Shown: in pieces, positions 1 to 64,000 of the stretch
Position numbering within the stretch: position 1 is the stretch's first letter
Layout of the letters: each line of letters begins with the position of its first letter
Assembly (NCBI GenBank): GCA_028821455.1
Contig: JAPPGE010000022.1
Location: forward strand, 26,201 to 90,200
Reading direction: 5' to 3'
DNA: 64,000 nt
Source of the DNA: a bacterium
GTDB taxonomy: Bacteria > Pseudomonadota > Alphaproteobacteria > SP197
The notes under the pieces: model-generated
Seen by the model: the letters and a program-made list of their open reading frames with translations, nothing else
The model's database searches: none
What the model was told of the DNA's origin: nothing
Made by a program: the position numbers and the translations under genes

Positions 1-719
1 CCAGCGCGGCGACGTCAGCGATGTCGTCGGTGACGACATACTGGTGCTCCATGGGAACGAGCGGCAGCGTGTAGCCGGCCATGGCGGCCACCTCCCTCGC
101 CCACAGTCCTGCAGCGTTGACGACCGTTTCGGCAACGACCGTGCCCGCGTGCGTGGCGACGTCCCAGTCGCCGTCGCGGCGGCGCGTGAAGCCGGTTACC
201 GGCGTGTTTCTCGCGATGACACCGCCAGCCTGGCGCACGCCCCTGGCAAAGGCATGGGTCACTCCGGAAGGATCGACGTGGCCGTCCGTCGCCCCCCACA
301 TGCCGCCCAGAATCCGGCTGGTGTCGACAAGGGGATTGAGCCTGCGGATTTCGTCGAGGCCGATGATCTCGAAGTCCTGGCCGAGATAGCGAGCCCGCGC
401 TCGCTGGATCTTCAGTTCGTCGAGGCGGTCCGTGCTGGTGGCAAGATAGAGCCCGCCACAGCGATGCAGACCGCAGGACTGCCCGGTTTCCTCCTCGAGG
501 CTGTCATAGAGCCTCAGCGAATAGTCCTGCAGGCGGGCCAGACTGGCGTTGGCGTGCATGGCATGGATATTGGCGGCGGCATGCCATGTCGATCCCGACG
601 TCAGGTCCGCACGCTCGAGCAGCAGGACGTCTCGGCAGCCGGCGCGCACCAGGTGCCAGGCGACCGCGCAGCCGACGACACCGCCGCCCACAATGACGAC
701 ACGGGCATGGGACTTCATC
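1..719 (-). CDS. FAD-dependent oxidoreductase (DadA / sarcosine-oxidase-beta / DMGDH-like), N-terminal part; the 3' end runs off the window
   Basis: Minus-strand translation from the ATG at 717-719 reads MKSHARVVIVGGGVVGCAVAWHLVRAGCRDVLLLERADLTSGSTWHAAANIHAMHANASLARLQDY... This is the GxGxxG FAD-binding N-terminus of the amino-acid oxidase family. There is no in-frame stop before the window edge. It is not in the ORF track because it lacks a stop. Confidence 0.7.
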
Positions 720-876
720 AGGACACTTCCTCAACAATGGGGATTCCGGTAGCCGCGCGGCATTCCAGGGAAAGGGCAGGGAGCGGCGACGATGCGGATC
801 GTCCTCTCGGGACCTGGCTCGCCAGCATCGACTCGCATCCTGATCACACGACACCAAGGGCGCACAATAGAGATCA

Positions 877-1107
877 TCAGACCGCTGACAACTCCCGCAT
901 TCCCGTCCCCGAAAGCGCGATTGCGGCCTCTGATCCGCAGCGATTCGTCAGGCCTGCCTTGATGCGGTCATCCGGGATGTTGCCGCCCTCGACCACGAAA
1001 CCAGAACGCCTGGCGCCTTCCGGCGGTTCGACACAAGTCTCCGGATCGCCGCTCGTGTCAGTGATCCCGAAGGCGGACACGAGGACATTGGCGTCAGGGC
1101 TCTGCAT
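877..1107 (-). pseudogene. Possible truncated PIN-like (VapC) toxin remnant downstream of the antitoxin
   Basis: A 76-aa ORF, MQSPDANVLVSAFGITDTSGDPETCVEPPEG..., whose ATG overlaps the antitoxin stop (ATGCAGAGCCCTGA), the usual toxin-antitoxin coupling. Only the N-terminal D-x-N-V-L resembles the PIN motif LDTNVL. It is too short and lacks the later acidic residues. Confidence 0.25.
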
Positions 1108-1333
1108 CCATGATGTTCCGAAGCGCGGTGCTGTTCGACAGATCCACGCCCCACTGCGCGCCTCGCCCGTCGAACATCGGAGTTGGCGGCGCGTCTCCAC
1201 CGGCGGCGGCTGGACCTGCGAGAAGTTGCCGAAGTGCCTGCTCGAATGCAGCCTTCAGCGTCATGCGCTCGCCCGCCGCATGGACCTTGACGGACCGCAG
1301 CAGTTTGTCGTCGACGTCTATGGTCACTTTCAT
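1094..1333 (-). CDS. Type II antitoxin, VapB / Rv0623-like ribbon-helix-helix family (79 aa)
   Basis: MKVTIDVDDKLLRSVKVHAAGERMTLKAAFEQALRQLL... matches the VapB-type antitoxin N-terminus. The cat at 1331-1333 confirms the start, and the stop is coupled to the downstream ORF. Confidence 0.6.
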   Translation of the reverse strand: MKVTIDVDDKLLRSVKVHAAGERMTLKAAFEQALRQLLAGPAAAGGDAPPTPMFDGRGAQWGVDLSNSTALRNIMDAEP

Positions 1334-1528
1334 GCGCAGATATGTAGCAGAAAGTGTGCGTCTGCACGGACGATGTCTCCCGGGATGATGTTTCGGCGTT
1401 CCCACCCGACGTTTCCGTTGCGGTGCGCGGTGCGGCCCTACATGCTTCTGGCGACACCTTGCGAGTCCGTGCACAGTGGACGTGCATCGCGGCGTTCGCG
1501 ACCGGAACCCGGCACGAAGGAGGAGCAG

Positions 1529-2521
1529 ATGACGGATTACAGCAGCCTGAAGGCGAGATTGCATGACAGGGAGATCATCATTCTCGATGGGGCGGTCGGC
1601 ACCCAGCTCCAGGCGACAGGTGTGCCCATGCACCCTCATTGCTGGGCAGCAATCGGCAACCACACCCATCCCTCCACGGTGCAGAAGATGCACGAGGACT
1701 ATATACGTGCAGGTGCCGACGTGATCACCACGAACACCTATTCCTCAGCCCGCCACAACTACGAACTCGCGGGTCTGAGCGACCTCGTGATCGAACTGAA
1801 CATCCGTGCCGTGCAGCTGGCGCAGCAGGCGCGGGAACGTGTCGCCGACCGGCCGGTCTACATCGCCGGTTCGGTTTCGAACTTCGGCGCCTGGAGCGAG
1901 TCCGAGTACCAGTGGTTCAGAAAGTCAGCTCCCGTCACCGCGGCATCGGGGCTGCGGGAACGCAGCCTCATTACAGAAGCTCAGGTGCAACGCAACCTGG
2001 CCGAGCAGGTGGCCATTCTTGTCGATGCCGGCGTCGACCTTCTGATCGCGGAAGCGACGGGCAACACTCTGCAGCGCGAGTGGGTCCTGGAGGCAGTTGC
2101 CGGTGCCGGCATTCCCTACTGGGCCGGTTTCAAGTGTCACGTCAACGAGGGAGAAGAGGCGCCCCGCTCGGGCTACATGGCCGACGACTTGCTTTCTGAC
2201 GAACTGGATGCGCGCCTTCCTCTTGATGCCGACGTCCTGTGCATCTTCCATTCGACTATCGAGGACACGAACCAGGCCATACCGGTGGTGCGCTCGAAGT
2301 GGAAAGGCGCACTCGGTGTCTATCCTGAGGCGGGGCGCAAGGACTACACGCAGGCATTTGCGGATCCGAACACCGAGAACCCGCATACGATGGAGGAGTG
2401 GGTGGCGACCGCCAGGCGATGGACCGACAACGGCGTGCAGGTGATCGGTGGCTGCTGCGGCATGGGCCTCGATCACATCCGTGCCCTCGACGGTCAGCTC
2501 CCTCATCGACTGGCTGCCTGA
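1529..2521 (+). CDS. Homocysteine S-methyltransferase (Pfam PF02574; MmuM / BHMT-like), 330 aa
   Basis: This is the C-terminal third of track ORF 44..2521. There is a GGAGG ribosome-binding site 7 nt before the ATG at 1529. MTDYSSLKARLHDREIIILDGAVGTQL...VIGGCCGMGLDHIRAL is the Hcy-binding domain signature (GGCCG zinc-site motif). Confidence 0.85.
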   Translation: MTDYSSLKARLHDREIIILDGAVGTQLQATGVPMHPHCWAAIGNHTHPSTVQKMHEDYIRAGADVITTNTYSSARHNYELAGLSDLVIELNIRAVQLAQQARERVADRPVYIAGSVSNFGAWSESEYQWFRKSAPVTAASGLRERSLITEAQVQRNLAEQVAILVDAGVDLLIAEATGNTLQREWVLEAVAGAGIPYWAGFKCHVNEGEEAPRSGYMADDLLSDELDARLPLDADVLCIFHSTIEDTNQAIPVVRSKWKGALGVYPEAGRKDYTQAFADPNTENPHTMEEWVATARRWTDNGVQVIGGCCGMGLDHIRALDGQLPHRLAA

Positions 2522-2804
2522 ACGACCGCAGCCCGGCCCGCATGGGAGCTCCGGGCGTTGGAATGCCGGCAGGAATGGCTTTGCGCGGGTTCTGGGCGCC
2601 TGATGTCGCCGCCATGCCGGCCTTGACCCTGCCGCCGCCGGGGGCGAGGCGGAGTTCGCCTGACTGTTCGGCGTGACGCTCGCAAACAGGGGCGAGTGAC
2701 CGCTCGCGCCTGAAACGATTGTTCGAAAGCGGCGGGGCCTGTGCCATGGTATGAGGAGCGCCGCGGCGAAACCCTCCCACAGGAAACAGGATACGGATCG
2801 AACA

Positions 2805-3992
2805 ATGCGCCAGCCCCCTGTGCGCAGGCCGTCCCTGCTTGTCCTGGTGATGATCTCGTCGATCGGTCCCCTGGCGCTGCAGGTCTTGGTCCCGGCGATG
2901 CCGGGCCTCGCCAGCGACTTCCACACGGATTTTTCCGTCACGCAATTGTCTCTCTCGGTCTACCTCGTCGGCTTGGTGGCGGGACAACTCGTCTATGGCC
3001 CGCTCTCCGACCGGTTCGGCCGCCGTCCGGTTCTCATGGCGGGCCTCGTGGTCTATGTCGGCGGCACCCTCTTTTGCCTGGTGGCATGGGATATCGTGCC
3101 GCTCATCATCGGCCGGGGATTCCAGGCGCTGGGCGGCAGCGCCGGGATCGTGCTGGCGCGCGCCATCATCAGGGACATCCACGATCGCGAGGGATCGGCG
3201 CAGATGCTCGCCTATGTCACGGCGGGCATGATTCTGGCGCCGATGATCGGCGCCATCGTCGGCGGCTACCTCTACGAATGGTATGGCTGGCAGTCGGTCA
3301 TGCTGCTGGTGCTGGCCATCGGCGTTCTCGTCACCGGAGCCTGCATCGTTGCCTTGAGCGAAACCAACACGAGGCGCACGTCCCGAACCTCGTTCCGGGA
3401 CATGACGAGGGATTGTGCGCGTCTCCTGCGCAAGCGCCGCTTCCTGGGCTACGCCCTGCAGGTCACTTTCACCACGGCAACGTTCTTCACGTTTCTGGGA
3501 GGCGCAGCGGCGGTGGCGGTGATCATCTACGGACGCAGTCCGTCGGAGTACGCCCTCTGGTTCGTGCTGGTTTCGGGAAGCTACATGACCGGCAACTTCA
3601 TCTCCGGGCGCATCAGCCGTCGCGTCGGCATCGACCGCATGATCACCATCGGGACCGCGTTCTCGTCCACGGCCGCTCTCGTCATGATGGTCCTATTCGT
3701 CTCCGGCTGGTTCGGGCTGGTCCACTTCTTCGTTCTGGCCGGCATAATGTCCCTGGGCAACGGCTTCAGTATGCCCAACGGCTTCGCCGGCATCGTCAGC
3801 GTCGAGCCCGACCGCGCCGGTACGGCTTCAGGCCTCTCCGGCGCCATGCAGATGGGCCTGGGCGCAATTGCCATGACCGTTGTCGGCCACACCCTGGCGG
3901 ATAGTCCGATGCCGGTGATCGTCATAATGCTCGTCCTTACGCTGCTGGCACTGATCGCCCATTTGCATGGCGCGAGAGGGAACGTACCTTAG
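2805..3992 (+). CDS. MFS transporter, Bcr/CflA drug-resistance subfamily
   Basis: MRQPPVRRPSLLVLVMISSIGPLALQVLVPAMPGLASDF... 12 predicted TM helices with the GPLSDRFGRR MFS motif. The internal ATG at 2805 is preferred over the track start at 2751. Confidence 0.8.
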   Translation: MRQPPVRRPSLLVLVMISSIGPLALQVLVPAMPGLASDFHTDFSVTQLSLSVYLVGLVAGQLVYGPLSDRFGRRPVLMAGLVVYVGGTLFCLVAWDIVPLIIGRGFQALGGSAGIVLARAIIRDIHDREGSAQMLAYVTAGMILAPMIGAIVGGYLYEWYGWQSVMLLVLAIGVLVTGACIVALSETNTRRTSRTSFRDMTRDCARLLRKRRFLGYALQVTFTTATFFTFLGGAAAVAVIIYGRSPSEYALWFVLVSGSYMTGNFISGRISRRVGIDRMITIGTAFSSTAALVMMVLFVSGWFGLVHFFVLAGIMSLGNGFSMPNGFAGIVSVEPDRAGTASGLSGAMQMGLGAIAMTVVGHTLADSPMPVIVIMLVLTLLALIAHLHGARGNVP

Positions 3993-4019
3993 GGTGATGC
4001 CGAACCGGGAGATGCGACG

Positions 4020-4991
4020 TTGAAAGCCTTGCTGTGCCACACGTGGGGGGGACCTGAAGACCTCGTCGTGGGTGATGTGCCCGACCCTCAGCCGGGCCCC
4101 GGTGAGATCGTCATCCGAGTCGAAGGCTGTGGAGTCAATTTCGCCGATACCCTCATCATCCAGGGCACGTACCAGGTCAGGCCCGAGCACCCGTTCACAC
4201 CGGGCATGGAAGTGGCCGGCGCGGTCCTGAAGACCGGGTCCGGGGTAGACGGTTTCAGACCCGGAGATGCGGTCATCGGCATGCCCGGTGTCGGTGGTTT
4301 CGCCGAGCAGGTGGTATGCAAGGCCTCTCAGGTGATGCGGCGTCCCGCCGGCATCGATGCCGTGACAGCCGCCGCCATTCCCATCGTCTATGGCACGGCG
4401 CACATCGGCCTCGAGGTGCGGGGCATGCTTCGACCGGGCGAGAGTCTCCTCGTGCACGGAGCGTCGGGCGGTGTCGGCCTCGCCGCAGTCGAGGTGGGCA
4501 AGGCCATGGGCGCCTTCGTCATCGCCACGGCGAGCAGCGCCGACAAGCTGGAGACGGCACGCCGTCACGGCGCGGACCACGTCATAGACTATCGCGCCGG
4601 TGAATTCCGCAACGAGGTCAAGGAACTCACGAAGGGCGGCGCCGACGTCATCTTCGATCCCGTGGGGGGTGATGTGTTCGACCAGTCACTGCGCTGCATT
4701 GCCTGGGAAGGACGCCTGCTCGCGATCGGATTTGCCTCGGGACGCATTCCCCAGGCGCCGGCCAACATCCTCTTGGTCAAGAACATCGCGGTCATCGGCG
4801 TTCACTGGTCCAACTACCGCGAACGCCAGCCCGAACTCCTCAAGCGTTCCTTCGACCGGATCTTCACGTGGATCTCCGAAGGGAAGCTGCGCCCGCTGGT
4901 CTCGAGGACCTTCACCCTCGAGGAGGCGCCGCAAGCACTCGCCGACCTCGCCGGACGCCGGGCCCGTGGCAAGATCGTGGTCACTCCCTGA
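4020..4991 (+). CDS. NADPH:quinone oxidoreductase / zinc-type alcohol dehydrogenase-like (MDR superfamily)
   Basis: MKALLCHTWGGPEDLVVGDVPDPQPGPGEIVIRVEGCGVNFAD... with the GASGGVGLAAVEV Rossmann motif. TTG start. Confidence 0.85.
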   Translation: MKALLCHTWGGPEDLVVGDVPDPQPGPGEIVIRVEGCGVNFADTLIIQGTYQVRPEHPFTPGMEVAGAVLKTGSGVDGFRPGDAVIGMPGVGGFAEQVVCKASQVMRRPAGIDAVTAAAIPIVYGTAHIGLEVRGMLRPGESLLVHGASGGVGLAAVEVGKAMGAFVIATASSADKLETARRHGADHVIDYRAGEFRNEVKELTKGGADVIFDPVGGDVFDQSLRCIAWEGRLLAIGFASGRIPQAPANILLVKNIAVIGVHWSNYRERQPELLKRSFDRIFTWISEGKLRPLVSRTFTLEEAPQALADLAGRRARGKIVVTP

Positions 4992-5006
4992 CATGACGAG
5001 GATAAC

Positions 5007-5789
5007 GTGATGAGGCATGAAGGCAAGGTTGCGGTGGTGACCGGGGCGGCCCAGGGAATCGGGCTCGCCTGTGCCAGGCGGCTTGCGGGCGAGGGCGCTC
5101 GGGTCGTCATGGGGGATATCCAGGGAGAGAAGGTCGCCAAAGAGGCAGAGACGCTGGGAGCCGTCGCCTTGACCTCGGACGTGTCGCGCCGCGAGGACGT
5201 CGACGCCCTGGTCCGGTGCGCTGTCGACACCCACGGCAGACTCGACATCATGGTCAACAACGCCGGGGTCGGCTTCAGCGCCGGCGTCCTGGACATCAAG
5301 GAGGAGGACTTCGACCGCATCCTCGGCGTCAATCTCAAGGGCGTGCTGTTCGGTTCGCAAGCTGCGGCACGCGTCATGGTGGAGCAGGCATCCGGTGGCG
5401 CCATCGTCAACATGTCGTCGGTCCAGGCCGAACTGGCGATTCCCAACAGTGTTGCCTACGGCGTCTCGAAGGCGGGGATCAACCAGCTGACAAGGATCTT
5501 TTCTGTCGCCCTGGCAAGCCACAATGTCAGGTGCAATGCCGTGGGGCCCGGCACCATTCTCACCGACATGGCGCGAGGCGCCGTGCTGTCCAGCGACGAA
5601 GCCTACCGGATGATCCTGTCGCGCACGCCGCTGGGTCGTCTGGGCGAAGCGGACGAAGTCGCCTCCGTCGTCTCGTTCCTGGCAAGCGACGATGCAGCCT
5701 ATGTCACGGGCCAGGTCATCTATCCGGACGGCGGACGCATGCCGGTGAACTACACCGTACCGGTGGAAACCCTGCCCGCGATCGAATGA
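5007..5789 (+). CDS. SDR-family oxidoreductase
   Basis: KVAVVTGAAQGIGLA (the TGxxxGxG motif), NNAG, and the catalytic Y-x3-K (YGVSKAG). Confidence 0.85.
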   Translation: MMRHEGKVAVVTGAAQGIGLACARRLAGEGARVVMGDIQGEKVAKEAETLGAVALTSDVSRREDVDALVRCAVDTHGRLDIMVNNAGVGFSAGVLDIKEEDFDRILGVNLKGVLFGSQAAARVMVEQASGGAIVNMSSVQAELAIPNSVAYGVSKAGINQLTRIFSVALASHNVRCNAVGPGTILTDMARGAVLSSDEAYRMILSRTPLGRLGEADEVASVVSFLASDDAAYVTGQVIYPDGGRMPVNYTVPVETLPAIE

Positions 5790-5792
5790 GGC

Positions 5793-6743
5793 ATGATCCC
5801 GGCGCTCCTCGACTGCGACACCGGCCATGACGACGCCATGGCCATCCTCATGGCCGGGCAGTTGCTCGATTTGCGGGGAGTGACCACCGTCTTCGGCAAT
5901 GCGACCGTCGCCGATACCACCACCAACACGTGCCGGATCCTGGAACTCGCCGGACTCGACCATGTTCCCGTCGCCGCCGGTGCGGCCGCGCCACTCGAGG
6001 GCGCCTTTGTCCATGAGGCCGGAGTCCACGGCATGACGGGAATGGATGGCCACGACCTGCCGCCACCGGCCGGCGGCCCTATCGATGAACCGGCTGCGGA
6101 CTTCATAGCCCGCACGGCTGCCTCGACCAGGGGACTCCATCTCGTTGCCACCGGCCCGCTCACCAACATCGCCCAAGCCCTGACATCCTTTCCGGGAACA
6201 CGCGCTACCCTTGCCGGGATCAGCATCATGGGAGGATCGACCGGTCAGGGCAACGCCACCCCGGTGGCCGAGTACAACATCCAGGCCGATCCCGAGGCCG
6301 CCGATATCGTCTTCGGCAGCGGTGTTCCGATCCGCATGGTGGGGCTCAACGTCACCCGCCAGGTGGCGGCAACGCCGGGACGACGGCGGCACCTGAGATC
6401 CCTCGGCAACCGTACGGGCCAGGTGGTGGCCGATCTCCTCGACTACTTCAGCGACCGGCTCGAGGAACGCTACGGGCTCGCCGGAGCATCGATGCACGAT
6501 CCCCTTGCCGTGGCGGCGCTTTGTGACCCCGACATCCTGCGATTCGAGGCCATGGAGGTCAGAATCGAGAGGAAAGGGGCCCATACCACGGGCATGACGG
6601 TATGCGACCTTCGCCACCTCTGTCCCTTGACTCTGCGTCGTCAGCGGGATCCTCTGGGTTGTCCCAATGCCGAGGTTGCGGTGGCCGTGGATGCCGGTCT
6701 CTTCTGGGAGCGATTCATCGACGTGGTGGCAGCATGCCCATGA
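5793..6743 (+). CDS. Nucleoside hydrolase (IunH/RihA-like)
   Basis: The N-terminal DCDTGHDDAMAI is the DXDXXXDD Ca-binding fingerprint of nucleoside hydrolases. It sits 3 nt after the SDR stop. Confidence 0.85.
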   Translation: MIPALLDCDTGHDDAMAILMAGQLLDLRGVTTVFGNATVADTTTNTCRILELAGLDHVPVAAGAAAPLEGAFVHEAGVHGMTGMDGHDLPPPAGGPIDEPAADFIARTAASTRGLHLVATGPLTNIAQALTSFPGTRATLAGISIMGGSTGQGNATPVAEYNIQADPEAADIVFGSGVPIRMVGLNVTRQVAATPGRRRHLRSLGNRTGQVVADLLDYFSDRLEERYGLAGASMHDPLAVAALCDPDILRFEAMEVRIERKGAHTTGMTVCDLRHLCPLTLRRQRDPLGCPNAEVAVAVDAGLFWERFIDVVAACP

Positions 6744-7891
6744 GAAACGAGCCGGAATTCGACACGGACGAGATGCTGGAGGGCCTCAGCACCTGGGTGC
6801 TCGTGGAGAGCCCCACCGACGTGCCCGAGGGTGTCAATGCCATGATGGATCTCGCCGAAGCCGAAATGGTGTCGCTGGGAGCGACCATCAGCCGGGAACC
6901 GGGAGGCGACGGGTACGGCGACGTGCTTGTCGCCCGCTTGGAAGGCGCCGTCGAGGAGAAGGGAATCCTGGTTCTCGGCCATCTCGATACCGTGCACGGC
7001 GTCGGCACCCTGGCGGGCCCACTCCCGTTCCGCCGCGACGGGGACCGGCTCTACGGTCCGGGCATCTACGACATGAAGGGCGGCATGTACGCCGCCTGCT
7101 ACGCGATGAAGCAGCTGCTGCGCGCCGGCCGCGCACCGGTTCTTCCGATAACCTTCATGTTCATTCCCAACGAGGAGGTCGGCAGCCCGACGACCCGGCA
7201 GCGCATCGAGGACGAGGCGCGGAGCCACCGGTTTGTCCTGGTTCCTGAACCCGCCAAAGAGGGCCGGCTGGTGACCGGGCGACACGGTATCGCGCGCTAC
7301 ATCGTGACCACCCGGGGCAGACCCTCCCATGCCGGGGCGACGCTCGCCCGGGGTGCGAGCGCCATCCGTGAAATGGCCCATCAGATCCACGCCATCGAGA
7401 CAAATTCGGATCACCGTACCGGGATCACGATGAGTGTCGGCATCGTCAACGGCGGCACGTTCGTCAACGTCGTACCGATAGAGTGCCGTGCCGAGGTTCT
7501 GGCCGTCTTCCCCACCCGTGAGGCCTTCGATTCCATCACCGCGTTCATGTCCTCCCTGAAGCCGGTCAACGCGAACGTCACAATCACCGTGGAGCCCGGA
7601 CCGGTGCGACCTCTCTTCGAACCGGGGGAGGGCACGCTCGCTCTCTACTCACGCGCCGAGGAGATCGCCGGATCCATCGGTTTCGTACCCGGCCACGGCA
7701 GCTTCGGCGGAGGCAGCGACGGCAATTTTACCGGTGCACTCGGCATTCCCACGCTCGACGGCCTCGGGCTGTGCGGTGACGGCGCTCACACGCACGACGA
7801 GCACATTCTCGTCTCCTCCCTGGTTCCCAGGGCGCGCCTTCTGGCCGGTCTTCTCGAAAGCCTCGGCGATCCGGAACCCGACGCCCGGTGA
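6734..7891 (+). CDS. M20-family metallopeptidase (carboxypeptidase G2 / glutamate carboxypeptidase-like)
   Basis: MPMRNEPEFDTDEMLEGLSTWV...GHLDTV...GIYDMKGG; the M20 metal-binding HxD and D motifs are present. The start overlaps the nucleoside-hydrolase stop (ATGCCCATGA). The track ORF 6602.. over-extends. Confidence 0.8.
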   Translation: MPMRNEPEFDTDEMLEGLSTWVLVESPTDVPEGVNAMMDLAEAEMVSLGATISREPGGDGYGDVLVARLEGAVEEKGILVLGHLDTVHGVGTLAGPLPFRRDGDRLYGPGIYDMKGGMYAACYAMKQLLRAGRAPVLPITFMFIPNEEVGSPTTRQRIEDEARSHRFVLVPEPAKEGRLVTGRHGIARYIVTTRGRPSHAGATLARGASAIREMAHQIHAIETNSDHRTGITMSVGIVNGGTFVNVVPIECRAEVLAVFPTREAFDSITAFMSSLKPVNANVTITVEPGPVRPLFEPGEGTLALYSRAEEIAGSIGFVPGHGSFGGGSDGNFTGALGIPTLDGLGLCGDGAHTHDEHILVSSLVPRARLLAGLLESLGDPEPDAR

Positions 7892-8104
7892 ACGGCAGAG
7901 TCGCGACCTTTTCGTCGCGCTGTCCGTCCGCCTTGCCCAGGCAGAGGCCGAACGCGCCGCGCAACTCCGCACTTGAGAGGTGTCTTCTGGAACCAGGGCT
8001 CGCTATCGCGCCTGCCCGAATCTCGGAGGTCAACAGCCTGTCACGGCCTCAGAATTCGGGAGAGCGCCAACCGTAATGTTGGTGTCTCAGGCGTTCAGGC
8101 GAGT

Positions 8105-9241
8105 TCAGCCACCGTGGCGTTCCAGAGCTTCAAGTACCTGAGAGTGGAAGGTATGCAGCGGAACCTCGGAGAACCACGAGTCCTCAGGGTCGCAAACATA
8201 GCGCCCCTGATCGTAGCCCAGGCTTGTGAGGCCTCGCTGGACGCTTTCGACGATGGCGATGTCCTGCTGGTTGAAGTGATCCATGAACAGGCTCTTGACG
8301 GCAAGGAGCTTGGGATCGACGGGCCCCTCGGGGGCATAGATGTCCACGCGTTCCGCGCATCGCCCGACACCGTTCGGGAGCATGCGCAGCACCAGCAGAT
8401 TCCTGGAACCCGGCAAGCTCAACATGTTCAGCGTTGGCCAGGCCATCCACGCGACGTAGGGGGAGCCGGCCTCGATCTCGAGACCCTCGAACCCCGTCCT
8501 GCTGCGATAGAGGAAGTAGGAGAACCGTTCCTCCTGGACGAAATCGTCAAGGCCTTCGTCCAGCACCCTGGCGAGTTCCGGGTGCGCCACCGGAATGTGA
8601 TAGGCCTCCGCGAAGTTGTCGACGACGACTTTCCAGTTCGCCTCGATGTCGTAGTGGAGACGTTCCACCGCAACGAAGTTCTCGATGTCCGGCAGATGCC
8701 GTGTGATTGTCCCGCCGAACCGGCCCATCGTCGTCTCGAACGGTTCGCATCCCGAATTGAGATTGACGAACAGCAGGCCGGCGCTCTCGGCGACGTTGAT
8801 GCTTCGCAAGGAGAATTGCGCACGATCGAAGTTCGCGAGTGACTTGGTGTGCGGGGCGTTCCGCAGCGCGCCGTCAAGGCCGTAGAACCACGCGTGATAG
8901 GGGCAGGTGATGCCGACCTTGAGTGAACCGCGGCCTTTGAGCAGTTCGTGACCCCGGTGCTGACAGACATTGAAGTATGCCCGGACTTGACCGTTCTGAT
9001 CGCGCATCACGACGATCGGCTGGCCTGCAATGCTGTCGGTAAAGTAGTCCCTGGGATTGGGAATGTCGCTGACATGTCCGACGTAGCACCAGCTCTTGCA
9101 GTGGACGGCGTGAAGTTCACGCCGGTAGATGCCGTCATCGGTGTAGTAGCGCGAGGGCAGGGTCGGCGATTCCAGGTGGTTTGTCTGGAAGGCGCCCCGT
9201 TCACCGACGGGCCGCTCGGTAACGTTGAACGCATCGTTCAT
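8105..9241 (-). CDS. Rieske [2Fe-2S] non-heme-iron oxygenase alpha subunit (GbcA / Stc2 / CntA-like quaternary-amine demethylase family)
   Basis: MNDAFNVTERPV...CQHRGHEL...CPYHAW is the Rieske CxH-x17-CxxH motif. The C-terminal catalytic domain carries the EAYH/HP motif. The cat at 9239-9241 confirms the start. Confidence 0.85.
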   Translation of the reverse strand: MNDAFNVTERPVGERGAFQTNHLESPTLPSRYYTDDGIYRRELHAVHCKSWCYVGHVSDIPNPRDYFTDSIAGQPIVVMRDQNGQVRAYFNVCQHRGHELLKGRGSLKVGITCPYHAWFYGLDGALRNAPHTKSLANFDRAQFSLRSINVAESAGLLFVNLNSGCEPFETTMGRFGGTITRHLPDIENFVAVERLHYDIEANWKVVVDNFAEAYHIPVAHPELARVLDEGLDDFVQEERFSYFLYRSRTGFEGLEIEAGSPYVAWMAWPTLNMLSLPGSRNLLVLRMLPNGVGRCAERVDIYAPEGPVDPKLLAVKSLFMDHFNQQDIAIVESVQRGLTSLGYDQGRYVCDPEDSWFSEVPLHTFHSQVLEALERHGG

Positions 9242-9260
9242 GTCGGGGCTCCTCTGGACG

Positions 9261-11291
9261 TCATGGATGGGGTAGAGGCGGCGGCGTCCTCTCGTTTGGA
9301 TTGTCCAGGGCGCGCGCCCATCCATGCCCGGCGTGGACCGCGCCCGCAATCAGATGCGGCGCATCGCAATCGCCGATTTTCGAGATCGAGACCGCAGCAT
9401 CCGGCGGCACATTGGCGCACAGGTCCCGATAGAGCGAGTCTTCGGGCGTGCGCGATGTCAGCAACACCACCGACGAGGCCGGAAGACTCAGGCCCGCGCC
9501 TCCGTGAACGCAATCGAGGACGACGTGATCATCGGCGATCCTGTTCATGGACTTAAGGCGCACGACCGCAATCTCGAGCTCGACCATGCGCGCGGCAACG
9601 ATGTGCTGCTCCATCGTCAGGGCCAGGAACGGGGCAACTTCCGATGCCGGTGTCACCAGCGTGACATCGAGCCCGAGCGATTTGAGCCGCTCCGCGATGA
9701 CGTTGCCGAGATACGTGCCGTCCTCGTCGTAGACGACGACCCGTCCGGTCGGAACCCTGCCGTCCATGATGTCGTCGGGCGTCAGAACGTGAGCACCGGC
9801 AGAAACCGTCAGGGATTCGGCCGACCATCGGCCACGGCCATCGCGTCGCCAGTTCGCGCCTGTCGCCACCACGATGTGCTGGGCGCCGAAGGAGAGCGCC
9901 GTCTCGGCATCCAGAGCGCTGGAGGTGTAGAGTTCGGCGTTGGCCATTTGCTGCAGGCCGTGGATGCGGTGGTCGGCGACTCGCAACCACTCGCCGAGCC
10001 CGGGAAGAGCGCTTTCCCGCAGCACGCGTCCGCCCAGCTCCTCGCGCGCCTCGGCGACCGTGACCGTATAGCCACGGCGAGCCAGGACATGGGCGCATTC
10101 AAGACCCGCGGGTCCTCCTCCAATGACGAGGATCGTATCGTTTGAACCTGCTGGCGGCAGGCTTTCGGGATGCCACCCGCGCCGCAATTCCTCCATCATC
10201 GTCGGGTTCTGCGTGCAGCGAATGGGCGAATAGGAAAACTCGCCCGAGACGCAGACGTTGCAGCCGATGCACTCACGAATGTCATCGGATCGCCCTTCCC
10301 TGATCTTGCGAGGCAGGAACGGATCGGCGATTGACGGACGTGCCGCACCCACAAGGTCAAGGATGCCCCGCCGAATTTGCGAGACCATGGTGTCGGGCGA
10401 CGTGAAGCGTCCGACGCCGACCACCGGCTTGTCGACGACCGATTTGACGAACGCCGTGTCCTGCTCCTGGAAGCCCTCCTTCGCAAAGCGGGACGTCTGG
10501 GAATCCGCCGGCCATTCGGAAATGTTGACATCCCACAGATCCGGGATGTCCTTGAGCATCTCCACCAGTTCACGGCCCTGCACGGGATCGTTGTCGATCT
10601 CGTTGACTGCAAAGCGGAACGCCACCGCGCAGTCATCGCCGATGTCTTCCTTCATGTCCTCGAGAGCCTCGCGCAGCAACCGCGCACGATTCTCCAGAGA
10701 ACCACCGTACTCATCTCCCCTGTCGTTGAAGCGCTGCTGCAGAAACTGGCTGAAGATCGACAGACCATGGCTTGCGTACGCATAAACGACATCGAAGCCG
10801 GCAGATCGTGCGCGCCGCGCGGCGGCTCGATGCTGCTCGCGCACACGCCGGATGTCGCAAGCATCCATGGCCCGCGACTGGAAGGGCTCCACCGACTCAA
10901 GTGTCAGATGTGATGCCGGTCCCAGCACGGCGAGACGGCTCGCCCGATTTCCGGCAGCCAATCCAATGTGCCCCAGTTCGACCGCGGCAAGGGCGCCATG
11001 GCGATGAATGGCGTCCGCAATCCGGGCAATCGAGGCGATGTGGTCGTCATGCCAGAGATGGAGGGACGGAAAGGGCCAGAACTCGGATTCGGGTCCGACT
11101 TCCGCGATCTCGGTCGAAACGATCCCCCAGCCGCCTTCCGCCTTGATCTCGCGCATGCGGGCAACGGCTTTCGGCGCCCAGTCGCTCATGCCGGTGCAAT
11201 GGGGCACCTGAACAAAGCGATTTGGGGCCGTGACCGGCCCGATCCGGACCTCCTCGAACAGTATGTCGTATCGTGGGTCGCGTTGTGTCAT
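9261..11291 (-). CDS. NADH:flavin oxidoreductase (OYE TIM barrel + 4Fe-4S) fused to an FAD/NAD(P)-binding domain; trimethylamine-dehydrogenase / DgcA / StcD (N-methylproline demethylase) family, 676 aa
   Basis: MTQRDPRYDILFEEVRIGPVTAPNRFVQVPH... is an OYE-like barrel. CIGCNVC is the 4Fe-4S motif. ILVIGGGPAGLECAHVLARRG is the Rossmann motif. The size and domain order match TMADH/DgcA/StcD. Confidence 0.85.
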   Translation of the reverse strand: MTQRDPRYDILFEEVRIGPVTAPNRFVQVPHCTGMSDWAPKAVARMREIKAEGGWGIVSTEIAEVGPESEFWPFPSLHLWHDDHIASIARIADAIHRHGALAAVELGHIGLAAGNRASRLAVLGPASHLTLESVEPFQSRAMDACDIRRVREQHRAAARRARSAGFDVVYAYASHGLSIFSQFLQQRFNDRGDEYGGSLENRARLLREALEDMKEDIGDDCAVAFRFAVNEIDNDPVQGRELVEMLKDIPDLWDVNISEWPADSQTSRFAKEGFQEQDTAFVKSVVDKPVVGVGRFTSPDTMVSQIRRGILDLVGAARPSIADPFLPRKIREGRSDDIRECIGCNVCVSGEFSYSPIRCTQNPTMMEELRRGWHPESLPPAGSNDTILVIGGGPAGLECAHVLARRGYTVTVAEAREELGGRVLRESALPGLGEWLRVADHRIHGLQQMANAELYTSSALDAETALSFGAQHIVVATGANWRRDGRGRWSAESLTVSAGAHVLTPDDIMDGRVPTGRVVVYDEDGTYLGNVIAERLKSLGLDVTLVTPASEVAPFLALTMEQHIVAARMVELEIAVVRLKSMNRIADDHVVLDCVHGGAGLSLPASSVVLLTSRTPEDSLYRDLCANVPPDAAVSISKIGDCDAPHLIAGAVHAGHGWARALDNPNERTPPPLPHP

Positions 11292-11355
11292 GTCGTCAGT
11301 TCCCGTCCAGGATCAACGGGGCGGCAGCCTTGGATGACCACCGCCCCGGCAGACG

Positions 11356-12456
11356 TCACAGTCCCGCCTTGACTTCCTCGAAAAGGGTCTGGAGGTCGGA
11401 CTCCCCCTGAATCGGCTGCTGATAGATTCCCGCAGCGAGGATTTCCTGGGGGTTCTTCGACAGTCCGAGCGCCGCAAGCACATCTTCGCTCACGAGGTCG
11501 AAGGCCGACTGCGTGGCGGCACCGTAACCGAAGACCTCCATCTCGTATGCGCGCGAGCGCGGATCGAGAAAGGCGTTGATCAACGCGTGGGCCTTGTCAG
11601 GATATGGACTGTCCGTCGCGATCGACAGGCCGCAGACCCAGGTCATGGCGCCTTCCTTCGGGTTCATGAACGCAACCGGAAGACCCTCGCCCTTGAGGCG
11701 GACGACCGACTCGTTCCAGGTCGTGGCTGCGACCAGTTCGCCGCTGGCCAGACCCTGCTCCATGCTCGTGTAGTCGTTCGAGTAGTAGCGCAGGTTGGCG
11801 GTCAAATCCTCGAGATAGGGACGGATCGTATCGAGAGCGTCCTGCGTGGAATAGTCAAACGGATTGTCGAGACCCGCAACGATTCCGGCGATGACCACGC
11901 CATCAACGAGACTGTCGAATGCCGCCACCTGGTTCCTGTACTTGGGGTCCCAGAGAATCATCCAGGATTCGTCGTCGACATACTCGGGCGCGAGATCGGT
12001 TCGGTAGAGTATCGAGGTGAGACCCCAGTCCACCGGCACCCAGTAGTGGTCGCCGCCGATGGTGCTTCCCGGAACGTCCTTCAATGCCGGAATGATGTCA
12101 TCCCAGTTGGAAAGGCGCGAGACATCGACAGGCTGGAGCAGGCCCGAATCGACCCACTTCTTGATGCTGTAGTTGCAGGGAAACACCACGTCGGGTTTGA
12201 AGCCCGCGCGCATCTTGGCGATGCCCTCTTCCTCGTCGCCCCAGAACGTGAACTCCGGAGCAGCGCCTTCCTGTTCGACATAGGCCTGCCAGAGATTCTC
12301 GTCATCGTAGCCGGCCCATCCGAAGTAGGTGGCCTGGCCTTCATCGGCCCGCAGGCCGTGGCTGGTCGAGGCAAGATGGAACGTCGGAACGACGCCTGCT
12401 GCCGTCAGCCCTGCCAACACGTTGCGGCGGTTTAACGCAACAAGGGGATGTTTCAC
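11356..12456 (-). CDS. Periplasmic ABC substrate-binding protein, PotD/PotF (polyamine/quaternary amine) family, Tat-type signal
   Basis: GTG start at 12456 with an AAGGAGG ribosome-binding site. MKHPLVALNRRNVLAGLTAAGVVP is a twin-arginine-like leader. No permease or ATPase genes are adjacent. Confidence 0.8.
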   Translation of the reverse strand: MKHPLVALNRRNVLAGLTAAGVVPTFHLASTSHGLRADEGQATYFGWAGYDDENLWQAYVEQEGAAPEFTFWGDEEEGIAKMRAGFKPDVVFPCNYSIKKWVDSGLLQPVDVSRLSNWDDIIPALKDVPGSTIGGDHYWVPVDWGLTSILYRTDLAPEYVDDESWMILWDPKYRNQVAAFDSLVDGVVIAGIVAGLDNPFDYSTQDALDTIRPYLEDLTANLRYYSNDYTSMEQGLASGELVAATTWNESVVRLKGEGLPVAFMNPKEGAMTWVCGLSIATDSPYPDKAHALINAFLDPRSRAYEMEVFGYGAATQSAFDLVSEDVLAALGLSKNPQEILAAGIYQQPIQGESDLQTLFEEVKAGL

Positions 12457-12592
12457 GGTAGCCTCCTTATGATTGTCTTCGCATGTCTGTGTGGGTGCTG
12501 GGCCCAGGATTGCCGACCAGTATCGGTTTGGCAGACGACAGGGTTCAATTGTCCCATTTGGGACACACGGCAATCGGCGCTATGATTGTTCC

Positions 12593-13612
12593 ATGCAGGC
12601 CGTCACCGACATGTTGATGGAGGTTGCCGGTTCGATCGGAACCAGATCATTCTATTGCGATGTCATGCTTGGGGTGTTCGAGACAGTGGCGTCCGACGAC
12701 TGCCAGGTCATTCACTACCCTGCAGGCGGTCGACCCGAGTATGTCGTCGACGAACACACGCCGGAGCGCCTGCGCCGTCTCTACCGCAGGTTCTGTCCCT
12801 ACGATCCCTTCTATCGTGATTGGCGCATGACCCATCGGCCAGGATTGCGCCGGCTGAGCGATGTCCAGCCACCGGACTACGATGAGGGCGGCTACTACAC
12901 CAGCTTCTACAGCGTCACGGGCTACGCAGACGAACTGGGGCTCCTGTTTCCCGCCCTGAAGGGTTCTGCCATCGGTGTCTTCGTTCAGCGCGGCGATGAC
13001 TACCGCCGCGCCGAAGTCGAATTCCTGTCGCGTCTGTTCCCGGCTCTTCGGCGCCTCCATGTCGCCCACAGGCGACAGTTGTTCTGTGCCCTGGCGACGA
13101 ATCACGCCAGCCTCGACTCCAGCGGAGTTGCGATTGTCGAGCCTTCAGGACGGATCGCCTATGCGACCGACTCGTTGCGGGCAGTTCCACGGCACGAAGA
13201 CGTCACCATCGAAGCGGTGCGGTGTCACGCTGCGTCCGATATCGGGATCGTGCCGACAAGAATTGGTCCGGCGACGGTGACCAAACTCGATTGCTTCCCC
13301 TTGGCGCCATCGGCATGGATCGTGGTGTTTGGCGCAGGTTCGCATCACACTGATCTGGACGCTGCGTTGGTGAGTTTCGGCGGAGGCTTGTTGAGCCGAC
13401 GGGAACACCAGATCTGTTGCCTTGCCTTTTCCGGTCTCGGCAACGTGCACATCGCGGACGTGCTCGGCATCAGCGAAGGCACGGTGAAGAACCTTCGCAA
13501 GAGGCTCTACTTCAAGATGGATGTCACGTGCGAACGCGAGCTGTTCGCGCTCTTCCTGGCGCACCTTCGAGCCGGCCACAAGACGCAGATCTGGCCGACC
13601 GTCTTTCCGTGA
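12593..13612 (+). CDS. LuxR-family transcriptional regulator (C-terminal HTH; N-terminal domain of unknown function)
   Basis: The C-terminus LSRREHQICCLAFSGLGNVHIADVLGISEGTVKNLRKRLYFKM is the LuxR/GerE HTH signature. Divergent from the binding-protein gene. The internal ATG at 12593 is preferred. Confidence 0.7.
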   Translation: MQAVTDMLMEVAGSIGTRSFYCDVMLGVFETVASDDCQVIHYPAGGRPEYVVDEHTPERLRRLYRRFCPYDPFYRDWRMTHRPGLRRLSDVQPPDYDEGGYYTSFYSVTGYADELGLLFPALKGSAIGVFVQRGDDYRRAEVEFLSRLFPALRRLHVAHRRQLFCALATNHASLDSSGVAIVEPSGRIAYATDSLRAVPRHEDVTIEAVRCHAASDIGIVPTRIGPATVTKLDCFPLAPSAWIVVFGAGSHHTDLDAALVSFGGGLLSRREHQICCLAFSGLGNVHIADVLGISEGTVKNLRKRLYFKMDVTCERELFALFLAHLRAGHKTQIWPTVFP

Positions 13613-13755
13613 CGGGCTTCCGGGGTTTTCCGGTACATCGCCCGACGGCGAGCCTCGACCCGAGCCGATCGAAGGACAACCGGCAGTCTGCGGCAAGGAT
13701 GACGTCAAGCGTCGCGATTGTACGATAGTCCGCGTGCCGTGAAGCTTCCCGGAGT

Positions 13756-14874
13756 TCATCGCCCGATGAACGGCAGGCCTGTGACCTCTCCGTCGCGCTG
13801 GCCGTCGGGTGTCGCGACCGACACCGGCGTTCCAGGATCCCAGGCGTCGCGTTCCATCATGGCGAGGGCGATGTTGGCGGCAAGGTCGGGCGAGAAGGCC
13901 GCGGATGTCACCTGCCCTGCCGGTGCGCCGGAGCGCAGCACGGGCCAGGGTTCGATACAGGCTGGCGCCGCTCGCCCATTGAACCTGATGCCGCGGATGA
14001 TTCTCGCTGGACCGCCCGAGTCGCGGATGCGCTCAAGGGCATCGCGGCCAATGAACTCCGCGGGCGATTCGAGATTCACGAAGCGGTCGAGAGCACACTC
14101 GAAGGGATTGTTGGCGAGCGTCATGTCGTTGCCGTGAGAGAGCAGGGCGCCCTCGATGCGCTCGATGAGATTCGGACAGCCCGGCCCCACATGAAGGTCC
14201 CCGCCGGCGGCGAACAGCGCATCCCACAGGGCCTGTCCGCTGGCCGCATCGTCGATGTAGATCTCGAACCCGCCCTGCTTGGACCAACCCGAACGCGCCA
14301 CCACGAATGCATGGCCGGCAAAGGGCAGCACCGCGAAGCCGAAGAAGCGGATGTCGCGCACCCGATCGCCGAGCACTCTCGAGAGGAGGTCGTCGGCCCT
14401 GGGGCCCTGGACGGCGATGGGTCCGACACCCGGTTCGAAGACACGCGCGTCGAGGCCCAGGCCAAGGGCGAGGCCCTTGCCCCACAGCGCCACATCGGAA
14501 TCGGCGAGGGAGATCCAGAAGCGGTCGTCGGCAAGCCGCAGAATGACCGGATCGTTGATCATGCCTCCCGCCTCGTCCACCAGGGGCGCGTAGGCGCACC
14601 GACCCGGAGCCAGGCGGGAGATATCGCGCGGCGTCATCAGCTGTACGAGGCGGGCCGCGTCCGGGCCCACCACCTCGACCTGCTGCTCGCAGGTGACATC
14701 CCAGACCTGAACATGCCGCTTGAGATGATGGTAGTCCTCCTCGAGTCCACGGAAGAACGTCGGCAGGAGCATGTGGTTGTAGACGGTGAAGCCGCCGACA
14801 CCCTGTGCCTCGATCCGTGACGAGAAGGGGGTGCGGCGGGTGCGGCGCGACATCGAGATCACGGGTTCATGCAT
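13756..14874 (-). CDS. GcvT-family aminomethyltransferase, DmdA-like (THF-dependent demethylase)
   Basis: SRRTRRTPFSSRIEAQGVGGFTVYNHMLLPTFFRGLEEDYHHLKRHVQVWDV... Close resemblance to dimethylsulfoniopropionate demethylase DmdA as I recall it. The aminomethyltransferase folate-binding domain is present. Confidence 0.8.
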   Translation of the reverse strand: MHEPVISMSRRTRRTPFSSRIEAQGVGGFTVYNHMLLPTFFRGLEEDYHHLKRHVQVWDVTCEQQVEVVGPDAARLVQLMTPRDISRLAPGRCAYAPLVDEAGGMINDPVILRLADDRFWISLADSDVALWGKGLALGLGLDARVFEPGVGPIAVQGPRADDLLSRVLGDRVRDIRFFGFAVLPFAGHAFVVARSGWSKQGGFEIYIDDAASGQALWDALFAAGGDLHVGPGCPNLIERIEGALLSHGNDMTLANNPFECALDRFVNLESPAEFIGRDALERIRDSGGPARIIRGIRFNGRAAPACIEPWPVLRSGAPAGQVTSAAFSPDLAANIALAMMERDAWDPGTPVSVATPDGQRDGEVTGLPFIGR

Positions 14875-14959
14875 GGTCCGGTTCCTGGAGGCCGAGAAAA
14901 CGCCGCAATCGTGCTACGGTCGGTCGTCGGTGTATAGTGTCCGGCGAGAGGGGCAGGAC

Positions 14960-15601
14960 ATGGTGAAGCTCGATATTCTGCAGAGGGTCTACGAGTGCGG
15001 GGACCTCGAAGAGCTGCGCGGAATCTATGATTCCTGGGCCGAAACCTACGACGCGACAATACCCGGGGCACTGAACTACCGCGGTCATGAATACATTGTC
15101 GATGCCGTGCGTCCCCATCTTGGCGACGACGCCAGGATTCTTGATGCCGGGGCTGGCAGCGGCATGGTCGGACTGGCAGCGGCACGGGCGGGGTTCACCC
15201 ACGTCGACGCCATGGATCTCTCGGCGGGCATGCTGGAAGTTGCGAGGGACCGCGGTGTCTATCGCGAGGTGCGGACCGGCGTTCTCGGCGAAGCGCTGGA
15301 CTATCCCGACAACGCCTATGATGCCGTTCTCAGTTCGGGTGTTTTCACGCCCGGCCATGCGCCGCCGGCCTCATTGGACGAAATCGTCCGTATCGTGAAA
15401 CCAGAAGGGCTTGTCTGCTTCACGTTGCGCCACGACCAGACTCCACCGGGGTTCATCGAGAAATTCGATGAACTCGCAGAAGCCGGATCGTGGCAGCAGG
15501 TGTCGGTGAGCGAGCCATTCCAGTCCATGCCGGGGGGCGAACCGGAGATCCGGCACCGGACCTGGCTCTTCCGGGTGACATCGGGACGCCCGGCAGCGTG
15601 A
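14960..15601 (+). CDS. Class I SAM-dependent methyltransferase (213 aa)
   Basis: ILDAGAGSGMVGLAAARAG is methyltransferase motif I. ATG at 14960. Divergent from the DmdA-like gene. Confidence 0.75.
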   Translation: MVKLDILQRVYECGDLEELRGIYDSWAETYDATIPGALNYRGHEYIVDAVRPHLGDDARILDAGAGSGMVGLAAARAGFTHVDAMDLSAGMLEVARDRGVYREVRTGVLGEALDYPDNAYDAVLSSGVFTPGHAPPASLDEIVRIVKPEGLVCFTLRHDQTPPGFIEKFDELAEAGSWQQVSVSEPFQSMPGGEPEIRHRTWLFRVTSGRPAA

Positions 15602-16278
15602 CGGGCGCGGACCCGGAGCCCGGACGACAGGTTCGCGTCTGGGATCGCCCGACGCGGGTGTTTCACTGGGTTCTCGTCGTCCTCTTCATCGTCTGCTATG
15701 TGAGCGGCGACCGTGGCAGGTTCGATATCCACGTCATTGCCGGCCAGGCCTTGCTGATCCTTGTCGTGGCGCGGATCATCTGGGGGTTCGTGGGCAGCGA
15801 TACCGCCCGGTTCCGCCACTTTCTGCGGCCCGTTGGCGAGATCGTGGCCCATGTGCGGTCCCTTGGTGAGCGACGGCCCGGCCACGATGCCGGTCACAAT
15901 CCCCTTGGAGGACTGTCCGTTGCCCTGATGCTGTTCGTTCTCGTCGTCCACATGGTGTCCGGGCTCTTTGCGGTGGATGTCGACGGATGGAACGAAGGGC
16001 CGCTGTCGCATGTCGTGAGCTACGAAGCGGCACGCAACGCCTCGGGCGTTCACGCCGTCACGGTCGACATACTGCTGGTGCTTGTCGCCCTCCATGTCGC
16101 GGCTGTCGGATTCCACTGGCTCTACAAGCGCGACAATCTCGTCCTTCCCATGGTGACGGGCCGCAAGCGACTTCCTCCGGAACGTGAGGCCCTGCGCCTC
16201 GTCCCGGATCTCTATGCCCTTGCCGCCCTCGCCGTTGCAGCTTCAGCCGTGCTCGGAGTGGTGTCGCTCGCCGGATAG
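15598..16278 (+). CDS. Cytochrome b561 family (CybB/YceJ-like di-heme membrane cytochrome)
   Basis: RVWDRPTRVFHWVLVVLF...HNPLGGLSVALM...LHVAAVGFHWLY; four TM helices with conserved His. The GTG start overlaps the methyltransferase stop (GTGA). Confidence 0.75.
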   Translation: MTGADPEPGRQVRVWDRPTRVFHWVLVVLFIVCYVSGDRGRFDIHVIAGQALLILVVARIIWGFVGSDTARFRHFLRPVGEIVAHVRSLGERRPGHDAGHNPLGGLSVALMLFVLVVHMVSGLFAVDVDGWNEGPLSHVVSYEAARNASGVHAVTVDILLVLVALHVAAVGFHWLYKRDNLVLPMVTGRKRLPPEREALRLVPDLYALAALAVAASAVLGVVSLAG

Positions 16279-16281
16279 CGT

Positions 16282-16755
16282 TCAGTGGTCCTCGGCGCGG
16301 AAGACCGAGTGACAGCCGCCGCACCCGTCGCGCCCAAGGGCCATGAAGGCCTCAGCCTGTGAGTCGCCATCTCCCGAAGCCAGCGCCGTCTCGAGCAGGG
16401 CCGCCCGCTCTCCCAGGAGCTGTGCCGCCATCTCGAAGTCCGACCAGTTCTCCCAGATGGCATCGAGGGCTCCGGTCCGCGGCAGGGCATCCACGCCGGT
16501 CCCCGGAGGGAAGAGCGGTGGAATGGCGGTGGCCGCGTCCTTCAGGACACCGGTTGCCGCTAGCGCCTCCTCCGCATCGTTGCGGCCGGAGAGGAAGCCC
16601 TTGATGGCCCGCATGGATTTTCCCATTTCCTTCATGACCACTTGGCGCTCCTGGCTCAGCCTCTCGGCCTCCTCGAGGCTGACGGCGTCGTCGCCTGACC
16701 AGGCTACCGATCCCAGCACAAGAGAGACAACCGCCGTCAGGATGGTCATACGCAT
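16282..16755 (-). CDS. Cytochrome c' (class II cytochrome c, Pfam PF01322), 157 aa with signal peptide
   Basis: MRMTILTAVVSLVLGSVAWS is the signal peptide. The C-terminal CGGCH heme-binding motif and four-helix-bundle layout are present. A GGAGGA ribosome-binding site precedes the ATG at 16755. Confidence 0.85.
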   Translation of the reverse strand: MRMTILTAVVSLVLGSVAWSGDDAVSLEEAERLSQERQVVMKEMGKSMRAIKGFLSGRNDAEEALAATGVLKDAATAIPPLFPPGTGVDALPRTGALDAIWENWSDFEMAAQLLGERAALLETALASGDGDSQAEAFMALGRDGCGGCHSVFRAEDH

Positions 16756-17033
16756 GGCCAGTTCCTCCACGTCTTGAACTGCGCAAGAGACTGGAACAGT
16801 TTGCCCGGAGCCTGCAAGTTCCGGACAACGATCCGGACGGAATCCGGCCCCCGGCAGTCCGCCGCGGAGACCTTGCGCAAGAAGCTGGAGCGAAGGCAGG
16901 GCTTGACCCGGCATCCCGATTGCGTGAATCGTGGGGCCTACCAGGGCCACGGCGAAATGGACAAGGCGGCCGACGCGATCCCGGGTCATGGGTCAAGACC
17001 ACTGGCAGTTCGACAGGGCGGGGAGGTGCAGCA

Positions 17034-18479
17034 ATGAGCAGAGGCACCACCGTCTTTGCCGTGATCGTTTCCGTGCTGCTCATCGGCGCGGCCGGTGTGC
17101 TCAACATGCTGGCAAGGCAAGGCGGCGACGCGGTGTTCGCCGATGCGGTCGCGATGGCAACGGAGATTCGCGACAGCGTGCAGGAGACCGGGGCGTCGGC
17201 TGTCGATGGAGCCCTGGAGACGACATCACGGCTGGTGGCGGCCCTTGAATCCGTTCCCGACCTTACAGCCGATCTCGCTGAGGATGTGGTTGCATTGAGG
17301 GAAGGGTTGCAACAGAGAAGGCTCGTGATCGATGCCATCCGTGATGCGGATGCGGCACTCTCCGAATCGATCGATGCCTGGAGATCGGCAGTGGAATCGG
17401 CGGCCGGCGAAGCACCGGACCTTGTCGGGCTCACGGAGGACATGGACCGATACCTCACCGGGGCCGGCCCCGCTCCTCCACTTGATGCCGTGCGTTCCCA
17501 CGGCGATGTGACTCTTGTCGCGGCCGCAAACAGGCTGGTGTCTGAAAGGCGCGCTCTGGACGAGCTGCATCAGGGGCTGGCTTCCGACAGGGTGACCGGT
17601 GTGGCCGAGCAACTTGTCATGTCCCTGGAGATCGAGCGTGCCCGCCGGGCGCTTGTCGTGCGCAACTATGACGATGGTACGGTTGCCGCCCTCGGTGCTC
17701 TGGTGCTGTTCTGGGTTCTGCTCGGCATCCGCGGTCGCCGTCGCAGTGAGCCGGCGCAACAAAAGGCCGATCCCGTAACGGGAACACTGTTCATCCGCGG
17801 TACGGCGGCAGCGGTGGCGATGCGGGCGCAACGTCTCGCCTCGCACACCAATGCGCTCAGAGAGTCCCGCCAGAGACTTGAAAGCGCCATCGCGGAGGCC
17901 GGACTCGACCGGTCGCTCAATGACGATGCTCCCCTTCACCGGGAAGTGGAGGCGATGGATGGTCATCTCGCCACCCTGCGCGACGAAACCGGCGAACTGT
18001 CGGCTCTGGGCCAGCGTCTGTGGACTCTTGCCGGGGAGACAGCGCCGGCGTCGACGGCCAGTATCAACGCGTGCGTCAGGGAAGCACTCGAGGCGATCAG
18101 GGCAGGCCACCGGATTCCCGTCATGACGGAACTTGCCAATGTCGGTCATGTCAGGGGTGTGGCATCCGACATCGTGCTGGCCCTGACGGCCCTCATCGAA
18201 CGCGTCCTCACGGCCTCCCGGGTATCGGGACTGGACCACAGCGCCATTCGCGTCTTCACCACGGCCGGCGATGACCAGGTGCACGTCACCATCACCGGAG
18301 GCGCTCCGCTGCCGCGGTTGACGGAGCGCACGTTCAGGCCATCCGGCACCTCCCACGAGCTGGCGCTGGCCATCGCTCTCCTCAGGCGTCATGGCGGCAG
18401 CGTGACCCTGGGTTCGTCCATCGCCGGGGAAGCCTCGGCGCGCATATCCCTTGCCGCCGCATCGGGAGACCAGACATGA
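17034..18479 (+). CDS. Membrane sensor protein with a C-terminal histidine-kinase-like ATPase (HATPase_c) domain; 2 TM helices flanking a roughly 200-aa periplasmic domain; no clear H-box
   Basis: TM1 is VFAVIVSVLLIGAAGVL. TM2 is VAALGALVLFWVLLGI. At the C-terminus, DIVLALTALIERVL is N-box-like, VHVTITGGAPLP is G1-like, and GTSHELALAIALLRRHGGSVTL is G2-like. A GGGAGG ribosome-binding site precedes the ATG at 17034. The stop overlaps the next gene. Confidence 0.6.
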   Translation: MSRGTTVFAVIVSVLLIGAAGVLNMLARQGGDAVFADAVAMATEIRDSVQETGASAVDGALETTSRLVAALESVPDLTADLAEDVVALREGLQQRRLVIDAIRDADAALSESIDAWRSAVESAAGEAPDLVGLTEDMDRYLTGAGPAPPLDAVRSHGDVTLVAAANRLVSERRALDELHQGLASDRVTGVAEQLVMSLEIERARRALVVRNYDDGTVAALGALVLFWVLLGIRGRRRSEPAQQKADPVTGTLFIRGTAAAVAMRAQRLASHTNALRESRQRLESAIAEAGLDRSLNDDAPLHREVEAMDGHLATLRDETGELSALGQRLWTLAGETAPASTASINACVREALEAIRAGHRIPVMTELANVGHVRGVASDIVLALTALIERVLTASRVSGLDHSAIRVFTTAGDDQVHVTITGGAPLPRLTERTFRPSGTSHELALAIALLRRHGGSVTLGSSIAGEASARISLAAASGDQT

Positions 18480-20467
18480 AGGCGCTGCGCTTTCGGGTTC
18501 GCAACTATCGCAACATCGAGGACAGCGGCTGGGTGCCACTCGATCCGGTCACGGTCCTCGTCGGACGCAACGAGTCGGGAAAGACGTCCCTTCTGAAGGC
18601 ACTCAACAAGTTCAATCCGGGCACGGCGGAAACCTATGACGCCCAGCGCGAGTTTCCGCGTGACCGCTACACGCGCGACTACGTCCTTGCCGATTCCACG
18701 GGTGCGGAGTGGCCTGTCTGTTCCATCGAGTTCGAGATTCCGGAACAGCAGAAGAGCGATATCGCGACCCTGCTGGGCCCGGACCGGGCCGTACCCGAGA
18801 CGGTCATCGTCACGCGCCACTACGATGGCTCTCTCGGTTTTTCCTACATGCCGCAGATCGGAGCCAGACCGGCTCGGCCTGACCCTCTCATGGAGACCCT
18901 CGAGGATCTCGCGCTTTCGGACGACTCGTCGCGCCTGGCTGCATGGTCCAGCGCGTGGCACGACCGGTTCGCCGGACTTGATGACGTCACAAGCGCCACC
19001 GGCCGTGCCATGCTCTCAGAGATCGACGGCGAGATTTCCGGGCTCGATGATGAACGCCTCGGGGCTCTTGGCGCGATCGTCACCACGATGCTGCGGATGC
19101 CTTTCGGGAGCAGGGTGATCGATCATGTCAACGCCCTGGTGGAGCGCGAACTGCCGCGCCTCGTCTACTTCGAGAACTACGGCGTGCTCGACAGCGCCAT
19201 CTGGCTGCCGGAGATGTTGCGGGGCCTTGAACGCGAGGAACCGGAGCCGCGTTTTCGAACCGCGCTGGCGCTCTTTCGTCATGCGGGTCTTGATCCGCGG
19301 GACATCGCGGAACTCGCCGCCCCGGGCAGCAGGGCATCGGGCGAGGACATGCAACGCCAGATGGAGGAGCGGGCCATCCGGCTCAATGCCGCGTCGGTCG
19401 ACATCAGCCGTCGCTGTAGCGAGTTGTGGTCGCAGCGGCGCCATCGCATCCGCTATCACGTCGACGGAGACTATTTCCGCATCAGGGTTGCCGACGATTC
19501 GCTGGAGGATGTGGAGATCGAGCTGGAATCCCGCGGCAAGGGTTTCCAGTGGTTCCTCTCGTTCTTCCTCGTCTTTGCTGCGGAGTCCGAGGGCGGAATG
19601 GGCGATGCCATCGTTCTGCTGGACGAACCCGGTCTCAGCCTTCACCCGACGGCGCAACGCGAACTGCTCGTGTTCTTCGAGCATCTGTCGGAACAGAACC
19701 AGGTCATCTACACGACTCATTCACCCTTCCTTATCGACGGCGATCACCTCGACCGGGTGCGTCCGGTGTTCGAGGACGACACGGGCCATGCCCGCATCCT
19801 CAAGGGTTCGTGGCCCGCCCATCCGGAAACGGTGTTCGCACTCAAGGCGGCTGCCGGATATGCGATGTTCGATTCCCTTGCAGGACAGGATCGATCGCTG
19901 CTTGTCGAACAGGTCAGCGATGCTTGCTACCTGGAGGCGCTGTCGCGGCACTGTGGCCGGACCGGGAGGAGCGCGCTGGGCAATTCCGTCGACGTGGTGC
20001 CCTGCGGTGGCGCGGCCGTGTGCGGCTACCTGGCGTCACTTCTCATGGCCGAGAACCGTCGACCTCGTATCCTCTTTGACGGCACCGACGCTGCACGTCT
20101 TCGCCGGCACGGACTGGTGAGGGATCTTCTTGACGAGGGAGACAGCTCGATTGTTCTCCTCGACGAAGCCCTCGGCTGGTCCGGACATGATGTGTGCCTC
20201 GAGGACCTGTTTGGAGAGAGCATCATCCTCGAAGGCCTCGGGAATGCGACAGGGATCAGCCTGTCGCTTGCCGATGATGGACATCAGGCCGGTCTCGTCG
20301 GTCGGATCGAGAGCGCAGCGGCGGCGGCGAACATTGCGCTACCCCGCTCCTGGCGGCTGTCGACGGCCCTGGCGGTGACGTTGTCAGAGGCGTCCCTGCC
20401 GGATGACGTCCTCGATTCGGCCTCGCTTCTCTTCACCAAGCTTGCCGGTGACGGCCAGGGACGGTGA
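18476..20467 (+). CDS. OLD-family (overcoming lysogenization defect) ATPase-nuclease: N-terminal AAA_15/AAA_21 ABC-type ATPase plus C-terminal Toprim domain, 663 aa
   Basis: MKALRFRVRNYRNIEDSGWVPL, then Walker A VLVGRNESGKTSLL. IVLLDEPGLSLHPTAQRELL is the DEP/Walker B motif typical of OLD/YbjD. At the C-terminus, LVEQVSDACYLEAL (Toprim Glu), VVPCGG, and ILFDGTDAARL (DxD) fit Toprim_OLD. ATGA overlap with the upstream gene. Confidence 0.8.
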   Translation: MKALRFRVRNYRNIEDSGWVPLDPVTVLVGRNESGKTSLLKALNKFNPGTAETYDAQREFPRDRYTRDYVLADSTGAEWPVCSIEFEIPEQQKSDIATLLGPDRAVPETVIVTRHYDGSLGFSYMPQIGARPARPDPLMETLEDLALSDDSSRLAAWSSAWHDRFAGLDDVTSATGRAMLSEIDGEISGLDDERLGALGAIVTTMLRMPFGSRVIDHVNALVERELPRLVYFENYGVLDSAIWLPEMLRGLEREEPEPRFRTALALFRHAGLDPRDIAELAAPGSRASGEDMQRQMEERAIRLNAASVDISRRCSELWSQRRHRIRYHVDGDYFRIRVADDSLEDVEIELESRGKGFQWFLSFFLVFAAESEGGMGDAIVLLDEPGLSLHPTAQRELLVFFEHLSEQNQVIYTTHSPFLIDGDHLDRVRPVFEDDTGHARILKGSWPAHPETVFALKAAAGYAMFDSLAGQDRSLLVEQVSDACYLEALSRHCGRTGRSALGNSVDVVPCGGAAVCGYLASLLMAENRRPRILFDGTDAARLRRHGLVRDLLDEGDSSIVLLDEALGWSGHDVCLEDLFGESIILEGLGNATGISLSLADDGHQAGLVGRIESAAAAANIALPRSWRLSTALAVTLSEASLPDDVLDSASLLFTKLAGDGQGR

Positions 20468-21141
20468 ACGGCAGATTCGCCGTCTACTACACGCCTGCAA
20501 CCACGTCGGAACTGGCGCGATTCGCTACGGACTGGCTGGGCGGCAAGGCAGGAGCCGCCGCCGGCATTCCGGAAGACCTTCACCGCGACATCGTCCGCAT
20601 TCCCGCAGCGTACGGGTTCCATGCCACGCTGAAGGCCCCGTTTGCCCTCGCCCCGGAGGCCACCGGGGATGAACTCGCTACAGCTACCGCCGCCCTCGCC
20701 GCGGACTTTGCCGCCTTCAGGGCTCCGCCGCTGGATCTCGCCAATGTCGACGGGTTCCTTGCGCTCGTGCTTCGTGATCCATGTCCGGCAATGAACGACC
20801 TGGCCGCGGCCTGCGTGACGGAACTCGACCACTTCCGCGCGCCGTTGACCGACAGGGAAAGGGAACGCCGTGTCGCGCAAGGCCTGTCGGCGCGCCAGGA
20901 AGCGTTGCTCGACCGCTGGGGCTATCCGTTCGTCCTCGACGAATTCCTCTTTCACATGTCGCTGACCCGGCGTCTCGACGATGGTCTGCGCGATCGTATC
21001 GCCGGCTTCCTGGAACGCAGTATGGGCAATCTCATCGGGCGGCAGTGGTGCCTTGATTCCATCTCCCTCTTCCACCAGGCAACACGCGAAGAACCCTTCA
21101 CCATGAGGGCGCGCTTTCCACTCGGACATCTCGAAGGGTGA
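20464..21141 (+). CDS. 2H phosphoesterase superfamily protein (LigT / cyclic-phosphodiesterase-like, DUF1045-like), 225 aa
   Basis: Two H-x-[TS]-x motifs about 100 aa apart, GFHATLKAPF and FLFHMSLTRRL, are the 2H-family signature. The GTG start overlaps the OLD stop (GTGA). Confidence 0.75.
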   Translation: MNGRFAVYYTPATTSELARFATDWLGGKAGAAAGIPEDLHRDIVRIPAAYGFHATLKAPFALAPEATGDELATATAALAADFAAFRAPPLDLANVDGFLALVLRDPCPAMNDLAAACVTELDHFRAPLTDRERERRVAQGLSARQEALLDRWGYPFVLDEFLFHMSLTRRLDDGLRDRIAGFLERSMGNLIGRQWCLDSISLFHQATREEPFTMRARFPLGHLEG

Positions 21142-21170
21142 CGGATCCTCGACGTCCGGTCGCTCAGGGT

Positions 21171-21641
21171 TCAGCCTTCGATGAGCTTGCGGTAGCGGGT
21201 GAGCCACTGGGCGGCCAGTTCCGCCTCATCGGCGCCCAGGTCATAGGCTGGCGACACCACCATCTCTGCCGCGGTGATGGTGATGTCGAAGATTCCGCGC
21301 ATGCGGGGCTGCAGGTCCGGCCATTCGGTGAAGCGGGGCAGGAGGGCATCGAACTCCGGCGCACCACGTGCATGGTAAGAACCTCGGCCGCACACGCGCA
21401 CCGCCTTACGCCGGAACACATCGACAAAAGCGAGTTCGCAAGCCGGGTTGGCGGCGAGGTTGCGCTTCGTCCCCGGGGAGCGTAGGTCCGAAAAGACAAG
21501 CCGTACCGGGTCGAGCACGACGACGGTTCCCTTAGGTGAGACCGCGGGGGCGCCCTCCGGCGTCACCGTCGCCACCAGCGCCAACGTGTTTTCGCGGATG
21601 AGCATCGTCATTTCGGGCGTAAGCAAGGGGACAGTCTCCAT
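21171..21641 (-). CDS. Pyridoxamine 5'-phosphate oxidase-family FMN-binding protein
   Basis: METVPLLTPEMTMLIRENTLALVATVTPEGAPAVSPKG... is the PNPOx-like split barrel. cat at 21639-21641. Confidence 0.7.
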   Translation of the reverse strand: METVPLLTPEMTMLIRENTLALVATVTPEGAPAVSPKGTVVVLDPVRLVFSDLRSPGTKRNLAANPACELAFVDVFRRKAVRVCGRGSYHARGAPEFDALLPRFTEWPDLQPRMRGIFDITITAAEMVVSPAYDLGADEAELAAQWLTRYRKLIEG

Positions 21642-22100
21642 CGGGGCGTGGCGGGTCGGTTTCGGACCCGGACGGCAACCGATGTAGGCCCATGGTGCCC
21701 TGAGCGCAAGAACCGGCACGACCCTTGGGTGCACGGCCGCCAGATGTACAAGGAGCGCAACCAGATCGAGGTAAGCGGTGGAGTGGATTGCGCCAGGCGA
21801 AGCTCTGGAGAGGAGGAAGCGATGAGCCAGAGACCCTTCATCGCAGGCCAGCGGGTTCGACTCCCGCCCGGTAAAGGCGCAGTCCGCCGGCCGGGACCGA
21901 GTGTTGCGTGGCGCGTGGTAACGCGCGTCGCGAAGCGTACACAGGGGGTGGCAAAGCGACGAACATTGAGCCTCGAAACATCCAATGCTGGTGCCTTCAT
22001 CGTTCCATTAGTGGGGGCAGCACCGGAAGCGCCGCCAAGGCGAGGCGCGACGGACCGTCTCGGGGCGGATTTTGTCGATCAGATGATCCTTTGAGACGGT

Positions 22101-22129
22101 TTGCATTGACACCGAGAAAAGTCTATAAG
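22101..22129 (+). promoter_or_regulatory. Sigma70-like promoter candidate for the glutamate-synthase-like cluster
   Basis: TTGCAT, a 17-nt spacer, then TATAAG, in an AT-richer patch about 45 nt upstream of the ATG at 22172. Confidence 0.35.
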
Positions 22130-22171
22130 CATCAATAGCAGGAAACTTCGTTTCATCAGAGGAAACAGGCC

Positions 22172-23083
22172 ATGTGCGGAATTGCCGGTATCCTGTTGAA
22201 GAATGGGGACAGTGGCATCGATACCGGGACGGCGCTGATCGACATGCTCGACGGCTGTCAGCACCGGGGTCCGGACTCCACTGGGTTCGCCCTTTATGAG
22301 AGCGGCGAGGAAGGACAGCTGAAGCTGCGGTTCCATGTCGGCTCCGACAACGAGGCGGGCGACGCCGTTGCGGCCCTCAAGGCGGTCTTCGACGAACATG
22401 GCGCCGAGGTCATCGAGGAAGAGCGCATCGCCGGCAGCTATCGCGTCGTGGTGCGTTTCAGCGGCGACTTGCAGAAGTTCTCGTACGCCGTGGAACACGC
22501 CGCCAAGGTGGTGTCGATCGGCGAGAGCCTGGAGATCGTGAAGGACGTGGGCGGCGCCCATGATGTCGATGACACCTATGACGTCCATCTGTTCAGGGGC
22601 TCGCATGGCCTGGGACATGTGCGCCTTGCCACCGAATCGGATGTCAAGCCGGAGGCCTCGCACCCCTTCTGGGCGACCGGGTTTGCCGATGTCGCGATTG
22701 TCCACAACGGACAGATCACGAACTACTGGAAGATGCGCCGTCGTCTCGAGCGCCGCGGGTTCGCATTCGCGACCGACAACGACAGCGAACTCATTGCCGT
22801 CTATCTCGCCGACAAGATGAACCAGGGGATTCCCCTGAAGGACTCCCTGGCCTCGTCCATTGACGACATGGACGGGACATTCTCCTTCCTCGTCTCGACC
22901 CGCGACGAGATCGGCTACGCGAAGGACCGGCTTGCTGCCAAGCCGATGATCATGTTCGAGAACGACGACCTCATTGCCATTGCCTCTGAAGAGGTCTCGC
23001 TCAATCGCCTGTTCCCGGGCCGCGCGCTCGATACCCGTGAACCGCCTCCGGGAAGCTATAGAACATGGTCACGGTCGATCTGA
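22172..23083 (+). CDS. Class II (Ntn) glutamine amidotransferase subunit of a glutamate-synthase-like enzyme (GltB N-terminal domain homolog; GlxB/MgsA-like)
   Basis: MCGIAGILLKNG... The N-terminal nucleophile Cys after Met is the Ntn GATase_2 hallmark. Confidence 0.85.
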   Translation: MCGIAGILLKNGDSGIDTGTALIDMLDGCQHRGPDSTGFALYESGEEGQLKLRFHVGSDNEAGDAVAALKAVFDEHGAEVIEEERIAGSYRVVVRFSGDLQKFSYAVEHAAKVVSIGESLEIVKDVGGAHDVDDTYDVHLFRGSHGLGHVRLATESDVKPEASHPFWATGFADVAIVHNGQITNYWKMRRRLERRGFAFATDNDSELIAVYLADKMNQGIPLKDSLASSIDDMDGTFSFLVSTRDEIGYAKDRLAAKPMIMFENDDLIAIASEEVSLNRLFPGRALDTREPPPGSYRTWSRSI

Positions 23084-25038
23084 AGGATCTGTCGACCCGC
23101 GAAGCCAACGAGAGCATTCGCGAGGCGGCAGCACGGGGCGAGACCATCGAGGTTCTCAATCCCGACGCTCGCCACCACATCGGTGTCGGCGTCATCCACC
23201 CGGTTGACATCCATGTCCGCGGATCCGCCGGATACTTCTGCGCCGGACTGACCGACACTCCGCGCTTTCACATCGAACGCAACGCCGGCTGGGGGCTGGC
23301 AGACAACATGTACCGGGGATCCGTCGTCGTTGGCGGCAACGCCGGCGCCATAGCCGGGGTGGCGATCCGCGGCGCAGAGGTCGTGATCCGCGGCAACATG
23401 GGGTCACGGGCCGGACAGGTCATGAAGAAGGGGACGCTGCTGTGCTGCGGGAACGCCAACTTCATGGCCGGCTACATGATGTATGGCGGACGCATGATCA
23501 TTCTCGGCGAGTCAGGCGAGCGTCTCGGCGAGGACATGACGGGAGGCGAGATCTTCCTTGGCGGTGACCTGGTGTCACTGGGGTCCGATGCCATGGAGAC
23601 CGATATCGCGGAAGACGAGATCGATGACATCCGGGCCTTTCTCGACCGCTATGAGATTCCCTTCCGGGGCAGCCTCCGCAAGATCGTGAATGCCGGAAAG
23701 AAACTGCGCTACGGCACCCCGGAGCGACAGGTGCGCTCGATTCCCTACTTCAACTTTTCCGGCGACAGCGGCTACTGGAATCACAAGGTCCAGGAAGACG
23801 TCTACATCAAGTCCCAGATCGGCCGCTACCGGGTGAGGGGATACGGCGGCGCCCGCGAGTTGCCACACCTTTCCGACCTTGCCTTTGCCAGGGACATCAT
23901 TCCAGGTGCCCTCGGCGACGATCCGGTCTCGAGGGTCCGGATGCACACGCTGATCGGCGGCAAGAACGGCGCCAAACCCCTTGACCTGACGATGCCTGTC
24001 CTCATTGCTCCGATGAGCTATGGCGCTCTTTCCCGCTCCGCCAAGCAGGCGGTCGCCATCGCCTCGGGCATGGCGGGAATCGCCGAGAACACCGGGGAAG
24101 GCGGCATGAGCGACGCCCAGCGCGATGCGGCAGGTCAGCTCATATTCCAGATGCTTGGTGGCCGTCTGGGCTGGAACATCCACGACATGAACCGGGCGGA
24201 CGGCCTGGAGATCTACATTTCCCAGGGCGCAAAGCCGGGGTTCGGCGGTCAGCTCATGGCCAAGAAGGTGACGAAGGAACTGGCCGAGATCCGCGGCATC
24301 CCGGCCGGCATCGACCTTCGTTCGCCATCACGCCATCCCGACATCCTCGGCGCCGACGATCTCGTCATCAAGGTCGAGGAGTTGCGCGAGGCGACGGGCT
24401 ACCGTGTGCCGGTCAGCGTCAAGCTCGGGGCGGGTCGGATTCACGACGACATCAAGATTGCCGTCAAGGACGGCTTCGACTTCGTCGAGCTCGACGGCAT
24501 GCAGGGTTCGACCGGCGCCGGTGGCGCCGAGGTGATGGAGTATGTCGGCATCCCGACCATCTCTGCCATCTGCGAGGCGGAACGCGCCCTTGCGTCCATC
24601 GGCCGGCGCCAGGACATCGAGATTGTCCTCATGGGCGGGCTGAGAGACGGGGTCGATGCCGTCAAGGCTTTGTGCCTGGGGGCCGACGCCGTGGCGCTGG
24701 GGACCGCCGCCATCATTGCCGGGGGCTGCATCGCCTGCATGCAGTGTCATGTCGGCCAGTGCGTGACCGGTATTGCCACCCAGGATCCGGAGCACGAGAA
24801 GCGCTACAAGCCCGAGATCGAGGCGCAGCACATCTACACTTTCCTGGAAAGCGTGCGCTGGCAGATAGCGGCCGTCACACGGGGACTGGGATACGATGAC
24901 GTACGCGGCCCCTGCCGCGACGATCTTGTGGCTCTCACGCCCGAGGCGGCGGAGATCACCGGCCTTCCCCTCTGTCCCGAACGCCGGGATTCGGGGCTTC
25001 CCGAAATCAATGCGGCAATGGAACGGGCTCTTCGATGA
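23065..25038 (+). CDS. Fused GXGXG domain + FMN-binding glutamate synthase domain (GlxC-GlxD / MgsB-MgsC-like), 657 aa
   Basis: The N-terminus has GXGXG repeats (VVVGGNAGAIAGVAI..VIRGNMGSRAG). The C-terminus has the FMN-domain motifs AENTGEGGMSD and GIATQDPEHEKR, and CIACMQC for the 3Fe-4S cluster region. Confidence 0.85.
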   Translation: MVTVDLKDLSTREANESIREAAARGETIEVLNPDARHHIGVGVIHPVDIHVRGSAGYFCAGLTDTPRFHIERNAGWGLADNMYRGSVVVGGNAGAIAGVAIRGAEVVIRGNMGSRAGQVMKKGTLLCCGNANFMAGYMMYGGRMIILGESGERLGEDMTGGEIFLGGDLVSLGSDAMETDIAEDEIDDIRAFLDRYEIPFRGSLRKIVNAGKKLRYGTPERQVRSIPYFNFSGDSGYWNHKVQEDVYIKSQIGRYRVRGYGGARELPHLSDLAFARDIIPGALGDDPVSRVRMHTLIGGKNGAKPLDLTMPVLIAPMSYGALSRSAKQAVAIASGMAGIAENTGEGGMSDAQRDAAGQLIFQMLGGRLGWNIHDMNRADGLEIYISQGAKPGFGGQLMAKKVTKELAEIRGIPAGIDLRSPSRHPDILGADDLVIKVEELREATGYRVPVSVKLGAGRIHDDIKIAVKDGFDFVELDGMQGSTGAGGAEVMEYVGIPTISAICEAERALASIGRRQDIEIVLMGGLRDGVDAVKALCLGADAVALGTAAIIAGGCIACMQCHVGQCVTGIATQDPEHEKRYKPEIEAQHIYTFLESVRWQIAAVTRGLGYDDVRGPCRDDLVALTPEAAEITGLPLCPERRDSGLPEINAAMERALR

Positions 25039-27551
25039 CGGATGCCAATCTTCTGCCGGAGCAACTCGCGGACGACACCGCGGACCGGCATTTCGTGCCC
25101 GCTCCCTGCCAGATCGCCTGCCCGGTCGGCACGGACGCGCCATCCTACATCGCCCACATCTGGGAAGGCAGGTTCGCCGAGGCCTTCGAGGCCATCACGG
25201 CGACCAACCCGTTCAGTTCGATCTGCGGGCGCGTCTGCGACGCACCCTGCGAGCCGGCATGTCGGCGTACGGCAAGCGACGGCCCCGTGCAGATCCGCAA
25301 TCTCAAGCGCTTTGTCATGGACAAGCTCGGAGCCGAGTGGGTGCCGCCGGCGGCGCACGTCACCCGTGACGAGAGTATCGGCATCGTCGGGGCCGGGCCG
25401 GCCGGACTGGTGGCGGCCCACGACCTTGCCGTCGCCGGATTCAGGGTCGATGTCTATGAGATGACCGACCGTCCCGGCGGCATGATGATCTGGGGCATTC
25501 CGGCGTTTCGCCTGCCTGCCGGCACCCTGAACGAGGACATGGAGAGGCTGGAGGCCCGCTGTCCCGGACTCACCATCCACACGAATGTTGCGCTGGGCCG
25601 GGACATCACGCTCGCCGACCTCAAGGAACGCCACGATGCGGTGGGGCTCACCATCGGTTCCTGGTGGGGCAAGACCATGGGGATCTCCGGCGAGGCCGAC
25701 GACCGCGTGATCGACGGCGTCGAGTTCCTGCGCCGGGTCAACGCCGGAGAACGCCCGGAAATGCCGGCGAAAGTCGTCGTCGTTGGCGGCGGCGATGTCG
25801 CCATGGATGCCTGCCGAGCCGCCCTGCGCCTTCCGGGATGCGAGGAGGTCACGGTCATCTACCGGCGCGGCCCGGAGGATATCCCGGCGCGAAAGATCGA
25901 ACTCGAGGGCGCCATCGAGGAAGGTATCGAGTTCATCTACAACACGCAGCAGGTCGGGGTCCTTGCCGACAACGAGGATCGCTTGAGACTGCGCTGTGTG
26001 CGCACCACGGCCGGCGAACCTGATGCAGATGGCCGTCGTCGGCCCGTCACGGTCGAGGGATCCGAGCACGACATCATGTGTGGCATGGTCATTGCCGCGG
26101 TCGGTCAGTACGGCGCCTGCGACGATCCCGCCACCCGGGACCTCATGTCCGGCGATCGCGTGCGGACCGACTGGGAGACCATGCGGACCGATGATCCGCA
26201 GGTCTTTGCCGCCGGTGACGGAGCCTTCGGGGGCTCCACCATCGTCATGGCCATGAGCCATGGCCAGCGGCTGGCCTACTACATCAAGGCGTGGCTCGAT
26301 GGCATCGACGATCCCGTTCCCTATCGTACGCCGTGGCGGACACGGCGTGTGCCGGTGGCCCAGGATCTCAAGTGGGAACTCCTGGGCCTGCACCATCCGC
26401 CGTTCCACGGCGTCGGCGACAATCCGGTCGCATTCCCGGAAATCGAGTCGACCTACACCTGGGAGGAGGCGCGCAACGAGGCGGCGCGATGCTATCGCTG
26501 CGACGCCGAGACCGGCTCGGCCGATTACTCTGTCGCCAACCGGGAGGACATCTTCCTGATGGCGCGGATGAAGCGCGAGGACACGTCGCGCCAGGCCGCC
26601 ATGCTGACCAAGCGCCTGCGGTCGCGCGACAACCCGTTTCCTCAAGATCGGCCGGCCACCGTCGACGATCTGGTGTTCCTGCCGGCCAATCTGTCGAGAC
26701 TGGTGATCGACCCCTATCGCGAGGCCTGCAAGGTAGCGACGGACCTGGGATCCGGACGCATGGAGGTGGCGCAGCCTTTCTTCGTGACCGGCTTTGACAA
26801 CGCACCGGCGGAAGTGAAGCGAGGGGTCGGACAGGGAATATCGCAAGCGGCGGCAGGCTACATCGGCATGCAGCCGATTGCCGACGATGTGGCGTGGTTG
26901 CAGCTGGTGGTGGAGGGGCAGATTGCGTCGCGGGAGGACGCCGCGGGTCTCATTCATGTCATCGGTCCCCGCTTCGAAGCGCCAACGAGGATCCGGCGGC
27001 TTCGCGAGGACCAGATCCTCGGCCTTGCCGTCTCCCACGGGAGCGCTCTCGAGGATGCCATCGGGTTTGCCCTTGATCAGGACCTCGACGTCCTGCTGGT
27101 CAACGGCAACATTGCCACCGGGCGCGACTGGCCGGAACTCACCGGCGCCCCTGACCTCACGCTCATGCGCGACACCATTGCCTGCCTGCGTCGGCTCAAC
27201 ATGGAAGAGGAGATCGACATCCTCTGGTTCGGCGGTCTGCGTTCCGGCACGGATGCCGCCAAGCTCATCGCCATGGGCGCGAAGTCGCTGGTCATGGGCA
27301 TGACCGTGGCCCTGGCGGCCGGGGCCGAGTTTGACGAGTCCCATCGGCTTCGGTTTGCCCCCGATTTTACGGCCGATGAGTGCTCCCGGGCGGTTGCCAA
27401 CATCCTGAAATCCGCGGTGGGCGAGGCGTCGATGATGGCCCGTTGCACCGGCAAGACCAATCTCCACAACTTGGAACCCGAGGACCTGCGCGCCCTCACG
27501 CTCGCCACGGCAGAGGCCACCGGACTGGTTCTCGCCGGACACACGTACTGA
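25035..27551 (+). CDS. GltD-like NAD(P)H-dependent flavoprotein (4Fe-4S + FAD/NAD binding) fused to a C-terminal TIM-barrel-like domain, 838 aa
   Basis: CPVGTDAPSYI...ICGRVCDAPCEPAC are the Fe-S cysteines. IGIVGAGPAGLVAAHDLA and VVVVGGGDVAMD are the two Rossmann motifs of GltD/DPD-PreT. The C-terminal roughly 350 aa parallel the GltB central/FMN barrel. ATGA overlap with the upstream gene. Confidence 0.85.
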   Translation: MTDANLLPEQLADDTADRHFVPAPCQIACPVGTDAPSYIAHIWEGRFAEAFEAITATNPFSSICGRVCDAPCEPACRRTASDGPVQIRNLKRFVMDKLGAEWVPPAAHVTRDESIGIVGAGPAGLVAAHDLAVAGFRVDVYEMTDRPGGMMIWGIPAFRLPAGTLNEDMERLEARCPGLTIHTNVALGRDITLADLKERHDAVGLTIGSWWGKTMGISGEADDRVIDGVEFLRRVNAGERPEMPAKVVVVGGGDVAMDACRAALRLPGCEEVTVIYRRGPEDIPARKIELEGAIEEGIEFIYNTQQVGVLADNEDRLRLRCVRTTAGEPDADGRRRPVTVEGSEHDIMCGMVIAAVGQYGACDDPATRDLMSGDRVRTDWETMRTDDPQVFAAGDGAFGGSTIVMAMSHGQRLAYYIKAWLDGIDDPVPYRTPWRTRRVPVAQDLKWELLGLHHPPFHGVGDNPVAFPEIESTYTWEEARNEAARCYRCDAETGSADYSVANREDIFLMARMKREDTSRQAAMLTKRLRSRDNPFPQDRPATVDDLVFLPANLSRLVIDPYREACKVATDLGSGRMEVAQPFFVTGFDNAPAEVKRGVGQGISQAAAGYIGMQPIADDVAWLQLVVEGQIASREDAAGLIHVIGPRFEAPTRIRRLREDQILGLAVSHGSALEDAIGFALDQDLDVLLVNGNIATGRDWPELTGAPDLTLMRDTIACLRRLNMEEEIDILWFGGLRSGTDAAKLIAMGAKSLVMGMTVALAAGAEFDESHRLRFAPDFTADECSRAVANILKSAVGEASMMARCTGKTNLHNLEPEDLRALTLATAEATGLVLAGHTY

Positions 27552-27562
27552 AGCGACCGTAT

Positions 27563-28096
27563 TCAGGTTCTCGTGGCGGGTGTCAGATCGATGACCCTGG
27601 AGTCGTATCCGCAGGCCGAAAGGAAGCGCAGGAGATCGCGCGGATGAAGCGCCGTCGTCCGGTTGTTGACGAGCGGATGCAGGTTGACGAGGTCCGCTTC
27701 CATGATGGCGCGATCGATGTAGACACCGATGTCCTCGCCTGTGTCATTGATGAGCGCAAGGGGCGTCACGGCCCCGGGCTCGACCCCGAGAATGTCACGC
27801 ACCCTTTCGGGGCGGGCGAAGCTCAGGCGTGCCGAGCCGATGAGTCCGGCGAGGGACTTGAGGTCGAGTTCGCGTGATTCCTCGACCACGGTGAGCCACA
27901 GCCGCGCCTTCTTGTCCTTGAAGAACAGTGTCTTGCAGTGGATTCCGGGAAGGCTGCCGCGCAACGCGCGGTTGTCGGCCACGGTATGGACGGGTTCATG
28001 TTCGTGGGTCGTGCACGGGATGCCGAGCTCCTTGAGCCTGGCGATCAGGTCGCCGGGCGTTGCCCTGCCCGGCATCGTCGTCGTCGGTCGGTTCAT
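27563..28096 (-). CDS. YbaK/ProX-family aminoacyl-tRNA deacylase
   Basis: HEPVHTVADN...GIHCKTLFFKDKKARLWLTVV matches the YbaK/EbsC deacylase domain. The internal Met is preferred. The track ORF starts at a TTG at 28183. Confidence 0.7.
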   Translation of the reverse strand: MNRPTTTMPGRATPGDLIARLKELGIPCTTHEHEPVHTVADNRALRGSLPGIHCKTLFFKDKKARLWLTVVEESRELDLKSLAGLIGSARLSFARPERVRDILGVEPGAVTPLALINDTGEDIGVYIDRAIMEADLVNLHPLVNNRTTALHPRDLLRFLSACGYDSRVIDLTPATRT

Positions 28097-28228
28097 GGGG
28101 CATGTGGTCCGGTCTGGTGGTGAATCAGGCCCCGGCTTTCCGGCGGTCGATAAATGTCCTACACTTCCGGGGACCTGATGCAAGGGATCCTGAGCCCTTG
28201 TTGATCACTTCTGGGAGGATCCAGGGAG

Positions 28229-29677
28229 ATGACTGATCAACTAGCTTCGCTTACCGTCATCTTCACGGAGTTCTACTACTGGGTCACGGTCGTCATCATG
28301 TTCCTGATCCACGTAGGGTTCTGTGTCTATGAGGTCGGCGCGTCGCGCCGCAAGAATCTTCAACACACGCTGATGAAGAACACGATGCTGATCCCGCTGG
28401 TCACCATCACGTTCTTCTATTTCGGATGGTGGATCTACTTCGCCTTCCCCCACTTCCCGCTGATGGGCGGATTTCTCGATGCGCCCTTCGCCGTGCCGTG
28501 GTCCGAACTCATGGGCACCCATATGGGCGGTGCGGTCACCGTCCAGGCTGCGAGCCTGACGTCGGATGACACCATGTTCTGGGCCCGCATCAACGGGGTC
28601 TTCTGGGCAGCCTTCCTGCTGTTCTCATGGACCACCGCGTCCATCGTCTCCGGTGCCGTCATCGAACGCATCAAGACACAGGCGTTCCTGCTCGTGGTAG
28701 TTCTTGTCGGTTCGGTGACATGGATCATCGATGCCGCCTGGGGCTGGAGCTGGAATGGCTGGATGGTGCAGCTGTGGGGCTATCACGATGCCTACGCATC
28801 CTCGGTGGTGCACGGCATTGCCGGTGGCTCGGCGCTGGGCATCCTGGTCGTGCTGGGTCCCAGACTCGGCAAGTTCGCCGCCGATGGGACACCGCGCAAC
28901 ATACCCCAGAACAATCCCTGGCTCGTCACGGTCGGGCTGTTCCTGATCTATACCGGGTTCTGGGGATTCTATGCCGCGTGCAACATTCCCATCATCGACT
29001 ACACCGCTGATGTCATGGGAGCCGAGGGAGCAGCCTTCTTCACGGCGACCAACATCTACCTGACACCGACATCGCTTTCCGCCATTACCTTCAACTTCCT
29101 GATGTCGCTTTCGGGCGGTCTCCTGGCAGGCTATCTGGTCTCGAGGGGTCAGCCGTTCTGGAGCTATTCGGGAGGTCTTGCAGGCGTCATCTGCGCCTCT
29201 GCTGGCAACGATCTCTATCATCCGATCGAGTCAATGGTCATCGCCATGGTCGGTGTGTGGATCGCCTACAAGATGCACCACTGGGTGGAGAGGAGGTTCA
29301 AGATCGACGATGCGGTGGGCGCCGTGGCCGTGCACGGTTACGCCGGTTTCGCCGGGACGGTGATCGCGGGCTTCATGCTCTGGGGTTATCCCTCCAACGT
29401 CGCCTACGAAGCGACGGGCTGGTTCGGCAATACCGACGGTGTGGCATCCATCAATCCGCTCGGCCAGTTCCTGGGCGCCGTGCTGATGTTCTGGGGTCTT
29501 GGCTTCCTGCCCTGCTGGGTTCTGGCCAAGGTTCTCAATGGCATGGGCTGGTTGCGTGTGCCGCGCGAAGTCGAACTTGCCGGTCTCGATACCCATGACT
29601 ACGGGGATGCCTTCCCGTACCACGCCTATCGTGACACGGCGATGGAAGACGTCGACCGCGATCTCGCAAAGAGCTGA
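28229..29677 (+). CDS. amt: Ammonium/methylammonium transporter (Amt family), 482 aa
   Basis: 11 TM helices with Amt signature residues (twin His, HGYAGFAGT). No glnK is adjacent. Confidence 0.9.
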   Translation: MTDQLASLTVIFTEFYYWVTVVIMFLIHVGFCVYEVGASRRKNLQHTLMKNTMLIPLVTITFFYFGWWIYFAFPHFPLMGGFLDAPFAVPWSELMGTHMGGAVTVQAASLTSDDTMFWARINGVFWAAFLLFSWTTASIVSGAVIERIKTQAFLLVVVLVGSVTWIIDAAWGWSWNGWMVQLWGYHDAYASSVVHGIAGGSALGILVVLGPRLGKFAADGTPRNIPQNNPWLVTVGLFLIYTGFWGFYAACNIPIIDYTADVMGAEGAAFFTATNIYLTPTSLSAITFNFLMSLSGGLLAGYLVSRGQPFWSYSGGLAGVICASAGNDLYHPIESMVIAMVGVWIAYKMHHWVERRFKIDDAVGAVAVHGYAGFAGTVIAGFMLWGYPSNVAYEATGWFGNTDGVASINPLGQFLGAVLMFWGLGFLPCWVLAKVLNGMGWLRVPREVELAGLDTHDYGDAFPYHAYRDTAMEDVDRDLAKS

Positions 29678-29704
29678 GCGGTCCCGGAAAGGAGACAGGA
29701 AACC

Positions 29705-29938
29705 ATGTCTACCAACGTTGAAAGCTGGTCCGATGTTGCGTCTCTGGGCGCCATCTATCCCTTCCCGGGAATCGAATGGCTCCTCGTCCTGGCTGGCGTC
29801 GCCATCTGGGTGATCTGGCACGTCTGGCAGATCCGTTCGGAGAATTCCGAGTACGATGCGGCGGTCCAACACTACCAGGACGTCGGCATGGACAAGGCCC
29901 TCGATCATCGAGGGCGCCATGACGCCATGCTCGACTGA
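29705..29938 (+). CDS. Small single-TM membrane protein (77 aa), hypothetical
   Basis: GIEWLLVLAGVAIWVIWHVWQI is the TM helix. 27 nt downstream of amt, followed by hairpins. Confidence 0.4.
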   Translation: MSTNVESWSDVASLGAIYPFPGIEWLLVLAGVAIWVIWHVWQIRSENSEYDAAVQHYQDVGMDKALDHRGRHDAMLD

Positions 29939-29955
29939 CGGGCAGTAACCATCTC

Positions 29956-30023
29956 CAGGGGGCGGTGACCCACCGCCCCCTGTTTCACGCGATCGGCGGA
30001 TGGCGCCATGCCGTCCGCCGATC
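29956..30023. terminator. Two consecutive GC-rich hairpins between convergent genes (bidirectional terminator candidate)
   Basis: CAGGGGGCGGTG-acc-CACCGCCCCCTG is a perfect 12-bp stem followed by TTT. Then GATCGGCGGA-n13-TCCGCCGATC. Confidence 0.5.
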
Positions 30024-30223
30024 GCCGTTTGGAATGGGCAGACGGGCGGTGGGAACCGGAAACGCGGATTACGGGCAGGCTTCCACGCCGCCAGGAGATG
30101 GGCCGGGCAGACGTCGCGCACCGGCGTTTCTCCGCTTGCCCTGATTCGTGCGGATTGCGCCACACGATATGCGGCGCAAAGGGGTGTTCGATCAGCGCTC
30201 GCAAGCAGCAGATGTGGGGACGC

Positions 30224-30640
30224 TCACAGGCGCACCTGCCAGTGGGGCTCCACTTCGGTCCACTCGTCATCCGAGTCTTCAGGCCATGGCGGCATGGTCA
30301 CCGCGAAGGCCGAGAGCGCCGTGCCGTGACCGGCGCGGAACTGGAAGGACGTGCCAAGCGGAATTGTCAGGCAGAGACCGGGTGTCAGCGCGACAACGTC
30401 CTCTTGCTTGTCCGTGCGGCGCCACATCTCGCCGCGGCCCTCGAGGATGTACCAGATTTCTTCCACACTCCGGTGGCGTCCGGCGCGCGACACCCTGCCC
30501 GGCGCCAGACGGAAGTGTGCGGCACTGCCGCCGGCAAGGGAGCAGAGGATGCGGACCTCCGCACCATCGGGCGCGAGCGTGTCGGCTTCGTCCGGCAGCT
30601 GCCGGGTGGCGAGAGGCCGTTCCTGAAAGTCAGCGGTCAT
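30224..30640 (-). CDS. Cupin-domain protein
   Basis: The HFRLAPGRVSRAGRHRSVEEIWYILEGRG region is cupin motif 1. Confidence 0.6.
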   Translation of the reverse strand: MTADFQERPLATRQLPDEADTLAPDGAEVRILCSLAGGSAAHFRLAPGRVSRAGRHRSVEEIWYILEGRGEMWRRTDKQEDVVALTPGLCLTIPLGTSFQFRAGHGTALSAFAVTMPPWPEDSDDEWTEVEPHWQVRL

Positions 30641-30836
30641 GGGATGAAGTGGCGAGCCCGGTTGCCGCGTGACGGGAGTCTTCCGGAATGTCGCGGATGT
30701 CCATCAGGCGTGATCCCGGAGATTGCTCCGGCCCGACCCTTACCACGCCACCCCTGTCCGGAGAAGGAGCAGCCATCCGGCACGCACTTGGCGTCGGGAC
30801 TGGAGAAGCGGGTCCCTGGCGGGTATCGTTGCGGCC

Positions 30837-31058
30837 ATGAAACAGGAACTCGATGTGCGGGGGCTCGCCTGTCCCCTGCCCGTGCTCAAGGCGCGCAAAC
30901 GCCTCAAGGAGATGGCGAGCGGGGATGTTCTCGTCGTTCTTGCCACGGATCCCGGTTCGCAGAGGGATTTCGAGGCCTTTGCCGACACCACCGGCCATGT
31001 GTTGCTCGCCACGTCGATGGATGCCGACGTCTACACGTTCGAAATCCGCCGCCGTTGA
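30837..31058 (+). CDS. TusA-like sulfurtransferase (SirA/YedF family), 73 aa
   Basis: MKQELDVRGLACPLPVLKARKRL: the CPxP motif. Confidence 0.75.
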   Translation: MKQELDVRGLACPLPVLKARKRLKEMASGDVLVVLATDPGSQRDFEAFADTTGHVLLATSMDADVYTFEIRRR

Positions 31059-31089
31059 TCCTTGTCCTTTCTTGATCTAGGGTGGTTTC

Positions 31090-31190
31090 AGTCACTCACG
31101 GGGAGCTCCTAGGGAGCTGAGAGATGTCGATAGGCATCGACCCGTTGAACCTGATCCGGATCATGCCGGCGTAGGGATTGAGGCGACAGT
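31090..31190 (+). ncRNA. TPP (thiamine pyrophosphate) riboswitch, THI element
   Basis: CTGAGA...ACCCGTTGAACCTGATCCGGATCATGCCGGCGTAGGGA matches the THI-box consensus directly upstream of the thiamine ABC transporter. Confidence 0.85.
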
Positions 31191-31242
31191 CTTTTCTCAC
31201 CAGGAAGACACCCTCCCCGGCCCCGGCGCCGAAGGAGGAACC

Positions 31243-32238
31243 ATGCCAAGAACGGTGACCTTTCTATCGGCCGCCCTGCTGACCATCCTGTCAGCGCGCG
31301 CCGAAACGCTTGATGTCTACACATATGAGTCCTTTGTCAGCGAGTGGGGCCCGGGACCGCAGATCGAGGAGGCCTTCGAGGCCCGCTGCGCGTGCACCAT
31401 CCGCTGGACGGCGGTCGATGACGCCGCAATCCTGCTGTCGAGACTGCGTCTCGAGGGGTCGGGCGGCGACGCGGACGTGGTGCTCGGGCTCGACACCAAC
31501 CTGATGGCCGAAACCAGCGATCTCGGCCTTGTCCGCCGGCATGGCATTGTCGGCCTGGAGTTCGATCTCCCCGTTCCATGGGACGATCCCGTCTTCGTTC
31601 CCTTCGACTACGGGTATTTTGCCGTGATCTACGATGACCAGGCGCTGCCTCAGCCACCGGCATCACTCGATGACCTGGTGTCGGGTGGCAACGGCGCCGA
31701 TCTCATCATCCAGGATCCCCGCACCAGCACCCCGGGGCTGGGTCTCATGCTGTGGATGAAGGCCGTCTACGGCGATTCCGCGGCCGATGCCTGGCGCAGG
31801 CTGTCGTCACGTGTTCTCACGGTCACCGCGGGATGGAGCGAGGCCTACGGGCTGTTCCTGGAGGGCGAGGCGCCGATGGTGCTGAGCTACACGACCTCTC
31901 CGGCCTATCACCAGCTCGTCGAGGGCGAGACGAGGTACCGCGCCGCCATGTTCGAGGAAGGCCACTACATGCAGATCGAGGTGGCGGCCATGGTCGAGGG
32001 CACGGACCAGGAAGACCTTGCCCGCGATTTTCTGCGCTTCATTGCCACGCCGGGGTTCCAGGGCGCCATCCCGACGGGTAACTGGATGTACCCGGTGATC
32101 GATCTCGGTGATGACCTTCCGGACGTCTTCCGCGAACTGCCGGCGCCGGCCGTGTCACTGCTGCTGCCGCCGGAAGAGGCCGGCGCCATGCGCAGACAGT
32201 GGATCGACGAGTGGCTGGAGGCGGCCATCGGAGAATGA
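31243..32238 (+). CDS. tbpA: Thiamine ABC transporter periplasmic binding protein
   Basis: Signal peptide MPRTVTFLSAALLTILSARA. Synteny with thiP and thiQ. TbpA/ThiB family. Confidence 0.9.
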   Translation: MPRTVTFLSAALLTILSARAETLDVYTYESFVSEWGPGPQIEEAFEARCACTIRWTAVDDAAILLSRLRLEGSGGDADVVLGLDTNLMAETSDLGLVRRHGIVGLEFDLPVPWDDPVFVPFDYGYFAVIYDDQALPQPPASLDDLVSGGNGADLIIQDPRTSTPGLGLMLWMKAVYGDSAADAWRRLSSRVLTVTAGWSEAYGLFLEGEAPMVLSYTTSPAYHQLVEGETRYRAAMFEEGHYMQIEVAAMVEGTDQEDLARDFLRFIATPGFQGAIPTGNWMYPVIDLGDDLPDVFRELPAPAVSLLLPPEEAGAMRRQWIDEWLEAAIGE

Positions 32239-33836
32239 TGGTCGGCTTGCGGCCCCTGCTATGGCCCGGAGTGCTGGCGCTCGTCGCCTCTCCGGGCCTG
32301 GCGGTGCTGGCGCTTGTGGCGCTTCTCGAAGCGGCGCCCCTGGGAGAAACCGGACGTCTGCTCGATCGCTATGCGCTCCACGTGCTCGGCTTCACGGTCC
32401 TCCAGGCGACGCTCTCCACGGTGCTTTCCCTCGTGTTCGCTGTTCCCCTTGCCCGGGCCCTGGCGCGCCGTCCGGTCTTTCCGGGACGCGGCATCGTGAT
32501 CCGCCTCTTCGGCATTCCGCTGGTGCTGCCGGCCATCGTCGCCGTGTTCGGGGTGGTGGCCGTGTGGGGACAGAACGGTGCCGTCAACGCCGCGCTGGGA
32601 ACGGTCGGATTGGAGGGGCTCGGTCCTATCTACGGACTCGAGGGCATTCTCATTGCCCACACCTTCTTCAACATACCGCTTGCCGTGCGCCTGCTGCTGC
32701 CGGTCTGGGAGTCCATTCCCGGAGAGACGTGGAGACTGGCGGCGCAGCTCGGCATGTCCTCATGGCCGATCTTCCGGCTGATCGAGTGGCCCCGCATTAC
32801 GGAAGTTCTGCCTGGCATCGCCATGCTCGCCTTTCTCCTCACATTCTCCAGCTTCACCGTCGTCCTCGCACTTGGCGGCGGTCCGGGGGCAGCCACGCTT
32901 GAAGTGGCGATCTACCAGGCGCTGAGGCTGGATTTCGACATCGTCCGTGCCGTCTTCCTCGCCGTGCTCCAGGTCGTGATCTGCGGCGCCGTCGCCGTCG
33001 TCCTCTTCCGTTTCGCCCGCTTTTCCCTGAGTGAGGCGGGGGCGGGCAGGATCGCCGGACGTCCCGACTCCCATGGCCGGCTGGGCCGCGTCGGCGATGC
33101 CCTCCTGATCGCCGCCGGCATCTTCTGGGTTGGCGCGCCGCTTGCCGCGGTCGCGATTTCCGGCCTGGCCGGCCCACTGGCGGATGTTCTCGCCCGCCAG
33201 GATGTCTGGCTTGCGGCGTTGCGCAGTGTGGTGGTCGGGCTTGGCGCCGGTGTCGTTGCCGTCACCGTCGGGCTCCTGCTCGGCGCCACTACCTGCGATC
33301 TGGCCATGCGCCGCCACCGCCGCCGTCTGGCCGATGTCCTCGAGATTGCCGGCAGCCAGACCCTTATCGTGTCACCGGTGGTGCTGGGAGCCGGCCTCTT
33401 CGTTCTCCTCCTCGGGCATATCCGGGTGTTCGACTGGGCCCTGCCGCTTGCCGCCCTGGTCAATGGGCTCGTCTGCGTCCCCTATGTGCTGCGACTCGTC
33501 TCTCCGGTCCTGCGCCGGACCGCAGCCCATCATGACCGGCTGTGCGCCAGCCTCGGTCTGGCAGGCATCCGCCGGATTGTCTGGCTCGAGGGACCCCTGG
33601 CGCTGCGACCGCTGGCGACGGCGCTGGCCCTGGCCACGGCGCTGGCTGCGGGCGATCTCACCGCCATCGCGCTCTTCGGAACCGAGCGCGAGGCGACCCT
33701 TGCCCTGCTTCTCTACCGGGCACTGGGCAGCTACCGCATGGATGAGGCTGCCGTGATCGCGCTGTTTCTCGTGCTGGTGTGCCTTGCCATCTTCGTTGTC
33801 GTCGAGGGCCTCGGCCGTGTCGCCGCCCGGACTTGA
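32235..33836 (+). CDS. thiP: Thiamine ABC transporter permease (two-domain)
   Basis: ATGA overlap with tbpA. Two EAA-loop permease domains. Confidence 0.9.
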   Translation: MMVGLRPLLWPGVLALVASPGLAVLALVALLEAAPLGETGRLLDRYALHVLGFTVLQATLSTVLSLVFAVPLARALARRPVFPGRGIVIRLFGIPLVLPAIVAVFGVVAVWGQNGAVNAALGTVGLEGLGPIYGLEGILIAHTFFNIPLAVRLLLPVWESIPGETWRLAAQLGMSSWPIFRLIEWPRITEVLPGIAMLAFLLTFSSFTVVLALGGGPGAATLEVAIYQALRLDFDIVRAVFLAVLQVVICGAVAVVLFRFARFSLSEAGAGRIAGRPDSHGRLGRVGDALLIAAGIFWVGAPLAAVAISGLAGPLADVLARQDVWLAALRSVVVGLGAGVVAVTVGLLLGATTCDLAMRRHRRRLADVLEIAGSQTLIVSPVVLGAGLFVLLLGHIRVFDWALPLAALVNGLVCVPYVLRLVSPVLRRTAAHHDRLCASLGLAGIRRIVWLEGPLALRPLATALALATALAAGDLTAIALFGTEREATLALLLYRALGSYRMDEAAVIALFLVLVCLAIFVVVEGLGRVAART

Positions 33837-34548
33837 ACTCGACGGCATCACGTTCGGCCAGGGAGGCTGGACCCTCGCCGCCGATCTTGCGGTGCGCCGC
33901 GGCGAATCGCTGGCGCTCATCGGCGCCAGCGGCGCCGGCAAGAGCACGCTGCTGTCTCTGGCCGCCGGATTCGAAAGGCCGCTCTCGGGGCGCATTCTCG
34001 TCGATGGAAGGGTGGTGACGGATCTTCCTCCCGCATCGAGACCGATCACCACGCTTTTCCAGGAGCACAATCTCTTTGCCCACCTCACTGCTCTCGACAA
34101 CGTCGCCCTTGGTCTTCATCCCGGCCTGAGACTGACGGCAGCGGACCGGCAAACGGCCCATGAGGCCCTCTCCCGTGTGGAGCTCGAATCCATGGCGCAT
34201 CGGCGGCCCGGCGAACTCTCCGGTGGCGAGCGCCAGCGGGTCGCCCTTGCGAGGGCGCTGGTGATGAAACGACCCGTGCTGCTCCTGGACGAGCCCTTCG
34301 CCGCTCTCGGACCGGCATTGCGCCGGGCCATGCTCGATCTCGTGTCACGGCTGGGGAGGGAGTCCGGGCTGACCGTGGTGATGGTCACCCATGATCCAGG
34401 GGATGCCCGGCGCATTGCCGACTCGGTCGCATTCATGGACGGCGGACGCGTTCTTCTCAGCGGGCCCACGGACTCCGTTCTCGACACTCCTGAGCTGCCG
34501 GAACTGGTGCGCTATCTCGATCCCGACTCCGATCAGGATCCGTCGTGA
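33784..34548 (+). CDS. thiQ: Thiamine ABC transporter ATP-binding protein
   Basis: Walker A GASGAGKST, LSGGERQR, and DEPF (Walker B). The start may be the GTG at 33817 (VSPPGLELDGITF aligns with the ThiQ N-terminus). Confidence 0.85.
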   Translation: MPSSLSSRASAVSPPGLELDGITFGQGGWTLAADLAVRRGESLALIGASGAGKSTLLSLAAGFERPLSGRILVDGRVVTDLPPASRPITTLFQEHNLFAHLTALDNVALGLHPGLRLTAADRQTAHEALSRVELESMAHRRPGELSGGERQRVALARALVMKRPVLLLDEPFAALGPALRRAMLDLVSRLGRESGLTVVMVTHDPGDARRIADSVAFMDGGRVLLSGPTDSVLDTPELPELVRYLDPDSDQDPS

Positions 34549-34946
34549 TCCTCCAGGGCGGCGGCAAGGGCTGCCCTCTCGGGGCCGGCGACGAGGGTGC
34601 TGGCGAACACCGCGTCCGGCTCCATGAACTGCATGTCGATCTCCTCGCCGGCGGGCACACACGGAGAATCGTCCGACTCGACGAGATAGTAGATGGGCGT
34701 GTAGGGCGCCCGTGTCCACGGGCTGATCAGGGTTCCCGGATCATGGAGTTCGCGCACGATCCGGATTTCCATGCCGGTCTCTTCCCGGAATTCCCTTTCC
34801 AGCGCCTCACATGCAGTCTCGCCATGATCGACGCCGCCGCCTGGATACTTCCACACGAAGAGCCCGCCGACGTATTCGGCGGCAATGAGGACCTGGCGGT
34901 TGCGCAGCAGGACTCCGTAGACACGGTAGTTCTGTGGATGAGTCAT
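34533..34946 (-). CDS. NUDIX hydrolase
   Basis: GGGVDHGETACEALEREFREETG is the Nudix box. The 3' end overlaps thiQ convergently by 16 nt. Confidence 0.8.
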   Translation of the reverse strand: MTHPQNYRVYGVLLRNRQVLIAAEYVGGLFVWKYPGGGVDHGETACEALEREFREETGMEIRIVRELHDPGTLISPWTRAPYTPIYYLVESDDSPCVPAGEEIDMQFMEPDAVFASTLVAGPERAALAAALEDHDGS

Positions 34947-35029
34947 GGGGCGGGCACCGACCGCATTCGTGTCATGGAAGATCGCCTGCTGTAGAAACGT
35001 CGACTGTCGGCTCTACCGGAAGATGCACC

Positions 35030-36400
35030 ATGGCAGCAAGCACGAACATTCTCGAGACGATCGGCAACACGCCGATGGTCGAGGTGAGATCCTTCGATAC
35101 CGGTCCCTGCCGTCTCTTCCTGAAGCTGGAAAACCAGAATCCGGGGGGATCGATCAAGGATCGCCCGGCGCTTTCCATGGTGGAGGCCGCCGAACGGTCG
35201 GGGGCCATCGGGCCCGGCGGCACGCTGATCGAGGCGACGGCGGGGAACACCGGCATCGGGCTTGCCCTCGTGGCGCGCCAGAAGGGCTATCGCCTGCTTC
35301 TCGTGATCCCCGACAAGATGAGCCAGGAAAAGATATTCAACCTGCAGGCCATGGGGGCGGAAATCCGCCTGACGCGCTCGGATGTCACGAGAGGGCACCC
35401 CGAGTACTACCAGGATCTCGCCAGCCGCCTGGCCGACGAGACTCCCAACAGCTTCTTCGTCAACCAGTTCGGCAATCCGGCGAATCCGCTGGCCCACGAA
35501 CAGGGAACGGGGCCGGAGATCTGGAAGCAGATGGACCACAAGGTGGATGCCGTCGTTTGTGGCGTGGGATCGGGCGGCACCATCACCGGGATCGGCCGCT
35601 TCTTTGGCAGGCAGGCGCCGCATGTCGAGATGATACTCGCCGATCCCCTCGGATCGGTGCTGGCCGACCAGGTCAACACGGGCACCCCGGGCCCGTTGGG
35701 ATCCTGGCTTGTCGAGGGCATCGGCGAGGATTTCATTCCCGAGGTGAGCGATCTTTCCCTCGTCTCGAAGGCCTACAAGGTGACGGATGCCGAGGCCTTC
35801 GCCGCGGCCCGCAAACTCCTCGTGGATGAAGGCATCCTGGCAGGCTCGTCGTCGGGCACCCTGCTGGCGGGCGCACTGGCCTACTGCCGTGAACAGGGCG
35901 AGGAGAAGAACGTGGTGACGCTGGTCTGCGACAGCGGCAACAAGTACCTCTCCAAGATGTACAACGACTACTGGATGCTGGATCAGGGGTTTCTCGAGCG
36001 CGAGACCCACGGCGACCTGCGCGATCTCATCGCCCGCCCCCATGCCGACCGGGCCTCCGTCACGACATCACCGGACGACACGCTCGCCACCGCGCTGTCG
36101 CGCATGAAACTCTATGACATCAGCCAGTTGCCTGTCCTGGCGGACGACAACGTGGTCGGCATCATCGATGAATCCGACATCCTGTGGGCCATTCACCGCC
36201 GTCATGGCGCCTTCACGGACCGGGTGGCATCGGCGATGTCGGTGAGCCCGGAAACCGTCGAGGCGACCGCCGACATCGACACGCTGATGACCATCTTCCG
36301 CCGTGACCTGACGGCGATCGTTGTCGACGACGACGCCTTTCTTGGCGTCATCACCCGCATCGACCTCCTCAACTGGCTGCGCCGGGAGCGCCGCCAGTAG
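35030..36400 (+). CDS. Cystathionine beta-synthase-like PLP enzyme (cysteine-synthase fold + tandem CBS domains), 456 aa
   Basis: The PLP Lys is in LENQNPGGSIKDRPALSMV. GNTGIG is present. The C-terminal CBS pair is ISQLPVLADDNVVGIIDESDIL and LTAIVVDDDAFLGVITRIDLL. Confidence 0.85.
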   Translation: MAASTNILETIGNTPMVEVRSFDTGPCRLFLKLENQNPGGSIKDRPALSMVEAAERSGAIGPGGTLIEATAGNTGIGLALVARQKGYRLLLVIPDKMSQEKIFNLQAMGAEIRLTRSDVTRGHPEYYQDLASRLADETPNSFFVNQFGNPANPLAHEQGTGPEIWKQMDHKVDAVVCGVGSGGTITGIGRFFGRQAPHVEMILADPLGSVLADQVNTGTPGPLGSWLVEGIGEDFIPEVSDLSLVSKAYKVTDAEAFAAARKLLVDEGILAGSSSGTLLAGALAYCREQGEEKNVVTLVCDSGNKYLSKMYNDYWMLDQGFLERETHGDLRDLIARPHADRASVTTSPDDTLATALSRMKLYDISQLPVLADDNVVGIIDESDILWAIHRRHGAFTDRVASAMSVSPETVEATADIDTLMTIFRRDLTAIVVDDDAFLGVITRIDLLNWLRRERRQ

Positions 36401-36411
36401 GCATCGCGACG

Positions 36412-36625
36412 GTTACCGCATGGTTTGATGAACGTTGGCCTGGACCGGTTTTCTGTGCGGCAGATCAGTCCCGATCGTTGTGCGGCGGTTGGCTGTGACC
36501 TGTTCCGGGACGGCCATGGAACAGGGTGTTCAGTGCCACGGTCCCGACATCGAAGGCGACGTGGTTGTTGATGTCCGAGATGGCAAACGAGGCATGCTGC
36601 AGGTCGACTGCGCTCCATCCGCTTT
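36412..36625 (-). pseudogene. Remnant of a VOC-family (glyoxalase/bleomycin-resistance/dioxygenase) gene, truncated and frameshifted
   Basis: Minus-strand translation gives ...VDLQHASFAISDINNHVAFDVGTVALNTLFHG, the typical VOC N-terminal beta-alpha-beta unit. It then stops, with no start codon and a continuation in another frame. Confidence 0.3.
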
Positions 36626-36700
36626 ATTGGATGGAATTGGATGGACAATTGGATGTCGATGCGGCATTCTTGAATTGGATGAAATTGGATGGATGAATGG
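36626..36700. repeat. Tandem or interspersed short direct repeats, 5 copies of (A)ATTGGATG(G), immediately upstream of fic
   Basis: ATTGGATGGAATTGGATGGACAATTGGATGTCGATG...GAATTGGATGAAATTGGATGGATGAATGG, in a low-GC segment. Confidence 0.7.
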
Positions 36701-37755
36701 ACGCCGCGATCAACACCTCTACTTTAAAGGTCACCAACGAGATTCTGTCGCTGGTCTCTGAAATCGACGAGTTCAAGGGTGCATGGCTGGCGCTCGGACG
36801 CATGGCTCCTGATCGGCTGACCAACCTCAAGCGCGTCGCCACCATCGAAAGCATCGGATCGTCGACACGTATCGAAGGTGCGAAGCTGACCGACCGCGAG
36901 GTCGAGAAGCTGTTTTCGAACCTCGAAATCAGGTTCCTGGCGACCAGAGACGAGCAGGAAGTTGCCGGTTACGCCGATGCTATGGAAACGATCTTCTCGA
37001 ACTGGGAAGTGATCGACCTCACCGAAAATCACATCAGGCAGCTCCACCGTGATCTGCTGAGGTACTCCGTCAAGGACGAGCACCATCGCGGGGAATACAA
37101 AACCCTCCCCAATCATCTCGAAGCCTTCGGCCCGGATGGAGAAAGCCTGGGCGTGGTGTTTCGGACGGCTTCGCCGTTCGACACACCTCGTCTCATGGCC
37201 GAACTGGTCGATTGGATTGGTCAGAACTCAAATGCTCGAGAGTTCCATCCGCTCCTGGCGATTGCCGTGTTCGTGGTCGCGTTTCTGGAAATCCACCCGT
37301 TCCAGGACGGCAACGGGCGCTTGTCCCGCATCTTGACGACACTCCTGCTCTTGCGGGCGGGCTATGGCTATGTGCCCTACGGCTCCCTGGAAAGCGTCAT
37401 CGAGCAAACCAAGGATTCCTACTACCTAGCCTTGCGTCAGACCCAGGGAACCATCCGCACGGTCCAACCTGATTGGCAGCCATGGGTACTTTACTTTCTG
37501 AGGACACTGAAACAACACAAGCATCGACTGGAGCGAAAGCTCGAGCGCGAACGGCTCATTCTGGGGGATCTACCGGAACTGTCGGTGCGGATTCTGGAGC
37601 TGGTCCGCGAACACGGCCGCACGACCGTTGCCGAGGCTGCCAGCGCGACCGGCTCAAGCCGGAACACCGTCAAGGACCACCTTCGCGCGCTGACCGAGGC
37701 CGGACACCTTGAACGCCACGGTGCCGGCCGCGGCACGTGGTACTCGCTCGCATAG
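36697..37755 (+). CDS. fic: Fic-family AMPylator (class II, N-terminal inhibitory motif) with C-terminal winged helix
   Basis: HPFQDGNGRLSR is the Fic HPFx[DE]GNGR motif. SSTRIEG is the inhibitory [ST]xxxE[GN] motif. About 50% GC against about 65% for its flanks. Confidence 0.9.
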   Translation: MDAAINTSTLKVTNEILSLVSEIDEFKGAWLALGRMAPDRLTNLKRVATIESIGSSTRIEGAKLTDREVEKLFSNLEIRFLATRDEQEVAGYADAMETIFSNWEVIDLTENHIRQLHRDLLRYSVKDEHHRGEYKTLPNHLEAFGPDGESLGVVFRTASPFDTPRLMAELVDWIGQNSNAREFHPLLAIAVFVVAFLEIHPFQDGNGRLSRILTTLLLLRAGYGYVPYGSLESVIEQTKDSYYLALRQTQGTIRTVQPDWQPWVLYFLRTLKQHKHRLERKLERERLILGDLPELSVRILELVREHGRTTVAEAASATGSSRNTVKDHLRALTEAGHLERHGAGRGTWYSLA

Positions 37756-37777
37756 TCACGGATCCCTTGAGTGGTGT

Positions 37778-38302
37778 TCAGGGCGTCGCCCGGTACATGT
37801 GGTAGCGGCCCTGGGCGATACCTCTGGGGAGATCGAGTGCGGTCCAGGCGGGGTTGGGAAGGGGTTGATCGCCCATGACTATGGCGCCGCCAGCTAGAAG
37901 GCGCGGCAGGGCTTCGGCGAGCCAGATGGCGAGGTCGAGACTCGTCTGACGATCGCCTGAACCGATATCGGCGTGGGCAAGGATGGCCGCCGGTCCGAGA
38001 CGGCGCGCGGCGAGGGGGATTGTCTCAGCGAGATCACCAAGAAACATGTGGCCGTCGTCGGGGATGCAGTCTGGATGGGCGGCGATCCGGCGATCGAAAC
38101 AGTAGATGTCCCGTTCCGGAAAGAGACAGCGCAGGTGGTCGTACGTGCGGCCGTTGCCGAGCCCGATTTCAAGGATGTGACCGGGCCGGCCGTCGACAAG
38201 GCTGGCGGCCTCGTTGAGGCACAGACGCTGGGCCTCGAGGCGGCGGATGACGCTGTCGAGCCGGCTCACTCTTTCAGGTGCCGGTCCGGGTGGCCATGGC
38301 AT
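37778..38302 (-). CDS. Class I SAM-dependent methyltransferase (small)
   Basis: ILEIGLGNGRT is motif I. Confidence 0.6.
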   Translation of the reverse strand: MPWPPGPAPERVSRLDSVIRRLEAQRLCLNEAASLVDGRPGHILEIGLGNGRTYDHLRCLFPERDIYCFDRRIAAHPDCIPDDGHMFLGDLAETIPLAARRLGPAAILAHADIGSGDRQTSLDLAIWLAEALPRLLAGGAIVMGDQPLPNPAWTALDLPRGIAQGRYHMYRATP

Positions 38303-38732
38303 CGCGCAGCATGGTCGTCGTTTTCTCCACCCGGCGGGCGAGTTCGCGCATGATCTCGATCGAGATCGACGGGAACTGGTTGATCAGCTGGAAGAAGAGC
38401 TCCTTGGAAATCATCAGCGTCTCCACCTTCGTTGTTGCCTTCACCGTCGCCGTCCGCGGCACGTCGCACAGGATCGCGTTCTCGCCCAAGAGATCGTTGG
38501 GGCCCAGCGTCGCCACCTTCACAGGCCCGGATTCGGATTCGACGAGGACGTCGGCATCGCCGGTGATGATGATGTAGGCGGCATCTCCCTCGTCACCCTG
38601 GCGGCACAGGAGGTCCCCCGGGGCGAACGTCAGGCGCTGGGCCGTGAAGGCCAGGAGCTTGAGCCGGCTCGGCTCGATCCTCGAGAACAGCGGGATGGTG
38701 CGCAACAGATCGACTTCCTCCTGCAGACTCAT
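38274..38732 (-). CDS. Cyclic-nucleotide-binding (cNMP) domain protein, 152 aa
   Basis: LFSRIEPSRLKLLAFTAQRLTFAPGDLLCRQGDEGDAAYIIITGDADV...GENAIL is the cNMP-binding beta-barrel (GE...A motif). A GGGGGAG ribosome-binding site is present. 18 nt after the ABC gene stop. Confidence 0.75.
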   Translation of the reverse strand: MSLQEEVDLLRTIPLFSRIEPSRLKLLAFTAQRLTFAPGDLLCRQGDEGDAAYIIITGDADVLVESESGPVKVATLGPNDLLGENAILCDVPRTATVKATTKVETLMISKELFFQLINQFPSISIEIMRELARRVEKTTTMLRDAMATRTGT

Positions 38733-38750
38733 GAGTCCTGCTCCCCCATG

Positions 38751-41429
38751 TCATTCATGTGCCACCAGGGTGGCGAGAACCGAGTTGTCGCGCTCCATGA
38801 GCTCCCCGAAGGTGCCCTTTTCGGCCAGCTTGCCGTACTTCATGACGAGAACCTGGTCGAACCGGGCCGCATCGCTCGGCCTGTGAACCACCCAGATCAG
38901 GGTTCTGGCGCGAAATTCCTCGCGAACATTGTTCATGACTGCGGCCTGGGAGGCTCCGTCGAGCACAGCTGTCGCTTCCGACAAGACCATGATAGCAGGG
39001 TGCTTGAGGACGGCCCGGGCGATGGCAGTCTTCTGCCGTTGTGCCGGCGTGAGCCGGGCGCCGCCGATACCGACCTCCGTCTCCAGACCGAGTTCGATCA
39101 CCAGCGGGCGAAGATCGAGGTCGCCGATGACGTCGGCCATGAGGTCTCCCACCTTCGTCTGGGACCCGGCCACGCCCCAGGCGACCTTGCCGAAGAGAAT
39201 GTTGTCCTGGAGTGACAACGCGGAATTGTACTCCGCCCGGTCGAAGAAAGAGATGGCGCTCTTCAGGTCTTCGGGCAGGTCGGCGGCAAAGGCATGACGC
39301 ACCTCGAGAAGCCGGGCCTGCATGGCGTCATCGATCAGGCCGAGACGATGGCGTGCTGGAGCGAGACGGAAGGGAAGTGCGAGGAAGCGCAGGCGTTCCT
39401 CGTCATCGAGGCCCTGTTCCCCGCTGCGCTCCACCTTTGCGAGCAGTGCGCGGTATCCGGGAAGATCGTCCGGAGAAATGAACGAGAACTGGGGGAAGAA
39501 CTCGTGATCTGCCGGCAGGTCGGCGAAGAGCTCGACCATGGTGCGGGCCACCTCGCAGCCCATGGCGAGGAACTCATCCGTCAGCCCGGCATCGGCGAGG
39601 AGAGACATGACGTGTTCGTTTTCCGGCAGGCGATCAAGATCGAAGGTATCACCGACAGGAGTGCCGAAGAGCAGGTTCTCGCCGACCGTCGCATTGGTGT
39701 TGTAGGTGTCGCGATCAAAGGGCTCGACCAGACCTGAGAGAGTATCGGACGCGAAGCGCTCCTCGAGAATGCGCCGTGCCTCGAGAAGCCTTTCCGCCTC
39801 CCGGGGGCGGCTTGAGGGATCGAGCTGGCGCCTCAATCCCATGCGGTAGACGTCATCCTCGAAATCGGCCACCGCGAGGGCGCGGCGCACCGCATCGCCC
39901 AGGCCGGACCTCGTATCCACACCTGCGAGATCGAGGTTTACCCAGTCGTCTTCGATGTCATCGGGACTGTTGGCGGTCAACTGGCGCTCTCGCGCCTGGC
40001 GGGCCACCACACTCTCCATCCCCTGCGGGATACTCCGGGGTGCTTGTGGAGTCTGGCGCAGCCCGTAGAGGAGATTGTCGAGGAGCGATGCGGAAAAGAG
40101 TGACGTCGCGGGTCCGACATAGCCGATCCGACGTCCCAGGGCGGCCTCCGGAAGATCACCGGAATCCTCTGCGCCGTAGGCGAGACGACCCTGGCTGGTG
40201 TCGACGAGGCGGGCCACCAGTGCCGCGAACCTGTCCCGGCCGCTCACCGCATCGCCCGTGACAGCCACATGACTGCCAAGCGGAATGTCGAGATTGAGAC
40301 CATCGATGAGGGTATCATCGTCCTCGATGTACTTCACGCTGGTTGCCACCAGACTCCCCGCAAACGGCGTGATCTCGCGGTCGCCAAAGACGACGGCATC
40401 GCTTCTCATGCCGGCTGGCGCAAACTGGGTGACGACCTGGTCGTACTTGATCTTGGAGTCCTCGCGGATCTGGTAGTGATTGAGCAGCTCCTTCCAGGGA
40501 GGCGGCAAGTCCTTGTAGGCAGCCAGGACGGCGACCAGGCCACCAAGGCTGAGCGAGCCATCGATCACGAACCAGCCGCCGATGGCGTAGAAGAAGAATG
40601 GCGTGATCTGCGCCAGGAAGTTGTTGAGAAACTTGATGAAGAACTTCTTGCGGTAGATCTGGTAGCGGATGTCGAAGATCCGTCCCATGCGCGCGGTAAA
40701 CTCGGCTGCCTCCCAGCGCGCCATGCCGTTGGCGTGCAACTCCTCGACACCCTGAACGGTTTCCGAGATGCGCTCCGAGACCTTGCGCACTTCCCGGACG
40801 CGCTCCTTGGCAAGGAGATTCACCTGGCGCTGGAGTTTCGGGATGATCCAGCCCTGCATGGGGTAGAGCGCCACCGAGGCGAGGCCCATCAGGGGATCCT
40901 GCATGAAGATGAAGAAGAGAGCCGTGATCAGGAGGCCGCCCTGGTACATGGGGAGAGCCAGGGCATCGCCGATGAAGCCGCCGAGCGGCTCGACTTCCTG
41001 TGTCACCATGGGGATCAGTTCGCCGGAGCTCACCCGCCGGAAGTGAGGCGAGGGAAAGCGCAGGATCCGGCTGTAGAGCTGGTAGCGCAGCCGCCGCAGC
41101 ATGCGCTCCCCCAGCAACCCCTTGTAGACATTGATGACGTACTTGAAGCCACCGTTGGCGAGCACGAGGGCCAGGAAGAGACCGCAGTAGAGGGCCAGCA
41201 GCCCCAGGCGTTCCATCTCGCCCAGGGGAATGCCGAGGATTTCGACCGGGCGAAGGTCCGCCGACCCGGGAGAAAGGGAGTCCGGGTCCGACAGCACGTG
41301 GTTGACGATGAGCTTGGGAATGTCGAGAGAGGCGTAATAGAACGGCAGGGAGAACAGCGTGAAGAGCAGGATGAATACCTGCTCCTTCCGCGAGTACCGG
41401 AAGATGAACTTGTAGATGGTGGATTCCAT
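38751..41429 (-). CDS. ABC transporter, fused TMD-NBD, with an atypical split/extended nucleotide-binding domain (893 aa)
   Basis: N-terminal 6-TM domain. Degenerate Walker A GSHVAVTGDAVSGRD (no Lys). About 250 aa insertion. Then LTPAQRQKTAIARAVL (signature), IMVLSEATAVLD (Walker B), and VVHR (H-loop). Confidence 0.75.
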   Translation of the reverse strand: MESTIYKFIFRYSRKEQVFILLFTLFSLPFYYASLDIPKLIVNHVLSDPDSLSPGSADLRPVEILGIPLGEMERLGLLALYCGLFLALVLANGGFKYVINVYKGLLGERMLRRLRYQLYSRILRFPSPHFRRVSSGELIPMVTQEVEPLGGFIGDALALPMYQGGLLITALFFIFMQDPLMGLASVALYPMQGWIIPKLQRQVNLLAKERVREVRKVSERISETVQGVEELHANGMARWEAAEFTARMGRIFDIRYQIYRKKFFIKFLNNFLAQITPFFFYAIGGWFVIDGSLSLGGLVAVLAAYKDLPPPWKELLNHYQIREDSKIKYDQVVTQFAPAGMRSDAVVFGDREITPFAGSLVATSVKYIEDDDTLIDGLNLDIPLGSHVAVTGDAVSGRDRFAALVARLVDTSQGRLAYGAEDSGDLPEAALGRRIGYVGPATSLFSASLLDNLLYGLRQTPQAPRSIPQGMESVVARQARERQLTANSPDDIEDDWVNLDLAGVDTRSGLGDAVRRALAVADFEDDVYRMGLRRQLDPSSRPREAERLLEARRILEERFASDTLSGLVEPFDRDTYNTNATVGENLLFGTPVGDTFDLDRLPENEHVMSLLADAGLTDEFLAMGCEVARTMVELFADLPADHEFFPQFSFISPDDLPGYRALLAKVERSGEQGLDDEERLRFLALPFRLAPARHRLGLIDDAMQARLLEVRHAFAADLPEDLKSAISFFDRAEYNSALSLQDNILFGKVAWGVAGSQTKVGDLMADVIGDLDLRPLVIELGLETEVGIGGARLTPAQRQKTAIARAVLKHPAIMVLSEATAVLDGASQAAVMNNVREEFRARTLIWVVHRPSDAARFDQVLVMKYGKLAEKGTFGELMERDNSVLATLVAHE

Positions 41430-41578
41430 GGTCCCGGCCCGGCAATCCGTTCCCGAGGATACTAGGTTCGCTTGGCGTCGGATCAAGGCTCTGCGAGTGT
41501 GCCGGCATTCATCCGGTGACGACAGGATGGCGAATGTGGCAGGATGCGCGCCGTTTTTTGGAAACAGACGGGTGTGTC

Positions 41579-42808
41579 ATGAGCAAGGTGCCGGAGCGCC
41601 CGCGCGTCCTGATCTACAGTCATGACAGTTTCGGACTGGGGCACTTGCGCCGATGCCGGGCCATCGCCCATGCCATGGTGGGAGCCGTCGACAACCTGGC
41701 CGTCCTCATTCTCTCGGGCCTTCCCATCATTGGCAGTTTTGATTTCCGTGCCCGGGTGGACTTCGTGCGCGTTCCCGGCGTCATCAAGCTGCGTAACGGG
41801 GAGTACTCACCGCTCAATCCGATGCTTGGCATCGAGCAGACCATGGCGTTGCGCTCTTCCATCATGCGGCACACCGCCGACATCTTCGATCCCGACATCT
41901 TCCTCGTTGACAAGGAGCCGCTCGGATTGCGGGGCGAGGTCCGCGAGACGATCGACATGCTCAAGGAGCGCGGTACCAGGATCATCCTCGGTCTGCGTGA
42001 TGTCATGGATGACCCCGAGCTCCTCAAGCCGGAATGGGAACGCAAGAACGCCGTGCCGGCCCTGAGCGATCTCTACGACGAGATCTGGATCTACGGTCTG
42101 CCCCAGATTCACGACCCGCTTGCCGAGATCGAACTGCCGGACTCGGTGCGCCGCAAGGTGGTCTACACCGGGTATCTCAAGCGCACGGTGCCCGAGTTGA
42201 GCCCGGAGGCGACGCTGCCGGAAGCCATTGAAGAGCCCTTTGTGCTCGTCACCACCGGTGGCGGCGGCGACGGTGATCTCCTGGTCGATCGGGTACTGGC
42301 GGCCTATGAATGCGCCATGGCGCCCGAGCTTCCGGCTCTGGTCGTCTTCGGGCCCTTCATGCAGCCCGAGGTCAAGACCGATTTTCAGACCCGGGTCGAT
42401 CGCCTTGAACGGGTATCGGCCATCACCTTCGAAACCCACCTCGAATCGCTGATGGCACGGGCCGCGGGCGTGGTGGCCATGGGGGGCTACAACACGTTCT
42501 GCGAGATCCTGTCATTCGACAAGCCGGCGCTCATCGTTCCAAGACAGGCGCCGCGCCGCGAGCAGATCATTCGGGCCAGCCGCGCCCGCGAACTCGGTCT
42601 TGTCTCCATGCTGACCGAGGAGGCCGCCGCCCGGGCCGATGCGATGGCGACGGCGATTCGCCAGCTCCCGCAACAGCGCCGTCCGGGCCAGGTCGTGGTT
42701 CCGGGACTCCTCGACGGCCTGGAGAATGTCAACCGGCTGGTCGGAATGCACCTCGCCGAAGACCGCGCCGGCCCGCCTCGGCGCCACGCCCTGCGCCGGC
42801 AAGGTTGA
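41579..42808 (+). CDS. Glycosyltransferase, GT28-C / MGT-like (GGYNT motif)
   Basis: VLIYSHDSFGLGHLRRCRAIAHAM and MGGYNTFCEILSFDKPALIVP. Paralog of the gene at 47040. Confidence 0.7.
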   Translation: MSKVPERPRVLIYSHDSFGLGHLRRCRAIAHAMVGAVDNLAVLILSGLPIIGSFDFRARVDFVRVPGVIKLRNGEYSPLNPMLGIEQTMALRSSIMRHTADIFDPDIFLVDKEPLGLRGEVRETIDMLKERGTRIILGLRDVMDDPELLKPEWERKNAVPALSDLYDEIWIYGLPQIHDPLAEIELPDSVRRKVVYTGYLKRTVPELSPEATLPEAIEEPFVLVTTGGGGDGDLLVDRVLAAYECAMAPELPALVVFGPFMQPEVKTDFQTRVDRLERVSAITFETHLESLMARAAGVVAMGGYNTFCEILSFDKPALIVPRQAPRREQIIRASRARELGLVSMLTEEAAARADAMATAIRQLPQQRRPGQVVVPGLLDGLENVNRLVGMHLAEDRAGPPRRHALRRQG

Positions 42809-42811
42809 CCG

Positions 42812-44029
42812 TCAGCCGGCGGCTCGGCGGTGGACGAGAGCACTCCGCGCCAGCCACAGCGCCGGTATGAGGAAGAGCGGTATCGAGGTGAGGATGAATG
42901 TCGACCAGCCCAGGGTCACGGTCAACGCTCCGGAGGCAAAGGACGCAACCGCTGCCGCGAGCGCGATGAGAGTCTCGTTGAGGCCCTGGACCCGCGACTG
43001 ATCCTCTGGCCGGACATGTTCGGCAAGCAGGCTTGTCGCTCCGATGAAGCCGAAATTCCAGCCGACCCCAAGCAGGACGAGGGCAAGATAGAAGTTCTCC
43101 AGTGCGACACCGGACCACGCGGCCAGGGCCGCCGCCGCCAGCAGGGCAAGACCGATGGCGATGACACGGCGCGACCCCCAGCGCGCGATCAGCGATCCGG
43201 TGAAGAAGCTCGGGCCGAACATGGCGACGACGTGCCAGCGCACCACGTCGGCGGACTGATCGGTCGACAGCCCGCAATCGGCCATCGCGAGGGTGGTGGG
43301 CGTCATCACGAACACCATCATGGCGTGGGCGGCGGCGGCGCAGATGATGGCGGTCACCACCGGCGGACTGCCAAGAATCCGGCCCAGCGGCTGGACCGTT
43401 GCCGGTGAACGCGGAGGAGGTTTCGCAAGATCGAGAAAGGCGACCGGGAGACATCCGACAAGACAGATCACCACGATGGCCGCATAGGCGCCGGCAAAGG
43501 GCACGGGGAAGAAGTGATCGCGGGTGTGGATCAGAATTTCCGGGCCGAGCAGCGCGGCGATCAGACCCGCACCGGTGATGATGGCGATCGCCTTGGGTTT
43601 CCAGGGCCCGCGGACGGCATCGGCGGCGGCGAAGCGGAAGTACCACAGGCTGCTCTGCATGGCGCCAAAGCACACGTGGGCGAGGCAGAGGTAGATGAAG
43701 TCCCGTTCGAAGAGCGCCACCGCTCCCAGCCAGCCTCCCGCCATGGCGCATCCTGCGCCGCCCAGAAACCCGACGCGGCGTCCGAATCGCCCCATGATGA
43801 GGGATATGGGGGTGGCCGTGACCATGGCGCTCAGCATCTGCAGGGAAATGGCGACGGTGGCGAGGCTGGGCACAGGCGCCACGTAGGCCCCGGCAAGTCC
43901 CCCCATGATGATGAGCATGGGCATCTGGGCCCCGAGCACGGCATTGCCCGCGAACAGCAACACGAGATTTCGTATCATGGTGTGCCGTCCGGGGGCGTCC
44001 CCGGGTGATGAAAGGGAATGACTGTTCAT
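42812..44029 (-). CDS. MFS transporter
   Basis: 12 TM helices with MGRFGRR. The start may be the internal Met at 43978. Confidence 0.8.
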   Translation of the reverse strand: MNSHSLSSPGDAPGRHTMIRNLVLLFAGNAVLGAQMPMLIIMGGLAGAYVAPVPSLATVAISLQMLSAMVTATPISLIMGRFGRRVGFLGGAGCAMAGGWLGAVALFERDFIYLCLAHVCFGAMQSSLWYFRFAAADAVRGPWKPKAIAIITGAGLIAALLGPEILIHTRDHFFPVPFAGAYAAIVVICLVGCLPVAFLDLAKPPPRSPATVQPLGRILGSPPVVTAIICAAAAHAMMVFVMTPTTLAMADCGLSTDQSADVVRWHVVAMFGPSFFTGSLIARWGSRRVIAIGLALLAAAALAAWSGVALENFYLALVLLGVGWNFGFIGATSLLAEHVRPEDQSRVQGLNETLIALAAAVASFASGALTVTLGWSTFILTSIPLFLIPALWLARSALVHRRAAG

Positions 44030-44120
44030 GACGGACCTGTCCAGATGCCCGGTGTCCGCAAGAGACTACTTCGCCGACGCGGCGCCCGATACAGGCGCTC
44101 CTGGCGGGCGCCGCTGACTC

Positions 44121-45359
44121 GTGCCCGGTAGCGTTGCCTTCGTGGTGAAGGGCTGGCCCCGACTCTCCGAGACCTTCATCGCCCAGGAGATCCTGGCCCT
44201 GGAACGGCGTGGGCTCGACATCCGGATCGTCTCCCTGCGCCATCCGTCGACGGCGGCTCGCCACGCGATCCACGATGCCGTGAAGGCGCCGGTCACCTGG
44301 TTGCCTGAGTACCTTCACGAGGAACCCGGGCGCACCTGGAAGGCCTGGCGGCGGGCCCGGAAGCTGCCCGGCTACGCCAGCGCGAGGCGGCACTGGCTTG
44401 CCGATCTGTGGCGGGATCCGACCCGCAATCGGGTGCGGCGCTTCGGCCAGGCCTGCGTTGTTGCCACGGAGATCGCACCGGCCGTGAATCACCTTCATGC
44501 CCATTTTCTCCACACCCCGGCATCCGTGACCCGCTATGCGGCGATGATGACCGGGCTTTCGTGGTCGGCGTCGGCCCACGCGAGGGACATCTACACCACG
44601 CCGCGCCGCGATCTTGCAGACAAGATGTCCGGGTGCTCCTGGCTGGTAACGTGTACGGCGGCCAATCGCGACTGGCTCGAATCGCTGGTTCCGGGACGAC
44701 GTGTCTCGCTCGCCTATCACGGGATCGATCAGGCGCGGTGGCCGTCACCGGTTCGTTCCCCGGCGATGCGTGACGGCAGGAATCCGGACGATCCCGTGCG
44801 CCTCGTCACGGTGGGGCGAGCCGTCGAGAAGAAGGGGTACGGCACGCTCCTTGCCGCACTGGCCCTGCTGCCTGACGATCTCCACTGGCACCTCACCCAT
44901 GCCGGCGACGGACCGCTGCTCTCGTCGCTTGTCGAAACGGCTGCCCGGAGAGGACTGGAGAGGCGAGTTACGTGGCTTGGCGCCAGGCGCCAGGACGAGA
45001 TCCTTGAAGTGCTCCAGGAAGGCGACCTCTTCGTCCTGGCGCCCCTCATCGCCCGCGACGGGGACCGTGACGGGCTTCCCAATGTTCTCCTCGAAGCGCA
45101 GAGCCAGGCCCTGGCGGTGGTTACGACGGATGTCTCGGCGGTCGGTGAACTGGTGACCGACGGCGCCAACGGCTGCCTGGTTCCCCCGGACGATGCCCCG
45201 GCGCTGGCCTCCCGGCTGTGCCACCTTGTCCGCAACCCGCAGCTGCGCGACCGCATGGGCCGCAACGGTGAGGATCGCGTGAGAACGGAGTTTTCCATGG
45301 AGAGCGGCATCGACAGGCTTGTCGATCTCTTCTCGTCGAGCGGGATCACATGCGAATAG
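44121..45359 (+). CDS. Glycosyltransferase family 1/4 (GT-B)
   Basis: VAFVVKGWPRLSETFI N-terminus and the C-terminal EX7E-like region (GLPNVLLEAQS...VVTTD). Confidence 0.8.
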   Translation: MPGSVAFVVKGWPRLSETFIAQEILALERRGLDIRIVSLRHPSTAARHAIHDAVKAPVTWLPEYLHEEPGRTWKAWRRARKLPGYASARRHWLADLWRDPTRNRVRRFGQACVVATEIAPAVNHLHAHFLHTPASVTRYAAMMTGLSWSASAHARDIYTTPRRDLADKMSGCSWLVTCTAANRDWLESLVPGRRVSLAYHGIDQARWPSPVRSPAMRDGRNPDDPVRLVTVGRAVEKKGYGTLLAALALLPDDLHWHLTHAGDGPLLSSLVETAARRGLERRVTWLGARRQDEILEVLQEGDLFVLAPLIARDGDRDGLPNVLLEAQSQALAVVTTDVSAVGELVTDGANGCLVPPDDAPALASRLCHLVRNPQLRDRMGRNGEDRVRTEFSMESGIDRLVDLFSSSGITCE

Positions 45360-46453
45360 CCTTCTATGCACCAATGAAGGCGCCGGACCACGAACGGCCC
45401 TCAGGCGATCGAACGATGGCGCGCCAGTTCCTGCGCCTTCTGGGCGAACTTGGACACGACGTGGAAATCGCCTCGACGCTGCGCACGTGGGAGGCGGGCA
45501 GCGAGGAACGCCAGGAGGCGATCCTCGCTGCGGCAATCCGGGAAAGGGACAGCCTTCTTGGCCGCTGGCAGGCCCGGCCGCCCGACCTGTGGTTTACCTA
45601 TCATCTCTACCACAAGGCGCCGGATCACCTCGGTCCGGCCATTGCCGATGCCCTCGACATTGCTTACGTCGTTGCCGAACCATCGATATCCCCTGCCCGG
45701 GCGAACGGCCGGTGGCGGCGCCCCTGGACCCAGGCCCGGGCGGCCATGGAGCGTGCCGATGCCCTGCTCGCCATCACGCTCAAGGATGAACGGGGCCTGC
45801 TTGCCGCCGGTCTGCCGCGCCGGAAGATCGTGCGTCTGCTCCCCTTCATCGACGCTACGGACGTGTCCACCTGCAGGAATGAGGCCCGTGGCGCCCTTGT
45901 CCGGGAGTTCGGTCTCGATCGCGACCGCGTCATCGCCGTCACCGTCGCCATGATGCGCCCCGGCGACAAGCTCGAATCCTACCGGGTCCTGGCCCGGACC
46001 CTTGCCACACTGAACCGCGACGACATGCAGCTTCTCGTCATCGGCGACGGCCCGTCACGCGGCGAAGTCGAACACCTTCTTGCCGGTCGCGCCGTCTTCG
46101 CCGGAATCCGCGAAGAGGAGTGGATCCGCCGAATCATGGCCGGATGCGACCTCTTCATCTGGCCCGCCATCAACGAGGCCTACGGCATGGCGATCCTTCT
46201 CGCCCAGGCCTGCGGATGCCCGGTGGCCGCTGGCGATGCGCCGGGAGTGGGCGAGATCGTCAACCATGGCGATACCGGTCTTCTGGCACCGGCAGGTGAT
46301 GCGGAAACGCTGGCGGCGGCCGTCTCCGGTCTGCTCGACGATCCCGCTCTGCGCCGGTCCATGGGCGATGCCGGACGACGCCATGTCCTCCGGCATCACT
46401 CGTGCGATACGGCACGGCACGTTCTGGCCCGGGTGCTGGAGATGCGGCCGTGA
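45350..46453 (+). CDS. Glycosyltransferase family 1/4 (GT-B)
   Basis: MRIAFYAPMKAPDHERPSGDRTMARQF...AINEAYGMAILLAQACGCPVAA. Overlaps the upstream gene by 10 nt. Confidence 0.8.
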   Translation: MRIAFYAPMKAPDHERPSGDRTMARQFLRLLGELGHDVEIASTLRTWEAGSEERQEAILAAAIRERDSLLGRWQARPPDLWFTYHLYHKAPDHLGPAIADALDIAYVVAEPSISPARANGRWRRPWTQARAAMERADALLAITLKDERGLLAAGLPRRKIVRLLPFIDATDVSTCRNEARGALVREFGLDRDRVIAVTVAMMRPGDKLESYRVLARTLATLNRDDMQLLVIGDGPSRGEVEHLLAGRAVFAGIREEEWIRRIMAGCDLFIWPAINEAYGMAILLAQACGCPVAAGDAPGVGEIVNHGDTGLLAPAGDAETLAAAVSGLLDDPALRRSMGDAGRRHVLRHHSCDTARHVLARVLEMRP

Positions 46454-47043
46454 AGCTCGCCCTTCTCAGACATGCGCCGACAACGTGGAACGAGGAAGGC
46501 CGGCTCCAGGGGCTGAGCGACATACACCTCTCGCGGGCAGGCAGGGCCGCGGCCAGGGGCTGGCGGCTGCCTGATCGCCTGTACGGCTGGCGGCGGATTT
46601 CCAGTCCGTTGCTGAGAGCGCTGGAAACGGCCGCGCTGACGGGACTGCAAGATCCAGAGATCGACCCGCGACTGCGCGAAATGGACTGGGGAAACTGGGA
46701 GGGTCAGACACTCGACAGCCTGCGTCATGCCGATCCAACGGCCATGGCCACCAACGAGGCAGCGGGCCTCGATTTTCGCCCCCCTGACGGCGAAAGCCCC
46801 CGGGAGGTCCGCAGCCGACTTCTCGATCTTGTTCGGGATCTTGGCGCAGACGGCCGCGACACGGTCGCCGTGACGCACCGCGGCGTAATGCGCGCCGCCC
46901 TCTCGGCGGCCACAGGCTGGGATTTCACAGGCGCACCACCGGTCAGGATGCCGCGGTACGGACTGCTGATGCTCACCATGGACGACAACGCGGCTCTCTT
47001 TCCCGACGATCCCCCGGTCATCGCGACAGGAGGGGGTAGATGA
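46450..47043 (+). CDS. Histidine phosphatase (PGM-like) family protein
   Basis: ALLRHAPTTWN is the RHG-like phosphohistidine motif. GTGA overlap with the upstream glycosyltransferase. Confidence 0.75.
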   Translation: MKLALLRHAPTTWNEEGRLQGLSDIHLSRAGRAAARGWRLPDRLYGWRRISSPLLRALETAALTGLQDPEIDPRLREMDWGNWEGQTLDSLRHADPTAMATNEAAGLDFRPPDGESPREVRSRLLDLVRDLGADGRDTVAVTHRGVMRAALSAATGWDFTGAPPVRMPRYGLLMLTMDDNAALFPDDPPVIATGGGR

Positions 47044-48170
47044 AGGGACCGGTTCTCTTCTGGGTTCAGCACCTTCTGGGGAGTGGTCATCTCAGGCGCG
47101 TGGCGCGCATCGCAACGGCATTGGCCGAGAGCGGTACCGCGTCGGTGATCGCGTCGGGAGGCATGCCTGTGGCGACCCTCGATACGGGAAGGGCCCGTCT
47201 CGTCCAGTTGCCTGCGATCCGTGCCGGCGATGAAGGATTCTCGACGCTGGTTGACGATGCCGGGCGGCGGGTGGACGAGGCCTGTTTCGACGAGCGCCGT
47301 CGACGCCTCGAAGATCTGGTCCGCCAACTGGATGCGCGTCTTGTCGTGACCGAGACCTGGCCGTTTGGCCGGCGCAAGTTCACACCGGAAGTGCTGGCCC
47401 TCATCGCTGCCGCCCGTCGCAATCGTCCCGGCACAGTGGTGGTCAGTTCGGTACGGGACATTCTGCAACGCCCGTCAAGACCCGAACGCCACGACGCGAT
47501 GCGCGACCTGGCGCTGCAGCACTGCAATCATGTGATGGTGCACGGAGTCGAGAGTTTCGTGCCATTCGAAGAGACCTTCCTCCATGCGGGCGCCTTGAAA
47601 CACCTGCTTCACTACACGGGCTATGTTGCCGACATGCCGAAGGCCGTCAGCGACCGTGGTCCCGGGCGGGACGAAGTCGTGGTGTCTGCCGGTGGCGGGG
47701 CCGTCGGAAGAGGACTCTTCGAGGCAGCGATGGCCGCACCACCTTATTCGAAACGGGCCTGCCGGAGCCGATGGCGCCTGCTCGTCGGCGACAGCGGAAT
47801 CGCTCCCTGCGAAGGTCAGCGCATGGTCATCGAATCCAACCGGTCCGACTTCCCCGAACTTCTGCGCCGCTGTGCCGTTTCGGTGTCGCAGGGCGGCTAC
47901 AACACGGTGGTGGAACTCCTTGGCGCCCGCGCCCGAGCCGTCGTGGCGCCATGGTCCGGGGCCGGTGAAACCGAACAGCAGGAGCGGGCGAAGCACCTGC
48001 AGCGTCGCCGGCTGGCCGTGGTTCTCGATGAAGCGGCGCCGACACCCCGGGGGGTGGCCAGGGCTGTCGATGAAGCCTTCGATCTCGAGCCCGGTGACAT
48101 GGCGGACATCAGCCTCGACGGAGCCCGCGAGAGCGCCAGGCTCCTCGATGAATGGCTGCGCCATGGCTGA
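47040..48170 (+). CDS. Glycosyltransferase, GT28-C / MGT-like (GGYNT motif), paralog of 41579..42808
   Basis: VLFWVQHLLGSGHLRRVARIATAL and QGGYNTVVELLGARARAVVAPW. ATGA overlap. Confidence 0.7.
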   Translation: MKGPVLFWVQHLLGSGHLRRVARIATALAESGTASVIASGGMPVATLDTGRARLVQLPAIRAGDEGFSTLVDDAGRRVDEACFDERRRRLEDLVRQLDARLVVTETWPFGRRKFTPEVLALIAAARRNRPGTVVVSSVRDILQRPSRPERHDAMRDLALQHCNHVMVHGVESFVPFEETFLHAGALKHLLHYTGYVADMPKAVSDRGPGRDEVVVSAGGGAVGRGLFEAAMAAPPYSKRACRSRWRLLVGDSGIAPCEGQRMVIESNRSDFPELLRRCAVSVSQGGYNTVVELLGARARAVVAPWSGAGETEQQERAKHLQRRRLAVVLDEAAPTPRGVARAVDEAFDLEPGDMADISLDGARESARLLDEWLRHG

Positions 48171-48939
48171 CTGGACGGCACTGGCGCGGGAGCTCGACAT
48201 GTGGGCGCAATCGGGGCAAACGGCGACGTTCTGGTGGCGTGACGACGATGCCGGCGCCGATGCCGTGAAACTGAAGGAGCTCCTTGATCTGCGGCAGGAT
48301 CTGGGAGTTCCTCTCGCCATGGCCGTGGTGCCGGACTGGCTGACGGCCGACGTCGCTTCACTCATCACCGGGTCGGGCGACATCCATGTGTTGCAGCACG
48401 GCGTCGCCCATGCCGATCACAGCGGGGGCAGGGGGCGCAGAATTGAACTCTGCGCCGGGGCCCTGCCTTCCGGTCTCCGGCAAGCCCTGATACGGTCGCG
48501 CAACGTGCTTCGCACGTCCTTCCCGTCGTCTCTGATCGAGGTCATGGTGCCCCCGTGGAACAGGATCGACGAGGCGGTTCTCTCCATCCTTGCCGGGAGC
48601 GGTTTTCTTGGCCTGTCGATACTCGGTCCACGGCGCGGCGCACGAGAACACGGTCTCGTCGTCAACAACGTTCACATCGACATCATCGACTGGAAGGTCG
48701 GGAGACGGTTTGCCGGCGATGAGGCCTGCCTGGAGGCATCGGTCCGGCATCTCGAAGACCGCCGCCACGGTGTCGTGGACTCCTCGGAAGCCACGGGACT
48801 GATGACCCACCATCTCGTCCACGACACCGCATGCCACGCCTTCATCGACCGGTTCGTCCATACCGTTGCGCGGCATCCGGCGGGCCTCTGGCTTTCCGCC
48901 GGTGCGGTGTTTGGCGCTTCAAGGAGAACGGATCCATGA
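48163..48939 (+). CDS. Polysaccharide deacetylase-like (NodB/CE4-like) protein
   Basis: TFWWRDDDAG...HVLQHGVAHADH. 8-nt overlap with the upstream gene. Confidence 0.65.
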   Translation: MADWTALARELDMWAQSGQTATFWWRDDDAGADAVKLKELLDLRQDLGVPLAMAVVPDWLTADVASLITGSGDIHVLQHGVAHADHSGGRGRRIELCAGALPSGLRQALIRSRNVLRTSFPSSLIEVMVPPWNRIDEAVLSILAGSGFLGLSILGPRRGAREHGLVVNNVHIDIIDWKVGRRFAGDEACLEASVRHLEDRRHGVVDSSEATGLMTHHLVHDTACHAFIDRFVHTVARHPAGLWLSAGAVFGASRRTDP

Positions 48940-49469
48940 AAGAGCCCGGAGTCCTGCGCTATGGCACCCGGAGCATCGCAGCCGACTATGCGCGCGCTGC
49001 GTTCGGTGCGGTGGCGTGTCTGGCGCCGCCGCTGCTTGTGGACGTGACTGCCGTGCTGGCGTGGATCCTGGTGGCGGTGGGGGCGCTGTTCGTGGCCTTC
49101 GGCCTGCGAACCCTGCTGCGCCACCTGACCGTGTACGAGCTCTCACCGGAAGGAATCAGAGCCGCGGGACCGCTTGGCGCCTCTGTCTCCTGGAAGAATA
49201 TGACAGCCGTCAATCTCGCGTATTTCCAGACCCGCCCAAGGCGGAAAGTCATCGTAAAGTCTCCTGGAGGCTGGATGGAGCTCACGCTTCGCGAGGACCG
49301 CCAGACCATCAAGATCGATTCCTCCCTTCAGGGATTCGATGACGTCGTCGGCGAGGCCGCCCGGGTTGCCCGCGAGCGTGGGCTGACGCTCAACCCGGTC
49401 ACCCTTGCCAATCTGGAGGCCATGGGGTTCGTCCACGCGCCGGTAGAAGGGGAGGAGATCTTGTCGTGA
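48936..49469 (+). CDS. Membrane protein, hypothetical (2 TM helices)
   Basis: AAFGAVACLAPPLLVDVTAVLAWILVAVGALFVAFGL. ATGA overlap. Confidence 0.5.
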   Translation: MKEPGVLRYGTRSIAADYARAAFGAVACLAPPLLVDVTAVLAWILVAVGALFVAFGLRTLLRHLTVYELSPEGIRAAGPLGASVSWKNMTAVNLAYFQTRPRRKVIVKSPGGWMELTLREDRQTIKIDSSLQGFDDVVGEAARVARERGLTLNPVTLANLEAMGFVHAPVEGEEILS

Positions 49470-51334
49470 CCCCCCTCATCGAGGTCAGGGATCTCCACAT
49501 CCGCTTCCGGGTCGGCGACGGCACCGTCGAGGCTGTCAAGGGGGCTTCGCTCACCATGTGGCCGGCGCGCACTCTTGCCCTGGTAGGTGAATCGGGCTCC
49601 GGCAAGACCGTGATTTCCCAGGCGATCATGCGCATTCTGCCGCGCGCAGCCGAGATCACGTCTGGCCGCATCCTGTTTCGGGATCCCCACAACCACGATG
49701 GAAGGCCGGTCGACATCGTCTCCCTCGAGGAGAATGGCCGGGCAATGAGAGCCATCCGTGGCGGGCGCATATCGGTGATCTTCCAGGAGCCCATGACGTC
49801 CCTGTCGCCGTTGCACACGGTGGGTGACCAGGTCGGTGAAGCCCTCCATCTCCACCGCCGCTGCTCGAGGGCCGAAGGCCGTGAACTGACCATCGACATG
49901 CTGCGTCTCGCCGGTTTTCCGGATGCGCACGCTGCCTTCAACAGCTACCCCTTCGAACTCTCGGGCGGTCTGCGCCAACGCGCCATGATCGCTATGGCGC
50001 TGGTCTGTCGTCCGGCGTTGCTGATCGCCGATGAACCCACCACCGCTCTCGATGTCACCGTCCAGGCGCAGATCCTCAAGCTGGTGAACGACCTCAAGGC
50101 CGAACTGTCCATGGCGGTGCTGATGATCACCCATGATCTGGGTGTTGTCGCCAACGTCGCCGAGGACATCGTGGTCATGTACCACGGCAGGATCATGGAA
50201 CAGGGCTCCCTCGATGACATCTTCCATCGGGCCCGCCATCCCTATCTCAAGGGGCTGCTAGCGGCGGTGCCACGCTTCGGCCTTCGCCCCGGGGAGCGAC
50301 TGGTTCCGCTGCGCGAGATACCGACGGCGAATATTGCTTCCATGGGCCGGACGGCAGCTCGCGGGATGACCGGCGAAACGCTGCTTTCGGTGAAGGGACT
50401 GACGAAGACATTCACCACCCGCAAGTCCGGACTGCTGTCCCGCGCCAGGACTCCCCACGTTGCGGTCAACGATGTCAGTTTCGAGGTACGGCGCGGCGAA
50501 TGCCTTGGTCTGGTCGGCGAGTCGGGATGCGGCAAGACCACGACAAGCAAGCTCATACTGAAGGCGCTGGAGCCCGATGCGGGAACCATCACCTTCGTTG
50601 ACGACGGCGAGCCGCGGAACGTCTTTGCCCTGAAGGACACGGACCTCTTCGCCTATCGCAGGAAGGTGCAGTTCATCTTCCAGGACCCCTTCGGATCGCT
50701 CAATCCGCGCATGACGGTGTTCGACATCATCGTCGAACCGCTGCTGATTCACGGTGTGGGCAATGCCGAAGAGCGCGCCGACAGGGTCAAGGACCTCATC
50801 AATGTCGTCGGCCTGGATGTCCGGCACCTGCGCCGCTATCCGCACAGTTTTTCCGGCGGGCAACGCCAGCGGATCGGCATCGCCCGGGCCCTTGCCCTCG
50901 AGCCGGAACTGCTGATCTGCGACGAACCGGTCTCCGCTCTCGACGTCTCGATCCAGGCGCAGGTTCTCAACCTGCTGAAGGACCTGCAAAAGGAGATGGG
51001 TCTCACGTACATTTTCATTTCGCACAATCTCGCCGTGGTCGACTACATGGCTGACCGCATTGCCGTGATGTGTGCCGGGCGCCTCGTCGAGCAGGCGAGC
51101 CGCGAAGAACTCTTCGGCAATCCCGTGCATCCCTACACGAAGGCCCTGCTCGCCGCCGTTCCGGAGCCCGACCCTGAACGCCAGCTTGACCTGTCGCTCC
51201 TCATGGAAGGCCGCGCCTCCGTTCCGGCGGAATGGCCCGAGCCCTTCACGGAGACCGGTGGTCTGGGGATCGTTCGCGTCGGAGACAGTCACTGGGTGCG
51301 GGCCACAGCCGCTCCGGGGGATGTCCCGTCTTGA
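49466..51334 (+). CDS. ABC transporter ATP-binding protein with duplicated ATPase domains (fused DppD/DppF-type, peptide/opine family)
   Basis: Two Walker A motifs (GESGSGKT and GESGCGKTT), two LSGG signatures, and oligopeptide C-terminal extensions. GTGA overlap. Confidence 0.9.
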
Positions 51335-53217
51335 GCGGGAGGGTCATCGTGGCGCTCCTTGTGGCGATACTTGCCACGCCGGCCGTCGCCGATGAGGTGC
51401 CCTGGCTCGCGGCGAGGGTTGTTGCCGGTGATCTGCCGCCCCTTGACGAACGTCTGCCTGATGAACCTCTCGTCGTCGATGACGGCCGGGCCATCGGTGA
51501 CTACGGCGGCGACTGGAACATGCTGATCAGCCGCAGCAAGGACACAAGGATCCTTGCCGTTTTCGGTTACGCCCGGCTGATCGGATATGACGGGGCCTTC
51601 ACCCTGGTGCCGGACCTCCTCGACTCCTTCACCGTCGAGGACGGGCGCATCTTCACTTTCCGGTTGCGCCACGGCCACCGATGGTCGGACGGTCATCCCT
51701 TTACCTCCGAGGATTTTCGCTACTGGTGGGAGGACGTCGCGGGCAACCCGGAGCTCTCTCCGTCGGGACCGCCGACGGTCATGCGCGCCGGCGGCGCCCT
51801 GCCTCTCTTCGAAGTCATCAGCGATGAGGTCGTGCGCTACACCTGGCCCGCTCCCAACCCCGATTTCCTGCCGGCGCTGGCCGGCGCAGCGCCCCTCTTC
51901 ATCTACCGCCCGGCCCACTACATGAAGCGGTTCCACGCGGACCATGGTGACGGCGAGGCCATCGAGCGCCAGGCCGCCGAGGTCGGCAAACCCGGCTGGG
52001 CATCGCTCCACAACTCCCTCGACAATCTCTATCGCTTCGACAATCCCGACCTTCCCACCCTGCAGCCATGGGCCATTACCAACGAGGCGCCGGCCCAGCG
52101 GTTCATCGCAGAGCGAAATCCCTTCTTTCACAAGGTGGACGCCCGGGGCCGGCAGCTTCCCTACATCGACCGCGTCGTCATGACCGTTGTCGACAGCAAG
52201 CTCATCCCGCTCAAGACGTGGGCTGGAGAAGCCGACCTTCAGGTGCGGGGGCTTGCCTTCAACGACTACACTTTCCTGAAGGAAGGAGAGGAGCACAACG
52301 ACTACCGGGTGCGGCTGTGGCAGACGGCGAGAGGAAGCCAGCTCGCACTCTATCCCAATCTCAACGTGGCCGATCCGGTGTGGCGCACGGTGCTGCGGGA
52401 CCTTCGCTTCAGGCGGGCCCTTTCGCTGGCCATCAACCGTCATGAGATCAACCAGGTCATCTACTTCGGTCTCGGCATCGAGGGCCAGAACACGGTTCTT
52501 CCCGCATCGCCCCTCTACCGCGCCGAGTTCCGGGATGCCTGGGCCCGGTTCGATCTCGAGGAGGCCAACCGGCTGCTCGACGACATGGGTCTTGCCGTCG
52601 ACGACGGCATGCGCCTGCTTCCCGATGGCAGACCGCTGGAAGTCATCGTCGAGACCGCCGGCGAGAACCCTGAAGAGACCGACATACTCGAACTGATCCA
52701 CGATTCGTGGGCGGCGGCCGGGATCAAGCTCTATCCCAAGCCCCTGCAGCGCGAGGTCCTGCGCAACCGCATATTCGCCGGAAAGACGGTGATGGCCATG
52801 TGGTTCGGCAACGAGAACGGCGTGCCCGTGGCCGACATGAGCCCCGGCGAGTTCGCTCCCACCACCCAGCAACTGCTGATGTGGCCGCGGTGGGGCCAGT
52901 ACCACGAGACCAGTGGTGCCGCCGGAGAGCCGATCGACATGGAAGCGCCGCGCCGCCTCATGGATCTCTATAGCGCCTGGCGCACCAGCCGAACCTCCGA
53001 CGAGCGTCGGGCCATTTGGGAAGAGATGCTGGAGCTCTACTGCGACGGCGTCTATTCCATCGGCCTGGTTGCCGGCATCCTCCAGCCCCTTGCCGTCTCG
53101 AACCGGATGAGGAACGTGCCGGAGGAAGCCATCTACAACTGGGATCCCGGAGCCCAGCTCGGGGTGTGGCAACCCGACACGTTCTTCTTCGTCGATGGCG
53201 ACGACGGCCGGCCATGA
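51331..53217 (+). CDS. ABC substrate-binding protein, family 5 (peptide/nickel/opine)
   Basis: Signal peptide ...LLVAILATPAVADE. Family 5 binding-protein length. TTGA overlap. Confidence 0.85.
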   Translation: MSGRVIVALLVAILATPAVADEVPWLAARVVAGDLPPLDERLPDEPLVVDDGRAIGDYGGDWNMLISRSKDTRILAVFGYARLIGYDGAFTLVPDLLDSFTVEDGRIFTFRLRHGHRWSDGHPFTSEDFRYWWEDVAGNPELSPSGPPTVMRAGGALPLFEVISDEVVRYTWPAPNPDFLPALAGAAPLFIYRPAHYMKRFHADHGDGEAIERQAAEVGKPGWASLHNSLDNLYRFDNPDLPTLQPWAITNEAPAQRFIAERNPFFHKVDARGRQLPYIDRVVMTVVDSKLIPLKTWAGEADLQVRGLAFNDYTFLKEGEEHNDYRVRLWQTARGSQLALYPNLNVADPVWRTVLRDLRFRRALSLAINRHEINQVIYFGLGIEGQNTVLPASPLYRAEFRDAWARFDLEEANRLLDDMGLAVDDGMRLLPDGRPLEVIVETAGENPEETDILELIHDSWAAAGIKLYPKPLQREVLRNRIFAGKTVMAMWFGNENGVPVADMSPGEFAPTTQQLLMWPRWGQYHETSGAAGEPIDMEAPRRLMDLYSAWRTSRTSDERRAIWEEMLELYCDGVYSIGLVAGILQPLAVSNRMRNVPEEAIYNWDPGAQLGVWQPDTFFFVDGDDGRP

Positions 53218-54212
53218 TCGCCTTCACCGTTCACCGCCTCATCATCATGGTGCCGACGCTGATCGGCATTAGCCTCATCACCTTCATCATCATCCAGCTT
53301 CCGCCCGGCGACTTCCTGTCGACCATGATCGCCGAATGCGAGGCCCAGGGTGAATCGGGCTGCATGGAACAGATCGGCATCTACCGCCAGGAGTTCGGCC
53401 TCGACCGGCCCATGTGGCAGCAGTACGTGATCTGGGTCGCCGACCTTGTCCAGGGCGACATGGGAATCAGCTTCGAATACAACAAGCCGGTGGCCGAGGT
53501 CATAGGCGAGAGCCTCTGGCTCACCATCATTGTTTCCGGCGCGACCATCATCTTCACCTGGGTCGTCGCCTTTCCCATCGGAGTCTACTCGGCGACCCAC
53601 CAGTACTCCTGGGGCGATCACGGTCTCACCTTCCTCGGATTTCTGGGTCTGGCCACGCCCAATTTCCTGCTGGCCCTGGTGCTGCTGTTCCTCGGGAACG
53701 TGTGGTTCGGGACGTCGATTGGCGGCCTCATGGACCCCATGTACATCGATCAGCCCTGGACCTGGGGTAAGTTCCTCTCGATCCTGGAACACCTGTGGAT
53801 TCCGGTGGTGGTGATCGGCACGTCCGGTACGGCGGGCATGATCCGCCGCCTGCGCGCCAATCTGCTTGACGAGCTTCACAAGCAGTATGTCGTCACGGCG
53901 AAGGCGAAGGGGCTGCATCCGACGAGAGTGCTTGTCCGCTATCCGCTGCGCATGGCCCTCAATCCGTTCATCGCGGATATCGGCAATCTGCTTCCCCAGG
54001 TCATCTCCGGAGCGGTGATCGTGTCGGTGGTGCTGTCGCTCCCCACCACCGGCCCCATCCTGCTGCGCGCCCTGCAGACCCAGGACATGTATCTCGCCGG
54101 TTCGTTCCTGATGTGCCTGGCGCTGCTCACCGTCCTCGGAGTGCTGGTTTCCGATCTGCTGCTGGCGCTGCTCGATCCACGCATCCGACTGGGCGCCAGC
54201 GGGAACCGGTGA
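53214..54212 (+). CDS. ABC transporter permease (DppB/OppB-like)
   Basis: ATGA overlap; EAA loop KAKGLHPTRVLVRYPLRMALNP. Confidence 0.9.
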   Translation: MIAFTVHRLIIMVPTLIGISLITFIIIQLPPGDFLSTMIAECEAQGESGCMEQIGIYRQEFGLDRPMWQQYVIWVADLVQGDMGISFEYNKPVAEVIGESLWLTIIVSGATIIFTWVVAFPIGVYSATHQYSWGDHGLTFLGFLGLATPNFLLALVLLFLGNVWFGTSIGGLMDPMYIDQPWTWGKFLSILEHLWIPVVVIGTSGTAGMIRRLRANLLDELHKQYVVTAKAKGLHPTRVLVRYPLRMALNPFIADIGNLLPQVISGAVIVSVVLSLPTTGPILLRALQTQDMYLAGSFLMCLALLTVLGVLVSDLLLALLDPRIRLGASGNR

Positions 54213-55375
54213 TGCGCGGCGCACCCGGCCAGTCCGATCACTGGACCGACTCCGGGCCGTGGGATCCTCACGATGTCGACAGGCTGTCGCCGGAACTCGA
54301 GCGCTTCTATCTCGCCAACCAGTGGACGCTGATGTGGTGGAAGTTCCGCCGCCACCGCCTTGCCGTCATCTCCGGCATCATCCTTCTGGCGACGTTCTTT
54401 TCCATCGTCATTTCGGAGATGCTCGCCCCCTACAACCTCCACACGCGCAACACCGACCACATCTACGCGCCTCCGCAAATGGTGCGGCTGTTTCACGAAG
54501 GCCGGTTTGTCGGGCCCTTCGTTTACGGCTACGACTACCACCTCGACATGTCCAACCTGCAGCGGGTCTACACCCCGGACCGGACCAGGATCGAGCGTCT
54601 GCGGTTCTTCTGCCTGGGCGACGCGTACACGTTCTGGGGCATGGTCGAGATGCGCTTTCACGTCGTCTGTCCGGCCGAGGGCGGCACGCTCTTCCTGCTG
54701 GGGACCGACAGGCTGGGACGCGATCTCCTGTCGAGAATCCTCATGGGCGCCAGGATTTCGCTTACCGTGGGCCTCATCGGCATCGCCATCAGCTTTCTCC
54801 TGGGAATCGTCCTGGGCGGCCTTTCGGGCTACTACGGCGGCTGGGTCGACAGCCTTGTCCAGCGCACGATCGAGATCATTCGCAGCTTCCCGGAGTTGCC
54901 TCTGTGGATGGCGTTGTCGGCGGCCCTGCCGATCACCTGGAGTCCGGTCCTGGTCTACTTCGGCATCACCATCATTCTCGGTCTCTTCGACTGGACCGGT
55001 CTGGCGCGGGCGGTCCGTTCGAAACTGCTGGCCCTGCGGGAGGAGGACTTTGCCACGGCCGCGGTACTCATGGGTGCGAAACCGTCACGGGTCATCTTCC
55101 GTCACCTGCTTCCCGGCTTCACCAGCCATCTCATTGCCTCGGCAACCCTGTCGGTTCCCGGCATGATCCTCGGCGAGACGGCGCTCTCCTTCCTGGGTCT
55201 GGGTCTGAGGCCACCGATCACGAGCTGGGGTGTTCTCCTGAACGAGGCCCAGAACATCAATATCGTGGCGCTCTACCCCTGGCTCATGCTTCCCGTCGTT
55301 CCCGTCATCATCGTCGTTCTCGCCTTCAACTTTCTCGGCGACGGATTGCGCGACGCCGCCGATCCCTACCGGTAG
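54212..55375 (+). CDS. ABC transporter permease (DppC/OppC-like)
   Basis: TGATG overlap; EAA loop; N-terminal extension typical of OppC. Confidence 0.9.
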   Translation: MRGAPGQSDHWTDSGPWDPHDVDRLSPELERFYLANQWTLMWWKFRRHRLAVISGIILLATFFSIVISEMLAPYNLHTRNTDHIYAPPQMVRLFHEGRFVGPFVYGYDYHLDMSNLQRVYTPDRTRIERLRFFCLGDAYTFWGMVEMRFHVVCPAEGGTLFLLGTDRLGRDLLSRILMGARISLTVGLIGIAISFLLGIVLGGLSGYYGGWVDSLVQRTIEIIRSFPELPLWMALSAALPITWSPVLVYFGITIILGLFDWTGLARAVRSKLLALREEDFATAAVLMGAKPSRVIFRHLLPGFTSHLIASATLSVPGMILGETALSFLGLGLRPPITSWGVLLNEAQNINIVALYPWLMLPVVPVIIVVLAFNFLGDGLRDAADPYR

Positions 55376-56500
55376 TCAGCCATCAAGGCGGTATTCGCTG
55401 AACGTGATCGGGCCGGCATAGGGTGCTCGGGCAACGCGCATGACGCGCTCCGTCGTGTCCATGATCACAGTGGCAACGGTTGAAGAGGGCTCCGTGTCTC
55501 CCTGGCTGTCCGCACCGGGGGAGGCGAGGACGGCCGAAGGCGCGCCCCACGTATCGGCAAAGGCCTCCTCCATGTCGGCAGAGGTGATGTGGCCAAGGCT
55601 CTGGCCGAGGCGCCGTTCCACCCGGCTGTCGCGGTAGATCGAACTGGGCGCCTGGGCAAGGCCCGTATCAATCACCCGGGCCCGCGCCGCGGCGCTGCGG
55701 AAATGATTGGCGTGAACCAGGAGCCCGCGCCCGGGCTTCTCCCAGAAGACCTCTTGCGGTGTCGTCTCGAGGTCCACGGCCTCGCCTGCCGCATCGGAAA
55801 TCATCAGGTTGACGGGGAAGGAGCGTTTTGCATTGAGAACGCAGCCCACGGCCACCGCGAGCCCGGCCGATTCAAGAACCCGGCGGCGGATGAAGGGGAC
55901 CGGCACGGCGTCTTTCGGAGGAGATCCGGGGCAGGCCAGGAAATTGCCGGTGACGGCGATCCCGTGGCTGTTCATGCCGGCGCGGGCGACGATTCCCGCC
56001 TCCACGAAGATCAGCAGCCGCAGGCCGTCCTCGCGTTCGATGCGCATGACCACGGCCGTGTCCTTGCAGGCGTCGAACCAGTCCCAGTTCTGACCGTGGA
56101 GGAGGTGACCGTTGGCCGTTGCCTCCGGCAGAGCGATGGCGCCGGTGCAGCCATCGGGACCGGAGATGCCGCCGATGTCATGAATGAGTTCGGTCCGGGC
56201 ATTGAGGGCGACAATGTCACCGATCGCCCGCTCCGCCCCCGAGGCGATACCGCGCATTTCCTCGACAAGGGCCGAATCGAAGGCCTCGAGACGCGGCAGG
56301 TATTGCATGGCGATGCGGCGGACATCCTCCCAGTCGGGGTCAAGGAGCCGGTCGTAGAGGGCAATGCTCCTCGCGATCCTCTCGCCGCCCTGGCGCCCGA
56401 TCGCCACCCCGCGCTCGAACGGTGGTCCCGCCGCCTCGATGAGAGGAAAGGCCTCCGTCACGGCGCCCGCATGTCCCGATGGTTCGTCATGATTCGGCAC
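55376..56500 (-). CDS. Peptidase C45 family (acyl-CoA:6-APA acyltransferase-like Ntn hydrolase)
   Basis: GPDGCTGAIALP: Cys nucleophile after Gly, as in C45 autoproteolytic enzymes. Confidence 0.75.
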   Translation of the reverse strand: MPNHDEPSGHAGAVTEAFPLIEAAGPPFERGVAIGRQGGERIARSIALYDRLLDPDWEDVRRIAMQYLPRLEAFDSALVEEMRGIASGAERAIGDIVALNARTELIHDIGGISGPDGCTGAIALPEATANGHLLHGQNWDWFDACKDTAVVMRIEREDGLRLLIFVEAGIVARAGMNSHGIAVTGNFLACPGSPPKDAVPVPFIRRRVLESAGLAVAVGCVLNAKRSFPVNLMISDAAGEAVDLETTPQEVFWEKPGRGLLVHANHFRSAAARARVIDTGLAQAPSSIYRDSRVERRLGQSLGHITSADMEEAFADTWGAPSAVLASPGADSQGDTEPSSTVATVIMDTTERVMRVARAPYAGPITFSEYRLDG

Positions 56501-56781
56501 CTCCTGAAGGTCGTTCCATACTATCGCGGGGACAAGGACGGTTCCATGGACATGCAGCGTCCGCGGGTAGCATTCCGGGGTTCTGCTGAACGCGAGAGAC
56601 GTTGACCGCCAGGATCACCCGTCATCCCTCGAGCAACAGCATTGAGTCGAGGCGATCCCTGTCTCGTCGCCGTCTCCGAAGGACAGGCTGCCAGCAAGGC
56701 GGAGGTCCATCTGCAATTGCCGAAGGAGCGCGAGGCTGTACAGTCGCGTGACCGAAGTCATCCTCCCTTGCAAGTCGTTCA

Positions 56782-57378
56782 ATGGAGATCATCATGTCTG
56801 AGCGGGAAATTGCCGAACTCGAACGGGAAATCTTCGATCTCACGGCAAAGCTGAACAGGTTGCGCAAGGCGGCAGAGCCGAAGCCGGTGCCGGACTACCG
56901 CTTCGCGACCCTGAGTGGTGATGTCACGCTGCTCGAACTCTTCGCAGACAGACGACACCTGCTTGCCATCCACAATATGGGCCAGGGATGCCGCTTCTGC
57001 ACCCTGTGGGCGGACGGCTTCAACGGCGTTCTGGCACACCTGGAATCCGTCATGTCCGTGGTTCTGCTGTCGCGGGATCCACCCCGCCTCCAGCGAGACT
57101 TCGCCAACTCCAGGAACTGGCGCTTCCGTCTCGCTTCTCACGGCGGCGGATCCTACATCCGCGAGCAGACCGTGATGAAGGGTGGGGACAACATGCCAGG
57201 GGCGGTCCTCTACGAGCGCTCAGGCAACCGGGTGCTGCGCAGGAACAGCGTTGTTTTCGGCCCCGGTGACCTCTACTGCTCGATGTGGAACCTGCTGGCA
57301 CTCGCCGGCATGGACGAAGACGACTGGACACCCCAGTTTCGATACTGGACTCCGCCTGCCAAGCTGGATGACGAGTAG
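56782..57378 (+). CDS. DUF899 thioredoxin-like family protein
   Basis: MSEREIAELEREIFDLTAKLNRLRK...GQGCRFCTLWADGFNG: CxxC in a Trx-like fold. Confidence 0.65.
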   Translation: MEIIMSEREIAELEREIFDLTAKLNRLRKAAEPKPVPDYRFATLSGDVTLLELFADRRHLLAIHNMGQGCRFCTLWADGFNGVLAHLESVMSVVLLSRDPPRLQRDFANSRNWRFRLASHGGGSYIREQTVMKGGDNMPGAVLYERSGNRVLRRNSVVFGPGDLYCSMWNLLALAGMDEDDWTPQFRYWTPPAKLDDE

Positions 57379-57612
57379 GGGCACCTGCCGGAATTGCAAC
57401 CCGCACGGACTCCCGGAAGACGCCTTGCGGACTCAGATGCCGATATCGCACCGCATCTCGAAGGCAGGTCCGGCGCCGGGATTGCGCCCCAGGAGATCAC
57501 GGACCTGCGGGCGGTGAAGGAATTCCAGCGGGCTGCACGTCCAGAAGTTCTCGCCGTCAATCAGGGAGCAGGCTGCGCGCACCGTCCCGGAGGTCACCGT
57601 CGAGGAGGTCGA

Positions 57613-58578
57613 TCACGAAGGTCCGTCGTCATAGGAGAATGCTCGGGCCATCCGCGATACCAGATAGTCGCCGCAGGCAATCGGATCGTGACCCGGAATC
57701 TCGCCGTCCGTGCACGATACCAAGGGATCGATCAGGGTGTCGAAATCGGGGTCGAAAGCCAGAACGATCGACAGTCTCTCGCGTCCCGACCTGTTGATCA
57801 CCCGGTGCGGTGTCGAACGCAGCTTTCCGTTACTCCACCGCTCCAGCAGGTCACCCACATTGACGACAAGTGTGCCCGGAACGGGAGGTGCGGCGACCCA
57901 TTCGCCTTCGTAGTCCTGCACGTGGAGGCCTCCGACCTCGTCCTGGCAGAGCACGGTCAGAACTCCGAAATCAGTGTGCGGGGATACGCCGAAGACTTCC
58001 GGTCCCAGTGTGTCGGGTTGAGGCGGATAGTAGGTCAGTGAAGCCCGGCTGAGCGGCCTGGAGGTGGTTTGAAGAAAAGCGTTGGCTGGCAGGCCAAGCC
58101 CCAGGGCGCAACCGCGCAGGACATGTCGGGCAACGTCGCTGGCGCTCACGAGATAGCGTTCCAGAAGCGGACGCAGACCCGGCATCGACACGGGCCACTG
58201 ATTGACACCCTGCAAGGGCCTGCGGTGTTGTGATCGGGGGAAGTCATGACCCCACACGAAACTCTCCTTGAGGTCCGCAATGGCGTCGTCATCCATCTTT
58301 GAGGCGCCGGGTCTCAGGTAGCCCCGGTGGTCCTTGCTGATGGAGACTGCCCGCTTGCTCTCGTCGTCCTGCCGGAAGAATTCCAGTCCCATTTGATGTG
58401 CTTCTGCGATCAGCTCCGGATCGATTCCGTGGTTGCGGATATAGAGAAACCCGACATCCCGGCTCGCTTCGTGGATTTCCCTGGCAACACCGAATTCTGC
58501 GGAACCGTCGCGCAACGGACCGATGTCGATGATCGGTATGACGGAGGTGTCGATCTCCTTGTGTGCGGCGTAACCCAT
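57613..58578 (-). CDS. 2-oxoglutarate/Fe(II)-dependent oxygenase (isopenicillin-N-synthase-like)
   Basis: SVIPIIDIG is the N-terminal DIOX_N motif. PHTDFGVLTVL...STPHRV is the HxD...H facial triad with RxS. Confidence 0.8.
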   Translation of the reverse strand: MGYAAHKEIDTSVIPIIDIGPLRDGSAEFGVAREIHEASRDVGFLYIRNHGIDPELIAEAHQMGLEFFRQDDESKRAVSISKDHRGYLRPGASKMDDDAIADLKESFVWGHDFPRSQHRRPLQGVNQWPVSMPGLRPLLERYLVSASDVARHVLRGCALGLGLPANAFLQTTSRPLSRASLTYYPPQPDTLGPEVFGVSPHTDFGVLTVLCQDEVGGLHVQDYEGEWVAAPPVPGTLVVNVGDLLERWSNGKLRSTPHRVINRSGRERLSIVLAFDPDFDTLIDPLVSCTDGEIPGHDPIACGDYLVSRMARAFSYDDGPS

Positions 58579-58579
58579 G

Positions 58580-59191
58580 TCAGGTCTCTCCTGTCGTCTC
58601 ACCGGCTGCTTTCCCGGGTGAGACATAGAATCCCACCACGTCACCCGCGAGGGTCACGCCAAGCCCGTTGAGCAGGCGGTTGACGTAGTTGAAGTAGCCG
58701 CAGATCTGGTTGACTTCAAGAATTGCGCCGTCGTCAACGCCGCATTCCCGCATGGCTGCAAGATCGCTTTCGACCATCGCGCCGGGCTCGAGGGTCAGTT
58801 TCTCGGCATAGCGGAGCATGGCGAGATGAGCTGTCTCGAATGCAGTCTCCGGACGCCCGGATCTGAGCGCGGCCAGGATGGCGTCGGCGCGTTCGTCATC
58901 CGCGATGAGGTGGCGGGCGTTGGCGAAGTGGTTGGAGAGGGAGTAGTCGCAACGGTTGAGAATGCTGACCCAGGAGGCGATCACTTCCTGAAACCACATC
59001 GGCAGCTCGTTTCCATCGTTGTGCAGGACGCTCATGTAGAGCTCCCAGTGGCCCATCATGGTGTGCGGCCGCAGCGAATGGACACGCATGACATTGTCCA
59101 CCCGGCCGGAGGGGCCGCGGGCTCTTTCGAGAGTGGCCTTCAATTCGGGCGAGGCCTTCGCATCCTCGATCATGGTGATCCAGGCCGTCAT
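58580..59191 (-). CDS. Carboxymuconolactone decarboxylase (CMD/AhpD-like) family protein
   Basis: An AGGAGA ribosome-binding site is present. ...ILNRCDYSLSNHFANARH matches the CMD-family CxxxH-like region. Confidence 0.7.
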   Translation of the reverse strand: MTAWITMIEDAKASPELKATLERARGPSGRVDNVMRVHSLRPHTMMGHWELYMSVLHNDGNELPMWFQEVIASWVSILNRCDYSLSNHFANARHLIADDERADAILAALRSGRPETAFETAHLAMLRYAEKLTLEPGAMVESDLAAMRECGVDDGAILEVNQICGYFNYVNRLLNGLGVTLAGDVVGFYVSPGKAAGETTGET

Positions 59192-59348
59192 GGACTGTCT
59201 CCTCTCTCGCGTGGCTTTCCGGCAGGAAACCCGGAAGCCGGGGCACATGGGAACCGTGCCTGGAAATTCAGCTGGATCGTCAGATCCGTGGCCACGAGAC
59301 GGCCCTTGCAGGACGCCAGCCACGTCGATGGAGGTTCAACCGACTCCA

Positions 59349-60788
59349 TCAGTTCCGGGTTCCAGAGCGTGTCAAGCGGTCGCCCGCATCGGCGAGCATG
59401 GTGATCGTACGGCGTATGTCGTCCTCGCTGGTGCGGGGGTTGATGAGGCACATGCGCTGGACAGTTCGACTGTCCAGAACAGTTGAGGTGACGACAGCCT
59501 CACCAGTCGCCACAATCTCGTGCGGTATCGCGCGATTGATCTCGTCGAGCCTCGCATCCCCGCAAGGTCCGTTGCCGACATAGCGAAACGTGACGATGCC
59601 CAATGAGGCCGGCGAGGTCACCTCGAACCGGTCATCGCGTTCGACTTCCCTGGCCGCCACCTCTGCAAGGACAATGCCCCTGTCGATCGCCTCCCTGATG
59701 GCGTCCAGCCCCAGGCACTGAAGGCTCACCCAGAGCTTGAGGGCCCGGAATCCGCGGCTCAACTGGATGCCGTAGTCGCAGAAGTTGATTTCCTGACCGA
59801 TTGTCTTTGCGTCCTGCATGTAGTCGGCGGAAGTGCGAAACGTCTCGGCCAGCAGGACCCTGTCACGAACCAGGACGGCGCCGATTTCGTACGGCTGGAA
59901 CATCCACTTGTGGGGATCGAGAACCAGGGAATCGGCGCGCCCGAGGTCCGCCAGCAGTTCCCCGGACCGCCGGCCGAGCGCCGCGCTTGCACCGTAGGCA
60001 CCGTCAATGTGAAACCACATCTCTTCGTCACTGCAGATGTCGGCCAGGGGAGCCAGTGGATCGACGGCACCGGTGTTGGTCGAGCCTGCATTGGCAACGA
60101 CACAGAATGGCTGTTTCCCCTGGGCGCGATCACTGGCAATGGCCAGGCGAAGACGATCGGGATCGAGCCTGAAGTGGCGGTCGGCCCCGATCCGGTGCAG
60201 CTGATACGATCCGAAGCCGAGCAGGTAGAGCGCCTTGTCGACGGACGCGTGCACCTGATCGGAGCAATAGATGACAGCGTCGTCCGTTCGATCACCGAGC
60301 CTGTCGCGGCGCGCGACCGCCAGACCGGTCAGATTGGCCACCGAACCGCCGCTGACAAACAGACCCCCCGACTGTGGCGGCAGGCCGACCGTTCGGCACA
60401 ACCAGTCGATCAGGGAGAGTTCGAGGGCAGCCGGTCCGGAGCTTTCGAGCCAGGTGCCGGTAAAGACGTTGAAACCGGACGCCAATACGTCGCCCAGCAC
60501 GCCATAGAAGTTGCTGGGACCGGGTACGAAGGCGAAGTATCGGGGGTGGTTGCAAAGCAGGCTGTTGCCGAAAATGTCTTTCTCGACGTGTGACAGGACT
60601 TCCGCGAAGGGGCGTCCCCTGTCGGGTGGATCGGCGGAGAAGAGTTCCGCCATCTCGCCCGCGGAGCCGACATGACCGACCGTACGGTCTGAAAGCGTGG
60701 CGAGGTGTTCGACCAGCAGGTCGATGGCGGCATAGCCGTCACGCCGCATCTCTTCGAGGTCGGGCTCAAGCCGTCCTTCTCCGGACAT
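59349..60788 (-). CDS. Group II pyridoxal-dependent decarboxylase (aromatic-amino-acid / DABA / CSAD family)
   Basis: SGGSVANLTGL, and the PLP lysine in LVLDPHKWMFQPYEIG. A GGAG ribosome-binding site precedes the internal Met at 60788. Confidence 0.85.
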   Translation of the reverse strand: MSGEGRLEPDLEEMRRDGYAAIDLLVEHLATLSDRTVGHVGSAGEMAELFSADPPDRGRPFAEVLSHVEKDIFGNSLLCNHPRYFAFVPGPSNFYGVLGDVLASGFNVFTGTWLESSGPAALELSLIDWLCRTVGLPPQSGGLFVSGGSVANLTGLAVARRDRLGDRTDDAVIYCSDQVHASVDKALYLLGFGSYQLHRIGADRHFRLDPDRLRLAIASDRAQGKQPFCVVANAGSTNTGAVDPLAPLADICSDEEMWFHIDGAYGASAALGRRSGELLADLGRADSLVLDPHKWMFQPYEIGAVLVRDRVLLAETFRTSADYMQDAKTIGQEINFCDYGIQLSRGFRALKLWVSLQCLGLDAIREAIDRGIVLAEVAAREVERDDRFEVTSPASLGIVTFRYVGNGPCGDARLDEINRAIPHEIVATGEAVVTSTVLDSRTVQRMCLINPRTSEDDIRRTITMLADAGDRLTRSGTRN

Positions 60789-60976
60789 GCGGTCTTGCTC
60801 CGGCCGATGGTTCATGGTGCTGATCCCGGACCGTCGGCATGCTCCGGTACAACAATGTCAAGCCAGCAGATCGGGTCGGCCATCGTCCTTTCCCCGAAAG
60901 GTCCGTCGTGACACATTCACAAAGCACCGACCTTCCACGCTCACCAGCCTAGGTAGCCGGTCCGTCCCCCGTCAAC

Positions 60977-60990
60977 ACTGTGATCACAGT
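60977..60990. promoter_or_regulatory. Perfect 14-bp palindrome ACTGTGATCACAGT (candidate operator)
   Basis: Seen in sequence, in the lower-GC divergent region between the decarboxylase operon and the EEP gene. Confidence 0.3.
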
Positions 60991-61182
60991 ACCGGGCGTC
61001 GGGGTGTTCCCTTCTTCCAGCGACGGTTCCACGGGAGACGTCATTATCGAACTGATTCGATGATGGAAATCCTTCCCGGTTGCTGAACGTGAGCCACAAT
61101 TGAATGTGGGCGGGGTGAAGAACTCGCTTGTCCCCGTGAAATCCGGTTATCAAGTATCTGCGGGCAATGTTCGGCAACCGGG

Positions 61183-61953
61183 ATGCGCATAGTCACATGG
61201 AACTGCAGGATGGCATTGCATCGCAAGATCGATGCCCTGATGGCGCTGCGCCCGGACCTTGCCGTGATCCCGGAAGCGGGCGCGCCGGAACGTCTGGTAG
61301 AGCGGAATCCGGCCCTGGCGGAAGCATCCCTGGTCTGGGTCGGCAGGAATCCGCACAAGGGGCTCCTGCTGGCCGGTTTCGGCACGACGCGTCTCGAGTT
61401 CAACCGACACCGCCATGACGGCAGGCTGCACTGGATGGCGCCTGTCGCTGCGCACGGGCTTCCCGGCCTGGATGGACCTCTCCACCTTCTCGGCGTCTGG
61501 GCGCAGAACGCCAGCGAAGGCAACTGGCGAAAGGACAATCCCGGATACGTTCAGCAGGCACTGCGGCGCTATCGCCGGTTCCTGCGGTCGGCTCCTTCCG
61601 TCGTTGCCGGCGATTTCAACAACCACGTCCTGTGGGACCGTCCCGGATGGCAGTCGAACCATGCCAACGAAGTCCGCAGTCTGGCGCGCCTTGGACTGGT
61701 CAGCGCCTACCATGCCTCGCGCGGTGTCGAGGCCGGCGACGAGCCTGAACCGACATTCTACTGGCGCAGCCGGACAATCGACACGCCGACCTACCACATT
61801 GACTACGTATTCATGCCGCAGGAATGGACGAAGCGGCCCTTCGACCTGGACGTTGGCCGTTACGAGGACTGGATTGGATCAGGCTTGAGCGACCACGTGC
61901 CGCTGGTGCTCGAGGTCACGCCTTCTCACGGTGTGAAAGGGCAACAGCAATGA
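61183..61953 (+). CDS. Endonuclease/exonuclease/phosphatase (EEP) family protein
   Basis: MRIVTWNCRM...SDHVPLVLEV are the EEP N- and C-terminal motifs. Confidence 0.75.
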   Translation: MRIVTWNCRMALHRKIDALMALRPDLAVIPEAGAPERLVERNPALAEASLVWVGRNPHKGLLLAGFGTTRLEFNRHRHDGRLHWMAPVAAHGLPGLDGPLHLLGVWAQNASEGNWRKDNPGYVQQALRRYRRFLRSAPSVVAGDFNNHVLWDRPGWQSNHANEVRSLARLGLVSAYHASRGVEAGDEPEPTFYWRSRTIDTPTYHIDYVFMPQEWTKRPFDLDVGRYEDWIGSGLSDHVPLVLEVTPSHGVKGQQQ

Positions 61954-62076
61954 ACATGGGGCGGCGTAGCCGGACCTGTCGCCAGTCTTCATCCGCCCTG
62001 ACGTGCCCGCAGCAAAACCGGGTCCTCGAACGAATGTCGAGCCTCAATCCTGTACAGGCCCCGCCACTCGTCAAGA

Positions 62077-62087
62077 CTGTGATCACG
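62077..62087. promoter_or_regulatory. Second copy of the ACTGTGATCAC half-palindrome, about 30 nt upstream of the soxB start
   Basis: GACTGTGATCACGGATTGACAGG. Confidence 0.3.
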
Positions 62088-62117
62088 GATTGACAGGAAA
62101 GGTCGGGACCGAGCAGA

Positions 62118-63389
62118 TTGCCGGAGCGTGCCATGGCCCACTACTCCTTCTTTCACCTGGTGGCGACTGCTCTCGGTCTTGGTCCCCGTTCGGGGCCCGC
62201 GTTCGGCCGGGCCGTGCCCCGGGCACGATACGACGTCGCGATCGTAGGCGGCGGCGGTCATGGTCTGGCGACCGCCTACTACCTGGCCAGGGAACACGGT
62301 GTCAGCGATGTCGTGGTCATCGAGAAGGGCTGGCTGGGCGGTGGCAACACCGGGCGCAACACGACCATCGTGCGCGCCGACTACCTTTTGCCGGGCAACC
62401 TGGAGTTCTTCGGCCACGCGCTCTCGATGTGGCCGGACCTGTCGCGCGAACTCAATTTCAATGTCATGTTCAGCCCGCGCGGATACCTGGACCTTGCCCA
62501 TTCGGACGGCCAGCTCGACCACTTCGTCCGCCGTGCCAACATGCTGAACCTCAAGGGGATTCAGGCTCGGGTTGTCGATCCCCAGACCCTGCGCGAACTG
62601 GAACCCGCCCTCGACGTGGGCTCCAAACCACCGGTCCCGGTGCTCGGCGGTCTGGTCCAGGACGGCGCCGGGACGGCCCGCCATGACGCCGTCGCCTGGG
62701 GATACGCCAGGGGCGCACACGGGCTCGGCGTTGACATCGTTCAGAATTGCGAGGTGACCGGACTGAGGCTTGAGCATGGACGCATCGCCGGCGTCGAGAC
62801 CAGTCACGGCATGATCAAGGCCGATAAAGTTGTCGTTTCCGTCGCCGGCCATTCCAGCCGGCTTGCGGCCATGGCGGGGATCGACCTGCCGATCGAGACC
62901 TATGCCGTACAGGCCTTCGTCTCCGAACCCTTGAAACCGGTTCTCAAGCGCGTCACCAACATGAACATCGGTTTCGCCTATGCCAGCCAGACAGACAAGG
63001 GCGAAATTGTCATGGGCGGCAATCTCGAACCGCTGGCAAGTTATGCCCAGCGCGGCAGCGTCGTCAGGCTCGGCGAGACCGCTTCCAGGCTCGTGCACAT
63101 CATGCCGTTCCTGAGCCGCGTGCGACTGATGCGTGCCTGGGGCGGCATTGCCGATGTCACCGCCGACGGCAGTGCGATCGTCGGTCCGACACCGGTCGGC
63201 GGCCTCTATCTCAACGCCGGCTGGGGATACTCCGGCTTCAAGGCGACACCGGCCGCCGGCTGGTGCATGGCCCATACGGTGGCGACCGGCGAAGTTCATC
63301 CACTGATTCGGCCGCTGGGTCTCGAACGGTTCACGACCGGCGCCCTGCTCGATGAAGGCGGTGCCGGTCCCTACACCTGGCTCCACTGA
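62118..63389 (+). CDS. soxB: Sarcosine oxidase (or N-methylglutamate dehydrogenase) beta subunit
   Basis: YDVAIVGGGGHGLATAYYLAREHGVSDVVVIEKGWLGGGNTGRNTTIVR: near-identical motifs to SoxB. Confidence 0.9.
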   Translation: MPERAMAHYSFFHLVATALGLGPRSGPAFGRAVPRARYDVAIVGGGGHGLATAYYLAREHGVSDVVVIEKGWLGGGNTGRNTTIVRADYLLPGNLEFFGHALSMWPDLSRELNFNVMFSPRGYLDLAHSDGQLDHFVRRANMLNLKGIQARVVDPQTLRELEPALDVGSKPPVPVLGGLVQDGAGTARHDAVAWGYARGAHGLGVDIVQNCEVTGLRLEHGRIAGVETSHGMIKADKVVVSVAGHSSRLAAMAGIDLPIETYAVQAFVSEPLKPVLKRVTNMNIGFAYASQTDKGEIVMGGNLEPLASYAQRGSVVRLGETASRLVHIMPFLSRVRLMRAWGGIADVTADGSAIVGPTPVGGLYLNAGWGYSGFKATPAAGWCMAHTVATGEVHPLIRPLGLERFTTGALLDEGGAGPYTWLH

Positions 63390-63398
63390 CGCCGCGCC

Positions 63399-63656
63399 AT
63401 GCTGATCATTTCCTGCCCGTGGTGCGGCGAACGAGACGAGAGCGAATTCAGCTACGGCGGTCCCGCGCGGCCCCTGCCGCCACTGGATGCGGACGCGGCG
63501 GCGTGGCGCCGCGCTCTCTACACCCGTGACAACCCCAAGGGGTGGCACGAAGAATTGTGGTTCCACGGCTTTGGTTGCCGGCAGTGGATCGTCGTCTCCA
63601 GACACACGGTGTCCCAGGAGATTGCCGACAGCCGGCCACCGGAGACCCCGCCGTGA
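63399..63656 (+). CDS. soxD: Sarcosine oxidase delta subunit
   Basis: MLIISCPWCGERDESEFSYGG is the SoxD zinc-ribbon N-terminus. Confidence 0.85.
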   Translation: MLIISCPWCGERDESEFSYGGPARPLPPLDADAAAWRRALYTRDNPKGWHEELWFHGFGCRQWIVVSRHTVSQEIADSRPPETPP

Positions 63657-64000
63657 CCGCGGCAGGCCACAGCCGCCGCCTGGCAAAGGGCGGTATGATC
63701 GACCGCTCGCGGCCGCTTGCCTTTGCCTTCAATGGCCGGACCTTGTCCGGTTACGAGGGCGATACACTGGCTTCGGCCCTGATGGCCAATGGTGTCGACG
63801 TGGTGGCGCGCAGTCTCAAGTACCATCGGCCGCGTGGCATCATGACCGACGGCCCCGAGGAGCCCAATGCCGTCGTCACCGTCGGCGAAGGGTCATCACG
63901 CACACCCAATCTCAAGGCCACCGAGGTCATCCTCCATGACGGGCTCGTCACACGGTCACAGAACTGCTGGCCGTCCGTGAATCACGACGTGGGCGCCGTG
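63653..64000 (+). CDS. soxA: Sarcosine oxidase alpha subunit, N-terminal part (continues beyond the window)
   Basis: The GTG overlaps the soxD stop (GTGA). ...RPLAFAFNGRTLSGYEGDTLASALMANGVDVVARSLKYHRPRGI is the SoxA N-terminus. Not in the ORF track (no ATG and no stop). Confidence 0.8.
   Translation, partial: MTAAGHSRRLAKGGMIDRSRPLAFAFNGRTLSGYEGDTLASALMANGVDVVARSLKYHRPRGIMTDGPEEPNAVVTVGEGSSRTPNLKATEVILHDGLVTRSQNCWPSVNHDVGAV

Follow-up and report, generated by a model that had tools for sequence, protein, structure and literature searches.

An alphaproteobacterial operon that pairs a pseudo-kinase-like membrane protein with an OLD-family ATPase whose Toprim site is remodelled

OLD-family proteins characterised in bacteria are, to our knowledge, defence or conflict proteins, a background that counts against the main reading reached below. 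The roles of the metal-ligand residues in their Toprim domain have been described, and single mutants tested at ligand positions of P2 Old lost its lethal effect in vivo, one of them only partly (PMC7049728). P2 OLD cleaves to give 5'-phosphate and 3'-OH ends rather than cyclic phosphates (PMC12445682). Chromosomal Escherichia coli YbjD produces anti-phage phenotypes when its expression is induced, even without its Toprim domain (PMC13261556).

The window (the whole 64,000-nucleotide stretch of DNA that was analysed) carries an OLD gene between two genes of other families, next to a cytochrome c' gene:

16282-16755, minus strand: cytochrome c' gene (PF01322), divergent from ORF1, context only
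17034-18479, plus strand: ORF1, 481 aa, two-TM, degenerate member of a DAHL+HATPase_c sensor family (pseudo-histidine-kinase), assigned with hhalign
18476-20467, plus strand: ORF2, 663 aa, OLD-family ABC ATPase with a C-terminal Toprim fold and a remodelled metal-binding site
20464-21141, plus strand: ORF3, 225 aa, DUF1045 protein (PF06299; 2H phosphoesterase superfamily) with intact catalytic motifs

A Shine-Dalgarno-like GGGGAGG lies upstream of ORF1. The earlier note had described the three ORFs as chained by overlapping stop and start codons, and both 4-nt overlaps were verified (ATGA at 18476 for ORF1/ORF2, GTGA at 20464 for ORF2/ORF3).

ORF2 proved to be, as had been proposed, an ATPase of OLD type that has a Toprim fold, on which profile and structure matches agree. 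Pfam returned AAA_15 (1e-25) and AAA_21 (5e-21); the best solved-structure match was 6p74, the Thermus scotoductus (Ts) class 1 OLD, and the top Foldseek matches were 6p74, GajA and the C-terminal regions of class 2 OLD proteins. The AF2 model has the beta-alpha-beta pattern in the Toprim core (pLDDT 70-93). We compared the following motifs across 193 sequences, 20 from the clade of the window and 173 from the wider family:

18563-18586, plus strand: ORF2 Walker A, GRNESGKT, aa 30-37 (K36 invariant in 193/193 family members)
19610-19645, plus strand: ORF2 Walker B and D-loop, IVLLDEPGLSLH (D383, E384, H390)
19709-19726, plus strand: ORF2 H-loop, YTTHSP (H415 invariant in 193/193)
19883-20221, plus strand: ORF2 Toprim core, aa 470-582, with six metal-ligand positions (E478, D482, D535, T537, C574, E576)

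The ATPase motifs were 100% conserved, while the Toprim ligands were altered. Walker B (LLDEPG, aa 381-386) falls on the Walker B region of Ts OLD in the alignment, and D383, E384 and H390 are invariant or near-invariant in both the clade and the wide family. Within the Toprim domain, E478 and D482 were placed by profile alignment to 6p74, LLVEQVSD aligning with LLVEGYGD of Ts OLD (E377/D381), and positions 535, 537, 574 and 576 by motif order and spacing. ILFDGTD reads D-G-T, not DxD, with Thr at the equivalent of Ts OLD D433; position 537 is T, S or A in 20/20 clade sequences and D in 168/173 of the wide family (97%). The first metal-B ligand (equivalent to Ts S478 or P2 D541) is Cys where relatives have Glu; position 574 is C, R or S in 20/20 clade sequences and E in 162/173 of the wide family (94%). 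D535 is replaced by Gly in 3/20 clade sequences. The Pfam model OLD-like_TOPRIM (PF20469) matches many relatives of 50% identity, but not ORF2 or its clade. ORF2 thus falls short of the full set of OLD-nuclease hallmarks with which it had been credited: judged from its sequence, the nuclease site is not intact, two of six ligands having been lost clade-wide. Toprim inactivation is possible, and so is an altered but active nuclease, because four of the six ligands are kept, D538 and D577 are conserved and the domain is under purifying selection (dN/dS 0.08-0.21).

A search of 1.8 billion representatives found only 41 relatives of ORF1, and the distant members of this set carry PF19443 DAHL and PF02518. 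ORF1 aligned over its full length with the DAHL-GHKL proteins of Tad clusters (hhalign probability 100%, E = 3.5e-47), and its parts are:

17049-17117, plus strand: ORF1 TM helix 1, aa 6-28, hydrophobic VFAVIVSVLLIGAAGVLNMLA (AF2 helix 3-28)
17118-17672, plus strand: ORF1 periplasmic domain, aa 29-213, all-helical (AF2) and resembling a shortened DAHL sensor domain
17673-17732, plus strand: ORF1 TM helix 2, aa 214-233, with invariant W227
17772-18032, plus strand: ORF1 DHp-like helical hairpin, aa 247-333 (AF2 helices 247-289 and 299-333)
18051-18461, plus strand: ORF1 GHKL/HATPase_c-like domain, aa 340-476, with degenerate ATP-binding boxes

The periplasmic domain (AF2 helices 32-182, pLDDT 75-93) had no direct Pfam match and corresponds, with deletions, to the DAHL region of relatives in the alignment. 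Foldseek superposed ~240 residues of ORF1 onto the DHp and CA domains of HK853, WalK and DivL (E~1e-8 to 1e-7). The description of ORF1 was borne out: it is a two-TM sensor that resembles a histidine kinase, lacks an H-box and has no response regulator next to it. On the suggestion that it be searched for a DHp domain, AF2 and Foldseek agreed on a DHp-like hairpin, but the alignment (A5) held no conserved His column that could supply a phospho-acceptor; H272 of the window protein is replaced by R or E/L in orthologs, and by R in Tad-cluster relatives. The relatives, proteins of 600 aa to which ORF1 is the shorter, retain ENS, DNGxGI and GMGIGL. In ORF1 the N box is IERV (Asn to Arg), G1 is TITGGAP with the DxGxG motif lost, and the G2 box GxGxGL has been removed by a 6-aa deletion; PF02518 matched an ortholog (P0265) and not the window protein. 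Having lost its ATP-binding boxes, ORF1 appears to be a pseudo-kinase.

The third protein is the 2H phosphoesterase that had been expected, a DUF1045 member (PF06299, 5e-54) with both motifs:

20620-20628, plus strand: ORF3 first HxT motif, H53-A-T55 (H53 and T55 invariant in alignment A4)
20953-20961, plus strand: ORF3 second Hx[T/S] motif, H164-M-S166 (H164 invariant)

Position 166 is S in the window and T in the other aligned sequences, and the TIGR03223 score (238.4 bits) falls slightly below the cut-off of 248.95. The earlier note had allowed that a 2H gene linked to phosphonate (phn) genes elsewhere might adjoin the pair only by accident, and half of this was found: outside the clade DUF1045 genes sit in phn operons, a linkage already on record (PMC3266647), and within it ORF3 is cleanly deleted in one genome (L008) and decayed in another (L013), ORF1 and ORF2 being intact in both. 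Most clade genomes preserve its 4-nt overlap with ORF2, a point in favour of coupled expression and against a passenger role. On the best reading, ORF3 is nevertheless a late, dispensable passenger, added only in the window clade.

The trio is confined to ~12 species-level genomes of one uncultured group of Alphaproteobacteria (ORF2 identity at least 63%), conserved there and absent outside. All genomes compared were MAGs, and most of the related loci are presumably from metagenome assemblies of marine or sponge type. The trio always lies between a group of GcvT, methyltransferase, cytochrome b561 and cytochrome c' genes and, at its other end, glutamate-synthase-like genes. The cytochrome c' gene is the upstream neighbour in every clade genome (PF01322 at the same position in L001, L002, L084 and L087), and may be linked to the ORF1 sensor, although we treat it as context only. 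These flanks are housekeeping or metabolic genes, not a defence island, and the synteny holds at dS>1. Since the arrangement recurs with its 4-nt overlaps across the ~12 genomes up to that divergence, it is not due to chance. In close pairs within the clade, dN/dS was 0.24-0.35 for ORF1, 0.10-0.15 for ORF2 and 0.25-0.36 for ORF3, and over pairs with dS up to >1 ORF2 had 0.10-0.25. ORF2 was the most constrained of the three genes, and each of its domains was under constraint. The trio is best explained as a vertically inherited, lineage-specific chromosomal operon; occurring in a single clade with constant metabolic flanks, it does not look like a widespread module or a new mobile anti-phage system.

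All seven proteins examined from the sister lineage of ORF2 lie inside a distinctive Tad/Flp-pilus-like cluster. There, the gene for a His-less DAHL+GHKL membrane sensor shows translational coupling with that for a periplasmic di-haem peroxidase, and a gene for an OLD-family ATPase comes next. In four loci (L088, L089, L105, L106) the OLD gene directly follows the sensor gene, and each of the seven OLDs carries at least one ligand substitution. Window-clade and Tad-linked OLDs formed one group within the wide family, with a modest support of 75/100 NJ bootstraps. In another locus (L096) a sensor and a dCache-like gene are followed by an OLD-like gene of 31% identity, apparently a separate one, which also lacks the second Asp of DxD. 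Some Tad-like clusters (L092-L095) have no OLD gene, so the OLD could be a hot-spot insertion and not a working component. The Tad-cluster relatives have no DUF1045, which places the ORF1-ORF2 pairing before the arrival of ORF3; the older conserved unit, missed by the earlier note, is ORF1+ORF2. Members of the wider family (~50% identity to ORF2) are stand-alone OLD genes in defence islands, neighboured by hsdS, methylases, DarT, AbiTii, SIR2 and Schlafen-like genes.

We give about an even chance to the explanation that an OLD ATPase has been adopted for a new role with an envelope pseudo-kinase, in a vertically inherited operon that DUF1045 joined late as a passenger. ORF1 and ORF2 would descend from a pair inside a Tad/Flp-pilus-like cluster; the window clade would have dropped the pilus genes from the locus and its sensor lost the ATP-binding boxes, the ABC ATPase of ORF2 staying fully conserved as two of its six Toprim metal ligands were lost. 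ORF1 would sense at the envelope, or merely anchor there, and may respond to haem or a redox signal in the periplasm, as suggested by the c-type cytochrome gene that always adjoins it. Its DHp/GHKL-like cytoplasmic module would bind the ORF2 dimer and gate the ATP cycle. We infer that ORF2 would then serve as a switch or scaffold driven by ATP, having no more than a weakened nicking activity, and not as a processive defence nuclease. ORF3, co-transcribed only in the window clade, would be a catalytically active 2H cyclic-phosphodiesterase of phosphonate-pathway type that the pair can do without.

A new anti-phage or abortive-infection system, whose membrane sensor would respond to a perturbed envelope or to adsorbing phage by switching on the OLD ATPase-nuclease, with the 2H enzyme as off-switch or co-effector, seems unlikely to us. 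ORF2 is nested within the stand-alone OLD family of defence islands, the overlapping codons of the tight operon are conserved, and YbjD has its anti-phage phenotypes on induction without Toprim (PMC13261556). A pilus-linked OLD could also guard against pilus-dependent phages, since Tad pili are known phage receptors. However, the flanks are housekeeping genes in conserved synteny, with no flanking repeats or mobile-element signs around the trio; the two metal ligands are missing clade-wide, ORF1 has a dead ATP-binding site and no phospho-acceptor His, PADLOC is blank for ORF1 and ORF3, and a system absent outside one clade loses ORF3 even there.

The conserved ORF2/ORF3 overlap would also suit a PARIS-like arrangement, in which ORF2 is an AriA-like ATPase scaffold with a crippled nuclease that holds and releases ORF3, the actual effector, whose targets would be RNA 2',3'-cyclic ends, 2'-5' linkages or a cyclic-nucleotide signal. 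AriA models gave the best PADLOC scores for ORF2 (5.8e-26), over residues 331-420 only, and ORF3 retains both catalytic HxT/S motifs despite the degraded Toprim ligands. We nonetheless hold this to be quite improbable: ORF1 and ORF2 are older as a pair than ORF3 and survive its deletion or decay, and ORF3 is a typical phn-type DUF1045 (238 bits, TIGR03223) with no defence-family match. Toprim cleavage products are 5'-P/3'-OH, so ORF2 would yield no cyclic-phosphate substrate, a chemistry with which the earlier proposal of the 2H enzyme as an end-processing partner also conflicts (PMC12445682). That the locus is a non-functional relic, the neutrally decaying and accidentally adjacent remains of a lost Tad-like cluster and a lost phn operon, is very improbable indeed. 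It would account for the catalytic motifs lost from ORF1 and ORF2, the shortening of ORF1, the loss of ORF3 in some genomes and the lack of Tad and phn genes, none of which were found in the 64-kb window by tblastn or among 20 ORFs from 21-61 kb by Pfam scan. Against it, most of the ~12 genomes carry the three ORFs intact, dN/dS lies far below 1 at dS up to >1, every domain of ORF2 is constrained, its ATPase motifs are invariantly kept, and the start/stop overlaps persist.

The composition of the trio matches no described defence system, as had been claimed: PADLOC gave only partial matches, confined to the ATPase domain of ORF2, and nothing for ORF1 or ORF3, and we found no paper in the literature describing an OLD + 2H pairing. 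PARIS AriA supplies the nearest PADLOC models, but the likeness stays within that one short segment of ORF2. For the preferred reading, of an OLD ATPase adopted for a new role, there are precedents in archaeal Cran1, an OLD protein outside defence (PMC12796447), and in E. coli YbjD, whose phenotypes are independent of its Toprim domain (PMC13261556).

Three genes on the forward strand make up the trio, and the earlier note was right about all three and about most of their domains:

17034-18479, forward strand: ORF1, histidine-kinase-like membrane sensor, 481 aa
18476-20467, forward strand: ORF2, OLD-family ATPase with a Toprim fold, 663 aa
20464-21141, forward strand: ORF3, DUF1045 2H enzyme, 225 aa

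Stop and start codons overlap by 4 nt at both junctions, which read ...acATGAagg... at 18476 (ORF1/ORF2) and ...cgGTGAacg... at 20464 (ORF2/ORF3), and a Shine-Dalgarno-like GGGGAGG lies just before ORF1. Base composition is uniform (GC approximately 0.64–0.65). In a repeat scan, neither direct nor inverted repeats that would suggest a mobile element turned up at the flanks, and the promoter/terminator scan gave no more matches than the shuffled controls.

ORF2 matched the Pfam families AAA_15 (1e-25) and AAA_21 (5e-21), and the same scan gave no direct match to PF20469. Its ATPase motifs are complete (Walker A GRNESGKT, Walker B LLDEPG, H390 and the H-loop TTHSP), with K36, D383/E384 and H415 present and invariant in 193 family members. 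The closest solved structure is 6p74, the class 1 OLD of Thermus scotoductus, and the profile alignment with it extends through LLVEGxxD and CGG. The AF2 model of ORF2, built on an 18-sequence alignment, was poor overall (mean pLDDT 62, with the N-terminal ATPase below 50), and only its C-terminal part and the top Foldseek matches were used. Residues 470–660 were well modelled (pLDDT 70–93 in the C-terminal region) and follow the beta-alpha-beta Toprim pattern; the top Foldseek ranks were 6p74, GajA and class 2 OLD C-terminal regions. By AF2, Foldseek and profile alignment, the C-terminal region of ORF2 has the Toprim fold of the OLD family. The PADLOC models for AriA, Old and GajA covered only ATPase parts of the protein.

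In Ts OLD, E377, D431 and D433 bind metal A, and D381, S478 and E480 bind metal B (Schiltz et al., PMC7049728); these six ligands are reported to be conserved among class 1 homologs (PMC7049728). E478 and D482 of ORF2 fall on E377 and D381 in the profile alignment, and by motif order and spacing we assigned D535-G-T537 to the DxD motif and C574-L-E576 to [S/D/E]xE. The two-metal site is incomplete: E478, D482, D535 and E576 are present, while Thr stands at position 537 and Cys at 574. We compared the ligand positions across 193 aligned family members, 20 from the window clade (the trio-bearing group of Alphaproteobacteria) and 173 from the wider family of approximately 50%-identical OLD relatives.

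Residues at Toprim ligand positions and state of the ATPase motifs in 193 aligned family members
Position; window clade; wider family
537, second D of DxD; T/S/A in 20/20; D in 168/173 (97%)
574, first metal-B ligand; C/R/S in 20/20; E in 162/173 (94%)
535, first D of DxD; G in 3/20; D in 172/173
ATPase motifs; invariant; invariant or nearly so

The proposal of an intact OLD nuclease is therefore unsupported as it was stated, the 537 and 574 ligands being replaced in all 20 clade sequences. The Toprim core of ORF2 is under purifying selection (dN/dS 0.08–0.21), so the domain has been kept for something, which may be binding or a catalysis that is weakened or altered.

ORF1 had no significant Pfam match, PF02518 included, and an exhaustive HMMER search of 1.8 billion representative proteins returned only 41 relatives. 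Its distant relatives (22–32% identity, approximately 600 aa) combine DAHL (PF19443, at 1e-24 to 1e-30) with HATPase_c. In an hhalign profile-profile comparison, the ORF1 clade aligned to DAHL+HATPase_c with 100% probability (E = 3.5e-47), covering residues 1–481, and at this profile level ORF1 can be assigned to the DAHL sensors (PF19443). A literature search on the DAHL domain returned nothing relevant. In the AF2 model (pLDDT 74), TM1 and TM2 bracket an all-helical periplasmic domain and are followed by a two-helix hairpin and then an alpha/beta domain, and in Foldseek the cytoplasmic ~240 residues matched DHp+CA of HK853, WalK and DivL (E approximately 1e-8 to 1e-7). The DHp domain whose presence had been in question was recovered in this first protein as a DHp+CA (HATPase_c) fold, both by Foldseek (E approximately 4e-8; HK853, WalK and others) and by AF2 secondary structure.

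Neither A5 nor A7, two alignments of the ORF1 family, contains an invariant or near-invariant His in the hairpin. The segment ASHTNALRES was considered as an H-box and discarded, its His (H272) not being kept in orthologs of 42–43% identity or in Tad-cluster relatives. The ATP-binding boxes of ORF1 are degenerate (N-box Asn replaced by Arg, G1 DxGxG gone, G2 removed by a 6-aa deletion); its relatives retain the N (ENS), G1 (DNGxGI), F and G2 (GMGIGL) boxes. Together, the lack of a conserved His and the degenerate boxes mark ORF1 as a predicted pseudo-kinase derived from a His-less GHKL sensor. No REC-domain genes were called within ±10 kb in the four loci L001, L002, L084 and L087.

ORF3 is a DUF1045 protein over its full length (PF06299 at 5.1e-54) and keeps both 2H motifs (H53/T55 and H164/S166). 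In the literature, DUF1045 is an accessory gene of C-P lyase whose function is unknown and which mostly lies beside phnN (PMC3266647; bioRxiv 10.1101/2024.07.19.604230), and in 86% of surveyed operons it has phnM, phnN or a phosphonate transporter as its neighbour (PMC3266647). Outside the clade, in L086, it overlaps phnM and adjoins phosphonate transporter genes. ORF3 falls outside the TIGR03223 phosphonate-metabolism equivalogs, with a score of 238.4 bits, just below the cut-off of 248.95, and no phn context found; neither the locus nor those ORFs of the window that were scanned with Pfam yielded a phn gene. A PhnK/PhnL-like C-P lyase ATPase, which would explain the adjacency of DUF1045, was considered for ORF2 and rejected, as all profile and structure matches were of the OLD/AAA_15 type. 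ORF3 has been deleted cleanly in L008 and is degraded in L013, with ORF1 and ORF2 intact in both loci. It joined in the window clade only and is dispensable. The suggestion that the 2H enzyme heals or processes Toprim-cut ends was rejected because P2 OLD leaves 5'-P/3'-OH products (PMC12445682). A literature search for OLD paired with a 2H phosphoesterase returned nothing relevant.

The distribution scan took one genome per species and returned 80 loci encoding ORF2 relatives. Homologs of ORF1 and ORF3 adjoin the OLD gene only in 12 loci, with ORF2 identity of at least 63%; as a module conserved across genomes, the trio is thus restricted to 12/80 loci and to one clade. All of the trio loci are from MAGs labelled 'Alphaproteobacteria bacterium'. 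These loci share their flanks: upstream of the trio lie GcvT, a methyltransferase, cytochrome b561 and cytochrome c', and downstream of it lie glutamate-synthase-like genes. ORF1 stands directly upstream of ORF2, overlapping it or within 1 nt, in all clade genomes sampled. Pairwise dN/dS was 0.10–0.15 for ORF2, 0.24–0.35 for ORF1 and 0.25–0.36 for ORF3, and synonymous divergence exceeded 1 for the deepest clade pairs. The trio appears to have been inherited vertically over a long time and under selection.

OLD proteins of the wider family are approximately 700 aa long and 40–51% identical to ORF2, and many match PF20469. Their genes have no constant partner and lie after hsdS or among methylases, DarT, AbiTii, SIR2 and Schlafen-like genes, as class 1 OLD genes of defence islands typically do. 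A 489-aa upstream gene in L003 was tried as an ORF1 homolog and dropped, having no similarity to it; it resembles the HsdS-type (Methylase_S) neighbours upstream of several wider-family genes. Plasmid and phage collections held only remote ORF2 relatives (27–32% identity).

The immediate neighbours of the trio are the cytochrome c' and PNPOx-like genes. The window around it contains:

15598-16755: cytochrome b561 (forward strand) and cytochrome c' (reverse strand), directly before ORF1 in all clade genomes
21150-22060: segment downstream of ORF3 that differs between clade genomes
21171-21734, reverse strand: PNPOx-like gene, missing from L008 and L012
22172-29677: glutamate-synthase-like threesome (GATase, GXGXG/Glu_synthase, Fer4_20/Pyr_redox), then an ammonium transporter
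36697-37755: Fic/DOC domain fused to a winged-helix DNA-binding domain
38214-39215: ORF after the Fic/DOC fusion gene, without Pfam match
40269-41465: ORF after the Fic/DOC fusion gene, without Pfam match
47040-48170, forward strand: long ORF without Pfam match
49328-50239, reverse strand: long ORF without Pfam match
50258-51292, reverse strand: long ORF without Pfam match
51289-53172, reverse strand: long ORF without Pfam match
53133-54224, reverse strand: long ORF without Pfam match

The last five ORFs are consecutive (47040-54224), lack a Pfam match at 1e-5 and lie in a stretch of negative GC skew. The clade genomes examined also have the glutamate-synthase-like three-gene set conserved downstream of the trio, and in L001/L084 acyl-CoA dehydrogenase and cupin genes follow ORF3 in place of the PNPOx-like gene.

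The nearest relatives of the window-clade ORF2 share 47–54% identity with it and have 755–834 aa. L088, L089, L105 and L106 have one gene order, with Flp pilin, TadA/B/C-like, CCP_MauG, a DAHL+HATPase_c sensor, OLD, prepilin peptidase and RcpC in succession, and in L034, L035 and L049 the OLD gene stands a few genes further along the same Tad-like cluster. The OLDs of these clusters, which we call the sister lineage, were joined with the window clade in 75/100 bootstraps of a simple NJ tree, and each of the seven (7/7) has at least one substitution at the Toprim ligand positions. A search from the sensor side, with the narrower ORF1-family alignment A6, added 13 Tad-like cluster loci. In Tad-like clusters CCP_MauG invariably adjoins the sensor gene, and the position that follows the sensor is either vacant or taken by a dCache-like or an OLD-like gene. 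The sensor is the core gene, and the OLD gene is facultative. The 64-kb window held no Tad genes by tblastn, and no Tad or phn families were found among its ORFs scanned with Pfam.

This distinctive Tad/Flp-pilus-like cluster occurs in marine and sponge-type metagenomes:

L088:1611-16528: Tad-like cluster
L089:1685-16296: Tad-like cluster
L106:52-10475: Tad-like cluster
L091-L101, L034, L035 and L049: further Tad-like clusters

The cluster runs Flp, a ~590-aa protein, TadA, TadB, TadC, CCP_MauG, the His-less DAHL+HATPase_c sensor, whose gene overlaps that of the peroxidase, and then a slot of variable content, which may be empty or be occupied by a dCache-like gene of ~450 aa or by an OLD-like ATPase. 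After the slot come prepilin peptidase, RcpC, an unknown protein of ~635 aa, and TPR/SPOR genes. A distant OLD-like ATPase, 31% identical to ORF2, comes after the sensor and a dCache-like gene at L096:7088-9082, and it too is without the second Asp of DxD (VDLS). At L100:10831-15109, the match to the DAHL sensor was confined to its N-terminal ~277 residues, and two lipoprotein genes of a TbpB_B_D-like (transferrin-binding-protein-like) kind lie in the ~4-kb segment before the prepilin peptidase gene.

We interpret ORF1 with ORF2 as the functional unit that has been conserved, and as derived from the sensor/OLD pair of a Tad-like envelope machine. ORF1 would anchor the ORF2 ATPase at the membrane and gate it, and ORF2 would work mainly through its ATP cycle and not as a processive nuclease. 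The gene of a c-type haem protein always adjoins the sensor gene, cytochrome c' in the window clade and CCP_MauG in the Tad-like clusters, an adjacency that gives only a hint of periplasmic redox input. There are precedents for OLD roles that are not, or not only, nuclease-based defence, in Cran1 (PMC12796447) and YbjD (PMC13261556).

The earlier note had raised the possibility of a new defence system. Stated in that way it is unsupported; the flanks are not a defence island. A defence role for the trio is still conceivable, given that the OLD family is rooted in defence islands and that the Toprim domain is still constrained. A bolder reading, less likely than not, is that an OLD lineage moved from phage defence to become an accessory of an undescribed Tad/Flp-pilus-like machine, and that the window holds a stripped-down sensor-ATPase descendant with a captured 2H phosphoesterase. 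The machine would carry its own His-less DAHL-GHKL sensor and a di-haem peroxidase; in the window descendant the sensor would now be a pseudo-kinase, and the ATPase would have a remodelled Toprim site.

If this accessory role is real, the lineage would be the first case of bacterial OLDs outside defence, and it would show an OLD ATPase under the regulation of a membrane sensor. Bacterial OLDs are now filed as defence nucleases and classed by their neighbour (alone, helicase, retron or AriB), to which we add a conserved pairing with a histidine-kinase-like membrane sensor, often inside a pilus-assembly cluster. The nuclease metal ligands are lost systematically in sensor-paired OLDs, and the ATPase is perfectly conserved. 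They offer a testable case for asking what an OLD ATPase does once its nuclease is not what matters, as YbjD and archaeal Cran1 also lead one to ask, and how a defence gene can be domesticated. For annotation, the lesson is that an OLD gene beside an enzyme of unusual kind should not automatically be read as a new defence system, and that DUF1045 is not confined to phosphonate operons. The unexpected lead is the link of OLD-type ATPases with a sensor-bearing Tad-like cluster.

[quoted passage not shown] Like YbjD, it occupies a conserved chromosomal position. Unlike lone class 1 genes, it has a conserved, translationally coupled upstream partner in ORF1; such a sensor partner is found in both the window clade and the sister lineage, which departs from the single-gene arrangement of class 1. 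It also differs in having two of the six metal ligands replaced and no defence-island context. Unlike class 2 OLD/Gabija, ORF2 has no UvrD/PcrA/Rep-like helicase (GajB) beside it and is followed by DUF1045; across the wider OLD family, UvrD domains occurred in only 2/32 downstream neighbours. No reverse transcriptase, the mark of class 3 OLDs and retrons, was found among the trio neighbours. PADLOC (PADLOC-DB v2) reported no known system, as had been expected, with generic ATPase-region matches for ORF2 and none for ORF1 or ORF3. PARIS (class 4) likewise joins an OLD-related ABC ATPase to a separate partner protein, and AriA gave the best PADLOC models for ORF2. However, those matches are limited to residues 331–420 (the Walker B/H-loop region), there is no AriB/DUF4435 gene, the Toprim fold is fused within ORF2, and the partners are a membrane pseudo-kinase and a 2H enzyme.

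Cran1, an archaeal OLD-family ATPase in cell-cycle progression (PMC12796447), resembles ORF2, compared at the family level, in being vertically inherited and apparently outside antiviral defence, but it is an active, chromatin-associated nickase without a sensor partner. ORF3 resembles the TIGR03223 proteins of C-P lyase operons in being a full-length DUF1045 with both 2H motifs, and differs from them in following an OLD gene instead of standing beside phnM, phnN or a phosphonate transporter. ORF1 has the DHp+CA fold without a phosphorylatable His, as does Caulobacter DivL (4q20), which was among its Foldseek matches, and it probably acts through protein-protein contacts, as DivL-type pseudo-kinases do. 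Unlike DivL, ORF1 has a periplasmic DAHL-type domain and has also lost its ATP-binding boxes, and its proposed partner is an ABC ATPase and not a response regulator.

Follow-up and report, generated by a model that had tools for sequence, protein, structure and literature searches.

A glutamate-synthase-like gene cluster of apparent Glx/Mgs type encoding a GltD-type flavoprotein fused to a degenerate FMN-type barrel

Results

Organization of the locus

Three overlapping genes, here called G1, G2, and G3, lie on the forward strand of the window, which is the whole 64,000-nucleotide stretch of DNA that was analysed (Table 1). G1 and G2 overlap by 19 nt, and G2 and G3 share an ATGA. The initial annotation had described three overlapping reading frames, and its coordinates, lengths, and both overlaps proved exact; likewise, the MCGI start that it gave for G1 and the AENTGEGG and GIATQDPE motifs that it gave for G2 are present in the translations. 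The region directly upstream of G1 is the sole intergenic part conserved between the window and the orthologous loci L002, L003, and L005. It contains a candidate sigma-70 promoter that was read by inspection and was not called by a consensus scan for promoters, so that we infer a promoter at this position.

Table 1. Features of the G1-G2-G3 locus and its immediate surroundings (positions in the window).
Feature	Position	Strand	Details and basis
Conserved upstream region and G1 5' UTR	22050..22171	+	Candidate sigma-70 promoter inside
Candidate sigma-70 promoter	TTGCAT 22101-22106, 17-nt spacer, TATAAG 22124-22129	+	Sequence inspection
G1, class-II (Ntn) amidotransferase subunit, MgsA/GlxB-like	22172..23083	+	303 aa; Pfam GATase_6/7
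G2, fusion of GXGXG beta-helix (MgsB-like) and catalytic FMN/Fe-S barrel (MgsC-like)	23065..25038	+	657 aa; Pfam
G2 GXGXG beta-helix domain	23167..23580 (aa 35-172; Pfam match 35-166)	+	PF01493 E=3e-13; FwdC-like matches
G2 FMN barrel core	23968..24894 (aa 302-610)	+	PF01645 Glu_synthase E=3e-94
G2 Fe-S cysteine motif C555-x2-C558-x2-C561-x4-C566	24727..24762	+	Alignment
G3, fusion of GltD-type NADPH Fe-S flavoprotein and degenerate second FMN-type barrel	25035..27551	+	838 aa
G3 GltD-like module	25101..26324 (aa 23-430)	+	Fer4_20 E=7e-25 and Pyr_redox_2 E=3e-24, together aa 23-410
G3 C486-x2-C489, Cys pair that completes the two [4Fe-4S] clusters	26490..26501	+	Invariant RCxRCD
G3 barrel-2, degenerate Mgs/Glx-type FMN barrel duplicate	26652..27548 (aa ~540-838)	+	AF2, Foldseek, BLAST, alignment
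tRNA_edit domain gene, YbaK/ProX-like	27563..28183	-	PF04073 E=3e-29; between G3 and amt
Divergent Amt-family ammonium or methylammonium transporter gene	28229..29677	+	PF00909 E=4e-50

The tRNA_edit gene that adjoins G3 is kept in loci L001 to L005, and its membership of the cluster is uncertain. A tRNA_edit gene likewise lies 3' of the GS-III gene in L083. The amt gene, which had been placed about 700 bp downstream, starts 678 bp past the end of G3; its product scores below the NCBIfam cut-offs. Amt orthologues with 61-68% identity occur near G1-G3 in eight further loci, seven of which also contain gmaS, and Amt is likely a functional partner of G1-G3. As had been noted for the window end, soxB (62118-63389) and the beginning of soxA were found there, about 35 kb from G1-G3; they are only 51% identical to the linked soxB-like genes of orthologous loci.

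Domains and motifs of G1 and G2

NCBI names G1 a "class II glutamine amidotransferase". Its Cys2 nucleophile and its HVRLAT, HNG, and D-S-E motifs show no variation among 62 orthologues, and its Pfam type is GATase_6/7 rather than GATase_2. The G2 barrel carries the motifs MSYGALS, NTGEGG, QGAKPGxGGQ, SPSRHPD, DGxQGxTGA, and GGxxDGxD, which vary little or not at all among 66 orthologues, and the four cysteines of its Fe-S motif, which aligns with both the 3Fe-4S region of GltB and the Cys motifs of MgsC-type proteins, are retained in 65-66 of the 66. Full-length identity of G2 to Mgs/Glx-type FMN subunits is 40-44%, compared to 36% over a partial alignment with E. coli GltB.

G3 joins a GltD-type module to a degenerate barrel

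The complete architecture of G3 is kept in 80 genome loci, at 50-94% identity. The six cysteines of its Fer4_20 match (C25, C29, C64, C68, C72, and C76), the FAD site (GAGPAG), and the NADPH site (GGGDVAMD and YRR) are invariant in 43 sequences. The remaining pair, C486 and C489, sits after the flavin domains and is thus permuted relative to GltD; a weak Fer4_20 match (profile positions 5-48) covers this region. 9bov_A, 8oh5_C, and 9n5u_A also have this "EA.RC..C" segment behind their flavin domains, and the module matched 9bov_A (E=2e-92), NfnA 9n5u (9e-89), 8oh5_C (7e-79), and GltD 2vdc_G (2e-60) in the PDB.

The second domain of G3, barrel-2, was predicted by AF2 to be a TIM barrel (pLDDT 91, pTM 0.85), and its best Foldseek matches were FMN-dependent TIM barrels (E down to 6e-13). 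BLAST aligned it over its full length with MgsC-type proteins (E=1e-25 to 1e-27), and Pfam gave a weak Glu_synthase/FMN_dh match at aa 697-764. In the alignment, barrel-2 has lost the MSxGALS, GEGG, QGAKPGxGG, and DGxxGxTGA motifs and the Cys cluster and has retained GGLRSGTDAAK..GA and N- and C-terminal Mgs-type motifs; the residues of its FMN-phosphate motif (G733, G734, R736, S737, G738, T739, D740, K743, and G748) are invariant. Judged by these losses and matches, barrel-2 is a catalytically degenerate duplicate of an Mgs/Glx-type FMN barrel, and by sequence comparison both it and G2 are nearest to Mgs/Glx-type FMN subunits rather than to GltB.

The initial annotation had likened barrel-2 to the central domain of GltB. 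The barrel fold is borne out by AF2 and Foldseek, but the homology is to the FMN barrel. Glu_syn_central (PF04898) matched none of G1, G2, and G3, and relaxing the threshold to E<=10 brought up no match in the C-terminal half of G3 either; hhalign against E. coli GltB favoured the FMN domain (E=0.0016) over the central domain (E=0.083); and the nearest relatives are MgsC-type; together these results do not support barrel-2 as a counterpart of the central domain. A profile of the C-terminal half of G3 matches E. coli GltB 974-1105. Because barrel-2 is unrelated to the GltB central domain, the claim that the three genes re-create every domain of NADPH-GOGAT is wrong. Domain content does support the statement that an NAD(P)H-dependent GltD module, absent from Glx/Mgs clusters, is here joined to an Ntn amidotransferase, a GXGXG domain, and an FMN barrel. 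The domain order, which had been called new relative to Glx/Mgs, is so only for G3, because G1-G2 follow the normal mgsA-mgsB-mgsC order of GATase, GXGXG, and FMN (PMC6237917).

Orthologous loci and linkage to gmaS

G1-G2-G3 are syntenic in about 80 species of four phyla, and the tight coupling of the three genes is conserved across the orthologous loci. Natural fusions join G2 to G3 (P0126, 1486 aa) and G2 to barrel-2 (P0131, 1031 aa). Barrel-2 is also kept in variants that have no GltD module (L083 and L085).

A GmaS orthologue adjoins the cluster 3' of G3 in 23 of 66 loci, whereas the 64 kb of the window contain no gmaS, so that the suggested search for gmaS or glnT nearby was negative in the window and positive in these relatives. 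The linked protein, of the type III GS family, scores 661 bits against TIGR03105 (cut-off 470), matches the RhGmaS structure 7cql in phmmer (E=1e-187), and keeps Trp300 (PMC7948447). In a G3 tree, almost every deep branch includes gmaS-linked loci, and by this tree the linkage seems ancestral. It is lost in the sub-clade of the window, where amt, urease accessory genes, or larA are the neighbours instead. Compared to this sub-clade, gmaS-linked copies show conservative group-specific substitutions only.

Locus L087 contains a purU-like gene, gmaS, G1-G3, XRE-cupin and AraC/DJ-1 regulator genes, and soxBDAG-like genes, with no mgsABC in the 22 kb examined. This layout is that of the mgsABC-gmaS/mgdABCD island (PMC6237917, PMC5023235), with G1-G3 replacing mgsABC. 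Sox-like (mgdABCD-type) genes adjoin eight orthologous loci, and also L083 and L087, and PuuR-like regulator genes adjoin 17. The GmaS, PuuR-like, and soxBDAG-like neighbours of the orthologues fit the earlier suggestion of reductive amination or N-methyl-amino-acid metabolism rather than housekeeping GOGAT.

Discussion

We favour the interpretation, at a probability of about one half, that G1, G2, and G3 form a single complex of the Glx/Mgs (N-methylglutamate-synthase-type) branch that has gained an NADPH-dependent electron-input subunit. In such a complex, the N-terminal Cys of G1 would hydrolyse a gamma-glutamyl amide to glutamate and an amine; in the ancestral setting this substrate would be gamma-glutamylmethylamide made by GmaS, and glutamine could also serve. 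The amine would pass to the G2 barrel and condense with 2-oxoglutarate, and the imine would be reduced by FMNH2 to N-methylglutamate (or glutamate), with electrons flowing from NADPH through the FAD and two [4Fe-4S] clusters of G3 to the four-Cys cluster and then the FMN of G2. Barrel-2, as a dead copy of the catalytic barrel, would likely be the pseudo-heterodimer partner of G2, carrying a conserved N-terminal motif now missing from G2 and tethering the reductase.

NMG synthase has been proposed to move the methylamide group to 2-oxoglutarate, with a reductant not yet identified (PMC6237917). The NADPH module of G3 may be this electron donor so far missing from the methylamine pathway. We put forward more tentatively that the operon acts as an NADPH-driven "methyl-GOGAT" (gamma-glutamylmethylamide + 2-oxoglutarate + NADPH -> glutamate + N-methylglutamate), in which G3 would be the electron donor of NMG synthase. 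The classical EC 2.1.1.21 reaction, which starts from glutamate and methylamine, is redox-neutral overall. Moreover, the variants L083 and L085 and canonical MgsABC all lack GltD, which implies that an external reductant may not be needed for an Mgs-type reaction.

What also counts against an Mgs-type reading is the window itself, which is without gmaS in its 64 kb and belongs to a sub-clade linked to amt, urease accessory genes, or larA; a canonical mgsABC may also lie elsewhere in the genomes that carry the cluster. The absence of gmaS linkage from this sub-clade and the adjacent amt keep a glutamine-using GOGAT alive as a rival, although we consider it rather unlikely. G1-G3 would then be a glutamine-dependent NADPH-GOGAT built from Glx-type parts, which with Amt and glutamine synthetase would provide another route from glutamine and 2-oxoglutarate to glutamate in ammonium assimilation, or even the sole one in certain lineages. 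The complete NADPH-GOGAT cofactor chain of G1-G3, the 2-oxoglutarate and FMN loop motifs that G2 retains in common with GltB, the amt genes adjoining the cluster in the window and 12 other loci, the urease accessory genes at L086, and the P-II, amt, and gdh genes at the L085 variant are consistent with this role. By contrast, the patchy spread over four phyla looks accessory rather than housekeeping, and the ligase encoded alongside is orthologous to GmaS, not GlnA, and lacks the ammonium-binding features of GS (PMC7948447). Likewise, at L087 and L083 the enzyme sits inside a complete NMG-type island where the stretch examined shows no second candidate for an NMG synthase, and gmaS-linked and unlinked copies show no sequence shift.

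The GmaS orthologue and its neighbours also bear on the choice of amine. RhGmaS takes ethylamine, propylamine, hydroxylamine, and ammonium besides methylamine (PMC7948447), and the linked GS-III could be a broad-range gamma-glutamyl-amide synthetase whose product, derived from ethylamine or a small amine from osmolyte breakdown, for example, would lead to another N-alkyl glutamate. The 17 loci with PuuR-like regulators, which are typical of gamma-glutamylation pathways, the second GATase and GS-like gene pair flanking the cluster at L017, and the MttB-family methyltransferase gene 5' of the L085 variant would suit such a substrate; nevertheless, we regard it as improbable, given that the linked ligase is so close to a characterised methylamine enzyme (E=1e-187) and that soxBDAG-like and purU-like genes point to release of C1 units from an N-methyl group. 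Least probable, in our estimation, is that G3 does not feed the FMN of G2 and either works in the oxidative direction, for example from glutamate or N-methylglutamate to NAD(P)+, or is a separate enzyme, for instance with barrel-2 as a second FMN site. The invariant FMN-phosphate motif of barrel-2 is unexpected in a purely structural domain, and barrel-2 does occur without GltD, but it has no substrate-loop motif and no Fe-S Cys, and the G2-G3 fusion and the intact Fe-S chain suit the GOGAT-type direction. GltD-type modules, such as GltD and NfnB, are normally electron inputs that oxidise NAD(P)H, which argues further against this arrangement.

If the methyl-GOGAT reading is true, Mgs/Glx enzymes would be genuine reductive amidotransferases that receive their electrons through Fe-S clusters, and this form would serve numerous marine and aquatic bacteria of four phyla to shift methylamine nitrogen straight into glutamate. 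A duplicated FMN barrel could then decay into a cofactor-poor scaffold, which is a possible origin of the GltB central domain.

Comparison with known systems

G1-G3 and GltB/GltD (EC 1.4.1.13) have in common an Ntn amidotransferase, a GXGXG beta-helix, and an FMN barrel that bears Fe-S cysteines and 2-oxoglutarate loop motifs. The amidotransferase, with catalytic Cys1 at the N terminus of GltB, is a separate protein in G1. The loop motifs of the barrel are invariant in G2, yet the beta-helix precedes the barrel and the cluster motif has four cysteines, whereas in GltB the beta-helix follows and the cluster has three; moreover, the central domain PF04898 is missing from G1-G3. G3 has the FAD, the NADPH site, and the eight invariant cysteines for two [4Fe-4S] clusters of GltD, but its first Cys pair is permuted and a dead barrel is fused to it. 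G2 scored 160 bits against the GltB equivalog NF008730 (cut-off 1047), and G3 scored 261 and 184 bits against the GltD equivalogs TIGR01318 (cut-off 483) and TIGR01317 (cut-off 448), all far short of these curated NCBIfam cut-offs.

Archaeal-type split GOGAT (GltB1/2/3) resembles G1-G2 in its split arrangement of amidotransferase, beta-helix, and FMN barrel and in having no central domain, and the barrel of one such protein (P0266, with GXGXG, Fer4 dicluster, and FMN) is 44% identical to that of G2. Electrons there enter through a small N-terminal 2x[4Fe-4S] ferredoxin domain in the FMN subunit; G2 has no Fer4 family match in Pfam, and a complete NADPH flavoprotein is present instead as a separate polypeptide. 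Permuted GltD-like modules of large Fe-S flavoenzymes (9bov_A "molybdopterin oxidoreductase", 8oh5_C, and NfnA 9n5u_A; NCBIfam PRK12771 and PRK12814) match G3 aa 23-498 best (E=2e-92 to 7e-79), but their fusion partners are molybdopterin or other redox domains and not a degenerate glutamate-synthase-type barrel. DPD (PreT/PreA and the fused mammalian enzyme) also has a GltD-like NADPH module followed by an FMN-type TIM barrel, both within a single electron-transfer chain (E=3e-27 over aa 22-422 of G3). However, the DPD barrel is catalytic, of DHO_dh type, and followed by two more [4Fe-4S] clusters, whereas barrel-2 is of Glu_synthase type without catalytic loops; its Glu_synthase and FMN_dh rather than DHO_dh matches and its want of a dicluster motif set it apart from a PreA-type barrel.

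MgsABC/GlxBCD (EC 2.1.1.21) has the same module order as G1-G2, and the Mgs subunits of M. extorquens (300, 225, and 442 aa; PMC6237917) match G1-G2 in size, with the separate MgsB and MgsC forming one protein in G2. At part of the orthologous loci, G1-G3 are followed by gmaS and flanked by mgdABCD-like genes, although no gmaS lies close to the cluster in the window. MgsABC/GlxBCD consists of three subunits without a dedicated reductase, and none of the described Mgs/Glx clusters contains a GltD-type NADPH/FAD/2x[4Fe-4S] reductase; G3 adds such a reductase, which in this sub-family is fused to the degenerate duplicate barrel as a fourth module.

Gene organisation and domain content

The three same-strand reading frames reported in the initial annotation, G1, G2 and G3, were borne out at their exact coordinates (see table), and the G2 motifs that it quoted are present in the G2 sequence. 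The end of G1 overlaps the start of G2 by 19 nt, and the G2/G3 junction is an ATGA overlap. G1 starts with MCGI and matches the class-II amidotransferase families GATase_6/7. G2 contains a GXGXG beta-helix (aa 35-166) followed by a glutamate-synthase FMN barrel (aa 302-610, E=3e-94). G3 carries a GltD-type module (Fer4_20 plus Pyr_redox_2, aa 23-410), whose closest solved structures are 9bov_A, NfnA 9n5u, 8oh5_C, NfnB 4ylf_B and GltD 2vdc_G, and its C-terminal half (aa ~540-838) is a second barrel, here called barrel-2. Public names for the three proteins are generic ('class II glutamine amidotransferase', 'glutamate synthase-related protein' and 'FAD-dependent oxidoreductase', respectively). 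Base composition gave no sign of foreign origin: G+C is 62-68% across the window, and the GC3 of G1-G3 (0.80-0.82) is that of the adjoining genes.

Features of the window and of related loci (nt coordinates within the window or the named locus)
Location	Coordinates	Strand	Feature	Size or score
Window	9261-14874		OYE-type FMN + Pyr_redox_2 flavoprotein, SBP_bac_8 binding protein, GcvT-family aminomethyltransferase	flavoprotein 676 aa
Window	18476-20467	+	AAA_15/AAA_21 ATPase	663 aa
Window	20464-21141	+	DUF1045 putative phosphonate-metabolism gene
Window	21858-22074	+	RF02005 match (group II intron D1-D4-6)	106 bits, E=5e-29
Window	22172-23083	+	G1	303 aa
Window	23065-25038	+	G2	657 aa
Window	25035-27551	+	G3	838 aa
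Window	26728-26730		G3 C565
Window	27445-27447		G3 C804
Window	27563-28183	-	YbaK/ProX-type tRNA_edit gene
Window	31089-31195	+	TPP riboswitch (RF00059)	79 bits
Window	31243-34548		thiB-type thiamine ABC transporter operon
Window	62118-64000		soxB and start of soxA, at window end
L017	633-5887		second amidotransferase set
L083	12977-13426		tRNA_edit gene
L087	19767-21662	-	group II intron reverse transcriptase/maturase gene

The cofactor chain of G2 and G3

Eight cysteines are invariant in G3. Six are N-terminal (C25, C29, C64, C68, C72 and C76), and the remaining pair, C486 and C489 in RCYRCD, lies on a segment with a weak Fer4_20 match (profile positions 5-48). Because this Fer4_20-like segment comes after the flavin domains, as does the 'EA.RC..C' segment of 9bov_A, 8oh5_C and 9n5u_A, the GltD module of G3 is by sequence a member of the permuted PRK12771/PRK12814 sub-family. 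Its FAD motif (GAGPAG), NADPH motif (GGGDVAMD) and YRR motif are all invariant. The G2 motif C555-x2-C558-x2-C561-x4-C566 is kept in 65-66 of the 66 orthologues and aligns at the position of the 3Fe-4S cysteines of GltB. By analogy with GltBD, electrons would pass from NADPH through FAD and two [4Fe-4S] clusters to the G2 cluster and on to FMN.

Barrel-2 resembles a duplicated FMN barrel

The initial annotation likened barrel-2 to the central domain of GltB, an assignment ruled out by Pfam, hmmsearch, BLAST, alignment and hhalign. Barrel-2 gave no match to PF04898 (the GltB central domain) even at E<=10, and the sole match of its profile in E. coli GltB (residues 974-1105) falls within the FMN domain; likewise, hhalign favoured the FMN region of GltB (E=0.0016) over the central one (E=0.083). 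Over its full length, barrel-2 shows ~26% identity (E=1e-25 to 1e-27) to stand-alone FMN subunits of the N-methylglutamate synthase (Mgs/Glx) type, one of which is named 'methylamine-glutamate N-methyltransferase subunit C' in IMG. Modelled alone from a 59-sequence alignment, barrel-2 forms a TIM barrel (pLDDT 91, pTM 0.85) that comes closest in structure to FMN-dependent barrels, namely those of flavocytochrome b2, type II IPP isomerase, glycolate oxidase and IMPDH. In the full-length AF2 model of G3, the linker and the Fe-S segments were modelled with low confidence, which makes it unusable for the geometry of the permuted cluster or for domain packing.

In the alignment, barrel-2 is missing a ~55-residue block with the MSxGALS and GEGG motifs. 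Also gone are the substrate loops QGAKPGxGG and SPxRHxD, as well as DGxxGxTGA and the cysteines of the Fe-S motif. Barrel-2 retains the FMN-phosphate motif GGLRSGTDAAK..GA (invariant in 43 sequences), the C-terminal Mgs-type tail GKTNLHNLEPEDLRALT and the N-terminal Mgs-type motif DDLVFLPANLSRLVIDPYREAC, which is the part of the domain with the highest conservation and is lost from G2. Since catalytic motifs are lost while these three Mgs-type features are kept, we read barrel-2 as a catalytically dead duplicate of the catalytic barrel, with ancestral features divided between the two paralogues. Two barrel-2 cysteines are shared with MgsC-type proteins despite the loss of the Fe-S motif: C565 in YREAC is invariant, and C804 in ARCTGKT is kept in at least 90% of sequences.

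Only 460 clusters (50% identity) among 1.8 billion representatives have the barrel-2 domain, which makes it rare, and it takes four forms. Besides the fusion to GltD seen in the window, there are one G2+G3 fusion of 1486 aa (P0126), a GltD-less fusion of G2 and barrel-2 (P0131, 1031 aa) and stand-alone proteins of ~360 aa (P0175 and P0181).

Distribution and gene neighbours

Among the best 120 of more than 4000 database matches, the G3 architecture is retained at full length with 63-94% identity. A scan of one genome per species found 80 loci with G3 (49-94% identity) in Alpha- and Gammaproteobacteria, Planctomycetota, Latescibacterota and Akkermansiaceae; the proteobacterial carriers include Rhodospirillales, Hyphomicrobiales (among them the cultured Aestuariivirga litoralis), Arenicellales, Woeseia and Pseudomonadales. 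Wherever the extent of the contig permits, the genes are adjacent in the order G1-G2-G3, and the tight junctions are preserved as well.

Recurrent partners were sought by clustering all flanking ORFs and re-scoring by tblastn, and spurious antisense families produced by ORF-based analysis of high-GC DNA were removed by hand. Three conserved-looking ORF clusters (15, 18 and 44) were treated as artefacts because they overlap gmaS in other frames. A type III glutamine synthetase (GS) gene is present, mostly 125-300 bp past G3 and on the same strand, in 23 of the 66 loci having at least 1.6 kb of downstream flank. A PuuR-like XRE-cupin regulator recurs in 17 loci, a divergent Amt in 13 (7 of them also with the GS gene), soxB/soxA-like genes in 8 and a LarA-like gene in 7; the ORF clustering by itself gave six loci for the LarA-like gene. 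The linked GS exceeds the TIGR03105 equivalog cut-off (661 vs 470 bits). Against the Rhodovulum GmaS crystal structure (7cql) it scores E=1e-187, and it retains Trp300, which in GmaS stands in place of the GS flap glutamate (PMC7948447). For these reasons, the gene is by sequence an orthologue of gmaS, which encodes gamma-glutamylmethylamide synthetase.

At locus L087, the purU-like and gmaS genes lie on one strand and G1-G2-G3 on the opposite one, followed by two regulators (XRE-cupin and AraC/DJ-1 type) and soxB-D-A-G-like genes. The mgsABC-gmaS/mgdABCD islands of Methylobacterium and Methyloversatilis are arranged in this way (PMC6237917, PMC5023235), with mgsABC where L087 has G1-G3. Locus L083 is arranged like L087 but has the GltD-less fusion, and at L085 the stand-alone barrel-2 form adjoins a GS-III gene, an MttB-family gene, amt, P-II and gdh.

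Other neighbours were observed at single loci or small groups of loci. The LarA gene (Lar_N plus LarA_C; lactate racemase family) lies directly 3' of G3 on the same strand (~105-390 bp) in L010, L013, L019, L020, L053 and L068, all lacking gmaS; a link to 2-oxoglutarate or 2-hydroxyglutarate chemistry is possible. Upstream of and divergent from G1-G3, L017 has a second set comprising another amidotransferase of class II (311 aa), a GS-like protein of 490 aa (291 bits, under the TIGR03105 cut-off), a small ORF and Amt, apparently a second module for gamma-glutamyl amides; the same GS-like gene recurs in L033 (496 aa).

The window's copy belongs to a sub-clade without linked gmaS

In a simple neighbour-joining tree of 69 G3 proteins with midpoint rooting, gmaS-linked loci occupy nearly all deep branches, and the window falls in a derived sub-clade without gmaS linkage (L001-L013, L019-L023 and L051). 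Its closest relatives have the same tRNA_edit and amt genes, the next closest group has urease accessory genes, and others have larA. No gmaS was found within the 64 kb of the window. The window Amt and that of gmaS-linked operons fall in one orthologue group (61-68% identity). We looked for a shift in specificity between gmaS-linked and unlinked orthologues and found just four group-specific substitutions (S295T in G1, V257I in G2, I27V and M243L in G3), so there is no sequence evidence for a substrate shift. The two groups of enzymes look isofunctional, and the substrate, whichever it is, is probably common to the family.

The tRNA_edit gene directly follows G3 in the window and in its four nearest relatives, and another follows the GS-III gene of the GltD-less variant cluster in L083; this deacylase-like protein recurs beside the enzyme.

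Upstream region and other features of the window

Matches to a sigma-54/NtrC-type promoter upstream of G1 were at chance level, and none was convincing. The Rfam search gave no leader RNA or riboswitch 5' of either G1 or amt, and returned instead a full-length RF02005 match well over the gathering score of 49, in the intergenic region just 5' of G1 and ending 98 bp before its start. Intron D5-D6 had no match in the window at the gathering threshold and none at E<=1 in 21000-30500. Because D5-D6 has no match and G1 occupies the expected place of the reverse-transcriptase ORF, the element looks like the remnant of an intron. L002-L007 lack it, and alignment of L002, L003 and L005 to the window revealed common sequence only in the last ~125 nt before G1. 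In L087, a complete maturase gene (RVT_1, Intron_maturas2, HNH) just past the soxBDAG-like genes is a second group II element beside the cluster; the co-occurrence may be chance.

The TPP riboswitch upstream of the thiamine transporter operon is kept in L002-L005. The AAA ATPase gene, with weak PtuA and retron-effector-like matches, may be a defence-type insertion; it overlaps the start of the DUF1045 gene, and L086 likewise has DUF1045 upstream of the cluster. The flavoprotein, SBP_bac_8, GcvT-family and sox genes of the window are other genes related to the metabolism of amines and N-methyl compounds, and the window soxB shares just 51% identity with the sox-like genes flanking G1-G3 elsewhere.

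Proposed function and alternatives

We give about an even chance (probability roughly 0.5) to the interpretation that G1-G3 constitute an amidotransferase and reductive aminase of the Mgs/Glx type that has its own built-in NADPH reductase. G1 would hydrolyse a gamma-glutamyl amide, the freed amine and 2-oxoglutarate would condense in G2, and the imine would be reduced by FMNH2 with electrons delivered by G3; barrel-2 would dock G3 onto G2 and retain an ancestral interface motif. Together with GmaS, G1-G3 would complete a methylamine version of the GS/GOGAT cycle. Counting against this interpretation, the classical EC 2.1.1.21 reaction does not depend on an external reductant, and GltD is lacking both from some variants of the family and from canonical MgsABC. 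The main rival, that G1-G3 are a true glutamine-dependent GOGAT, gains support from the linkage of the window's sub-clade to amt and urease accessory genes; however, the patchy distribution and the linkage to GmaS and the N-methylglutamate island argue against it, and we consider it appreciably less probable. It is unlikely that the enzyme acts on another alkylamide substrate, and more improbable still that G3 works oxidatively or serves as a second site.

The N-methylglutamate pathway is the chief methylamine route of non-methylotrophic marine bacteria. About 23% of surface-ocean genomes carry its gmaS gene (PMC7948447). A methylamine cycle like GS/GOGAT has already been proposed for N-methylglutamate synthase, the middle enzyme of the pathway, which has never been biochemically resolved and whose reductant, or redox partner, is listed as unknown (PMC6237917). 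Here, a complete NADPH-to-Fe-S reductase shares an operon with an Mgs-type core and is fused to that core in some genomes, so the question of the redox partner becomes directly testable. If G1-G3 are instead a glutamine-dependent GOGAT, they would be a third bacterial architecture for a central nitrogen-assimilation enzyme, missed by current annotation. On either reading, gene-based ocean-metagenome estimates of methylamine or ammonium assimilation would need to include the G1-G3 form.

Comparison with known systems

Two candidate equivalents were rejected: dimethylamine monooxygenase DmmABC, which has unrelated subunits of 42, 36 and 24 kDa and a GcvT-type DmmD, and the SAR11 glxBCD/glnT cluster, which is of the ordinary Glx type with no GltD fusion. 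Our literature searches turned up no account of an Mgs/Glx enzyme with a GltD module or of the duplicated barrel. G1-G3 differ from GltBD in lacking the central domain, in domain order and in scoring far under the equivalog cut-offs; from the archaeal split form in lacking its ferredoxin domain; and from DPD in lacking its DHO_dh barrel. Relative to the three-subunit Mgs/Glx enzymes, G1-G3 add an extra barrel and a reductase.
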